A stretch of DNA of 64,000 nucleotides from positions 150,474,001 through 150,538,000 of the forward strand of contig NC_043000.1 in assembly GCF_006345805.1 (NCBI RefSeq). Reading direction: 5' to 3'. Of this stretch, positions 1 through 64,000 are shown in pieces. The notes under the pieces are model-generated. The model was not told the DNA's origin. It searched no databases and worked only from the letters and a program-made list of their open reading frames with translations. Every line of letters starts with the position of its first letter. Position 1 is the first letter of the stretch. Both the position numbers and the translations under genes were made by a program. This DNA is from Octopus sinensis. Taxonomy: Eukaryota.

Positions 1-426
1 AAATAGAATTCTCGTGAATATATAAACGATTCATTTTATATGGCTGTTTATAATCCTCACTCTTCCATGTTTGCATGAGTTGGATGGAGTTGAGCCAGGT
101 TATTTAATGCCAAGCAAGGTGATATTTCATCATGCTCAGAGATTTGCAGAACATGGGAAATGAAGGGACATTGATTTACAACATTTAACACTGTCGGGAC
201 AGAGACTCAAAAACATACACAAACAAGCCTCTCTTAGTTTCAGTCCACCATATCCACTCACGAGGCTTTAGTTGGCTTCGGGTTATAATAGACACCCAAA
301 GTGCCATGCACTGGCACTGAACCCAGAACCATGTGGTTGGGAAGCAAACTACTGTACAGACATAAGTAACTGCAAATATGATTTAGACTTAGCTCAGTAG
401 AAATGGGTGATAAAGTACCCTCTAGT

Positions 427-779
427 ACCTACATTCGCCTCCTTATGAGAGCTCAAAATCTCTTGTGGAAGCGCCATCCAACCAAAGTACAAATATATGG
501 GAAACTACCACCTGTGTCATCTCTTGTGAAAGGTAAGAGTTCAGTTTGCTGGACATTGTTGTAGAGCTGGAAAAGAGGTAATTTCTACTCTTCTCCTCTG
601 GAAGCCATCTACTCGCAACACCAGACCAGAGGACGCACACTCTCCTACCCTGATGTAATCTCCAGGGATACAGGCATCCAGCAACAGGACCTCCGTAATG
701 CCATAATGGAACGTGAGGTCTGGCGTAGCATGGTAAATTCCATTGTCTCGACCACGGTCGAACAATGATGATGATGATG
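427..779 (+). mobile_element. 3' end of a second RTE-like LINE family
   Basis: ORF2 C-terminus [37 protein letters not shown]...DREVWR and (GAT)n tail; near-identical copies at 5749-6126 and 34257-34577. Confidence 0.82.
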
Positions 780-1071
780 ACCCTCTCTAGTGAGCTGTAT
801 TTGCTGTGTTACTTCTCTGTAAATATTACTCATAAGATAGGTATGATGGGATCTATTGATGTTTTGTTACTCTTCAGTTCATGAAGTAGCAATATTTTGC
901 AGAGTTTATCTGAATGTGAGCAAATGCTAGAAATAATTTCACCTTTTATTTAACTTAATTGATATTAATGCTAACTTTATCAATGTGTCAATGTTTAGCT
1001 GACTAAAAGCTATACATATTAGGAAACCAAATTCAAAGTCACAATGTATATACCTAATATGACAATCTTAC

Positions 1072-1186
1072 CTAGTTCAGGTGGTAAAGTGCTCAGCCGA
1101 TTTCCTTGAATATATAATTCCCTTACGCGTTGAAGGCTGCCTATTTCTTTTGGAAGGGTATGAAGATCATTGTCTCTTAAAGACAA
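1072..1186 (-). CDS. RSU1: RSU1 coding exon 7 (115 nt)
   Basis: [38 protein letters not shown], tttctag| and G|GTAAGA. Confidence 0.95.
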
Positions 1187-4100
1187 CTAGAAAGAAAAAA
1201 AATGTTATTGTGTCATGTCAGTTCATAAGGTTCCAAATTTGTATTAAACTTTTAATATTTGACAATTTTAAAGTTCAATAGCTTGGATTTAAGGTATATT
1301 ATCTATGATTGCTGAATGATTATTTCAGATTTAAATAATCAGCATACATAATATAACCTATAACCTAACTATTGAACAGTTATTTTCATGTTAATGTTTT
1401 GAATAATAATTCATTATCTTAATGAAGATTTAACTAGTAATTGTATATCTACTTTGTGACGTAAAAGGTTTCTATAGGAAGTAGGATTTTGCCGTACTCA
1501 CAATTTGCAAATTTTGAAACTTTCCTATCTCAGGAGGAATAAGTGTAAAATCATTGTCGCCAAGATATAAGGCACGCAGTGTTTCTGTAAATACAAAGCA
1601 ACAGACAATATATGCACGGAGAAAAGAGAAGAAAATCGAGTAGTGTTGGTGGATTTAAAAAAATTTTTTTTTTATATTTAACCCTCTCAATGTTTGCAAT
1701 AGTTATAAATGAAAAATAATTAAGTTTAGAACTTTTCTAAACATCATCAAATGCTAAAAACTATTACCACTGTTAAAAGTAATGGCACGGAAACAATCTT
1801 TTAATCTATATTTTGCTGTTAATAGTTTCTCAGCTAACCCCAGACATTTGATGCAAGATGAGTTGCTCCAGAGAATCCATGTCCTTCATATTGATAATTC
1901 AGAATGCTAAATTAATCATTACAATGATTGTATTTTGCTCTGGTGGCTAATTAAACACTGAATATTACAATACAAATGAACCTATTTTGAATTGAGTTTA
2001 AACTTTAATGACTGCTCATCTTTTTAAGTTGTGTCCATCTTATTCTTGAATAAAAATTTTGGCTTTAGAACATGTCTTAATGAATTCTGGAAGTATGCTT
2101 TGTTGAGACAATTGTAAATGTTACATCAAAGCCGATTAGGATGGAAATAACAAGCTTTTCATTTCCATGAATATCCTTCAGTAAACTATCATTTGCAAAT
2201 TTTGGTCAATTGATTTTTGATACAATGCTTGTGTCACCCTTTGATCCTATGGACTTTTAGTTGAGAACTGTTTAACTGAATAAACGGCAGTAGAGAAAAC
2301 ATTCAACTGTAATATTTCAACAAATATGTAAATATCCGCATTTTAAAATTTATTTTAATTTTACTGTGTTAATATGAATAAAACTGTTTAGCATTTTTTT
2401 GTATTGTTTGCAGAGAGATATTGAAAGCCTACATTTCTGCATTTATTTCCCCTTTACAATATTAATATTGCTGTTAGGTGTACCTTGACTTAATAATCCA
2501 TTGTTCTTCACATCAGCATCTTTGTAATAGAGTATTATCATTTTAATGCCTATTAACCCTTTCGCTACTGTATATATTTTGATATGCTCTGTGTTTCTTT
2601 CAATGATTTTAAATATAACAAAGAATTTAGTAAAATAACTTAGTTATCATTAAGCTAGTATTAGGAATATAAATTGCGACTAAGGTTTGGTGGTATATTT
2701 TGATGCAAAACTTATGAAAACAAGACATTTGTACTACAGAGCCAGTACAAATGATGACGGGTTGGTAACGAAAGGGTTAATCTATGCTTGCTTGTATGGG
2801 TCAGGCAGATTTTCTATGGCCAGATGCCTTTACTCTTTCCAACCTTCATTTGTTTCCAAGCAAGGTAATATTTCCTTATTAATACAAATTTTCACGGAAG
2901 ATTGGCAATGAATATCACTTGTATGATGGTGACACTCATTTACAATATTGCATGATATTAAGATGAGGTGCAAACTTATAAAAACAAAATCAACCTCTCA
3001 TGGGTTTCTTTCCCTTTCAGTCTACCAAATTCACTCACAAGGCTTCAGTCAGCCTGGAGCTATAAAAGATACTTGCCCAAGATGCCATACAGTGGGCAAT
3101 GATAGTTAAATCCTTTTCTTGAAAAAAAAAAAAAGAACTAAAGTAGTCAATTTACCATTTGATAGAACATTGACATCTTTATATATAAAAGTGAGGTTGT
3201 GTGCTGTCTGTCTCCTACGATTTAGATTCCTAACTACTCCCACATTTTGCGATGCAGTCTAACCAAAACCGGGTATCTTATAGTCGTGATTCATATTGAA
3301 CCCTTCTTGGTATTAGCGCGCGTCTACGATTTAAAAAAAATTTACCATAATTTTTCCCCATTTTAATGCATTTTTTTCGCTATTATAAAAGGGTAGTAAA
3401 TCTCTAAAAATGTCTACGATGAGTCAACGATTTTTTAAAAAGTTTACCAATTTTAATGCATTTTTTGGCTATAACTCTCTAAAAATGCTTATATAGTTAA
3501 TTTGACTTAATATCAATTCTGTCTGACAATCCCTGGTTTTGTGTTCAGTGACTATAGTGCTGACCATGGTTAGGAATTGTCATTTTCTAATTTAGAAACT
3601 TTAATGTAAAAAGATATCTTGTAAGTTATAAATCTGATGAGTCATGTTATTTCCAAAGCTATAATAATAATACACCAACCTAAACAAAAAAAGTTGCCAG
3701 GTAAACTGTTCTCGGTGAGAAAGTTGTAAGTAAGATCAAGGACTTCCAAAACGGGGAAGGCACCAAAGCCACGTGGAAGTGTTTTCAATCGGTTGATGCT
3801 ATTGTAAAGAAAACAATGGTTATATGAGTAAAATTATTTAATGTTATAGAAGACAATGCAAGTTATCTAGGGTGTCCATAAAAACCCCTATTTTAACAAA
3901 ACAGAAATCAGTGATAAAAAAATCTTAGAATTAGTAACATTGGAAATTCTTGAGCAGAGTTTCTTGTGATGGACATCTGTACCTTTGCAGAGCTTAAATT
4001 TAGCATTTCAAAAACATCCCGGGACATTTGTGGTGTTATCTGAAGTATTTTGTATACATTCACAGAAATTGTCCAGAGTCAGTTTCATAGAAATAATTCA

Positions 4101-7100
4101 AGTTTGATAAAGCCCCAAGCAATGAAATCCGTGAGTGTTCGATCTGATTTTAGCTGGTCATGCTCTGTTACTCCCATATCCAATTACTAATTTGGAAATC
4201 ATTCATGCATGAAACTGAGTGATTGTAGCATAAAGGCAATGGGCATCATTTATTTTTATTGATACTGCATACCCTCAGAAGAAAAAAAAATAAAACTGAT
4301 TCTATGGATCAATGCCAATTTTTTTCAATATTATTTTATTACCTTTTGAGCTATTGGGTTTTTCATGACGATATAGGAATATAAACTGAAAAATACCCAC
4401 CTACATGACGAAGAGGCTTCTGCAAAGAAAATCTTCCGCATGTAAGGTGTATAAAGCATGCAGATGAATAACTAACCGCTCTATTTATTCTGAGAGTTTG
4501 CAAATGAATCATGAATTATACTGTTTTTCATTAAAACAAAAATTTCCTGTACAATGAGCTCTCACTGGATATTTTTTTGTCTTGATAAGACTTATTTCTG
4601 CAGTTCTGGGATCACTTTTTAATTCTGTGCACTTCACATGCCTTTGTTTTTATGACTAAAATTCAGTTTGCTGAAAGCGGCTCCCCTTCATCATCATCAT
4701 TTAGCGTCCGTTTTCCATGCTAGCATGGGTTGGACGGTTCAACTGGGGTCTGGGAAGCTGGAAGGCTTCATCAGGCCCAGTCAGTGTTTCTACGGCTGGA
4801 TGCCCTTCCTAACGCCAACCGCTCCGTGAGTGTAGTGGGTGCTTTTTACACTCAGAGTGGTTGGTGTTAGGAAGGGCATCCAGCCGTAGAAACACTACCA
4901 GATCAGGTAATTTTTGTAAGGAGCCCAAATATTAGTTTGTAAGAAAACTAATTTGAATTTTATTTCATCTAAGTAATGGATATGAACTAATACTGAATGG
5001 TTAATATATGGTAAATTATTTGTCGTATACAAAGTAGTGAAGTCATGGGTCCTAAAGGTTGGATTGCACAATTGTGGTTTTCATTCCCAGACCCAATGGT
5101 GCATTGTGATAATTCAGCAAAAAAATTTCATTTCATGTTACTCTAGTCCACTCATTTCATTCTTTTTTAAACAAAACTTTGAAATTATAATTATTATGTC
5201 CAGTTCACTCAGTTGTAAATGGAATTTTCTGATCTTGGTCAGTTGTACATCACGGATACCAGGTAACCAGATCTGTGTGCCCTAGGATTTGAGACAGCAC
5301 AATTTTTGTTGCATATACAAAACAAACGTGAAAGGTATTGTGAGAACTCAATGGAACTTAAACATGCTTCTCTTTTGTGATTATTTTTGCTGCTTTTATG
5401 GATTCTCATGACTTAGTTGCTGTCCAATTCCATTCTTATGAATCTGAATGGGGAGCCTGAGTCATAGCGAATCTTTCATTAGCTGATTATACAACCATGG
5501 GTGCCACCCTTATGTAAGTATTGCATTTACTTACTTGATGGAGCTTGGTGATCCAGACCGTTAATCTTCAAGGATTCCTCCACTTAGATTCAATGTAAGA
5601 AGCATTGTTGGCTCAGTTGAGCTCTTCTGCTACCTCTTCACAGTCTGCCATGCTGCAGTCCCATGACTTTGCCATATCCCTGGCAGGGTGGCTGAATGGG
5701 TGCTATGCCTAGTCAAAGAGCAGTCTGTAACTGTGCGGGGCACAGTTGTCATCATCATCATCATCATTGTTCGACCGTGGTCGAGACAATGGAATTTACC
5801 ATGCTACGCCAGACTTCACAGTCCATGGCATTACGGAGGTCCTGTTGCTGGATGCCTGTATCCCTGGAGATTACATCAGGGTAGGAGAGTGTGCGCCCTC
5901 TGGTTTTGCGAGTAGATGGCTTCCAGAGGAGAAGAGTAGAAATTACCTCTTTTTCCGCTCTACAACAATGTCCAGCAAACTGGACCCTTCTACCTTTCAC
6001 AAGAGATGACACAGGTGGTAGTTTCCTATATATTAGCATTTTGGTTGGATGGCGCTTCCACGAGAGATTTTGAGCTCTCATAAGGAGGCGAGTGTAGGTT
6101 CCATCCACAGTTGTCACTCCATGAGGTATTTTCAAAATACAAACATGTCCTGCATTTTAGACTTACACAATTTGGAAAAACCTAAGTGCAACATTTTAAA
6201 TGTTATATTGTTTCTATTAATCATGTATCCTTAGTTTGTCTCAGCAAAACAAGATTATCATGTGCAGGCAACGAGGAGGCATTTTTCAATTTATATTCCC
6301 GTATTAGAATAAAAAACAAAACAGTTCAGAAGTAATAAATAACTGTGATTGTATAATTTATTGGCAGATGCCCAATGAAGCAATTTTTTCTCCGAGAGAA
6401 TGAATGAAAGTGGGGAAAATATCATGTTATTGTTCGTTATTTATACACTAATACCTCCAAGTTTGTCGGGTGGAAGACATAAAGGGGTTCCAAAAAGAAA
6501 GAAAAAAGGAGCAGTTTAGCAGCTATTTAGCTGTATTAGATTCTGTACAATGAAAGTGCATATATTTGAAATGAAATTGCACATCTAGTAGAAAGGCATA
6601 ATGCCAATCACTTTTTGAAGTTGCTGGTAACCGTTTTACTCAGTCACTCAATCTGAATAGGTTGTTACTTACGTAATCTGAAGGCTAAGGAGAGGGGGTG
6701 CTTATAAGCTTAATAAAAAAAATAAAATACAAATTTCAAATTTGGAAACAGCATAGAAGCATGTAAGCTCTTAGTATAGAAGAAAAATAACCTACATTGT
6801 CTATTTTTGTCTGTAGCGAGTTCAGTTGGGAAAGGGAAGTCTGTTGCAACTCACTTTTTAATGATGTCAATAAGGCCTGATTTCCTCATTGGTAGGAAGC
6901 CAAGCAACTGACTCTATCTTGTTCACGAATAAAATATAGAGTTATTTATCTTCGTATTTTTAACTCCGGATTATCTAGACATGTCTTGGCATTTGTACAA
7001 CACTAGATTCTCATAAACAGCAGGTTATATTAAGGTATATTATATCAGAACCATTTATATTAATTGATTTTAATTTCTTAGTATAAATTAGGTTCAGTAA

Positions 7101-10100
7101 TAAATTGACTGAATTTTAATAATGATGTCACTACTAAAAACATACTTTGCTACGTAAGTTATATGGCAACAATGTTATAATTTACTATTAATAAATACAT
7201 ATAAATTAATTACAGCTATACATATCAATTACAATATATAAAAATTAAATACAAATATATTATAAAATGAAAAATATGATTTAAATGAAGAGCTTTCAAA
7301 GAATAAAATTACTTTTTCATTATTGAAAATTTTATTTGGAATCAACATTTGAATGAATATTTCTGACATAATACAAAGAATGGCATAAACTTACCCTAGA
7401 TTCAATGTTTTCAGCTTTGTTAAATTTGACATATTAGTTGGTAAAGTCTATTAAGAAGAAGTACATGATAAAATATCAACTCATAGGAATGCAGACAATC
7501 ATAGTTGGAGAAGATAAACAGAAGCTATAATTACATATTAAATTCTTTACTGATAAACAGTAAATTAATTTTTTTATTGAAATATAGCAAGTGAAAAAAA
7601 AAAAAAACTTATGAAATTACATTTTAAAATTCAGAACAAAATCTTAAAAAAGAAAATGAATAAAAATAAATATGCAATAATTCTCTTACCTCTATGTGAT
7701 TATTAAAGAGATTAAGTTTTTCTATGTTAATCAAACCGAGAATTTCAGGAGGAACTTCTAAAAAAATGGAAAAAAAAAATTTTTAATCAGTTAGATTACA
7801 TTGATTTTTAGATGGATTTCTTATATAAGAATATCATCATCATCATCATCATCATCGTTTAACGTCCGCCTTCCATGCTAGCATGGGTTGGACGGTTCAA
7901 CTGGGGTCTGAGAAGCCCGAAGGCTGCACCAGGCCAGTCAGATCTGGCAGTGTTTCTACAGCTGGATGCCCTTCCTAACGCCAAGCACTCCAAGAGTGTA
8001 GTGGGTGCTTTTTATGTGCCACCGACACAGGTGCCAGATGAGGCTGGCGAACGGCCACGCTCAGATGGTGTTTTTTATGTGCAACTGGCATGGAGGCCAC
8101 GATCGGATGGTGTTTGTTACGTGCCACCAGCACGGAGGCCAGTCGATGCGGTACTGGCTATGGCCACGTTCGGATGGCTTTCTTATGTGCCACCGGCACT
8201 GGTATCACAAAACTACAAATTCCATTGATGTTCATCGATTTTGATTTGATTCTTTGATTTTTGATTTTCACTTGCCTCAACAGGTCTTCACAAGTAGAGT
8301 TATGTGTCCCAAGAAGGAAGGTATGCACAGGTGGACTGACTACGTCCCAGGTAGGGGCCATGGGTTAATAAATGATTTAAATTTTAACCCTATCACAACA
8401 TATTCCTGTTATAGCAGGAATAGGTTAAATGTCATTTTTGTTGGATTCCTAGTAATGTGGTAATGAACAACACACACAGAAAAAGAAGATGTAGCTGATT
8501 CTGTCTATTAGTGTACCTGTAATCATCACTCTTGGGTTGTATATGTAACTATTTATTAATTTTCTTTTTGCTCAGGAGCCCAGATAAAAGGTAAAGTTAT
8601 ACACAGGGGCCCAGGTCTGAGAGGGTTAAAAAAAATTCTATTAATTCCAAGATTTTAATATGAATTGCTCTTTACTCTTTTACTTTTTTCAGTCATTTGA
8701 CTGCGGCCATGCTGGAGCACTGCCTTTAGTCGAGCAAATCGACCCCGGGACTTATTCTTTGTAAGCCCAGTACTTATTCTATCGGGCTCTTTTGCCGAAC
8801 CGCTAAGTGACGGGGACGTAAACACACCAGCATCGGTTGTCAAGCAATGCTAGGGGGACAAACACATACATATATACGACAGGCTTCTTTTAGTTTCCGT
8901 CTACCAAATTCACTCACAAGGCATTGGTCGGCCCGGGGCTATAGCAGAAGACACTTGCCCAAGGTGCCATGCAGTGGGACTGAACCCGGAACAATGTGGT
9001 TGGTTAGCAAGCTATTTACCACACACCCACTCCTGTGCCTATATAAACATATTTATATAAATATATTTTGGAATGTTTTATTATTTTATATCAAAACTAG
9101 TGACCAATAGTGTCCTCAATATTAGATGTTTTCAATAGGCAAGTCATTCATTCCTTATATTTCTAATGACAAAACTGATAAGGGAGTATCCGAAACTTAA
9201 GGCAGAGCAATTGTAGAAATGCATTTTTTTCCTCTCTGATGTTAACATTCTAAACTGATCAAATCAAGGAGGCTTTCCTAGCTGAAACCCTAACCCTAAA
9301 CCTAAACAAACAAGAACTACTGGCTACTAAAACAACACCAATCTGTGCATTCACTATGCTCCACAACACTGGGTAAAATGATTAGCAGCATTTTGTCCAT
9401 CTTTACATTCTGAGTTCAAATTCTGTTGAGGTTGACTTTGCCTTTCATCCTTCTGGGGTTGATAAATTAAGTACCAATTGAGCACCGAGGACAATGTAAT
9501 TGACATGACCTCTTCCTCCAAATTACTGGACTTCTGTCAAAATTTGAAACCAATATTTAATAGAACTGAGTGTGCAGAATATTGAAATAAACAGAGTTAA
9601 TAAAAAAGAACCAGTCACGTAAAAGTGAATTTTCAGCCTCAAACTAATGTTAACAAATCAATAATTTCTGTCAGTCGTATTAGTACCATTACAACCTGAG
9701 TTAAACCTGTTAATTGTTATGTGTTGACAGCAGTTTCTTCAGGTAAATACTCTGACTGAGCATAATTGCTTTCCACAAGATCAAACTGAGGTAACTGCAT
9801 TTGACAAAATCTAACAAAAGATTAAATTTATAAATTGATTTCTTATAAAGGAACAAGGTTTCAAAAGTTAGTGGTTAAAGGAAATTCTAACTTAATTGAT
9901 AAATACTGTGAAATATGAAGTATACTTGCAGTAGTGGAGGCGCAATAGCCCAGTGGTTAGGGCAGCGGACTCGCGGTCATAGGATCGTGGTTTTGATTCC
10001 CAGACCGGGCGTTGTGAGTGTTTATTGAGCGAAAACACCTAAAGTTCCACGAGGCTCCGGCAGGGGATGGTGGTGATCCCTGCTGTACTCTTTCACCACA

Positions 10101-12301
10101 ACTTTCTCTCACTCTTACTTCCTGTTTCTGTTGTACCTGTATTTCAAAGGGCCGGCCTTGTCACTCTCTGTGTCACGCTGAATATCCCCGAGAACTACGT
10201 TAAGGGTACACGTGTCTGTGGAGTGCTCAGCCACTTACATGTTAATTTCACGAGCAGGCTGTTCCATTGATTCGGATCAACCGGAACCCTCATCGTCGTA
10301 ACCGACGGAGTGCTTCCACTTGCAGTAAGCTTAGGCGGTAAGGAAGCTTTATATTTTGGAGAAAGCCAATTCATTTCTCTCACATTGCAAATACTTGAAG
10401 AATAGCTAAACAGAACACTAACTCATTCCTTTTCTCTGTGTAAAGTTGACAGTGGTTTCATATTAACAAACATTGTTATCATCATCAACTAATGTCGAGT
10501 GTAATATTGTACTAAATACAAAATAGTTCAAAGAAACTAAAGAACAATGAAAAAAATTGATAGCAAAATAAGAAAATTGAAAAGCTTAGAATGATAGTAA
10601 TGAATAAAATCTCTATTATGATTGCTAGTTCAATATATTTTTTTAAACAAATATGAAAAGAATAATAATAATAATAATAATATAATAATGAAATTATTGT
10701 ATACAGTGCTCAGGTGCACCACAACTTGTCAGACAGTGCATATAAAGCACATGCAGTAATGTACAAATGTCTGGAAAGCGAACAATTTATGAGTCAGATA
10801 CATGCTTGTGTGTGTATGGAGGGGAGAAAATCAGGTGTAGTGTTGGCGAATCTCAGAAAGCATGGAAGTTTTGAAGGATGCAGTGCTCCGACAACTAACA
10901 ACTGATGCCGGCAATTTGTTCCATGCTTCAGCAACTCTCAGCGTGAAAAAATGTTTCCTGAAGTCATGGGAGCTGTGCTGTTTTCTGACTTTGTAAATAT
11001 GTCCACGGGTGTTAGATGGGTGGAGTTTGAAAAGGTCCTCAGAGTTATTGTTTGTACGATGGTATGGGATAATTTTAATGGAGCATCACAGAGATGGAGT
11101 CAAGGATGCTGGCCTAGTAGACAGAAGTGTTTACAATTCATATCCTGTCACATGTACTGTGATGTCTTTGGCACAGTTCTGAATGGTAGTTTGTTTAATA
11201 GCAAAAAGGTATTATTGGAAGGTACAGTTACATCAGTGAAAGACAGAGTAGAACTCATGATTATTCTATTTAGCTGTCATTGCCAAGTTCACATCATAGA
11301 GAGGAAGTAAGCAATGTGAAACCATTTCAGTTACATTTTTAGGTTTTAGGTCTAATTTTAAGTAAAATGTGTAAGGTTGCAATTAACTTGGAAATCAGCT
11401 CCGATGATTTAAAACACACAGAATGAAACCCCTAGGCAAGAGAGACAACAAAATGTTGCACTATAAATGAGCTTGCAATAGCTGGCACCTGTGCCGGTGG
11501 CATGCGTAAAAAAGATTTGAGCAAGGTCATTGCCAGTACCGCCTGACTGGCCCCCGTGCCGGTGGCATGTAAAAGCACCCACTACACTTTCAGAGTGGTT
11601 GGCATTGGTATTCAACAAATGTGAAACATTCTTAATATCTTTGGACTGAAAAATATTTACCTGTCAATTTATTATGACTCAATGTCAACCTGGTCAGATG
11701 CTCAAGGTTTACTGAAAATAAGAATTAACAATTTAAGGTAAAGATTATGATTATCATTTAATGAATGGGTTAAGTAAGAACATAATATTTATAAGTATCC
11801 ATTTAAAGTTGAAATATGCAATTATATAAATGGTTCAATCCTACCCCTTATGATGAGAAACCCAGGGTAACCCTATAAACCAGCCTTCACCAGTAATATA
11901 TATATATGCCAGTCTCGCCTGGCCCCTGTGCCGGTGGCACGTAGCACCATCCGATCGTGGCCGTTGCCAGCCTCGTCAGGTCTCCGTGCCGGTGGCACGT
12001 AAAAAGCACCATCTGTCCGTGGCCGTTTGCCAGCTCCGTCTGGCACCTGTGCGGGTGGCACGTAAAAAGCACCATCCGTCTGTGGCCGTTTGCCAGCTCC
12101 GTCTGGCACCTGTGCAGGTGGCACGTAAAAAGCACCCACTACACTCACGGAGTGGTTGGCGTTAGGAAGGGCATCCAGCCGTAGAAACACTGCCAGATCA
12201 GACTGGACCTGATGCAGCCTTCTGGCTTCCCAGACCCCAGTTGAACCGTCCAACCCATGTTAGCATGGAAAGCGGACGCTAAATGATGATGATGATGATA
12301 T

Positions 12302-12351
<50 letters not shown>

Positions 12352-13787
12352 TATATATGATGTATACATACGCACACATACATATATACATGTATATATA
12401 ATGTATACATACACAGGTATACATACTCACACACATATATAATGGCATAATACAACAATGGTTTTAAATTTTGGCACAAAGCCATCAATTATAGGGGGAG
12501 GGGATTAGCTAGTTATATTGAAGCCAGTACTCAAATAGTACTTATTTTATTAAACTTGAAAGGATGAATGAAGTTGACCTTGGCAGTATTTCAACTGAGA
12601 ATGTAAAGAGCTTGAGGAAAATGTTGCAGAGTAATTTGTCTGATAGCCTTGTTGTAGAACAATGATAGCCATGGGTATAGGTTTCCAACAAGCTAATCAT
12701 TGAGTTACAGCATTTCCAACAATGAATAAGTGATAACGAGTTGTCTACAACTCAAGACAGAAAAACTATCACAGGGGATATTTTTTTCAGAAAATTTATC
12801 GACCCCGAAAGGATGAAGGGCGAGGTCGACTTTGCCTTTCATCCTTTCGGGGTCGATAAATTAAGTACCAGTTACGCACTGGAGTCGATGTGATCGACTT
12901 AATCCATTTGTCTGTCCCCTCTATGTTTAGCCCCTTGTGGGCAATAAAGAAATATATTTTTTTCAGAAAGTATCACTTTCCCGGGATCCTTAATTATGTA
13001 TGTGTGCATACTCTTTACTCTCTTTACTCTTTCACTTGTTTCAGTCATTTGACTGCGGCCATGCTGGAGCACCGCCTTTAGTCGAGCAAATCAACCCCGG
13101 GACTTATTCTTTGTAAGCCCAGTACTTATTCTATCGGTCTCTTTTTGCCGAACCGCTAAGTGACGGGGACGCAAACACACCAGCATCAGTTGTCAAGCAA
13201 TGCTAGGGGGACAAACACAAACACAAACACATATATAGATATATACGACAGGCTTCTTTTCAGTTTCCGTCAACCAAATCCACTCACAAGGCATTGGTCG
13301 GTCTGGGGCTATAGTAGAAGACACTTGCCCAAGATGCCACGCAGTAGGACTGAACCCGGAACCATGTGGTTGGTAGACAAGCTACTTACCACACAGCCAC
13401 TCCTGCGCCTATGTATATACGAACGGCTGTGTATACGTGTGTTATTGTTTTCTTGCTTTGGCCTCATGTGACAGTTGTAAATGAGTGTCACCGTCATGCA
13501 TGCGGTGTCCTTCATTTCCAATCTTCCGTGAAAACATGTTTTTGTCATGAGGAAATATTACCTTATTTGGAAACAGGTGAAGGTTGGCGACAAGAACATC
13601 CGGCCGTAGGAAATTTGCCTAAAAAATTCATCATCATTTGTCCAATCCATGCCAGCAAAATAAGCGGAGGTCAAATGATCATATATATATATATATATAT
13701 ATATGTATATTGTTTAGGAAGTAAAAAGTTGTAGAGTGACAATTGGTTTCGCACCTATAAAGCAGGCGACTCATCAAACTTAAGTGG

Positions 13788-13829
<42 letters not shown>

Positions 13830-15128
13830 TTATGATATTTGTTCTGCACCGAGTTATAGATAACCCCTTATAATTCGCATCGTTCGGAAATGCAGCAAAT
13901 AAACGATTGGTTCGTCGGAAACACGGAACCAATGCTATTATTGTTCTACAGTTACGATATTTAGCTTTTTCTGTTTCTTTGTATTTAAATGTTATAATCA
14001 GTTGGTTTAAAATAAAAGATTCCTCCAAATTTAATATTTCTGAAGAATAAAAAACATTTACTTCGTTCCTATTGTGAAAAAAAAAAAATCAATTTAAATG
14101 AAAGAACAGACATTACTTTATAAAAGTTGTCAAAACTTCTTGGCCTTTATATTAGGTTGTCCCAAAAGTTCGTAAACACTTGCGAAAATTGAATTTTTAC
14201 TCGCCAAGTACTAACAAAAACAACAAAAATTATTCCTCAAAATAAAGACCATTATTTTCTAAGACTTTCTACGAACTTTTGGGATAACCTTATATTTTTG
14301 GATGGAGCTGGCCAATAATGATTAAATACATTCAAGTCATGATCATTTCGTTTATTTTCCCCCCTGTGAAACGGGGAACCTAGGACTATATTTATCCAGC
14401 TTGTGATTTGAGAGAAATGTCGCTACTATTTCTAGCAGGTCGAGCCACCACATAATGGTAATGAGTGCGAATGAATCATAACAGTTCTAAAGAATTCAAA
14501 GTCGAAACTATTTCCAAGTTTAAACGGCAACAAATTAATGTGTGGGTGACACACTACGTTGTTGAATTAACGGAAATTATCTAGAAAGAGAGTAATTAAT
14601 ATAAAAATAAAAAAAAGAAGAGGAAAACGAAGTAGTGTTGGTGTTATATTTTTGAGTAAATCAGGTCAGGTCATCAACTTCATGGAATGCACAGAAGGTA
14701 ATGGAATGGCAAGGAGGTAAGGCGTCGGTCCAAATGCTTTGAAGCATTTCGTTTCGCCTCAAAGTCCTGAATATAAACTCTCTGGAATGAGGGAGGGTCG
14801 ATAAAAGGGTAAATTCTGGTGAGGTGGTAAACATTGACCAACAAAAAATACCAGTTATAATCTCGGGTGTCCTACATCAACTACTTTCTCTGCAGAAGTG
14901 TAGCTTCATATCAATGAATCATTATTAGGTTATAAACACTTGTCTTTGGAGTTTACCAAAGGCCGAAAACAATGTTTATAAATATCAGAAAGAAGAATAG
15001 TCATATATATATATATATACATACATATATATATATATATACATACATATATATATATACATACATATATATATACATACATATATATATACATACATAT
15101 ATATATACATACATATATATATACATAC

Positions 15129-15210
<82 letters not shown>

Positions 15211-15445
15211 TACACTAATATTAATATTTAGGGTGGTGAAAAAAAAGGTGTACTAAACAGAAATAGAAACAATTGCAGTATGTTTATATACTATAAATGC
15301 AATTTCAATAATAATAAAATCAAAACAAAATCTTACATAGTCCCGGGACGTCGTTGAGATCAGTGATAGATCGATCAACAAGATCAAGTTCGGGATTGTC
15401 ATGCTCCTTGTTTTCATCGATGATCTTTTTAAGTTTGGATGACAT
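1072..15445 (-). CDS. RSU1: Ras suppressor protein 1 (LRR protein), 3'-partial; join of 7 exons: 15445-15337, 11711-11661, 7757-7690, 7447-7395, 3798-3680, 1584-1502, 1186-1072; remaining exons lie left of the window
   Basis: Spliced translation [199 protein letters not shown] is colinear with RSU1; all introns GT-AG with consistent phases (598 nt coding in window). Confidence 0.96.
1502..1584 (-). CDS. RSU1: RSU1 coding exon 6 (83 nt)
   Basis: (E)[27 protein letters not shown], tttacag| and |GTGAGT. Confidence 0.95.
2557..2776. mobile_element. piggyBac-type MITE (family 1)
   Basis: TTAA TSDs (2553-2556, 2777-2780), TIRs CCCTTTCG.TAC / GTAACGAAAGGG. Confidence 0.85.
3176..3499 (+). mobile_element. 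3'-truncated copy of the same Helitron family
   Basis: A|TCTTTATATATAAAAGTG 5' end; no CTAG end. Confidence 0.75.
3680..3798 (-). CDS. RSU1: RSU1 coding exon 5 (119 nt)
   Basis: [43 protein letters not shown] bounded. Confidence 0.95.
5749..6126 (-). mobile_element. 3' end of second RTE-like LINE family
   Basis: ORF 5764-6135 C-terminal LINE motif, (CAT)n tail. Confidence 0.82.
7395..7447 (-). CDS. RSU1: RSU1 coding exon 4 (53 nt)
   Basis: cttcttaatag| acceptor, [17 protein letters not shown](G), GG|GTAAGT donor. Confidence 0.93.
7690..7757 (-). CDS. RSU1: RSU1 coding exon 3 (68 nt)
   Basis: tttttag| acceptor, (E)[25 protein letters not shown]|GTAAGA donor. Confidence 0.93.
7835..8365 (-). 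mobile_element. RTE-type LINE 3' fragment
   Basis: (CAT)n tail plus 3' UTR shared with 31437-31900. Confidence 0.85.
8668..9040 (-). mobile_element. tRNA-derived SINE (family A, GGCGCAGGAGTGGCTGTGTGG head)
   Basis: A/B-box head, internal (CA)n/(TA)n, TAAAAGAG-type tail; multicopy in window. Confidence 0.9.
9934..10317 (+). mobile_element. tRNA-derived SINE (family B), full length
   Basis: tRNA-like head with A/B boxes; 10-bp TSD ACTTGCAGTA at 9924-9933 and 10318-10327. Confidence 0.92.
10660..11310 (-). mobile_element. CR1/L2-group LINE 3' fragment
   Basis: Minus frame [59 protein letters not shown] then (ATT)n tail. Confidence 0.85.
11661..11711 (-). CDS. RSU1: RSU1 coding exon 2 (51 nt)
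   Basis: ttttcag| acceptor, (L)[17 protein letters not shown]|GTAAAT donor. Confidence 0.93.
11905..12299 (+). mobile_element. RTE-type LINE 3' fragment with internal tandem modules
   Basis: Same 3' UTR, (GAT)n tail at ~12283-12299. Confidence 0.85.
13011..13410 (-). mobile_element. SINE family A
   Basis: Near-identical to other family A copies. Confidence 0.9.
14152..14292. mobile_element. Tc1/mariner-type MITE
   Basis: 21-bp TIR AGGTTGTCCCAAAAGTTCGTA / TACGAACTTTTGGGATAACCT (1 mismatch), flanking TA. Confidence 0.75.
15002..15208. repeat. Compound (TA)n/(TACA)n microsatellite in RSU1 intron 1
   Basis: Direct inspection. Confidence 0.95.
15337..15445 (-). CDS. RSU1: RSU1 coding exon 1 (109 nt)
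   Basis: aaaATG start at 15445, [22 protein letters not shown]..., donor T|GTAAGA. Confidence 0.93.
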
Positions 15446-15499
15446 TTTAGTTTCTTATTAGTTCTGTGTTCTTGCTAATAGACAGTCGAATCGACAGTA

Positions 15500-15570
15500 G
15501 TGGAAGTGTGTGTACAACCAATCCCAGCGACTGGTACGGCCTTACCATTGATGGGCATAGCGGAAGTTGG
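15500..15570 (-). promoter_or_regulatory. Probable RSU1 proximal promoter
   Basis: CCAAT box at 15518-15522 and ETS-like GCGGAAGT at 15560-15567, 70-120 nt upstream of the ATG in a CpG-retaining stretch; motif match only. Confidence 0.35.
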
Positions 15571-16144
15571 CCAGCAACAAGTATTTGAACATTCTCACAA
15601 TCCTCCTACACTCTTTTCCTTACATGCCCTTCCCTCATCACCTCTCTCTCTCTCTCTTTCATTCTCTCTCTTTCTTTCATTCTTTTTCTTTCTCTCTCTC
15701 TCTCTTTACTTTTTACTATCTCATCTTTTCACACATCTGTACTTGTCAGACTTGGAACGAAAACATTGAATTCATAAATCTGTGTCACAGGTTTTTCGTA
15801 GTTTATGTAATACCATATGTATGAAGAAACTTAATTTTATATTATATATATATATATAAATAAATGCTTCTAATCTTTCTCCTTTATATTATATATTCAC
15901 AGATTTAGTGTTGACTATTGGCTTTCGGAAGACAGACATCTTACGAAAAATTAATAAAACTATTTTGCTTTTCTGGAATTTCGCCTCTATATTTCATAGA
16001 GCCATCCAAGCAATTAGACAAGAACTTCACCTATCTTCGTCTCTCTCTCTCTCTGAAAGCTAAAAGCACCAACGGAAAATAAAATAAAAGAAGGGAGATA
16101 ATTCCATTAAGCTCAGTTGATTAACATTTTTTGACACTATAGAT

Positions 16145-16345
16145 CAGTGGTTTTCAACCAGGGTTCCGCCTGTACAGTCCAGGGGTTCTGCAAGAAGTTA
16201 CAAAACTGCTAAATTCGGCAGTAATTTTTAATTCTCCTGTGCAGATATGTGTGCATAAGACTATTAAATTATTGCACACGGGTTCCTCGAACCAGTGGAA
16301 TGTTTCCTTGGGGTTCCGCTCCAGCAAAAATGTTGAAAAGCACTG
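16145..16345. mobile_element. hAT (Charlie-like) MITE
   Basis: TIRs CAGTGGTTTTCAAC / GTTGAAAAGCACTG; imperfect 8-bp TSD CTATAGAT / CTATAAGA. Confidence 0.75.
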
Positions 16346-17283
16346 CTATAAGATAATGTATGTTGGAGTAGATCTAATCTTGAAAGTCAGTTGGCGAAAA
16401 CAACGGCGCGTTTTGGTGTTGAGCTTATCAGCGAAGTATATCCTCCGTTAGTAAGATCAAGAGGGATCAATGTGTATAGAAATAAAGGGAATACAGTGAT
16501 CGTGATTATGAATATCAACAATATGGCTGGGAGAAATATTTAGATGGAGCTTTCCGCATAATAAATACAAATACAGTAGGGTCTCCCACACATAATATAT
16601 TTGAAATGGTTCAACTGAGAAGGATCAAAATCTAAAAACTATAGCGTCATTACCCCCCCCCACACACACACTCACGGTGATGACTCTTAGTGCATCAAAT
16701 GAGGATATTTTGCTGAAGAGGTTTAATACTATCGAAACATAGTCTTCACCAGTTAGCTTTAAAGAACAGATCTGCTTCACTCTGCCTCTTATATATTGTC
16801 CTACTATTTCGATCTATTGATCTTTATCTCATATACTGAGAGTTTTTAAATTTCAAATAATTCTTATTTAGAAATTGCATGGATTATCTTAGTTGATCAG
16901 AGTTTTTCGATTCACTAAGTATATCACATCGGATTTTGACCTGAATAAATTACAATAATATAGTTAAAATTTTCTTTTAGATATTAGTCAAATAGACATG
17001 CTGAACTAAAATAAAATGAATTATTAGAAGATGAAATGGTTTCATTTCGGCTTTGATAATTGCTCTTCATTATTATATAATATATTTTTATAAAATTACG
17101 GTCGATAAATTAGCAATTATATTTCACACAAAGTGATGAGTAAAAAAAACAAACTATTTTTCTTATTTTCAAATCATTCATTAATTTATCGGATTATTTC
17201 TTACTAGATGTATATTGTGTAGATAGAACAAGAAATAAACACTTAGGACACACGAATTTACACCCACGCCCATGCAACACATT

Positions 17284-17339
17284 ATCTATCTATCTATCTA
17301 TCTATCTTTCCATCTATCTATCTATCTATCTATCTTTCC

Positions 17340-17414
<75 letters not shown>

Positions 17415-17415
17415 C

Positions 17416-17494
<79 letters not shown>

Positions 17495-17539
17495 CATCTA
17501 TCTATCTATCTATCTTTCCATCTATCTATCTATCTTTCC

Positions 17540-17589
<50 letters not shown>

Positions 17590-17630
17590 ATATCTATCTT
17601 TCTATCTATATATCTATCTTTCTATCTATA
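17284..17630. repeat. (ATCT)n / GATA microsatellite with TTCC interruptions
   Basis: Direct inspection. Confidence 0.95.
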
Positions 17631-18772
17631 TATGTGTATGCGCGCGTGTGTGTATGTATGTATGTGTGTTTAAGTAAGTATAGTAACCTGCTTTAAACTA
17701 AATATAAAAATGTATGTGTAGACAAAATGAATGTGACGTCATGCCTGTTAGTTATGTAGGTGAACAAAAAGTCTAAAAAGTATCTTCGTATTAACAGTGA
17801 AAAAAAAAAAAGGTTTAGTTGATGACTAATATCTTCATCATCCAATACGAAAGACAACTCCATACATTTCACTAAAGAATGTAAAATACGCCGGGCGTTG
17901 TCTTCTGTACTTGCAAATGAAAATTATATTGGTCATTTGCTTATATGGTGGATTGGCAGAATTGATAGAGTCGCGTGCGAAATATCGCGCAATATTTAGT
18001 TGCGCTAATATGCGTTATGAGTTCATATCCTGCATTAGTGCTTCTAATTTCCTTCCTGGGTGATAAAATAAAGTAACGTCGAAATACAGAGGTTGTTATA
18101 ATCAACGATACCTATTAAATAAATATTTTAATAATTAAATAGGCTTTCACTTAACACGACTTGTCTAAATAAAGTGATTTTTTATAGATTATATATCTCA
18201 ATCTTTGCTGGCTGTTCAGGAAAAATTAGTAGAATTTAAAATTTAAACTGGCTAAAGAATAAAATTAATGGCTGGACATCTAGTTTAGAAAGAATCCAAA
18301 CGGAAACAACTAAAGGTATCTCCTATTCTGAGCCTCTAACTATAAAATATGAAAAGTATATTTCTGTTAAGTGATAAAATATTGCCTATCTGTATATCAA
18401 TGTGCGTATAAATGTATCTGTAAAAGTTTCCATAATTATACTGGAAAATAAATTCCTAAACATAACTGATCTCTTCCTGAGCCTTCAAATCCTGCAGTAA
18501 TTTGACTTCTCTATGATCTTAAATGAGTTTTGGCTTAACATTTGACAACTACCAGTTGATTGTAATTTGCTGCCTTTAACCCCCTGGTCAGCGATGATCG
18601 AATACATTCCAGTTGTGACCATGCTGTGTTTTTCCTATGTTAACCCAGAACATACTAACATGCCCTTCTCTGGGGCAGTAGATTATGAACTGAGGAAGAT
18701 TTGGCTTCTATTTTTAACAGGTCAAGTAACCACGCATTGAACACCCTCGTTGGCTGAAAAAGGAATATATAT

Positions 18773-18859
<87 letters not shown>

Positions 18860-18901
18860 AATAAATGAAAGAATGGAGTTGAACGACGATTTAACAAAAT
18901 T

Positions 18902-18996
18902 CCTTTATTCTCGACATATGTTTCGAAGGCTGCAAATTCCTAATTTCGAAGGAATAAGGGGTGCATTATGCCGCCTTCTCATCGGGAAAAACAAGG
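18902..18996 (-). ncRNA. Minimal type I hammerhead ribozyme motif with U4C core
   Basis: Stem I TTTTC/GAGAA plus TT-CC/AA-GG extension, core CCGATGA, stem II GAAGGC/GCCTTC with internal hairpins, GAAA, palindromic stem III ACATATGT, GUC triplet. Confidence 0.7.
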
Positions 18997-19065
18997 AACT
19001 TATGTCAGCATCAAGATGAACGAATTATCCACACTAAGATAATTCATTCAACTACTTATACATAT

Positions 19066-19120
<55 letters not shown>

Positions 19121-19127
<7 letters not shown>

Positions 19128-19230
19128 GTAAAAAGTGAAAAAACTACAGAAGGCTTGTTTTAAAAGGTTAAAAAAATTTTTAACCTTTTAAAACAAGCCT
19201 TCTGTAGTTTTTTCACTTTTTACTATTTTA
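19121..19230. repeat. Perfect palindrome, 54-bp arms with 2-nt spacer
   Basis: 19121-19174 is the exact reverse complement of 19177-19230. Confidence 0.95.
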
Positions 19231-19270
19231 TATATATTCAACCACGTGCTTTCACACACCAACTTTCTCA

Positions 19271-19334
<64 letters not shown>

Positions 19335-19443
19335 GGTCCCGGGTTGAGTCGGGGTTATCCACAGTAAATAAGGTACTCAATACATAGCAGAGTAAAGTAA
19401 TTTATTTTATTTTATTTTATAAATGAAGCTCCTTCTATAAAAT

Positions 19444-19514
<71 letters not shown>

Positions 19515-19758
19515 GTTTGAGGCGAAGAAGCCGCATCGTACACTAGCTTTTGATTTAGCTAACTAGAATGGTAAATTTTTAATGCGAGAAATTCTACTTA
19601 GAACATTTACTTAAATGAAAGTTGATATCAAATTTTATATTTCGAAGTCTCCCTCTTCTGACAATTCTGACAATTTTTCGTTGGACACTTTTCGCTGTTA
19701 CACCGTTTGACATGCGCAGTGACACCTTGCTCTCTGGATTTCCTAATTCTCTGCCAAA

Positions 19759-19836
19759 ATGTCCACACAAAGACAAGTCGATATTTCTACTTTACCTTTA
19801 CCTCAATTAAATCAGTTGTCTCAACAGCTAGACCAG
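19759..19836 (+). CDS. PFDN5: PFDN5 exon 1 coding part (78 nt)
   Basis: aaaATG start, CAG|GTAACG donor. Confidence 0.93.
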
Positions 19837-21828
19837 GTAACGGCTTTGATAACATCTTGAAACGGTTGTTTATAACGGTTTTTGTTTGACTGACAGTTTT
19901 TTGTTTCTTATAAAAGAGTCGAAATTAATTTCTTGATCCGTCATTATTTTAGAAACCTTACAAAATAAAATCTTAATTTTCATCTCAAAGAACATCTGAA
20001 TACATTAAAATAACTTTATTTGATAAATATTTATATAATTTATTCATCGATACCCTATGAAAAACCTGCGGCAATCTTACGGTTCTATACGAGAACCGTA
20101 AGATTGCCAAAACCTGCTTAAATTTGGCAGAATTTTGTTCGGTAAAGCAATTTCAATCTCGTCGGATTTTGTGATATTTCATGAAACAGAATAGAATATT
20201 TAAGTTTTGAGTGATAGTGTTACTTAAATGGTGATATTCAGTTTTAAATATCTTGTCGGATGAAGCAAATACTGTTAAATATCCATCTTAATTCTACAAA
20301 AGAGAAACCAAAATGATTAAAACTGGACAATTTCATACAAACAGAATTGCAATTTCTGTAAAATGTTTTTTTCCAATTTTCATAAAATCATAACAACAGT
20401 AGACAAATGAATAATATTTCTCAATGCATATGAGAGTTCTAAATAAATTAATATCTGATCTAATTATTGGTTGAGCTGAATATATTTGTACATCCAAGTA
20501 CAAAATGATCTAATTAATTATATGATGTTTATAAATGTAATTTATGAAAATGGTTTGCCAGTATCTTTTGTTCAAATTATCATCATAAAAATATCAGTTT
20601 TAATTCATTTTTATTGCAACCCACTGATTGATGCTGTCTGATTTGGTCCATTCATTTGCCATGATCTTTTCTTTAACAATTCAAATTTCTATTTTTTGTT
20701 TAAATATATCTTTAATCTTTAATATCTCTGCATGATCCCATATTAAGTTGTAACATAACGTAATGAAATACAAGATATTTGTAATTTTTCTGAGAAATTA
20801 ATCTGCTCATGTTTGTAAATACACTATGATTAGATGATCTTAATGCATTTTAAATTGTTTAATTATCTAAACTCCTCAATATTTAAGTTGAGTAATATCA
20901 AGAATTACTAACTAGTACGTTAATAGTATCTTGTTTCAGTGCTATTATCTACTATAGCTAGCACTCTATGTAATAACAGATGTATGTGCCTTGTCTCATA
21001 TACAATATTTTCGTGGACAGAAAAAGAGGAGTCAGCTGAAATAATATCTTCAGTGATTGAGTACCTCCTTTAACGGTCCGTGGGGGTGCTACGTATATAT
21101 CCAATATTACGAAGGGCTCAAGTAAATCAGGTAGATCGGCATATTTGGTAGCCTGTTTGATCAATAAATTATTGGTGCATTTACAATATTTTGTTTCAAT
21201 GCTATATTACATTATATCTATGGATTTTAGCCAGCATTCTATGAAACGAACAAATGTAAGCATCTTGTTTTTATATACAATATTTTCAAGGATAGAAAAA
21301 AAAAGAGATCAGCTGAACTAGTTTCAATCCTAAGCCCTTAATAATCGTAGAGATATAAGCAGTGGGCAGTTGCTGATGAAGTCCCAACAGAGGCCTAAAA
21401 CTATGCCTGCTGATTCCATTATCCATGTCCACAAAAGTATAGTTTACAGAGTATTTATGGCATATAGTCATAAATATTATCTTGAGTGCAACTGGATGTT
21501 TAACGACAATGTCCAGAGAAAATAATTAGCTCTCTGTAACAATGCAATAAAGGTGTTCCCTGATCTGTTGTGGTTAAGCATCCAGTTGCACTTGGATCAT
21601 CCAATGTAGAAGTTCCAAACGGTCACAACAGTGAAATGTATGGAAGAACAAATTGATATAAACTGAAGTTTATTATAATTTCTCCAACATTTGCTCTGTA
21701 TATCATAACCAGTACTTTTAAGTATAGTAGTTAACCACTATACTGAAAGCAGGGTGGGTGATGGTAATCTATATGGAGCTCTAAACTTATCAGTAAAGTC
21801 ATACATCTGTTTGTATACGAAAGGTAGG

Positions 21829-21860
<32 letters not shown>

Positions 21861-24800
21861 TCATCATCATCGTTTAACGTCCGTTTTCCGCGCTATCACG
21901 GGTTGGACGGTTTGACCAGGGTCTGGGAAGCCAGGGGCTGCACCAGGCTCCACTCTGATCTGGCAGAGTTTCTACAGAGTTCCTAACGCCAACCACTCCA
22001 CTTATAAATGATGTCCTTCTGCATTTTCCATCTACTAAATTCACTTACAAGGAATTGGTGAATAGACACTTGTCAAGTGGACTGAATGCAAATAAAGCAA
22101 AAGAAAACCAAAGCAAGCTTCTTAACCATAAATCCATGCCTGTACCCCTCTCTTGTGTGTGTGTGTATATGATGGACTCTCCTGTCAAAGATGACTTTTG
22201 AGTGTTCAGCCTTTACTGAACAACCTGCACAAATGGTTTGTTTATAGTGATCAAATGTATGTGCTGTACAGTAGCTCACTCTCTCCATCAAATCAATGTT
22301 TTCTGAACAAGTGCACCATCTACTACACGTTCAGTGTTGAAGTGGTCACAGAGCAATGTGAGATGAAGTGTTTTGCTCAAGAACACAGTGCATGGAACTA
22401 AAACCATGATTTTGTGATTGAGTGCAACATCCTAACCACTAGGCCATGCATCCTAAACATACAATACTCTTTTACTTGTTTCAGTCATTTGACTGCGGCC
22501 ATGCTGGATCACTGCCTTTAATCGAGCAACTCGACCCCGGAACTTATTCTTTTGCCGAACTGCTAAGTGACGGGGAGATATACACACCAGCATCGGTTGT
22601 CAACCAATGCTAGAGGGACAAACACAAACACACACACGCATACACATATACGACGAGCTTCTTTCAGTTTCCGTCTCCCAAATCCACTCACAAGGCTTTG
22701 GTTGGCCCGCGGCTATAGTAGAAGACACTTGCCCAAGGTGCCACGCTGTGGGACTGAACCTGGAACCATGTGGTTGGTAGACAGGCTACATACCACACAG
22801 CCACTCCTGTGCCTACAATGTTAGTAAAGAAAGAATAAAGTTATAAAAATAGTGTACACTGATTATATCCTTTTTGACGATATAATGAAAACCTAGTTAT
22901 TTACTTTTCAGAAAAGCCTAAAACACCCAAACTTTTAATTGCTGTAAGATTATTTTGTGATCAGTCTAATATGTTATATTTTGTTTTTTTTTACCTTTTG
23001 TTTATTTCAGGAAATTGAATTTCTAACTCTTTCTTTAAACCAATTGAAAGTAGCTCAAACTAAATTTAGTGAATCTCAAGAATGTCTTAGTCAAGTCACC
23101 AAGCAGAATCTGGATAACGATATTCTCGTTCCTCTTACAGGATCTGTATCCTTTTATTGCATTTGTGTATCTTATGTTGTTGTATGCAAATCCAAACTTT
23201 TATGCGAGTTCCTCAAACATATCTTATGGATTGATTCTCTTTTCAACATTGTTAGCGTTTAATGGCAGTGGTGATGGGGGTGTTTTTCAGTTACTTAATA
23301 GTGATAATAAAAAAAAATAATAATAATGAAATTATTATATACAGTGCTCAGGTGCACCACAACTTGTCAGAAAGTGCATATAGAGTACATGCAGTAATGT
23401 ACAAATGTCTGGAAAGCGAACAATGTATGAGTCAGATACATGCTTGCGTGTGTATGGAGGGGAGAAAATCAGGTGTAGTGTTGGCGAATCTCAGAATGTT
23501 TTAATAGATTCTTTAAAAAGAATCTCTGAAAGATTGTCAAGTTAAAAAAAATGACAAACTGGAAAAATTTATTAATCTCATAAATTCATGAACACCATTA
23601 AGCTTTTGTGAGAGTTGTATAAAATAAAATAAAATTTTATTGAAGAGCAGAATCTGAAAACTTATGTAATATGCCATTCTATTTGATAACAGAAAACCGA
23701 CTTCAGTTTTCTAGGAGTAAAATAACTGAATAAAATCAAAGGAGATTAAAAGTAGATTTGCATGTTTATTGTCTTTAAGCTCCTTAATGTTATTTCCAGA
23801 TGTATGTTCCTGGGAAATTATCTAATGTTGAAGAATGTTTAGTTGACATTGGTACTGGATATTATATTGAAATGGTTTGTATTACTTCATTTTATATTAA
23901 AAAAATTTAAAAAACCGAAAGCAAAACAGAAACATTAAAACTGTAAATTGAAGATTGACATATAATTATAAAATGTATGTTGTTTTAATGTTAAATTTGT
24001 AAATTTTCTGAAGTTGACTTTGCCATTTGCCCTTTTGGGGTTGATAAAATAAGTACCGTCCGAACACAAGTCGATGTAATCAACTGGCCCACTTATCCAA
24101 AATTTCACATCTTGTGCCTATGGTAGAAAGGATATTAATAGCTTCAGTTGCATACAGTCTGTTTAGCACAGCTGAATTTCTGCTTTTCTGACAGCTGTAG
24201 TTATATATAATTGTGGTAAACGTAGAAAGACATGTTAAATGAGATGAACATGACACAAATAGTTGCACTGGCATTCAAAATTTCATTGAATCTCTGTTGA
24301 CAATTATAGCTTACTAGCAGTATCGCCCGGCGTTGCTCGGGTTTGTAAGGGAAATAACTATATAAGCATTTTTAGCGATGTAAAGTATAATAGCCATTTC
24401 AATATGGCTAACCACAAAGGGGGGGGATGTTACTGTAGCTTTTTACGTTCTGAGATTTAATAATAGATTTTTAGAGAGTTACTTCCCTTATATAATAGCA
24501 AAAAAATGCATTAAAAATGGGAAAAAATGATGGTAAATCCTTTAAAAATCGTAGACTCATCGTAAACGCGCGCTAATACCCAGAAGGGCTCGATATGAAT
24601 GATGACTATAAGATACCCGGTTTTGGTTAAACTGCACCGCAAAATGTGGGAGTAGTTAGGAATCTAAATCGTAGGAGACAGACAGCACACAACTTCACTT
24701 TTATATATAAAGATTAATAAATTTTAGTGTAGGTGTAAGAAGTTAGCTTCTCAACCACATGGTCCTGGGTTTAGTCCCATTGCATGGCATTTTGGGTGTG

Positions 24801-26195
24801 TCTTCTGCTATAGCCCTGGGCTGACCAAAGCCTTGTAAGTAAGTTAGTTAGTTAGTTAGTTAATTTGGCTCAAAAGCAAATAGCAAGGCCATGTAGGGGG
24901 ACATGGAGTTAAGTACAGGGTGGTGTTCATGTAAAGAGTTCAGGCCACTTGAGGTCCAGGGAGGCTTTGAACAAAGCGGTCGTCGGCATCTTTACCATCT
25001 CGTCTGGCAGCTTGTTCCACGGATCAGTAAATGAAAACTGGAAGAAACACGCGTTTATTTTCATGTTTGTCCTCTCAGCACTGCTTGACAACTGGTGCTG
25101 GTTTGGTTGTATCTCCATAACTTGGCAAAAATTAACTGATAGAATAATTACCAAACTTAAAATTTAGTACTGGGGTCAGTTTGTATCTTTGTGTATGCCC
25201 TCCCCCTCACCGCTGCATGACAGCCAGTGTTGGTTTGTTTATGTCCTTGTAACTTAGCAGTATGACAAAAGAGACTGAAAGAATAAATACCAAAAAAAAA
25301 ATAGAGCCTTCAGGGTGGTTTCCCAGCATGGATGCAGTCCAATGACTAAAACAAGTAAAAGTTTAAAAGATTGTATCATGAAAGCAGAAGTGGATAGTAT
25401 CTAATAATCTTATTACTAATATGCATACAATAATCTTAACCCATCCTCTTCATTCAATCTGCATCTTCTGGTAACGAAGCATAATTTTTATGTTTAATTA
25501 CACATAATCTTGCTGTTCCATAATATATTAATTACACGAAATGTTACTGTTGTTATATATAAAAAAAGGATTAAATGATAATGAACTAAAATAATTTTTC
25601 TAACTAATATTTCAGACAGTAGATTCAAGCAAAAAGTTTTTCAAGAGGAAAGTAGATTATATCACCAAACAAATAGAAAAGATGCAGCCACTTTTACAAG
25701 ATAAATACAGGATGAAACAAGGTAAGCTCCCTGTAACATATATATATATATACTACTAACAATATAGGATGAAGTCCCTTTCTCTACAGAAAGGGATTCC
25801 ATCAAAAAGCGTGGCAGTATATTAAAAAAACCATGACAGTTGAAGTATAAACATCTTATAATTAAGGGCTAAAGAAGGTTATTCTAAAGCCAATACACTG
25901 ATTTATCCACTTATAATAAATGATGTACTTAAATGTGGTTGTGTTTTTAGCTTCTGCTTTTTCCATGATCACATGTGTGTATTTTATTTATATTCCCTCG
26001 TAAGCTCTACTGAAGAAGAATGTATCCTTTATAGGGATTAATTCCGAAATTGATTCAATATAGAGATAACGAAATTTAAATTTTCTAAAGGTTAGTTGCC
26101 CGCTTTCAGTTCAGTTTTCCTGTAACAAGTGGATTATAAGTGGATAAATCAGTGTATTGGCTATAGAATAACCTTCTTCTATATATAAGATATAT

Positions 26196-26241
<46 letters not shown>

Positions 26242-27998
26242 CATCATCATCATTTAACGTCCGCTTTCCATGCTAGCATGGGTTGGATACATACATACAT
26301 ACATACATACACACACTTAAGTCCTCTCACATTCTGAGATGCATAAGGTTGTCAGCTTTCTCTGGTGTAGTTGATCTGATGCTGTTCTTTCCATTCTTCT
26401 CCAACTGATTCTCATGCATTTGAGGTCTTTCTGGAATGGTGATTCTTGTCTGGTCTTTGTTCTGGTGTCCAGCAGGTTGTGGAACATACAGACAATTTCT
26501 ACTATTTGGGCAATGTGACCAGCAGATTTGGCAAAGCAACGGCCATCCAACAAATGTGCCACATCTGGGCAATAAGAGTCATCAGTGTTGACATGAAGGT
26601 TCATTCGTATAGTGTAATAGTTCTGCAGTTGGTTCCCTATGGAAGTGAAATTAGGAAAGTGTTGGTGAAAGTCATCAAAAAGCTGGATGTATTGCATTAG
26701 CAATGCCTACAGAAGATCCTTGAAGTTACCTGGTAGAATCATCATCATCATCGTTTAGCATCCACTTTCCATGCTGGCATGGGTTGGACTGTGCAACTGG
26801 GGTCTGGGAAGCCAGAAGGCTGCACCAGGCCCAGTCTGATCTGGCAATGTTTCTACGGCTGGATGCCCTTCCTAACGCCAACCACTCCATGAGTGTTGTG
26901 GATGCTTTTTATGTGCCAGACGAGGCTGGCAAACGGCCCCGATCGGATAGTGTTTTTTATGTGCCACCAGCATGGAGGCCAGACGAGGCTGGCAAACGGC
27001 CACGATCGGATGGTGCTTTTTACGTGCCACCGGCACGGAGGCCAGGCGAGGCTGGCACACGGCCACGATCGGATGGTGCTTTTTACGTGCCAGACGAGGC
27101 TGGCAAACGGCCACGGTCGGATGGTGCTTTTTATGTGCCGCCGGCACGGAGGCCAGGCGAGGCTGGCAAACGGTCACGATCGGATGGTGCTTTTTACATG
27201 CCACCGGCACGTAGAAATCCATCTGTGAAGGAAGTCCTAACCACTGCAAAATACCGTGTTGTTTCTATGTTAATTGAACATTACTCTGTGATGTTCAGTT
27301 AGCATATTGAGAGTCCATTGAGTGAGAACAGGACACAGTATAGCAGTGGAACATAAATGTTGTTTAACCCCAGTTCAATCCTGATTGTGCAGAAATATGA
27401 TCAAAGGCTGTTCAGCCATGACCATTCCTTCTTTCATTTGAGGCAGAGTGTATCTAAGACTGCATTACCCAATGCCTTACTTCTTTTTTTAAGGCTATGC
27501 ATTGAATGTATCACCATTGCAAGCTGAACATTTCTCTGGCTATGGTTAGTGGACATGCACCAAGGACAGGTGGATTTGTTTTCCTGTCTGAAGCTTAAAC
27601 GAGACTTGTGCTTCAATGGTAAGCAGGAGAGGAGCATAGAAAACTACAAATAAACTGCTGGAAGGCCATGGGGAACCAGTTCTGTATATTTCACAAGAAA
27701 CCACTCGTGAATCTTCAGAATTTGGCATGAAGGTCTCTGCTAATGCCTGTAAAACAAGCACAGCATGTAAAGAAAGAAAGAGAGACGTAATCCTTATGGC
27801 AAATGACAATTTACACATAACCTTAATGGACAATTACATTAACAAAAAGAAAAACAAATTTATACTGCAAAAAAAAAAAAATTCTATAAATGAATCTTGA
27901 ATGTTTTTTTTGTCTTTTTAGTTGTCATGGAATTATTACAGATGAAAGTTCAAGCTCAACTGGCTGCTCAGCAAGCGCCAAGCACAGTGAATTCATAA
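19759..27998 (+). CDS. PFDN5: Prefoldin subunit 5, complete, 156 aa; join 19759-19836, 23011-23145, 23800-23874, 25616-25721, 27922-27998
   Basis: [156 protein letters not shown]; alpha-prefoldin signature LVPLTxSMYVPG...[10 protein letters not shown]; 471 nt in frame. Confidence 0.97.
22466..22813 (-). mobile_element. SINE family A
   Basis: Family A copy with small internal deletion. Confidence 0.88.
23011..23145 (+). CDS. PFDN5: PFDN5 exon 2 (135 nt)
   Basis: tttatttcag| acceptor; ends TCT|GTATCCTT (U12 donor). Confidence 0.95.
23146..23799 (+). other. U12-type (minor spliceosome) GT-AG intron, PFDN5 intron 2 (654 nt)
   Basis: 5' end GTATCCTTTT; branch-site-like TCCTTAAT at 23781-23788, about 10 nt before the AG; no polypyrimidine tract. 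Confidence 0.9.
23320..23497 (-). mobile_element. CR1-type LINE 3' UTR fragment inside the PFDN5 U12 intron
   Basis: Near-identical to 10680-10860. Confidence 0.85.
23800..23874 (+). CDS. PFDN5: PFDN5 exon 3 (75 nt)
   Basis: [25 protein letters not shown]; ccag| and |GTTTGT. Confidence 0.95.
24314..24713 (-). mobile_element. Non-autonomous Helitron (400 bp)
   Basis: 5' TC, 3' hairpin CCCGAGCAACGCCGGG then CTAG, inserted between A and T, no TSD. Confidence 0.85.
25616..25721 (+). CDS. PFDN5: PFDN5 exon 4 (106 nt)
   Basis: [35 protein letters not shown]; tttcag| and G|GTAAGC. Confidence 0.95.
26005..26065 (+). ncRNA. Type I hammerhead ribozyme motif (Penelope-like), sense in PFDN5 intron 4
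   Basis: Stem I CTCTA/TAGAG, core CTGAAGA (26010-26016), long stem II, GAAA (26046-26049), stem III ATTG-att-CAAT, cleavage triplet AUA; A.C mismatch at 10.1-11.1. Confidence 0.7.
26740..27212 (-). mobile_element. RTE-type LINE 3' fragment with mixed 45/63-bp tandem modules
   Basis: (CAT)n tail and repeated GACGAGGCTGGCAAACGGCCACGATCGGATGG module. Confidence 0.85.
27922..27998 (+). CDS. PFDN5: PFDN5 exon 5 coding part (77 nt)
   Basis: ctttttag| acceptor, (V)[27 protein letters not shown] stop. Confidence 0.92.
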
Positions 27999-28076
27999 GG
28001 AACAATGAAGTCGGAACATTGTTACATCTTCAATAACTAGCAAAACAAAATAACCTTTAAAATCAACATCCCTTTA

Positions 28077-28082
28077 AATAAA
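28077..28082 (+). terminator. Candidate PFDN5 polyadenylation signal
   Basis: AATAAA 79 nt after the stop codon. Confidence 0.5.
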
Positions 28083-28375
28083 AAGCTTCTACTGGAATGA
28101 CTACTGGTCTTTATTTATTAAAAAGTTTGAGAGAGAAAATGGGATGTTTTATTCTGAATTAATATTTTCAATTTTCTTATTAAACTTTTGAAGAAAAATC
28201 TAGTAATAATTGTGACGTATATTTGCCATTTGAATATGGCTAACCCCTAAGGGTGGATGCTACTGTAGTTTGTAGCCCCAGGAGGACACCTCATCCAGCT
28301 GGCTATAGACACACTTTCTGTGCTCTATCAGTATTTGCAAAGGGAAGCCATCCTTCCCGTTTTCAACTTATGATA

Positions 28376-28420
28376 CACACAGACTCGAGTTTCAGGGTAT
28401 TGACCCGTCATCGGCGTGTG
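28376..28420 (-). ncRNA. Minimal type I hammerhead ribozyme motif with U4C core
   Basis: Stem I CACACG/TGTGTG, core CCGATGA, stem II GGGT-caat-ACCC (closing C.T mismatch), GAAA, palindromic stem III ACTCGAGT, GUC triplet. Confidence 0.68.
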
Positions 28421-28789
28421 ACAATCATAGTTGTCGACAAGAAGTAAGGTTCCCTTCACAAATACATATACTTTTTCCAGTATTGATTGACACTGATATG
28501 TGTTGCTGCTATTGTTTATAACTCGCTCTGAGATTTATCATTGTCTAGTAATAATGTTTTTCACCATCATTGTTTACCATCTGCTTCCCCATGGGTTGAA
28601 CAAAATTTGTTGAGGTGGATCTTCTATGTCAGATGCCCTTCCTATTGCCAACTCTCACCTGTTTCCAAGTAAGGTAAATATTTCCTATGACCAGATGTGT
28701 TTCCATGAGAGATTGGAAACGATGAACACCACTTACATGATGTCAAGGCAAGTAAACAGCAATACATGTGTGTATGTATATATATATAT

Positions 28790-29088
28790 ATCACCACCAC
28801 CATGACCGACCAGGCTATCAGATGTTGCTACACATCGCTGGTCACAATGCGCTTCGCATTGATTTAGCCTTCAAATGACGCCACCCTGCTGGCTAAGTGA
28901 GCAGGCCAACAGAAGAAAGTTGTGGCGAAAAAGTACAGCAGGGATCGCCACCACCCCCTGCTGGAGCCTCGTGGAGCTTTAGGTGTTTTTGCTCAATAAA
29001 CACTCACAACACTTGGTCTGGGAATCGAAACTGCAATCCTATGACCGCGAGTCCGCTACCCTAACCACTGGGCCATTGCGTCTCCACA
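28790..29088 (-). mobile_element. tRNA-derived SINE, family-B head with a different 3' module
   Basis: Shares head and core to CCACAACTTTCT, then diverges. Confidence 0.8.
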
Positions 29089-29588
29089 CACGCACAGCAG
29101 GCTTCTTTTAGTTTCCATCAACCAAATACACCGAAGGCTTTGTCAGCCTGAAGCTATAATGGAAGACACTTGCCCAAGGTGATGCACAGCCTCAAATTAT
29201 CAAGTAGAGGTTAATGGCAAAATTAAACTTGGGTTTTATTTTGACTATTTGGAACACCATATCGCTGCGCATATTCAATTAGACTAATCTCAGTACTTTG
29301 GTAACTTCTGAAGTGGACCAGATTTGAACTAAGAAGGTAAAAGAACATTTTGTCCAACCTCTGATTCTGTTCCTTTTTAGGTTTAATTTCAAAGCAAAAT
29401 TAACGTTCAGAGGAAAAAAAATGTAAACAATGATATTACACAGTGACTTAAAAATCATCTTTGAATTTTTAGTGACCATTAAAAAAAAACGTCTTTGTAT
29501 ATGCCTTCTTTTCTAATATCCTGAACCTTTAATGTAAATTGAGAAATTACTATGAGTAAATGTGAAATATAGTCAAATTAGTGCTAAC

Positions 29589-29862
29589 ATCATCATCATC
29601 ATCATCGTTTAACGTCCGTTCTCCATGCTAGCATGGGTTGGACGGTTTGACCGGGGATCTGGGAAGCCAGAAGACTGCCCCAGGCTCCGGTCTTATCTGG
29701 CAATGTTTCTACAGCTGGATGCCCTTCCTAACGCCAACCACTCCGTGAGTGTAGTGGGTGCTTTTTACGTGCCACCTGCCCTGGAGCCAGGCGAGGCTGG
29801 CATCGGCCACGGTCGGATTGGTGCATTTTACGTGCCAACTGCACGGAAGCCAGTCGAGGCGG
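29589..29862 (-). mobile_element. RTE-type LINE 3' fragment
   Basis: Family 3' UTR and (CAT)n tail; further copies near 4688, 11470, 21858, 44400, 45500, 46190, 49580, 57478, 58420. Confidence 0.85.
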
Positions 29863-30596
29863 CATAAAATAAAAAATGGGAATCGTTACACTCCTCTCCT
29901 CCCGACCAGATCCAGTCCAGTCGGTGGGGGTCTCTCATCAATGAGAAAGGCCTTGAAATAATGAGTTCTCTCTACACCTGAAACCAACTGGCATCCATTC
30001 AGCAGAGCTTTTTTGATTGAAAGCACTTGCACGAAGAAGCTATTTACAATTCTCCCCATTAAATATGGGAGACAACTTGGGAAATATTTCTGTAATTATT
30101 AGTATCTTCGCAATATTTGATGCTTTATTAATTAAACCATTTTGTCAGCTCACTTTATACCCTCTGGAACACCAACATAGTTGCTAGGTTCCACTAGAAC
30201 TATACTTTACCAATGTTTAATCCTTTAGCTTTCAGATTACTCCTTCAAATGTAATATTTATTCACAGTTTCCAGTTAATCAGGCTTTATCCTATAGCATT
30301 GAGGTTTTGATGATGTAATCATTTATTTTTAGAATTATATTGTAGCGTAAGTGTGAGAAGCTAGATCAAACCACTTTTAACATTAAACAGAATATATTTG
30401 TGCTAGTTTAAATTCAAAGATATTGAACTGATGTTTATGTGTCAATCATTTTTCATCATTATCATTTTATTGTCCACTTTTCCTTGTTTGGGTTGGACAG
30501 AATCGAAGATGATCTTTTTGTTCGGACACCCTTCTTGTCCCCAACACTTACTTGTTTCCAAGTTCAGTCTTAATTCTCATGTCTGGACATGTTTAA

Positions 30597-30815
30597 CCCT
30601 TTAGTATTCTGATTATTCTATCAAACATAATGCTTATTGATTCACATTGATTTGAATTAATCATGCATTATCTCATATATTCAAGATCTTGATGGTGTAA
30701 TTACTTAATGTAGAATAACATTGTAGGGTAGGTGTGAGAGCCTGGATCTGGTCAGTTTGAACATAAAGCAGATTAAATATTTTGACGGGATATGGCCGGT
30801 TTAAATACTAAAGGG
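30597..30815. mobile_element. piggyBac-type MITE (family 2)
   Basis: TTAA TSDs, TIRs CCCTTTAGTATT / AATACTAAAGGG, unrelated interior. Confidence 0.8.
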
Positions 30816-31003
30816 TTAAAAGGAAGATTAGAAATAAATGTCATGCTAGTATGATGATAACACTCATTTACAACTACTGCACAATTGTCAAGATGAACAC
30901 CTGATGAGCCTCTTAGTTTCTGTCAACCAAATCAACTCACAAGACTGGTCTGCCTAGGGTTAGACGACACTTGCTCAAGGTGCCATACAGTGGGACTGAA
31001 ACT

Positions 31004-31385
31004 GGGAAGCACTCCGTCGGTTACGACGACGAGGGTTCCGGTTGATCCGATCAACGGAACAGCCTGCTCATGAAATTAACGTGTAAGTGGCTGAGCACTC
31101 CACAGACACGTGTACCCTTAACGTAGTTCTCGGGGATATTCAGCGTGACACAGAGAGTGACAAGGCCGGCCCTTTGAAATACAGGTACAACAGAAACAGG
31201 AAGTAAGAGTGAGAGAAAGTTGTGGTGAAAGAGTACAGCAGGGATCACCACCATCCCTGCTGGAGCCTCGTGGAGCTTTAGGTGTTTTCGCTCAATAAAC
31301 ACTCACAACGCCCGGTCTGGGAATCGAAACGGCGATCCTTTGACCGCGAGTCCGCTGCCCTAACCACTGGGCCATTGCGCCTCCA
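31004..31385 (-). mobile_element. tRNA-derived SINE (family B), full length, nested in an older SINE
   Basis: Near-identical to 9934-10317; 13-bp TSD TGGGACTGAAACT at 30991-31003 and 31386-31398. Confidence 0.92.
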
Positions 31386-31436
31386 TGGGACTGAAACTAT
31401 GTGGATACAAAGTAAACTTCTGAACCACATAGCCAT

Positions 31437-33995
31437 CATCATCATCATCATCATTTAACGTACACTTTCCATGCTGTCATGGGTTGGATGGTTTGACTGA
31501 GGACTGGTGAGCCAGATAGCTGCACCAGGCTCCAATCTGATCTGGCAGAGTTTCTAAAGCTGGATGCCCTTCCTAACACTAACAACTCCGAGTGTGAAGT
31601 GGGTGCTTTTTACATGCCACCAGTACAAGGGCCAGTCAGGCGGTACTGGCAATGGCCACGCTCGAATGGTATTTTTTATGTGCCACTTGCACTGGCAAGG
31701 ATCTTGCTCGAATGTTGTTTTTCATGTGCTGGTAACGATAATGCTTGAATGGTGCCTTTTACGTGCCACTGGCAACTATCACACTTGGATGGTGCTCTTA
31801 ACGTTCCACTAGCACAGATGCCAGTCAGGTGGTGCTGTCATCAGCCACGTCAGTGAATGTGATTTCAATTTCACTTGCCTCAACAGGTCTTCACAAGCAG
31901 AGTTTAGTGTCAAATGAAAGAAAGTGGGCTGGTGGCACCACTGGTTATGGTCTCACTTGGTTTGCCAGGTTTTCTCAAGCACAGCATATTTCCAAAGGTC
32001 TGTCACTAGTTGTTGTCTTGGTGAGGACTAATGTTCGAAGGTCGTGCTTCACCACCTCATCCCAAGTCTATCTCTTCCACATGTTCCTTTAACCATTTGG
32101 GTGTGACACTTTTTCACACAGCTATCCTCCTCCATGGCCATACCAGCGCAAACGTCTCTCTTGCACACTACATTTGATGCTTCTTAGGTCCAACTTTTCT
32201 CTCAAGGAACTTACACTCTGTCGTATATGCACTGATATTACACATCCAGCGGAGTATACTGGCTTCATTCCTTGCAAACTTACGCATGTCCTCAGCAGTC
32301 ACAGCCCATGTTTCACTGCCATGTAGCATGGCTGTTCGTACACATGCGTCATACAGTCTGCCTTTTACTCTGAGCGAGAGGCCCTTTGTCACCTGCAGAG
32401 GTAGGAGCTCTCTGAACTTTTCCCAGGCTATTCTTATTCTAGCAGCTACTGACTTGATCACCTAGGTAACGGAAGCTGTCAACTGCTTCTAGTTTTTCCC
32501 CCTGGAATGTGGCAGTTGTTTTCTGCATATTTTCAGTTATTTATTGCTCCCGAGCATCTGCCACATACAAAAACTATCTTCCCATTTAGCCTTCCTTTGA
32601 TATTGCTGCACCTGTATCCATAGCTTACACTGGGTACATCTTATATTGCCTTCCTACTTATTAAGACTTTGGTTTTAGCTACGTTGACTCTAAGGCCCTT
32701 CGATTCTAATCCTTGCTTCCTCACCTGAAACTTTTCACACCCTAAACTTCATCTCCAGTTCTGATAGTGACTCAGCAATTAAAGCAAGGTCATCAGCATA
32801 GAGGAGCTCCCAGGGACATTCTATCTTGAATTCCTCTGTTATTGCCTGGAGGAGTGATAAATAGGAGGGGGTTGAGGACTGAACCTGGTGGACCCCTACC
32901 TCTACACAGAATTCTTCACTGTACTCATTGCCAACCCTCACCTTACTGACAGCATCTCTTGCACAGCTCTCACTAACCATTCATCTATCCCTAGTTTCCT
33001 CATTGACCACTAGATAAAGGATCAGGGGACCCTGTTGAAGGCTTTCTCCATGTCAACGAAAGCCAGGCTCAGGGATTTATCTTTGGCTAGGTATTTCTCC
33101 TGCAACTGTTTTACCAGAAACATAGCATTAGTGGTGCTTTTCCCTGGCACAAACCCAAACTGCATCTCATCTAGACTGACCTTCTCCCTAATTAGTTGGG
33201 CTAATGAAAGTCCCCGTGACTTTCATTACCTGATCCTGTAATTATTTGTATCTAATGCATCACCTTTACCTTCGTAGCAGTTGACTATAGTGCTGCTACA
33301 CCAGTCATTGGGTATGATTCCTTCATGTATCACCTGGTTGATTAGGCTGTAGCCGACACTGCCAGATATTTTGAGCATCTCTGAGGTGATTCCTGATGGG
33401 CCCGGGGCTTTCCCTATATTCATACCCTTAATTGCTTTATCTATCAAGGCACTCTCAATTTAGATAGCTGGTCCCTCTGTTGGGCTGGCATTCGGCAGGC
33501 TCTCTTCCTTCCATTCACTATCTTTACTTAGCAACCTTTCATAGTGGCATCTCCATACCTCTCTCTTTGCAGCCTCATTTAATACAAGTGAACCATCATC
33601 CATGTGGACATATTTCTCTCTCACACACTGTCTTGCAACAGGAAATACCTCAAGTCTTTGGTTCTCATGACAGAACATTGACAAATTTTTTCTTATCTGC
33701 TTCCCCGCTGGCTAAATAAACCTGTCTCCTAGCTTCCCCTTTGGCAGTCTGGTACCATTCCCTGCTACCACCGTTCTTCCAGTCCTTCCATGCCCGTTTC
33801 TTTTCCCTAATGGCCCTGTCAACAACATTGTTCCACCACCATGTTATCTTGGGTCGAGAGGGGACTTTGCAGCATCCACAGATCTGGTCCTTGGCCTTCA
33901 GCAGGTTGTCCCGTAGAAGCCTCCAGTTGTCTTCCACATCATGTGATGTTATATCCCCCTCTATTTCCTCAAAAGATTAGAGTAATACGTCTCTG
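31437..33995 (-). mobile_element. Degenerate 5'-truncated RTE-clade LINE (reverse transcriptase ORF remnants, 3' UTR, (GAT)n tail)
   Basis: Broken ORFs with GKAPGPSGITSEMLK, VGVHQ..., PWELLYADDLALIAES, RLYDACVRTAMLHGSETWA; 3' UTR identical in type to the many short (CAT)n-tailed copies. Confidence 0.92.
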
Positions 33996-34256
33996 AATGA
34001 CTGTACCAATTAGGTTGGCTCTTATTGTATATAACAGCCTCATGCTGACCAATTTTCTCTAAGTGAAATTTGGTAGTTTGCTCACAAATATGAAGTTTGT
34101 CATGAAGTGTATACATGGGTGTATATTTGTACACAGTAATTAAATTATCTTAAAAAGTATGTCAGATACAAAAGGAGGCACTCTGTATAAAATAGGTTCT
34201 CTGCCCATTTGATAAATAGCAGCTGAAATAGTGAGGTATAAATTACTAAAAGCCTT

Positions 34257-34577
34257 CATCATCATCATTGTTGTTCAACCATGGTCGAGACAATGGAATT
34301 TACCATGCTACGCCAGACTTCACGGTCCATCATGGCATTACGGAGGTCCTGTTGCTGGATGCCTGTATCCCTGGAGATTACATCAGGGTAGGAGAGTGTG
34401 CGCCCTCTGGTATTGCGAGTAGATGGCTTCCAGAGAAGAAGAGTAGAAATTACCTCTTTTTCAGCTCTACAACAATGTCCAGCAAACTGGACTCTCTTAC
34501 CTTTCACAAGAGATGTCACAGGTGGTAGTTTCCCATATATTTGCATTTTGGTTGGATGGCGCTTCCACGAGATTTTA
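34257..34577 (-). mobile_element. 3' end of second RTE-like LINE family
   Basis: ORF 34265-34546, same sequence family. Confidence 0.82.
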
Positions 34578-35587
34578 AAAGCCTTGAAAGAAGTATCCTA
34601 AAAGCCAGACCAATGATTGAAGCCAGTAAAATTACTAAAGCTTATAAAAAAATAACAGCCATTATCATTTAACATGACGGTTATGTTAGAACCAAATAAC
34701 AATATGAATATAAGTTTAGATGTACAATGTTTAATTTTAAAAACAGAACTGATTTAATTTTTAAATCATGAAAGAGCTTCTGTACAAATATGTGAAAACT
34801 GAAATTAAAATGAAAAATCATTTTAATTTGATATTTTAAGATTATAAGCAAGATAAATTGTGTGAACATTACTGAGATTATAAAGGTACTGATTCTCCAG
34901 GATTCAAATTTAAGAGAATCAAAATTTTTAATATTCTTTTCTACTCTAGGCAAAAGGCCTGAAATTTTCTTTGGCAGGAGGGGGCCAGTTGATCAGATCG
35001 ACCCCAGTATACAACTGGTACTTAATTTATCGACCCTGAAAGGATGAAAGCAAAGTCAACCTTGGCGGAATTTGAACTCAGAACCTTAAAGACAAACGAA
35101 ACACTGCTAAGCATTTCGCCCAGCGTGCTAACATTTCTGTCAGCCCACCACCTTAGAATTATTTTTAATATTACTAAATATACATATATTTACATAGCTG
35201 CCATTAAATGGCTTTATTCAAAGGGAAATGTTGACAGTATAATCAAAATAAAATGCAGCGTTTCAAAATATTTTTAGAAAATTTTATATTTCAACAAAAA
35301 TAAAATTTTTAAATTATGAAAGAGTTTCTACAAATGATGGGATGAACATTGAATTTAAAATGAAAAATAATCTTGATTTGATGTTTTAAAATTATAATCA
35401 ATATGTGTGAACATTATTGGCATGTTAAAGTATTTCTTGATTTTTCAGGAGTCAAGTTTAAAATAATCAGTGAGATTACTAAATATATTCATTATTTACT
35501 GTTTTCAAAGGAAACATTGAAAGTCTAATTAAAATCAAATGCAGCAGTTTAAAATAGCTTCAGAAAACAGAAAACTGTGTGAAATGT

Positions 35588-35748
35588 TCACTGTGTTAAT
35601 TTTTTACAGCACAAATTTATTTTCTCCTGGACATCTTGCAGTTTAACTGTTCGATTTAGTTTTAGGTATTTGCCATTCTGTGTGGTGGCCATGGAAATCC
35701 AGCTTGGTGCTACTTCTAGCAATAGTTCCAAATGCTTTTCAGCATCAA
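35588..35748 (-). CDS. CDT1: CDT1 exon 11 coding part (161 nt)
   Basis: (V)DAEKHLELLLEVAPSWISMATTQNGKYLKLNRTVKLQDVQEKINLCCKKLTQ*. Confidence 0.94.
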
Positions 35749-38700
35749 CTGAAAAAAATATGAAATGAAATAAAAATAAGGTAATTTCATTGTAGTCAGA
35801 TGTGTTGATATAACCCCTGAAATCAAGATAATTTCTGAAGTAAACTATGACATGAAACATTTCCTCTTATTCACAGTAAATCAATTTATTCTATTTTTGA
35901 ACTATTTATACTGCGTGGAGGCGCAATGGCTCAGTGGTTAGGGCAGCGGACTCGTGATCGGAGGATTGCGGTTTCAATTCCAGACCGGGCGTTGTGTGTG
36001 CTTATTGAGTGAAAACACCTAAAAGCTCCATGAGGCTCCGGTAGGGTGTGGTGGCGACCCCTGTTGTACTCTTTCGCCACAACTTTCTCGCACTCTCTCT
36101 TCTTGTTTCTTGAGTAACGCAGCGATGGACTGGCGTCCCGTCCAGCTGGGGGGAACACATACGCCACAGAAACCAAGAAACCGGGCCCATTAGCCTGGGT
36201 AGGCTTGAAAAGGGCAAAAAAAAAAAAAAAAAAAAAAAACTGTAAAAGCAGGCCATCATTAGTTTTATCAGATCTTTCTGCTTACATTAATTGAGGTACA
36301 TTTTTGAACAGATGCCTATCTTAATAAAACTTTTGAATCATATTTTTATAGCTGGAACAGAGCTCAAGCCAGATGGTGAGGAAATATTGTGGTGAAATAG
36401 GCAAGGTGACAAGTGACTGCTACTTCCTGGATGAAAAATGCTAGAAGTGGTAATTGTTGTTTAGTGTGAAGTTAGTCTTGATTGAGCAGCTTAAAGTTGT
36501 TTAGCCATTTAGTATATCAAGAAATACATTATCTGTAGTATCTTTAAGTGTGATTTAAGGGGAGTTGGTAGCTATCTAAGCAAGTAAAGCAAACAAATAG
36601 AGTCTATCTAATGTACCAAAAGTTGACAGTTGGGGTTAAGTTAGCAATGAAAAATCATTAGATATTAACTAGTTACACAGAATACGCTATGTTTCCATGT
36701 CACTATGGAGCTGGTTTTATTTATTAATTTATGTAATCACGAAATTGCTTCAACTTTAGAACACAGAGTGCCAGAGAACTCCAAAATTGGTAATACCTTT
36801 ATATCAAATAAAGAAATAAATACCTTTAGAAATTGAGGATGTATAACTTTCACAAATCTTTTCAACAACTACATTAAAAAGAAGAGTAGTTTTTCTCTCT
36901 GTAATAAAATAACTTGGATACAGTTAAGGAAAAAAATTTTGGAAGATATAATTTATTTTGCATTAATGGAAAATTGAATAAAGATAAAAACTCTTCATTT
37001 GTCATCAAGTCAGTTTTTCTATACTAGTATGAGACAACTGAATTTGTTATTGAGGTATTGTTTTATTGCCGGATGCACTTCTTGTTGCTAAACCTGACCT
37101 ATTTTTCATGTATGGGATCTGTTATTTCACACACTTTCCAAGGAGCAAATACAATAGACACTCTGGTGACAGGGGAAAGAACAATGTCATCACTTGTAGC
37201 TCAGCAACTTTTGGAAAAGTGCAAATGTAAAGCAAATGTACATATACACAGCTGGCATCTTTTAGCTTTTTGCCTATCAAATCCACTCACAATGCTTTAG
37301 CTGGCCTGTGGCTACAGTAAAATGCACTTGTTCAAGGTACCATGCAGTGGGACCGAACCCAAATCCATGTCATTGAGAAGCAAACCTCTTAATCCTAGAG
37401 CCAATACAGAATGGATTCTTATCAAGTATAGTATCATTATCATTTTAATGCTTACTTTTCTACGCTCACATGGGTTGGATGGAATTCACTGAAGCAGATT
37501 TCCTATGGCTGGATGCTCTTGCTGTCACCAATCCGCACATGTTTCCAAGCAATCTTTTATCTTTTACTTGTTTCAGTCATTAGACTGTGGCCATGCTGGG
37601 GCACCGCTTTGAAGAATTTTTAGCTGAATGTACTTAATTTTGTTAAACCTGGTACTTGTTCTATCAGTCTCCTTTGCTGAACTGCTAGGTTACTGGGAAG
37701 TAAAAACACTCACACCAGCTGTCATGCAGTGATGGAGGAATAGACACATCCACACAAACATATATACAATGGGCTTCTTTCAGCTTCCATCTACCAAAAC
37801 CACTCACAAAGCGTAGCTTGGCTTGAGGCTACAGCAGAAGATACTTGTTCAAGGTGCCATGTGGGACTGAACCCAGAACCATGTGGTTGGGAAGAAAGTT
37901 TCTTACCACACAGCCATGCCTAAGCAAGATAATAATTTCTCAGAAAACTGGGAATGTGTGACAGTTTGTATGACAGTGATGCATATTTATAACTATCATG
38001 GGATAGTCAAAACAAGGATGCGTTTGCATGCACACACAAGCTTTTTTCCAGTTTCTGTCCACCAAATCTATTTGCAAAGCCTTGGTTGGCCTGAGTGCAT
38101 AGTAAAAGGCAATAGCCTAAGGTGTCACAGCCCAAACCATGCAGTTAGGAAGCAAACTTCTTAACCATACAGTTAGAAACTACACTGCAGGGAACTCAAG
38201 ATATTTATGGAACTAATTATCTTATTTCCATCACCAATGCCTCTATATAATTCATCATCATCATTCTTTTTTGATGCAACTACTCACACACTTTGTAATA
38301 TCTTAGATACCATATTCCTTCAATCAAGGAGACAAAAGACTGATGATTTGTACATAGCAGTGCCTGTACCGATTCAGAAAGAGGTCAAACACATCATCGG
38401 TTAATGTCGGTTTTCCATGCTGCCATTGGTTGGATGGCTCGACAGGAACTGGCAAGACCAGGCACCAACCCAGGTTCCATAGTCTGTTTTGGATGCCTTT
38501 CCTAATGCCAATAACTTTACAGAGTGTCATCATCATCATCATCGTTTAGCGTCCGCTTTCCATGCTAGCATGGGTTGGACGGTTCAACTGGGGTCTGGGA
38601 AGCCCGAAGGCTGCACCAGGCCCAGTCTGATCTGGCAATGTTTCTACGGCTGGATGCCCTTCCTAACGCCAACCACTCCGTGAGTGTAGAGGGTGTTTTT

Positions 38701-41700
38701 ATGTGCCACCAACACAGGTGTCAGACGAGGCTGGCGAACGGCCACGCTCGGATGGTGTTTTTTATGTGCCACCAACACAGGTGCCAGACGAGTCTGGCAG
38801 ACGGCCACGCTCGGATGGTGTTTTTTATGTGCCACCGACACAGGTGCCAGACGAGGCTGGCGAACGGCCATGCTCGGATGGTGTTTTTTTTATGTGCCAC
38901 GGACACAGGTGCCAGACGAGTCTGGCGAACGGCCACGCTCGGATGGTGTTTTTTATGTGCCACCGACACAGGTGCCAGACGAGGCTGGCGAACGACCACG
39001 CTCGGATGGTGTTTTTTATGTGCCACCGACACAGGTGCCAGACGAGTCTGGCGAACGGCCACGCTCGGATGGTGTTTTTTATGTGCCACCGACACAGGTG
39101 CCAGACGAGTCTGGCGAACGGCCACGCTCGGATGGTGTTTTTTATGTGCCACCGACACAGGTGCCAGACGAGGCTGGCGAACGACCACGCTCGGATGGTG
39201 TTTTTTATGTGCCACCGACACAGGTGCCAGACGAGGCTGGCGAACGGCCACGCTCGGATGGTGTTTTTTATGTGCCACCGGCACGGAGGCCAGGCACTAA
39301 GTGTTTTTAAAATTTTTTATGTGGTTCTATCACCAAAACTTTTTTACATATCACAACAAACTATGAAAAGCTGTCAACTGAATTATAAAATAAGAATTCA
39401 AACTGATTATCTCCGAAGATACATTGATGCAGAATTTTAAGGATACGTTCGCATAATACGATAAATAGTAGGCAGTCGTTTCAGCATTGCTTCTCTCTGA
39501 GCTTTTAAAGGAGTTTGAGTAATGGTTTCTTCTAAGCGTTTTGTTTCCTTTGCCCGGATCTGAAATGTTTAAAACCAGAAACAATTTTACATTGTAATTA
39601 ACAAAAAAAAAAAAATTTGTGGTAGAGAAATAACACTAACAACATGCAAATGTTCTCTTTACTATTACTGTATATACTCTTACTCTTTTACTTGTTTCAG
39701 TCATTTGACTGCGGCCATGCTGGAGCACTGCCTTTAGTCGAGCAAATCGACCCCGGGACTTATTCTTTGTAAGCCCAGTACTTATTCTATCGGTCTCTTT
39801 TGCCGAACCGCTAAGTGACGGGGACGCAAACACACCAGCATCGGTTGTCAAGCAATGCTAGAGGGACAAACACAGACACACATACATACATATATACGAC
39901 AGGCTTCTTTCAGTTTCCGTCTACCAAATCCACTCACAAGGCATTGGTCGGCCCGGGGCTATAGCAGAAGACACTTGCCCAAGATGCCACGCAGTGGGAC
40001 TGAAACCGGAACCATGTGGTTGGTAGGCAAGCTACTTACCACACAGCCACTCCTGCGCCAGTATATTTTAAAGAATATAAAATTTATATACTTTGTATTG
40101 GTATAAATGATATAAGTACATATTCAGTTGTTCAATGCAGTAGATAACGACTGAAATACTTCACTGAGTAATCTTTAGTTTTTGTTCTTCTAAATGTGTT
40201 GTCATTTGTCCAGAATCCAAATACTGTCAGAAGAAATTTTTACATTTTATCTCTTGAGAAGAGAAGGAAACTTGGGATAATTCAGATCATTAAGTCCCCA
40301 TCTCCAAAAAAGAAAATCCTAGGGCTGGCAAAGAAACACTTTTATTTGTTTGACTTTGGTCTTTCCATGCTAGGAGTAGAATGTATTTGAGGTAGGGTCT
40401 TATGACTGGATGTTGCCCCTGTTACCAACCATTACCCATTTTTTGAGAACAAGAATGTTTTCGAAAATATGGAGCTCGTGGTCGTTATGACAACAAAAAA
40501 TGCTTACTCAAGTGAAGTCATGGAATGTTAACATTCACAGATATACATGTATGCGACACACTTTCTAAAGTTCGCATCACTCAAATTCACTTGGCCCAGG
40601 GCTATAATAGGAGACACTTGCCCAAGATGCAATGCAGTGGAACTGAACCCCAAACCATGCGTTTGTGAAGTCAAAATATTTCAGAGAATTTTACTTTTAT
40701 ATTACAAAGAAACATGTTTGATAAAATTTAAATATGGTTTAAGATAAGCAAGTTTAATGTATAAGTAGCAATTGAAAACAATTTAAAACGTGTTAGGATA
40801 GTTGAATTATAAAATCCAAAAGTGCATTGCATTAAAAGCTAATTAGGGTAAAATTATGGGATGTCAAAAATGGAATAAAGTCGATATAGAAATAATAGAA
40901 TACAGATGGTAAAAGGTATATCATAAAATATACAAATACCAAGAACTACATAGAAGGGATACAACTATATAAATTACAATGTAAAATTCCATCATTACAT
41001 TTTAAATATTGTGAAATTTGTCTCGGATAATATATATCAAATTTACTGAAAGAGACTCATACTGGTATGGGAAAAATTAACATCATGTATAGCAGATAGA
41101 ATAAGCAAGGTGAGAAAGTGGTTGTTGTTGTTATTAAGCAACAAGACAGGTAAGGGTGATTAGGTGATGGCCTAGGGCTTAGGGGCAGGGGACCCCAGAC
41201 CTTGGAAAAAAAAAAAAAAATTTGGTCGTCTTGTTGTAGTCGAGGGCTCTTTGTTGATGCCTGACACTACTGGGAGGTGGCCCTTGAAGTCGCTGGAAAT
41301 GGAGATCTCCAGGTCCAAATTCTTGGACGGCTGAGAAAGTGGTTGAATATTAAAGGTATTAGTCAATACATGAAGATAAATAGTAAATAATACTTACTCT
41401 TTCAAGTAACCCAGAGGGGATTCCTTTGATTGATGTATCAACTTTTGGTGTAGATGGTTTATTGGGTGAGCTATTAGCCTTTGAAACATTTATCAAAGCA
41501 CTTTCCACCTAACGAAATAAAAAAAAATTTTTTAGACTGAAAATTTTCCAACTCTGCAGTTTCAGAAAACAATAAAAGAAAGGTATACTTGTTAGTGATA
41601 TTGTATGTCTATGGCAAATGATGTGCATGTAGAAAATTTATTTTGTGAGGAAATGCAAACAGCATATACTCTCTTTTACTCTTTTGTTTCAGTCATTTGA

Positions 41701-44700
41701 CTGCGGCCATAAAGTCAGATACTTAAAATGTAGAGCAAATTTTGTGCTGCAATGCCCATTGAAACATCAATCCATTCAGGTTCATTACAACCAGTCAAAA
41801 CCAGGGGAATCCTTGATGATGTACACCCAAATCTTGATGATGGGCAGTTTTTTCCCCCAGTATGTGGAACTGTCAGAGTTTCTATCCATTGTCATTTAGA
41901 AACTGGAATTTCAGTTTCTTTATCACTTCATATCTTCATTTGAACTAGAGTAAGAATCGTTAGTGTCACAGTTACAATTATCTCGAATTCACAGGCAAAA
42001 GGCAGTTTGCGTTTGCATGGCCATATATCAAAGAAAATTTAATGTACTGAATGATGCTGACAGTTACTGAGACTTGATTTACAAATATTTGTCTTAGCAA
42101 TGATATTTCTGTCAAGAACGAATGTCTTTCAAACTCTGTTAGACTTTGCAAGCTTCAATCACAAAATGCCTCACAAAGGTTCAAAAAGCTTCATAAAGAA
42201 AATGAGAAAACAACAATTTTCTTTCAGTCACAGGAAATCTGCGTAATTGAAAGAGTTGTTTCCCTTTTGGAATTTTTTTTTTGGTATTTAATAAGGCATT
42301 GCTAGATAAAAGCATGCAGTGCCGTTTTTAACTGTTCAGCGAAAGACTTTGAAGTGTGCAGAACATAAACTTTCTAAGAGTTAGGGAAAATATAATTTTC
42401 ACAAACGTTTTGATCTGGGGTTTTTTTTTTTTTACCAGATGGATACTCTCTTTTTACTTGTTTCAGTCATATGACTGCGGCCATGCTGGAGCACCGCCTT
42501 TAATCGAGTAACTCGACCCCGGGACTTATTCTTTTGTAAGCCCAGTACTTATTCTATCAGTCTCTTTTGCCGAACCGCTAAGTGACGGGGACGTAAACAC
42601 ACCAGCATCGGTTGTCAAGCAATGCTAGGGGGACAAACACAGACACACACACACATATATATATACATATATAGGACAGGCTTCTTTCAGTTTCCGTCTA
42701 CCAAATCCACTCACAAGGCATTGGCTGGCCCAGAGCTATAGCAGAAGACACTTGCCCAAGATGCCACGCAGTGGGACTGAACCCGGAACCGCATGGTTAG
42801 TTAGCAAGCTACTTACCACACAGCCACTCCTGCGCCTATGATATAAAGTTAAATATTTACTGAAGATTCCATTCAACCTCCCCACAGCATCTAGTCACAT
42901 CAACAAGAATGGGCACAACAGGAGTTGGAAAATCAACCATGTGTCTTAAAATTATTAGTTTGTACATCTTCATTAAATAGCTAAAATTGCTCAAGTGCTT
43001 TCTCTTAGGTTGTGACCTCCTAGTCTATATCTAAATTTTTTTCTGAAACAAGTTTTAACCGACACACCATACCCAAAATACAACAGTCATAGGAAGAGGA
43101 AGAACCTATTACTGACCTCAAGACGAAAAGAAAAACTGAAACTTACCTTAGGGTGTAGTTTCCCCCTTGTTGCATTTAAAACCTCATGAGCAGTTTGATA
43201 AACCTTGACATACGGAGGCTGGGGTAAAGGAGAAGGTTGAATGTCAGGTACTTGGTCTAATCGGAACTTAGGATGCCAACGAATAAGTCTGTCATCAGAA
43301 ACTGTCATAGGCTTTGGTAGGCTTTTCAGGAATTCCTACAATAAAAAGGATTTTGATATCATTCTCTCTTTCGTTTATTACGAACAGAAAAAAAAAAAAA
43401 AAAAAGGATCTTTTCGGTTTGAACGGCAGTTTTTTAACATTTCTAGGAAACTAAAATATTTTAAACTTCGTATACTGGTAGAATGTGTTTATATAACATC
43501 TTTTTCTCTTGGCTTTATTGAGAAAATTCTATCGTTTGTAAGACATTTGTTGTTGTTTTTTCTTCAATTTCTGCAATTTAAACCAATCAATTATGTCTAC
43601 TGAGGTAAAAAACATTATGTGCCGTATGAATATGTTCCTCGTTTAAGAAACAGATTGGGTTTATTTACATTTGTGAAGAAAAAAGGATACCCCCCTCCCC
43701 TAACCCTAAAACAGATTGAAATGCAATAGATCGATACTAGGGTCATAATTATGGGTGACAATTTCATATGACACCGCTAGAAAAAAAAAAAAAAAAAGAG
43801 ATTCTCTTTTACCGCTAACCTCTCAAAAGTATAGAACATGGTTTTGCAATTATACAGAGTTATGTACCTTGAACCAAGCAAGATAAAAATCCTCGTTTAA
43901 CATCTGCACTATCTTTTTTGTATTACTCTTTTACTTGTTTCAGTCATTTGACTGCGGCCATGCTGGAGCACCGCCCTTAATCGAGCAACTCGACCCCGAG
44001 ACTTATTCTTTTGTAAGCCCAGTACTTATTCTATCGGTCTCTTTTGCCGAACCGCTATGTAACGGGGGACATAAACACATCAGCATCGGTTGTCAAGCAA
44101 TGCTAGGGGGACAAACACAGACACACAAACACACCCACGCATATACGACAGGCTTCTTTCAGTTTCCGTCTACCAAATCCACTCACAAGGCTTTGGTCGG
44201 CCCGAGGCTATAGCAGAAGACACTTGCCCAAGATGCCACGCAGTGGGACTGAACCCAGAACCATGTGGTTGGTAAGCAAGCTACTTACCACACAGCCACT
44301 CCTGCGCCTATTATAGAAAAGAATTTAATGTAAAAGCATAGTATATGATTTTCAATAATATGATTTTCATGTTACCAAAGAGAGTGGTAGAGACTATGAT
44401 GTGGAAACCATGCCAGAACAGACAATGGAGTCTGGTGTGGCCCCCGGCCGTACCAGCTTTGGTCAAACCATCCAACCCATGCCAGCATGGAAAACGGACA
44501 TTAGCTGATGATGATATATAAACCAAATTCTATCTATCTATCCGCTCAGTCAAAGTCGACTCTCGGTCACTCGTTGGATCAGTGTCCTCCAGTCAGTTCT
44601 ATCCTGGGCCGCTTCCCTCAGATTGGCTATGTCCATTCCGGTATCCCTCTTGATGGTGTCAAGCCAGCGGGTTCTTGGTCGGGCCTCTTCCTCTCCTGCC

Positions 44701-45466
44701 ACTGACCATTCCGAGAATGATGTCCTTCTCCAGGGATTTTCTCCAACCAAATTACATCATTAAAACGTAACTTACAAGCTTCATTATTTGTTACTAATCA
44801 AACACACAAGAACGAACTATTTTTAAAAAATTGAGAAAAAAACTTACTTTATGCAACGTCATGACGCTCTTCACCAAATTGGCATGGAACATTTTCTTTC
44901 TGGCAATGAAATGAGTGGCTGTAAGATGCGGGTTGCCATTTTCAGGATCTGAAGAGGAGAAGAAAAGAAAAAGGAAATCGTCACCGTTTCAAGACAAATT
45001 GTATAAATTTAGCTTAATGTACTGTGTATATCATATCTCTCACGATTTGTTTCAGTCATTGAACTGCAGACTTCGGAAACATTTTTTCACGCTCAGAGTT
45101 GCTGAAGCATGGAATAAACTGCCTGCGTCAGTTGTTGACTGCCATGACACTGCATCTTTTAAGGCCCTCATGCTTTCCGAAATCCGCCGAAACTACACCT
45201 GATTATATATACACTTTAGATGAGTTGTAGTGCACCTGAGCACTGTACACAATTATTATTATTATTATTATTATTATTATACCATGGTATTGTCTTGAAG
45301 GGTTTAGGCTATCAAATTGACCATGGCACCTAGTGGATTGGTAAAAAGAAACTGATAAGACTAAGTTATGGGAATGTAAACAAACCAACACTGTTTGTCA
45401 AGTAGTGCTGGAGGGGAAACACAGACACACACATTATTTATCTATCTATGTGTATATGTATGTATA

Positions 45467-45499
<33 letters not shown>

Positions 45500-48400
45500 C
45501 ATCGTCTTCATCATCATCGTTTAACGTCCGTTTTCCATGCTAGCATGGGTTGGACGGTTCAACTGGGGTCTGGGAAGCCAGAAGGCTGCACCAGGCCCAG
45601 TCTGATCTGGCAGTGTTTCTACAGCTGGATGCCCTTCCTAACGCCAACCACTCCGTGAGTGTAGTGGGTGCTTTTTACGTGCCACCTGCACACAAACACA
45701 CATATATATCATTATGGTTATATATATATATATCGTTATGGTAATATTTTGCCAAATAAACACATGCACTATATACTAGTTCTTCATTTCAGCTTTATCA
45801 TTTTTCTTATTTTAGTATCCTTCATCTGAAATCGTTTGCCACACATCTGGTGACCTCTTCAGCAACTCTGCATCCCATGTGTCTCCCCCTGTCCTATTCA
45901 GTACATCCTATCTTTCTATGGTGTGTATCTTTACCTGCATGTGCACGCGCATGCACACACACACACACAGAGGCTTCCACACAGTTTCTACCTACCAAAT
46001 TCACTTAAATGTATTAGTTGGCCTGAGGTTATAGCACAAGACATTTGTCAAAGGTGCTGTACAGTGGGACTGAACCTGAAACCAAGCGAGTGCAGTATCG
46101 AGAGATGTGGCTTTGTGTCAAGTGATGAAGAATATGACAAAGGGATAGAAACAGGGATCTTGCTGCAGAGAATATGCATGGCTACCCTTCCGGCTTCACA
46201 GACCCCAGTTGAACCGTCCAACCCATGCTAGCATGGAAAGCGGACGCTAAATGATGATGATGATGATGATGATGATGACCCCAGCTGGAAAAGACAGAAG
46301 AGGATGAAAATCCATCAGGATGTACCCTCGGGTTGCAGGAAAGTGAATATAAGTGGTAGAGAGGATTGGACAGGGTAAGTGAGTGGGTATGTTTGTGAGA
46401 GTGGCAGATGGATAGGGACAGAGGGGAATGCAAACAGTGAGAAATATGAGTGGATGCTTGGAGGGCAACTGTGAGAGAGATGAATAATAATAATAGACAA
46501 ATTAACACAATGAACAGTCTTCTAAAAAACATCCATAGGCGCAGGAGTGGCTGTGTGGTAAGCAGCTTACTTACCAACCACATGCTTCCGGGTTCAGTCC
46601 AACTCTGTGGCACCTTGGGTAAATATCTTCTTATTTCTTTATTGCTCACAAGGGGCTAAACATAGAGGGGACAAACAAGGACAGACAAAGGGATTAAGCC
46701 GATTACATCGACCCCAGTGCATAACTGGTACTTAATTTATCGACCCCGAAAAATGAAAGGCAAAATCGACCTCGGCAGAATTTGAACTCCAAACGTAACG
46801 GCACATGAAATACCGCCAGGCATTTCGCCCAGCGTGCTAATGTTTCTGCCAGCTCGCTGCCTTGGGTAAGTATCTTCTACTATAGCCTCGGGCTGACCAA
46901 AGCCTTGAGTGGATTGGCAGAGGGAAACTGAACGAAGCCCATCGTGTATGTATGTGTGTGTGTATATATATATATATATATACACATATATATGTGTGTG
47001 TGTGTGTGTGTGTTTGTGCACTTCTGTGTTTGTCCCTGCAACATCGCTTGACAACTGATGCTGGTGTGTTTGTGACCTCTGTAACTTAGCAGTTCGGCAA
47101 AAGAGACCAACAGAATAAATACTACTCTTACAAAGAATAAGTCCTGGGGTCAATTTGCTCGACTAAAGGCGGTGCTCCAGCATGGCTGCAGTCAAATGAC
47201 TGAAACAAAAACAAGAATATATATGTATGTACGAAAGTGTGTGCTTCTTAGTGTTTGTTCCCACCACTGCTTGACAACTGGCGATGGTGTGTTTATGTCC
47301 CTGTAACTAAGCAGTTTGGCAAAAGAGATCAATGGAATAAGTACTAAGCTATAAAAAAAAAAAAAAAAAAAAAGGGAAAAACAATGTACTAAGGTTATTG
47401 ATTTGACTAAAAATTCTTGAAGGCAGTGCTCCAGCATGGCTGCAATCTAATGACTGAAACGAGTAAAAGATAGAAGAGGATAGTCATTTATGCTTACTGC
47501 TGTTCTCCATATTGGATTCTTCTAATTGGGGGGTGATAGTCAGTTGGTAGCCCTGATATTTGTAACCAAGTTTTGGAAGACCTTTTTCTTGTTTGAAGTC
47601 ATATGCATTAGGGTATACAGTTTTTATTTGACCAAGAACCTCTTGCTTAAAATCTCTGGAAATACAAAGAGAAAAACATACAAAAGGTTTGTTTTAATTG
47701 ATATTGAATCTAATATAGAATAAGATGAAATACATTTCTGAAGAGTATTTTTTTTTTCAGTGTAAAATATACACTATTCAGATTCTTGAAATATATTACA
47801 CAAAAATGTATTATATGCCAGTAAAGATACATAAACAAGAGCACTCAGAGTGTGCAAACCTCCGCCAAGGCAACATCAACGTCCTCTCAACGATTAGCCA
47901 GAGATGATTTTTAAAATGAGAATATCTGAAATAAACTTGACTGCTTTCACAAATGAGAATACTAAAAATGAACCCGACCGCTCTCAAAAATTAAGTGAAA
48001 AAAAACAGGAAAAATAATCCAGAATCCTTGTCCAGTACTGGATCGATCCCAAAATCTAATCAATTCATGCCAGTCACAAGGTCAAACCTCCCTGAAAGTT
48101 TCATCTGAATCCATCCAGTGGTTCTTGAGATATCTTGTCCAAGGACAAACAAATGCAACTGAAAACAATACCTCCCTCTTTTGGTAGTTCAGAGGTAATA
48201 AGCATACTTTTTATTGAATAACAATAAATTGCTTCAAGTTTTGGGACAAGGCCAACAGTTTTAGGTGGAGGGGAAGTCCATAACACTGACCCTCAGTACT
48301 TGGCCAGTAGTTATACTGTCAACCTTGGAGGGATGAAAAGCCAAGTTGGATTTGGCAGAAATGCTGCTATGCATTTTGTCCAAGACACTAATGATTCTTC

Positions 48401-51400
48401 CAGCTTACTACCTTAATAATAATAATTCTAATTTTAGCACAAGATTAGCAATTTTGAGGGTAGAGAGTAAGCAGATTGCATTAACCCAGCACTTGACTTG
48501 GCTCTATATTTTATCAACCCCTGAAATCCCTTGGTGGGATTTGACCTCAGAATGGAGCTGAAAGAAATATGACAACCAAAATACATTTATTACAGAATTT
48601 AAAATAAAACTAATTTTAATAAATTCACCTTTTGAGACTTTTTTCAACAGCATCTTTGAGCTTGGAAAAAGTGCAAACTTCTAAGCGGTTGTGTAACATG
48701 CGGACAACATCATCTACTCTTTGAAAGAATTCCTCTAAGACTGTATAGGAATAAGGGAGGGTGAGTGTAGATGGTATTGGCAAAATAAGATGCTGGAACC
48801 GTTTATAAGCAGGAGTCCTGAAACAGAGACATGACAATTTAGCAAGGATAAGAAATATAATCAAAATATATTTTGTGGGACATGAGAAGGAAAAGAAGAT
48901 TATGTTAAAATTTTGATAAATATTATTCAATTAAAAAGAATTACAAATACAGAAAACAAAGTTGTCATATTTTAGGTATCTCTCTCTCTCTCTCTCTTTT
49001 TTTTCTCTCTTTTACTTGTTTCAGTCATTTGACTGCGGCCATGCTGGAGCACCGCCTTTAATCGAGCAACTCGACCCCGGGACTTATTCTTTTGTAAGCC
49101 CAGTACTTATTCTATCGGTCTCTTTTGCTGAACCGCCAAGTGACGGGGACGTAAACACACTAGCATTGGTTGTCAAGCAATGCCAGGGGGACAAACACAG
49201 ACATACAAACATACACGCACACACATATATATATATATATACATATATACATATATACGACGGGCTTCTTTCAGTTTCCGTCTACCAAATCCACTCACAA
49301 GGCTTTGGTCGGCCCGAGGCTATAGTAGAAGACACTTGCCCAAGGTGCCACACAGTGGGACTGAACCAGGAACCATGTGGTTGGTTAGCAAGCTACTTAC
49401 CACACGGCCACTCCTGCGCCTATATAAATTGTTTATAGTTTAATATTTGCTATCCTCCATCCCCCCAAAACCCTTTTCTTTTTGTTGTTTGTTCTTTTTA
49501 AATATGTTTCCAAAAAAGTTAATTAAAAACAGAAATTTTGAAGCAAACGAGGATTTAAATGAAACTATTTTTTCTATCAGTGACACGTAAAAGCACCATC
49601 CGTTTCGTGGCCGTTTGCCAGCTCTGTCTGGCACCTGTGCGGGTGGCACATAAAAAGCACCCACTACACTCACGGAGTGGTTGGCGTTAGGAAGGGCATC
49701 CAGCCATAGAAACACTGCCAGATCAGACTGGGCCTGGCGCAGCCTTCTGGCTTCACACACCCCAGTTGAACCGTCCAACCCATGCTAGCATGGAAAGCGG
49801 ACGTTAAACGATGATGAAGATTTAAATGAAACTATTTTTTTATCCATGTTAGCATGAATTAGATGAATCGACATTGTTTTGTAGCTGCCCTTCTTGCTGC
49901 TAACTCTCACCTACTTTTCAAGTGAAGGAAAATTTCCTTCCATTCAGCTTCAAAGCACAGAGCTGCCAGACAACTTGTTAACAGAGGAATGACAACAATG
50001 ACTATAGCTTATATGATCACAGTAAGTAAACATTCTCATAGACATACACATCATAGGTGCAGGAGTGGCTGTGTGGTAAGTAGCTTGTTAACCAACCACA
50101 TGGTTCCGGGTTCAGTCCCACTGCGTGGCATCTTGGGCAAGTGTCTTCTGCTATAGCCCCGGGCCGACCAATGCCTTGTGAGTGGATTTGGTAGACGGAA
50201 ACTGAAAGAAGCCTGTCGTATATATGTATATGTATGTGTGTGTTTGTGTGTCTGTGTTTGTCCCCCTAGCATTGCTTGACAACCGATGCTGGTGTGTTTA
50301 CGTCCCCGTCACTTAGCGGTTCGGCAAAAAGAGACCGATAGAATAAGTACTGGGCTTACAAAGAATAAGTCCCGGGGTCGATTTGCTCGACTAAAGGCGG
50401 TGCTCCAGCATGGCCACAGTCAAAATGACTGAAACAAGTAAAAGAGTAAAGAGTATCATCATTTAGCAACCCTTTTCCATGCTGGCATGGATTGGAAGGC
50501 TTGACTGGAACTGGTAAGCTAGAGAGCTCCAGCCTGGTTTTGTTTCTACAGCTGGATGCCTCTCCTAATGCCAATCACTTCACAGAGTGTACTGGCCATC
50601 TTTTACATGTTGCTAACATGGGTGTCATGTATATGAAGAGCTTTGTACCAAATTCAATAATCAACTCAGAGGCAATAGTAGACACTTCCTGAAAGTGCTG
50701 TGCAGGGAGACTGAACCAGGAACCACATGATTGTGAAGCAAACCTCTTAGCCACACTGCCAGATAATTAACAAGCTTAAACTGATTCTTAGCCAATGAGG
50801 AAACCTATGTAATCACTCAAACTGCTAGAAATAGAAGTCAGATCTTTCTCAAATCATTCACTACTGTCATTAAAAAGGAGGATGCATTGGATAATGTAGT
50901 CCTTGTAGTCCTATATAAAAAGAACAGGACAGTCATGGCTGGAACACGTTTGATCGAGTCCTGCTTTATCAAGGTTGGCAGGGAGTTAAACAACAGAAAC
51001 AATAGTCAATCACCCTCACCTTCCAATTCACAAAGTGCAACAAGTCACATTGGTTTATATAATCCTAGATAGCTTGTGACATAAAACAAAAAAAAAAAGG
51101 TGTGTAATGGTCTGATTCTTCAGAGCGGCCCTAAGACTAAGCAAAAATTTTTACTTACTTGTTAACTGAGTCAGACTTCTCTTTTTCAAATTCAGGTTGA
51201 GTCTTACAGGATGAGCTTTTAGGTTTTTCTTTGGATTTTGTTGCAGCTTTGAGTTCCTTAATTAACAGTAATTGCTTCTTCAGTTCTTCCACTTTACTAC
51301 ATTTCATGAGATCAATTTTGACTTTTTCTGGTGTTAAATTTAGCTGAAAGAATTCAAATAAATGTTGGTTATTTTTGAAAGAAACCATTACTTCAATATA

Positions 51401-54400
51401 GAAATATAGACTAGTTTATTGCAGACATTGGAATAATGCTTGAATAAACTGGATATGAAATCCAAATCTTTAGATGAACTTCAACACAAGAATTTTTTCT
51501 TTTTTGCAAGAAAATTACAATATCATAAGCTTTTGAATTGTATTTATTATGTCCTATAATTTGTTCTTAAGGTTCAGAGTCTCTTGTGTAAAAACATTGT
51601 TCTGCAACTTAGCTCCATTAAGAAGATAATTGTAATTAATCAACCTGAAGATAAAATGCAGGAATGTTATAGGAAATAAGAATTTCAATCCTTTTCTTAC
51701 AAGTTTATTTACACTAGAATCATATTATACAAAAGAGTTTGTTAATTTTCAACAAGGGTGATGAGAAAGAACCCACAGCATTCAGCTTTTAAGAACATTA
51801 CTGCAATCTTACCCTAAATTATGATGGATTAAAGAAACTAAGAAAATAGTACAAATTTTCTATTTTTCAAACCTATTAGCCATGGCTCATAAGTTACTGT
51901 GACCTTTAGTTTTTAGAAAATAACTTCCTTTTCATTTATCATAATCTTATTACAATACACAAATCTGGGTTTCTCAGGTGGATTATTGCAGAAAATTGTA
52001 AATTGTATTAGATATAAATTATTTAGATGTCACTTATTCTAATATAGAACAGATAGGATATTACTATAAAAATAATAAAAAAACAATTAATATATCTTCA
52101 ACTTTAACTGTATATTCTGTTGCTAAATGAATTAAATTTTGATTGCAAAAATTTTACAATTTTAAGTGCATAGTAATTGGAAAGCAGCAACAAAAACAAA
52201 AATCACTAAACATATGTGGTCAGATTTAGTTGTGGTTGTCCTAAAAATCACAGCAATATATGACCATATATGTCCACTGAAATTATATTTGAACTCACAA
52301 TGCACATAAATTCATAAAATTTTGCATAGTCAGTCAGACAACGTAGTGATAATTGTTTCATTGACAGTAACCAGTTCAAGTCTATCTGGTTTCTTGATTA
52401 GCAGCATCTCGTGACGCTGGGCTAATTTTATAAAGATTAAATGCAGATTTTGAGCCCTGGTGAAATTTCACAATAGTTGAGGTAAAGCAGTACCTTATTT
52501 CTTAATTCTAGAATGTATCACAATTAAGCCAAGGTACAATGTATAATTTTCAGTAATAAATACACTAAATATCAATATTCAGGGGAATCATAACTCTACC
52601 TGTCTGACTGTAGTAGTTTTTACAGGATCTGTTGCTTTTTGAAGTTCTTTGCTGTCATTTGAACCAGATTCTGTAGTCTGGCTGTGTACGGACATCTGTT
52701 GTGACCGCATTCTTCGTAACTTTTGAGGAGTTTCAGGCAAAGGAGAAATGGGCCTAGGTATATTGCTCACTAAAGGAAATTCTAACTCCCAGAAATTACT
52801 GTCTTCAAGTTCTTTTTCCTCCTCAATATTCTGTTGAGATAAATAAATGATAAATTTAATCAATATGAAATATTTTTTATTTGATGTGACAAACCATGTT
52901 GATTGTTGCTTTCACTTTTTCAGCAGTGTACGCTTCAACCTTCTTCAGGTGCGTTGTGAGTCACTAAGGTGAAGCATACACACCTGAAATGTAGTGAAAG
53001 CAACAATCAAGATGAAGACACTACTCCAAATAATAACATATCTAAATTCCTCATAGAAATATAGAATTGTATTTCAAAACAATAAAGACAAACATAAATA
53101 ATATTAGTTAAACCTGTTATTTATAACTAGCAGTATCGCCCGGCGTTGCTCGGGTTTGTAAGGGAAATAACTATATAAGCATTTTTAGAGATGTAAAGTA
53201 TAATAGCCATCTCAATATGGCTAACCACTAAGTGGGGGTGTTACTGTAGCTTTTTATGTTCTGAGATTTAATAATACATTTTTAGAGAGTTACTTCCCTT
53301 ATATAATAGCAAAAAAATGCATTAAAAACGGGGAAAAAATGATGGTAAATTTATTTTTAAATCGTAGACGCGCGCTAATACCCAGAAGGGCTTGATATGA
53401 ATCACGACTATAAGATACCTGCTTTTGATTACACTGCACCGCAAAATGGAGTAGTTAGGAATCTAAATCGTAGGAGACAGACACACAACTTCACTTTTAT
53501 ATATAAAGATTTTTCCCATTTCTTAACATATTCCTAAAAAGCCAGCACAATCATCTTTGGTAATTTAAGTCAGCTTGGCACCAAACAATACACTGTAAAT
53601 TGATTGACACCAGGCTGACTTTACTGAACTTTTGGGCAAAATCACTATTGCCAGAATCCACGCAAAGCTCTTAGATTCAAACAAGTATATAGATTGCCTG
53701 GGATGTAAGAATATATACTTATACAAACAACATAAATGTAAATAAACATGCAGATTTTCTATGGCTGGATGCCTTTCCTATTACCAACCCTCAACTAGCT
53801 TCCTTCAGTTTCTGCCTACCAAATCCACTCATAAGGCCTTGGTAGACCTGGGAGCTGTAAAAGAGATTTGCTCAAAACACCATGCAGTAGAACTGAACCC
53901 AGAGCCATGCACATTCACATAGGCATTTATGTAAATACTTATACATACATATGCAAACAGACTACTAAGTACACAAACCAATGTCTGTCTGTCTGTCTAT
54001 CTACATATAAGAGGTTTTGGTATCCAGAAGACCCAAAATGCAGGTAAGGCGATGTAAGTGCTGCAGAAGGACTGTAGTTAGACTTCTGGTTTGATAATAG
54101 TGTGAGTGAGGAGTCTAATGTGGGTTGTGTGTGAGCATGTATAAATGAGACAAACAAAGTCAAGGCAGTGTGAAATTTCTCGAAACATTTATAAAGAGAA
54201 AGGTAGCCTTACAGCTGTTTCAGAGATATGAAGGATATCCCTTCAACAGAGACAATACAAGAGAGTTAAATATAAGAAATTAGTTTGGAAAGGGAGAGAT
54301 ATAGGAAGTATAAATGGAAATAAAAGAATAAAAATAAAAATATATGTTGGATGTTACAAGTGCTGGGTAGAATGGGTATTTTGTGTGGTAAGTAGCTTGT

Positions 54401-57400
54401 TTACCAACCACATGGTTCCGGGTTCAGTCCCACTGCGTGGCACGTTGGGCAAGTGTCTTCTACTATAGCCTCGGGCCGACCAATGCCTTGTGAGTGGATT
54501 TGGTAGACGGAAACTGAAAGAAGCCCGTCGTATATATGTATATATATGCGTGTGTGTGTTTGTGTGTCTGTGTTTGTCCCTCTAGCATTGCTTGACAACC
54601 GATGCTGGTGTGTTTGCGTCCCCGTCACTTAGCGGTTCGGCAAAAGAGACCGATAGAATAAGTACTGGGCTTACAAAAGAATAAGTCCCGGGGTCGAGTT
54701 GCTCGATTAAAGGTGGTGCTCCAGCATGGCCGCAGTCAAATGACTGAAACAAGTAAAAGAGTATATATATATCACTATCACCATTTAATGTCTGTCTTCC
54801 ATACTGGCATAGGTCAAACAGTTGCTGGCAAACCAGAGGACGGTGCCAAGCTCCAGTATCTGCATCGGCATGATTTTTATGGTTGGATGCCCTTCCTAAC
54901 AACAAACACCTACACACACACATATTCTTTTCTACTCTAGTCACAAGGCATGAAATTTTTGGGGAGGGGGGGGGGCAGTCGATTAGATTGATCCCAGTAT
55001 GCAGCTGGTACTTTTAATTTATTGACCCTGAAAGGACGAAAGGCAAAGTTGACCTCGGCGGAATTTGAACTCAGAACGTAAACACAGATGAAATACCGCT
55101 AAGCATTTCGCCCAGCATGCTAGTGTTTCAGCCAGCTTGCCGTCTTACCTACACGTATATTGATTGACACAAATTACCAAAGACAATTGTGCATGAGGTT
55201 CTGGGAATAATGAAGAAACTGTTACATGTATGTGTACATATATATTTATGGTAAAGCAACAATTTTTATTACTATACAAAGCTTGTAATATTTCTTCAAA
55301 ACATTTTAATGTTTACTTGCTGCAGAACTGTAAAAGAATGTAACCACTGATGGCAACACCAGTTCATAAAAAAATTCACACCATCCTACATTTAGTTGTC
55401 AACAATAAATTTGAGAGAGAAACTTTGCATGTATACATATATACACACACACACACACATGCGTATGTGTGTGTATGGATCTGTGTATCATACTTAACCC
55501 TTTTGTTACTGTATTTATTTTGAGATACTCTGTGTTTCTTTCAATTACTTTAGATATATCAAAGAATTTAGTAAAATAACTAACTTAGTTATCATTGAGC
55601 TAGTGTTAGGAACATAAACTGTGACTGAGGTTTGGTGGAAGATTTTAATGCAAAACTTATGAAAACAAGACATTTGTACTAAAGATTCAGAGCCGGTTTC
55701 AGCTGGGTTGGTAACGAAAGGGTTAATGTAAATACATCATTAAAAGGCAAATTTACTGTAGTATTCGTCTAGAGATAACATCTCTTATGGATTTGCTGCA
55801 TTTAAAAACACTATACATACATTGTAGGGAAACCAAAATCATTCCTGCAATGGTCAGCAAGAAACCAGATGCATTTCAACTTTGTTGGGCCTCATCAAGG
55901 GCACATACTCATAGCCAACCATAAGCATAAGTAATATTTATATGATATTTAATGTCTGCTTTCCATGTTGGAAGGTTCAACATGATCCAGTGGATCAGAG
56001 GACCATTTTGCACCAATGCTTCATGGTTTCTACAGCTGGATTTCCTTCCCCTTATGCCAAACTTTACATAATGTATTTGGTGTTTCTTTCCATGGCATTA
56101 GCGCTAGTGAGATTGTCATGTAATAACATGCAAGACTTATAGAGCATCCTCAATTGAGTGGGAATATAGTAGAGGGGTAGGTTAATTCATGCTTAGTTTT
56201 AAGAGGTTAAAATATGATTGAAGGGACAGGAACAAATTTGTTGTTGTTGAGGAGGTACATAGCCATTCTGCATTATATTAGGACAGGTAGGAGTAATTGA
56301 GGTTGAGTTGGAAATACATATATAATAGCAGTATAGCCCAGCATTGCTCGGGTTTGTGTTTTAGTTGCGCTTAAAACGGCAGACTTTGATGTCGCGTTAA
56401 CAAAGTTTTGACATAGTTTCAATCTTTTTTGAAAAGTAAAAATTTTGCATTATGTAGCTTTAAGTGAAAATTTTTCTGGTTGAAATACACCGAGAAATGG
56501 CAACACAGCAGTCAAAAAACCGTAAAAAACAGGGATTTTCATAGAAAAAAAGCACGTTTTTGATGTAAATAATTTTTGGTCTTAACATGGTCCAATTTGA
56601 ATTTTTTCTTCTACGGAATGAAGAGCAAGCCTTCTTCTATCATACTTTCAATTTTGGTCAGCTTGCGTTGCAGGGTCTCGGAGGAGATAGTGTTAGTTGA
56701 AGGCTACCAAACCTGCCACACACAGACAACTTCAGCATTATATGTACGATGATGGAGGTATGTTGGATTGTTGGTATGGCTGTGAAATAGTATTATAACA
56801 CATCCTATATGTATATATGTATGAAAAATCAGTGAACTAGGTTAGCCTCCATTCAAGCAGTTGCATGATTAGAGGCATTCCAGGTTTTTCATCTATCCTT
56901 ACCTCCTCACATTTACCCTCTATAACTTAAGGCTATGTCCTAACACCTTATCACCATCTTTCCTTCATCAGCTATGGTGTCTTCTCTAGAGGTAGGACAT
57001 CTGTTTATATCTTTCGATCATACTCCTTGCCTATCAACATCTGGTACAACTCACTTCCCTCAATCAAAAGGATCATTTTTTTGTGAGCTACTTGGCAACC
57101 TCACCAGTGATGGTGATATGAAGAAGCACCCAGTACATTCTGTAAAATGGTTGGTGCTGAGAATGGCACCCGGCTTTAAAAAACCATGCCAAAACGAACA
57201 CTGGAGTTTGACACAATCCTCTGACCTGTTGGATCCTATTGAGCCATCCCAAACCATGCCAGCATGGCACATAGATGCTAAATGATAATGTGACACCCAA
57301 AACTACATCCAGTATATTCTGTCTTCTTAAAAACAATAGGAACTGATTCAAGGGAGACCAGGTGCTATTTCTAACATGCTGAGTGACAATGCAGTAGCAG

Positions 57401-60400
57401 GCAATGTAGAAACTTTAACCCTTCCGTTACCGTATTTATTTCGAGATGCTCTGTGTTTCTTTCAATCAATTTTAAAATCATCATCATCATCGTTTAACGT
57501 CCGTTCTCCATGCTAGCATCAGTTGGACGGTTCGACTGGGGTCTGGGAAGCCAGAAGGCTGCACCAGGCTCCAGTCTTATCTGGCAGTGTTTCTACAGCT
57601 GGATGCCCTTCCTAACGCCAACCACTCCGTGAGTGTAGTGGGTGCTTTTTACGTGCCAGGGGAGTCTGGCAGTGACCATGATCAGTTGGTGCTTTTTACG
57701 TGCCACTGGCACAGGTGCCAGTCGAGGTTGGCAACGGCCATGGTCGGATTGGTGCATTTTACGTGCCACCGGCACGGAAGCCAGTCGAGGCGGCACTGGC
57801 AACAAAGAATTTAGTAAAATAACTTAGTTATCATTTAGCTACTGTTAAGAACAAAAATTGTGACTAAGGTTTTAATTCAGAACTTATGAAAACAAGATAT
57901 TTGTACTACAGAGCCAGAGCCGGTTTCGGCCAGGTTGGTAACAAAAGGGTTAACAGCTAAAATATCCCCAACTGCTTTATATCACATGACATTACTGCTG
58001 TCCCTTATTGGGATGGCTAGGCTACATTTGCCCCAAAATGTGTCTAACAATGTTCACCATTTTGGTTACTATATTTCTGGTAAAAAACACAACTTTTGTT
58101 TCAATTTTAAAAATAAAAGAATTTAGTAAAATAACTTTTTCATTATTAGGTAGTATATGGAATTTTACTCAACCATCCCATTTATATTATGATCCCGTCT
58201 CTTCTGAGAATGTCCGGCACTTTTCCACCATTTCTATCCTGATGTCCCCCACTCTGTCTCTCCAGTCAGGTAACCTTGTACCTCCTCTACAGCAAGACAC
58301 GTGTTTGTCTCTGCCTCGCTATAACTTTGCATCATCTGACACAAGGTCACTTCCTCCAATGTCCCCATCCCCTCTCAAAAAGATTTTTATCTTGCAAGTT
58401 ACTTGGTGACCCTGTCAGTGCAGGTGCCACTTAAAAAGCAACCAGCTCACACTGTAAAGTGGATGGTGTTTGGAAGAGCATACAGCTGTAAAATATTGCC
58501 AAAACTGATCTCGCCTCTGTTTGTGACACATATAAAGCACTAAGTCCACTCTGGTGGGTGGCTGGTGTTAGGAAGGGCATCCAGCTGTAAAAATCCTGCC
58601 AAAAAATCACAGAAGTCTGGTGCAAGCTTCTGCCTGGCTAGCTCCTTTCAAACTATCCACCCATGGCAGCATGGAAAGCAAATGCTAAACCATGATGATG
58701 ATGATAGATTTAAAACAGGAAATTTCTAACATACAATGAAAGGCACTTTCTTTCAGGTGGGTTGGTATCAAAAGGGTTAGTCCACATCTTATTCATGAAG
58801 CCTAAAATTCCATCCTTTTAACTCAGTACAATGCCTAAACGTTTGATACCATCTAACTGAAATAAATTTAAATATGCTACATATATCTATCTGAACTAAT
58901 ATTTCTTGTGAACTAAGTATCAAATTCATATTACATATGTGCCAAGTAATTCTTTTCTATGTTCCTTTCAAACTATTATAGTTGAAAGATTGGGTATTAT
59001 ATATCATTAATATTTAATTCTGCTGAGGCTAACTCCTTCATTCTTTAACCCTTTCATTACCAACCCGGCTGAAACTGGCTCTGTAGTACAAATGTCTTGT
59101 TTTTATAAGTTTTGAATTAAAATCTTCCACCAAACCTTAGTCCCAATTTATGTTCCCAACATTAGCTTAATGATAACAAAGTTATTTTACTAAATTCTTT
59201 GTTATAATTGAAAGAAACGCAGAGCATCTCAAAATAAATACGGTAATGAAAGGGTTAAGGAGTTGACAAAATAAGTACCAGTTGAGTTCTGAGTGATAAA
59301 ATCGACAAGCTTCCTCCTCTAAACATGCTGGCTTCATGTTAAAATTTAAAATCAATATTAAATTTTTTTAGTTTTAAGCCCTTTGTTACTATATTTCTAT
59401 TGATACACACTGCGTTTCATCCTCATCCTCTTCACCATCATTTAATATCCATTGTCCATGCTGGCATGGTTCCTATGGATGGATGTCCTTCCTAATACCA
59501 ACACTTTACAGAGTGTGCTTGGTGTTTTTACATGGTACTGCACAATCACATGTTTGTGGCACCAGCTTGTTTCAATTAATTTGGAAAAATAATGGAGAAT
59601 TTAGTTAAATAACTTTTCTCATCATTAAGCTGGTGTTTGGGACAAATAAGCACGAAATTTTGACCAGAGGTTTCAATTTAGATCACTTTAAACCAAGTTT
59701 TGTGCCATAGTAGCAGGAGTTGTTTTGGTATCAAAACTGCTAAGTTGGAGAAAACATAACTATAGCATACCGTAAATGCCAGTATTTATTATGAAGTTGG
59801 AATAGTATATGGTATAGAATCAAGGGAAATGTAGAAATGCTACAAGTGAGTTTAGTTATGATATAGATGCTTTTGTTACCATTTTCTTCAGGTAAATCAT
59901 ATGACTCATCTTTTTGATTGAGGAAACATACAATGAAGTCAAACTGTTGCGTCTCACACTGGTGAAACACGTGTTATAAACATACATTGTCTAAAAGGAA
60001 GCGGTATTCTCTGATAACGAAAAACAACAATGATCAGAGATTCCTGTTCGAATCTGCCTGGTGTATTAAGAATGGATATTTTACTGTTTGGATTCTCAAT
60101 GGTCTACATGCACCCCATGAATTATTGGTAGACATCAGCAAATAATCTGTTTGTGGATTACAATAAACAAGACCATATACTCTTCTTAGACTCATTGGTC
60201 TAGTGATATGCGAAACTGCTTTGGCTGAGGAAACACAATAAGGAGAATGGAGTGTCTCAAAGTCCCTTTATACTGGTGAATTGAGTGTATTATGAACATA
60301 CAGGAGTGGCTGTGTGGTAAGTAGCTTGCTAACAAACCACATGGTTCCGGGTTCAGTCCCACTGCGTGGCATCTTGGGCAAGTGTCTTCTGCTATAGCCC

Positions 60401-62854
60401 CGGGCCGACCAATGCCTTGTGAGTGGATTTGGTAGACGGAAACTGAAAGAAGCCTGTCGTATATATGTATGTGTGTGTTTGACAACCGATGCTGGTGTGT
60501 TTACGTCCCCCGTAACTTAGCGGTTCGGCAAAAGAGACCGATAGAATAAGTACTGGGCTTACAAAGAATAAGTCCCGGGTTCGATTTGCTCGACTAAAGG
60601 CGGTGCTCCAGCATGGCCGCAGTCAAATGACTGAAACAAGTAAAAAAAATATGGAAAACAAATACATTCTTCATGCATCTTATGAATTAAAATCCTGTGT
60701 TTTTCATCAAATAGTGGTAAACATTTCCATTCTGACTTAACCAGATAGATATCTTTAAATTCATTGTTGCATTTAAAAGTCCTTATACTTTAGCCAGTCA
60801 AAGCATGTTTGCTTTCTCTTGGATGGAAAACTAATCCGTAGATTAACTTTGTGGTGTTTCAGGTATAAGTCAACTCTTTTGGTGATTCCAATTAAACAAT
60901 TTGTTCTTTGTGACTATCAAAGTCATTTAAACAATGATAGTTCTGAGTTGTACCTTTCATAGACTAAGATATATTGATTTAGCCTCAGTTAATCAAGTTA
61001 TTTTCATCATTTGTAGGAATATAGGCTGTTAATAGTAGGTAGAGGAAACTAGTATTAGTAGAAAATTGGTGATCAAAGTATACTTAACCAGTAATGACAT
61101 GTTTGGCTGTAGTCTGAAAGATGCATGTGAACATTGCTCGTTCATAGAGTGCCTTTGGGTTTTATGAGAATAAGGGCATTTTATCTAAAAAAATGTTTTG
61201 GTAATATGAAATAGGAAGTGTCCGAAATTTTGGTCTAACATAAAGTCAGCAATGAGAACATTTATTTACAAAGTGTTCTTATAGATGCCTGAAAAACCTT
61301 TGTAATATCTTCATAGAAAATGATGAAGGTACAAAGGTTAGTCTTGGTGAAAAGGTACAATGGTTAGTCTTGGTGAACTATGACCCTACCACAGATTCTT
61401 TTGATTTGTGATTACAATGAAAGTGTATAAATAGACACTAACCCGAAATGTCCAGGCAGACGTGTCAATACACACACCAACCCTAAAAAAGATTTTTTCC
61501 CCCCTACGTTTCTTCGGATTTCTGCTTTTAACAACAAAATTTACAATTTTACCAAAAAAAAAAAAAAAAAATCTCTACAAAATATTAAATTTTATTCCCA
61601 ATTTTTTTCCTTAAATCCATATTTAAAATTACAGATAAGAGTTTTGAATTTCTTTTCTTTCAAAATTTCAATGCTGGTTATTTGCAATCATTTCCCACTT
61701 TCAATGTGTGATCATAAAACGAAAGAATGCCAACCATGGAATGTATGTATTAGAATTGACTGAGTAGTTCTGACCATTTTCAACTTTTGGTTAAAAGTTG
61801 CAATCAGGACTGAAAGCACAAACTAAGTTTCAACAGGTTCTGCATTACACATTCAATCTTGATTAATTCTACTTCAAGACACCCCAATTAGAACTCTAAT
61901 GACCTCAACACAAAGGAAGTCACTGCTGTGTTGTGCATCTTTTCACACACAACTCCACAATGTAAATAAATAACAGTTTATCTTCACTAGTCATAAGGCT
62001 GTGATTTCAATATTCAGTGAAAATGAATGAAATATATATAATTTATAATAGGTAGTTCTTAAGGTTTTAATACCAAATCTAAATAAGGTGATGATTCTGA
62101 AAAAAAAAATGTAAATAAATTGTCATAGAATTCTCCCTTAAAAATGTTTCAAGTGATAGAGTTTTGTTATGAAATCAATAATAATCAAAAATCAATTTCT
62201 GTTGCAATTATAACCATTATTTCTTAATCATTCAGAAGTACATGGATAACTTACAAAAAGTCAAGGTGTGATACAATAAATAGGTAAATCTATGCTACAG
62301 AGTTTAAAACAAAAGAAAGAAAAAAACAAGAAATACTGTACAGATTCGATATCTTTGGTTTTTTCTTCTGGTAATTCATTTGGCTCCGTTTCCTTATCTT
62401 TTTCGTCAAATAAAGGTAACCGCTTCCGAGCCGATTTCGTAGGTTTGATAATTGTAAATTCATTATTTGATTCAGGGGTCCTTGTATTTTGGTCGGGCAA
62501 GGTTTCTGTGTGTTTTCTTTTGGACGGGGAACAAATGAGTCGATTGTCTTGGGTCTTATGACAGAAAGGTGGTGTCTCGGGTTTTATTTGATTCTTACTT
62601 TTCGGTGATTCCAATTTAGTGCTTTGTTCGTTGCAAGTATCGAGTAATTCGACGACAGACGTTCGAGTCGGGTTGTATCTTTTAGATCGAGATATATTTT
62701 TCGATTGAACAGGACTTAATTTACTACTACTCTCTTTGGTTAGCTTTATCGCCACAGCATTTTCATTCACAGATTTATCTTGAACTAATTTCGTCTGACT
62801 GTTTTTCTTTCGAGCGTTGTAGTAGTTCGTGAGAGTCGATTGTTTCGCTTCCAT
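35588..62854 (-). CDS. CDT1: DNA replication licensing factor Cdt1, ~679 aa; join 62854-62342(donor uncertain), 52830-52600, 51343-51159, 48817-48629, 47655-47498, 44948-44848, 43335-43147, 41508-41398, 39559-39447, 36912-36824, 35748-35588
   Basis: N-terminal PIP degron QSTLTNYYNARK; Cy motif RKRL; geminin-binding region PAYKRF..LPYSY..LEEFF..VD.VV.MLHNR.E..TF.KL; GQIKTVYP; RWHPKF.LD.VPDI; KGIPSGLLERIRAKE; C-terminal winged helix; intron phases consistent, 2040 nt total. Confidence 0.95.
35914..36210 (+). mobile_element. tRNA-derived SINE, family-B head with V-domain-like 3' module and poly(A)
   Basis: Shared head, then GCGATGGACTGGCGTCCCGTCCAG and an A-tail. Confidence 0.8.
36824..36912 (-). 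CDS. CDT1: CDT1 exon 10 (89 nt)
   Basis: (T)YFITERKTTLLFNVVVEKICESYTSSISK; G|GTATTT donor. Confidence 0.92.
36913..39446 (-). other. U12-type GT-AG intron, CDT1 intron 9 (2534 nt)
   Basis: Donor GTATCCTTAA; consensus branch site TTTTCCTTAAC (36933-36923) 8 nt before the AG at 36914-36913; phase 2 matches on both sides. Confidence 0.93.
38528..39297 (-). mobile_element. RTE-type LINE 3' end carrying a 63-bp tandem array
   Basis: (CAT)n tail at 38528, family 3' UTR, 9 full 63-65-bp units starting 38701, 38764, 38827, 38892, 38955, 39018, 39081, 39144, 39207. Confidence 0.9.
39447..39559 (-). CDS. CDT1: CDT1 exon 9 (113 nt)
   Basis: IRAKETKRLEETITQTPLKAQREAMLKRLPTIYRIMR(T); ends AC|GTATCCTT. 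Confidence 0.93.
39678..40058 (-). mobile_element. SINE family A
   Basis: Full-length family A copy. Confidence 0.9.
41398..41508 (-). CDS. CDT1: CDT1 exon 8 (111 nt)
   Basis: VESALINVSKANSSPNKPSTPKVDTSIKGIPSGLLER; AG/GTAAGT. Confidence 0.93.
42445..42838 (-). mobile_element. SINE family A
   Basis: Full-length family A copy. Confidence 0.9.
43147..43335 (-). CDS. CDT1: CDT1 exon 7 (189 nt)
   Basis: EFLKSLPKPMTVSDDRLIRWHPKFRLDQVPDIQPSPLPQPPYVKVYQTAHEVLNATRGKLHPK. Confidence 0.95.
43925..44309 (-). mobile_element. SINE family A
   Basis: Full-length family A copy. Confidence 0.9.
44520..44745 (-). mobile_element. RTE/BovB-like LINE C-terminal fragment
   Basis: RPRTRWLDTIKRDTG..LREAAQDRTDWR..IQRVTESRL is a typical RTE ORF end. 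Confidence 0.7.
44848..44948 (-). CDS. CDT1: CDT1 exon 6 (101 nt)
   Basis: PENGNPHLTATHFIARKKMFHANLVKSVMTLHK; ctcttcag| and |GTAAGT. Confidence 0.93.
45060..45283 (+). mobile_element. CR1-type LINE 3' fragment
   Basis: [40 protein letters not shown] and (ATT)n tail. Confidence 0.85.
46625..46860 (-). mobile_element. SINE family C (Meta-domain-like core GCCTTTCATCCTTTCGGGGTCGATAAATTAAGTACC)
   Basis: Multicopy: also ~9375-9560, 12820-12955, 24005-24135, 34950-35150, 54945-55145; Meta-domain assignment from recalled consensus. Confidence 0.75.
47498..47655 (-). CDS. CDT1: CDT1 exon 5 (158 nt)
   Basis: DFKQEVLGQIKTVYPNAYDFKQEKGLPKLGYKYQGYQLTITPQLEESNMENS. Confidence 0.95.
48629..48817 (-). CDS. 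CDT1: CDT1 exon 4 (189 nt)
   Basis: TPAYKRFQHLILPIPSTLTLPYSYTVLEEFFQRVDDVVRMLHNRLEVCTFSKLKDAVEKSLK. Confidence 0.95.
49005..49420 (-). mobile_element. SINE family A
   Basis: Full-length family A copy. Confidence 0.9.
50055..50455 (+). mobile_element. SINE family A
   Basis: Full-length copy, opposite orientation to 49005-49420. Confidence 0.9.
51159..51343 (-). CDS. CDT1: CDT1 exon 3 (185 nt)
   Basis: LNLTPEKVKIDLMKCSKVEELKKQL...; tttcag| and AA|GTAAGT, phase matches next exon. Confidence 0.88.
52600..52830 (-). CDS. CDT1: CDT1 exon 2 (231 nt, low-complexity N-terminal region)
   Basis: tctcaacag| acceptor, open NIEEEKELEDSNFWELEF...PISPLPETPQK...VRQ, CAG|GTAGAG; phase 0-0; assignment rests on position and splice signals, not homology. 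Confidence 0.7.
53127..53509 (-). mobile_element. Non-autonomous Helitron (383 bp), same family
   Basis: Near-identical to 24314-24713 with the same termini. Confidence 0.85.
54382..54763 (+). mobile_element. SINE family A, slightly 5'-truncated
   Basis: Family A body and tail. Confidence 0.88.
55498..55722. mobile_element. piggyBac-type MITE (family 1)
   Basis: TTAA TSDs, same TIRs and interior. Confidence 0.85.
57419..57949. mobile_element. piggyBac-type MITE (family 1) interrupted by an RTE LINE tail (57478-~57800)
   Basis: TTAA TSDs at 57415-57418 and 57950-57953; interior resumes at AACAAAGAATTTAG. Confidence 0.82.
59049..59254. mobile_element. piggyBac-type MITE (family 1), reverse orientation
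   Basis: TTAA TSDs, same TIRs. Confidence 0.85.
60297..60645 (+). mobile_element. SINE family A
   Basis: Family A head, body and tail. Confidence 0.88.
60670..61010 (-). pseudogene. Decayed tandem copy (pseudo-exon) of CDT1 exon 1 within intron 1
   Basis: Colinear with 62340-62770; shared AGATATATT and GGTGATTCCAATT both at offset 1723; reads L T G * S I R T F K C N N E F K D I Y L V K S E W K C L P L F D E K versus LPDQNTRTPESNNEFTIIKPTKSARKRLPLFDEK; stops and frameshifts. Confidence 0.85.
62342..62854 (-). CDS. CDT1: CDT1 exon 1 coding part
   Basis: gaccATGG start, MEAKQSTLTNYYNARKK...KSARKRLPLFDEK; phase-0 donor TCT|GTACAG assumed (alternative GTATTT at 62336 would need an extra exon). 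Confidence 0.85.
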
Positions 62855-63111
62855 GGTCAACAGGGAAATAACACAAAACTCATTCAACGAGAAGATCTAA
62901 CAATAATTTTTCCCGCGCTTTGATCACGTGACGCAAAACGAGTAGAATTGGAAATAAACACGAATTTATATAGCTGTCGTTTAAACTTTTATCAATAACT
63001 ATAAATATTTAAAAGCAAATTAATAAACGGTTCCGTTAGTAAATAACTTTGAATTTACAAAATCCGAAACAAAATATAAGCAAAATTGCATTGCATAAAT
63101 CATAACTCAAA
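62855..63111. promoter_or_regulatory. Bidirectional CDT1/RELCH promoter
   Basis: Only 257 bp between divergent ATGs; CpG-rich; E2F site TTTCCCGC 62909-62916, E-box TCACGTGA 62924-62931, Myb-type AACGG-TT-CCGTTA 63026-63038. Confidence 0.8.
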
Positions 63112-63397
63112 ATGGCGGATGGTTCTAATTCTAATCCGTTCGTTGAGGACGATGGAGATTTTATTGAGAATGAGCTTGAAGAAAAGGCTTCAGAAAAGTC
63201 TCCTAGTTCGGACTGTACAGATATTTCTTGGGATAATATTGCCGTGAAGCTCTTACGCGATAATTTTGTTCTTACTGCTCTGGAGTTACACACTGAGCTG
63301 GTTGAATCCGGACGTGAACTACCCAGATTGCGAGATTATTTTTCGAATCCGGGAAATTTTGAACGAACAAAAGTCGAGACATCATCCCCGACACTAC
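63112..63397 (+). CDS. RELCH: RAB11-binding and LisH domain, coiled-coil and HEAT repeat protein (KIAA1468), exon 1; gene continues beyond the window
   Basis: aaaATGGCG start; LisH segment IAVKLLRDNFVLTALELHTELVESGRELPRLRDYFSNPGNFER matches RELCH; donor C|GTATGT at 63398. Confidence 0.93.
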
Positions 63398-64000
63398 GTA
63401 TGTAATTTAACATGCAATATTTTATATATCCGTGGCTTTCTGTATATATAAGTACTTTCGATTTCCGTTTACCTGACTGCTTTACCTGAATAGTTAGGGG
63501 GCGTAAACAATCTCTCCAACACCTGTGTGATTAAATTAAGTGTTCCGATGATGCTATGCGCTTCATATTTCGTGTTTATATACAATTAAATGCACAGCTT
63601 CTTGCAGTAAAAGCTTAATATCGCATAATATGTTGACTGTTTTATACTCATTTCGTCGTCTTAAGTTATTTATTTTGAAAGAGTAGAGTCGTTGTGTGTT
63701 GCTATTGACAACCAAACTGACGACTTATCGCAGATGCTGAATAGAATGTTTATCACCTGGGATGTTGGAATGTTTGTTTTCGCCTCGTTAAGATGCAGTC
63801 TTTTTCTTCATCTTTTTCATCATCTCTCTTTCTGTTCTTATTAAAAAAATTTTTTTTAACTTTAGAAGTAATCGATATGTTCCAAACGTAATTTATTGAT
63901 AAAAGTATGTAAAAGAAAATTAAATTCCAATGAGTTAAATCTGCTGGGAGAAGTGAAAATGAACACATGTCGTTCGTATAAATTGAGAGAGAGAGAGACT

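Follow-up and report, generated by a model that had tools for sequence, protein, structure and literature searches.

Does the replication licensing gene CDT1 of the octopus contain a genuine minor (U12-type) intron at a site that appears intron-less in human, and, if so, is this intron an ancestral one that vertebrates lost or a rare gain? A preliminary description of a 64,000-nt stretch of Octopus sinensis DNA (hereafter the window, meaning all of the DNA that was analysed) raised this question. The gene in question occupies the minus strand:

35591..62854, minus strand: CDT1 coding region, 11 coding exons and 10 introns.

Its designation as CDT1 in the preliminary description holds. XP_036358463.1 (database protein P0001, Octopus sinensis Cdt1 isoform X2) is aligned to the window by tblastn in 11 collinear pieces with per-piece identities of 92-100%, and the CDT1 and CDT1_C Pfam domains are matched exon by exon. 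PF08839, the central geminin-binding domain of CDT1, is found on three exons (E 3e-10, 2e-11 and 4.5e-10), and PF16679 (CDT1_C) is found on the last three (E 7e-5, 0.04 and 0.0014), where each match taken singly lies below the whole-protein cut-off; exons were searched one at a time, and full-length comparisons were made via the database protein. The identity of the minus-strand gene as the CDT1 replication licensing factor is thus confirmed at the level of sequence. The 3′ part of the gene is organized as follows:

39560..41397, minus strand: intron 8, U2-type, GTAAGT...CAG, phase 0, at the position of human intron 8.
39447..39559, minus strand: exon 9, 113 nt, from I555 to the second base of the T592 codon.
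36913..39446, minus strand: intron 9, U12-type, GT-AG subtype, 2534 nt, phase 2, in codon Thr592.
36824..36912, minus strand: exon 10, 89 nt, from the third base of the T592 codon to the first base of the V622 codon.
35749..36823, minus strand: intron 10, U2-type, GTATTT...CAG, phase 1, at a position common to all genomic loci examined.
35591..35748, minus strand: last coding exon, V622-Q674 and the stop codon.

Exon 9 covers Pfam CDT1_C profile positions 6-42 and aligns without gaps to residues 426-462 of human CDT1 (I426-R462) in the PDB alignment. Exon 10 covers profile positions 44-72, and its 29 residues yielded zero matches against PDB sequences. Intron 9 is located in the C-terminal CDT1_C region, the MCM-binding winged helix, and the codon that it splits (T592) corresponds to human Ser463.

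Is intron 9 recognized by the minor spliceosome? Its signals were read directly from the sequence:

39439..39446, minus strand: U12-type 5′ splice site GTATCCTT, followed by AA.
36923..36930, minus strand: U12-type branch site TCCTTAAC, preceded by a T run and 10 nt upstream of the AG.
36913..36914, minus strand: 3′ splice site AG, also placed by boundary comparison.

The upstream exon ends in ...CGAAC, and the intron opens at 39446 with GTATCCTTAA. At the other end, TTTTTCCTTAAC terminates at 36923 and TGTATCCAAG comes next, which puts the AG at 36914-36913; the distance from the branch-site A to the 3′ splice site is 11-12 nt, and exon 10 then opens at 36912 with TTATTTT. Intron 9 accordingly combines [AG]TATCCTT at the exon boundary, TCCTTRAY near the 3′ splice site and GT-AG ends. 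Of the ten CDT1 introns, nine could be assigned GT-AG boundaries, and among these nine the U12 signals are confined to intron 9. In a junction comparison limited to local stretches of 9 codons, no canonical boundary pair other than 36913/39446 restored the protein. The next AG, at about 36902 and some 11 nt beyond the one used, was discarded as an acceptor, since splicing to it would cause a frame shift and a stop. A second copy of GTATCCTT at 26022 on the plus strand was also set aside, as no recognisable exon ends there. As a separate observation, a 63-nt tandem repeat (9.4 copies, 38692..39284) resides within intron 9 as passenger sequence.

An ordinary U2-type intron could resemble the U12 consensus by accident. 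Intron 9 has GT-AG ends, and neither motif is commoner in the window than chance allows, with 10 matches to RTATCCTT against 6.3 expected and 2 matches to TCCTTAAC against 2.5 expected. However, a single junction carries perfect copies of both motifs at the correct spacing, and we estimate the chance of finding both at the correct offsets of one RNA-supported junction to be about 1e-8. Moreover, the branch site is not separated from the AG by a polypyrimidine tract, and the C bases at +5 and +6 pair poorly with U1 and U6. The minor snRNA genes are also encoded by the octopus genome, with U12, U6atac and U11 scoring 126.6, 96.9 and 94.5 bits, respectively, all above the Rfam cut-offs, and the genomic U12 gene carries the branch-site pairing stretch GTAAGGAAAAT. 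A mere resemblance to the U12 consensus is thus very improbable. The phase 2 U12 signals that the preliminary description called textbook are present at 39446 and 36923, and the status of octopus CDT1 intron 9 as a genuine U12-type intron is confirmed. Removal of the intron would be expected to depend on U11/U12 and U4atac/U6atac.

The junction is also found in spliced form. In RNA-like contigs from four runs, which represent four studies and carry two organism labels, 39447 is spliced to 36912 with base precision, the runs being presumed to be RNA, and the ends of exon 9 are fixed at 39447 and 39559 by contigs from all four runs. One contig per run proceeds from 35500/35502-35748 through 89 letters to 39447-39559, and it carries on from 41398 in all but one of the runs. 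The depth bins match an interval of 36824-36912 exactly (7.94 = 20.9 x 76/200; 1.36 = 20.9 x 13/200), and the RefSeq protein XP_036358463.1 uses the same intron 9 junction. These data bear on whether an annotation or assembly artefact has joined exons 9 and 10 that do not truly belong together in this manner. Such an artefact is scarcely credible, given that contigs from four studies skip the intron to the base, that the joined reading restores the conserved Y-F-I-T-E-R-K and that use of an alternative AG shifts the frame.

What would happen if genuine intron 9 were retained? Reading through the donor gives ACG TAT CCT TAA (Thr-Tyr-Pro-stop), and the open frame 39568..39440 terminates in ...IMRTYP, in agreement with the immediate stop that had been predicted. 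An unspliced octopus CDT1 transcript would stop after Thr-Tyr-Pro and either lose the last 82 residues of the protein or be degraded, and full-length octopus CDT1 would need minor splicing.

The preliminary description matched the 113-nt and 89-nt exons (39559..39447 and 36912..36824) together to one uninterrupted 202-nt human exon 9, and such an exon is present in other animals. The 67-codon block formed by exons 9 and 10 aligns without gaps and is unbroken in 22 metagenome loci. Among these loci, the acceptor and donor are exactly 202 nt apart in a tetrapod-like contig, in termite-gut contigs and in L029, and vertebrate-like and insect-like ORF fragments contain the same uninterrupted block. 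Human CDT1 has 10 exons, and its exon 9 starts at c.1276 because the variant c.1276-24A>G lies in intron 8; the human exon 9 start codon is that of octopus exon 9. CDT1 is not among the human and mouse minor-intron lists of MIDB, and no names of human splice variants around c.1388/1389 and c.1477/1478 were found in the literature. Taken together, the exon numbering in papers, the absence from MIDB and the unbroken 202-nt exon in non-human vertebrate genomic sequence indirectly support the claim that this site is intron-less in human, with the human structure downstream of c.1276 taken from papers and other vertebrates rather than from human DNA.

The preliminary description had left two origins side by side, an ancestral minor intron lost in vertebrates and a U12 gain, and fragments from two other lineages favor the former. 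In a lophotrochozoan-like 6.1-Mb contig, the P0117 ORF reads through as ...IIR-S-YP-stop. P0119 and five members of its cluster (contigs of 37-200 kb) read through as ...ILK-T-YPF..., and the exon-10 equivalent in P0122 opens with LTIFSR/YF, which fits TTRAC 12 nt before an AG. The P0119/P0122 group is identical at 33/37 positions to P0133, which is L001-like, and the L001 ORF falls in a cnidarian clade in the gene tree (bootstrap 99, SH-aLRT 97). Both the P0117 and P0119-cluster ORFs leave CDT1 similarity at the codon of octopus T592 and continue with Tyr-Pro, a protein read-through that fits the codon and phase of the octopus intron. Since Tyr-Pro with a T-starting codon is expected from an xxG/TAT CCT T donor and not from the usual U2 donor, the intron in the P0117 and P0119 lineages is probably also U12-type, with GTATCC deduced from two residues and the taxa assigned from similarity and one gene tree.

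Could cephalopods instead have gained the U12 intron, with similar introns arising separately elsewhere and vertebrates never having had one? Octopus provides the only DNA-level sighting of CDT1 intron 9, and 0/22 metagenome loci have an intron at the site, the lophotrochozoan-like L015-L017 included. Relatives close to both lineages also lack it, namely P0106 on the one hand and L015-L017 with P0102 and P0103 on the other, and because of these close relatives an ancestral intron requires at least five separate losses. However, read-through in the two other lineages shares its codon, its phase and a Tyr-Pro signature with octopus, and repeated loss is much more probable than the independent gain of three U12 introns at a single site, which makes a cephalopod gain unlikely. 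Repeated loss is the usual fate of minor introns (PMC10639083). Thus, we propose with considerable confidence that octopus CDT1 intron 9 is a genuine minor intron that is most likely ancient and was lost repeatedly. As an ancient intron, judged from the sequence comparisons, it would predate the cnidarian-bilaterian split and have been retained in cephalopods and some other lineages, and its clean deletion in vertebrates, insects and several other lineages would have generated the fused single 202-nt exon.

What is the biological meaning of a minor intron in CDT1? The present data imply no more than the trivial point that CDT1 expression depends on minor splicing. A bolder idea is that, in lineages that keep intron 9, this intron is a rate-limiting, regulated step in which slow or switchable U12 splicing sets the CDT1 dosage. 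If this speculative and rather improbable idea were true, retention and the premature stop would tie origin licensing to minor-spliceosome activity in proliferating cells, and vertebrates would have moved the control to licensing genes such as ORC3 and CDC45. Literature searches turned up no relevant connection between CDT1 and minor (U12) introns. The finding is of modest interest to replication biology, since CDT1 does not count among the minor-intron genes of human and mouse, and a tempting link between minor-spliceosome dwarfism and the CDT1 type of Meier-Gorlin syndrome is not via CDT1 intron 9. For specialists in intron evolution, the site is a useful marker position that would represent a clean case of precise U12-intron loss, with the 113-nt and 89-nt exons merged into the conserved 202-nt exon of vertebrates and insects. 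CDT1 also extends the set of replication-licensing genes with a present or former minor intron.

The convergent neighbour of CDT1 was said to carry a minor intron as well, and its signals and a MIDB-listed human and mouse site bear this out:

23146..23799, plus strand: U12-type intron of a prefoldin (PFDN5-like) gene, read from the sequence.

The PFDN5-like intron opens as TCT/GTATCCTTTT at 23146 and closes at 23799 with an AG that TCCTTAAT precedes by 11 nt, and its flanking exons match Pfam Prefoldin. Its 5′ site is the one listed in MIDB for human and mouse PFDN5. The adjacency of two minor-intron genes is most simply a coincidence. The two introns differ in their fate: vertebrates and octopus have the PFDN5 U12 intron in common at an identical codon boundary (TCT/GTATCCTTT), so that vertebrates have kept it, whereas the CDT1 intron is not retained in them. 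The human and octopus CDT1 genes share the start of exon 9 (phase 0, before the Ile of IRAKE) and the same protein register, but after the equivalent of c.1276, human has one intron and octopus has two, the human count being drawn from papers and other vertebrates. Among the replication-initiation genes active in origin licensing and firing, human and mouse ORC3, CDC45, DNA2, POLA2 and RFC5 also contain GT-AG U12-type introns in MIDB; their donors resemble GTATCCTT and their branch sites fit TCCTTRAY, as in octopus CDT1 intron 9. In contrast to these genes, the carrier described here is CDT1 itself, in a mollusc.

The minus-strand gene for the replication licensing factor CDT1, which has eleven coding exons, contains a confirmed U12-type intron in the coding region of its C-terminal domain:

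39446..36913, minus strand: CDT1 intron 9, 2534 nt, phase 2, interrupting codon 592 (junction script and sequence read on both strands)

On the minus strand, the upstream exon terminates with ...CGAAC at 39447 and the intron opens with GTATCCTTAA. A T run leads into TCCTTAAC, which ends at 36923; AG lies ten bases on, at 36914-36913, and the downstream exon begins with TTATTTT at 36912. The motifs are not rare singly (RTATCCTT, 10 occurrences in the window versus 6.3 expected; TCCTTAAC, 2 versus 2.5 expected), and we estimate the chance that both are correctly placed at a single junction by coincidence at ~1e-8. Among the nine resolved CDT1 introns, only intron 9 has U12-type signals. These signals, the phase and the flanking exon lengths of 113 + 89 = 202 nt had been proposed in the preliminary description and are borne out by the sequence and the junction script. 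The intron also harbors a 63-nt tandem repeat (9.4 copies, 95% matches, window 38692-39284).

The gene was identified from stop-to-stop frames and exon-by-exon Pfam scans. The CDT1 domain PF08839 is hit by three exons (E 3e-10, 2e-11 and 4.5e-10). The final three exons align to CDT1_C (PF16679), spanning profile positions 6-42, 44-72 and 74-95, so that the split codon corresponds to profile position 43. In a PDB sequence search, the upstream exon (37 residues) aligns gap-free to human CDT1 426-462, a match that is weak alone (E 1.2) but collinear and that equates the split codon (Thr, AC/T) with human Ser463. A whole-library protein search using one exon returned P0001, whose cluster members, from Octopus sinensis (XP_036358463.1) and O. 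vulgaris, carry the name DNA replication factor Cdt1. By tblastn of P0001 against the window, the coding region on the minus strand (62854 to 35591) falls into 11 collinear pieces. A script limited to 9-codon windows around each junction placed canonical GT-AG boundaries for nine introns; at intron 5 (47487-47516 / 44950-44961, minus strand), a difference between P0001 and the window prevented placement of the boundary. RefSeq isoforms X1 (679 aa) and X2 (674 aa) diverge near this intron, which suggests alternative donor use.

Contigs from four small runs, representing four studies and two organism labels and only tentatively taken to derive from RNA, were mapped on 35500-41499. One contig per run covers 35500/35502-35748, then 89 letters and then 39447-39559, continuing directly from 41398 in three of the four runs. 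Depth bins agree, down to the decimals, with a piece of 89 nt at 36824-36912 (20.9 x 76/200 = 7.94; 20.9 x 13/200 = 1.36). Layout and depth together indicate that transcripts use the predicted splice sites exactly, joining 39447 to 36912 in all four studies. No intron coverage adjoining the exons was seen in these runs, although the contigs are compatible with low-level retention. SINE-like repeats near the tandem repeat (about 38500-38700 and 39700-40100) show enormous summed contig depth in the same runs.

What would retention of this intron entail? The open frame reads Thr-Tyr-Pro-stop, confirming the immediate stop predicted earlier, and a retained transcript would lose residues 593-674, and with them over half of CDT1_C, or undergo decay. 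It follows from the gene anatomy that octopus CDT1 expression needs minor splicing. The same genome contains genes for U12 (126.6 bits), U6atac (96.9 bits) and U11 (94.5 bits), each above the Rfam cut-off, and the U12 gene includes the branch-site pairing stretch GTAAGGAAAAT. Genome-wide, U6atac has 43 matches above the cut-off on many contigs, U12 has 4 (3 above the cut-off) and U11 has 5; the U6atac excess may reflect a multi-copy family or numerous pseudogenes.

Judged from published accounts, human CDT1 appears to lack the intron, as the preliminary description had proposed, and non-human vertebrate-like genomic sequence lacks it. Human CDT1 has 10 exons, and c.1276-24A>G is an intron 8 branch-point variant (PMC11715027) that causes retention of intron 8 and skipping of exon 9 (PMC9636908). 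Human exon 9 thus opens with codon Ile426, whose first base is c.1276; the octopus exon starts at the same point, in phase 0 ahead of IRAKE. Beyond it, the papers allow only one intron in human, whereas octopus has two. CDT1 was not found among the listed human and mouse entries of the minor-intron database (MIDB) supplements (PMC6717393). In a metagenome scan based on 16 aligned orthologues, two tetrapod-like contigs, L019 and L020 (63% identity to frog protein), read ...ccccaag/ATCCGG, a 202-nt open frame and G/gtaggag, and a second vertebrate-like ORF fragment, P0104, has the same uninterrupted exon with intron-derived flanks. Because the exon is fused, the probable vertebrate loss was a deletion rather than a conversion to the U2 type.

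The 67-codon block, in which octopus exons 9 and 10 occupy columns 1-37 and 39-67, aligns without any gap and is uninterrupted in all 22 fetched loci covering the region. Termite-gut contigs L025-L027 and L029 carry the same 202-nt exon from AG acceptor to GT donor, and JGI fragments P0108-P0116 and P0105 likewise show it unbroken. Sharing across loci is very wide for the phase-1 intron downstream and wide for the phase-0 intron upstream. The lophotrochozoan-like L015-L017, P0102 and P0103 lack both the U12-site intron and the intron before IRAKE while retaining the donor after 202 nt; for L015 (650-850), L017 (779-979), P0102 and P0103, this looks like joint loss of neighboring introns, both of which their close relative P0117 appears to carry. 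Separately, P0118, P0120 and P0121, genomic-looking relatives of L003, depart from the L003 protein after Arg at column 37 (ARIAR/F[VG]YK...), a pattern that would be consistent with a U2-like donor (GTTTGT...) located one codon before the octopus site.

Is the intron a rare gain or an ancestral one that was lost? A reference-built profile of the block was searched against short predicted proteins, and most of the matches were individual open frames in genomic DNA. P0117 (64 aa, 6.1-Mb contig) runs from intron-like sequence through Gln/IRAKEA... to ...IIR-S-Y-P-stop, and P0119 with five cluster members (37-200 kb contigs) from ...Lys/IRQKEE... to ...ILK-T-Y-P-F-Y-Q.... In both, CDT1 homology stops at the codon aligned to octopus T592, followed by Tyr-Pro and a T-initial codon. 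Judged from these residues, the read-through seems to match xxG/TAT CCT T exactly; a typical U2 donor in that phase gives a stop or Tyr-Val. The corresponding downstream piece, P0122/P0130 (LTIFSR/YFVSERK), would fit TTRAC, 12 bases, AG and then exon. The P0119 group is identical to the L001-like P0133 at 33/37 upstream-exon residues. In a maximum-likelihood tree, the full-length L001 ORF and the related P0134 cluster with a coral (Montipora) and a EukProt protein, 'Seg...GoldUCD', probably from the jellyfish Aurelia (bootstrap 99, SH-aLRT 97), and molluscs including octopus form a separate clade (100/99). P0117 shares only about 40% identity with cephalopod sequences and lies nearest to the L015-L017 group and Patella. 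By similarity and gene tree, we infer that the P0119 group belongs to a cnidarian-clade lineage and P0117 to a third invertebrate lineage; relatives of both (P0106; L015-L017) are without the intron. One site, phase and type in three such lineages would be most readily explained by an ancient U12 intron that was lost precisely and repeatedly, a known minor-intron pattern. Between the two origins raised earlier, the read-through in two further lineages, with taxa assigned as above, favors ancestry with loss over gain, and the initial interpretation is largely supported.

Minor introns were said to occur in both convergent genes, and one was indeed found in the plus-strand neighbor, a prefoldin gene with PF02996 on three exons:

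23146-23799, plus strand: prefoldin (PFDN5-like) U12 intron, donor TCT/GTATCCTTTT, TCCTTAAT 11 nt before AG

Reverse-transcriptase-like open frames and tandem/SINE repeats lie between the genes (window about 33000-34600, minus strand, and 26700-27300). The adjacency of two minor-intron genes is most simply a coincidence. Minor-intron genes in human and/or mouse include PFDN5, ORC3, CDC45, DNA2, POLA2 and RFC5 (MIDB supplements, PMC6717393), and the codon boundary and donor of the octopus prefoldin intron, TCT/GTATCCTTT, coincide with those that MIDB gives for PFDN5 in human and mouse (PMC6717393).
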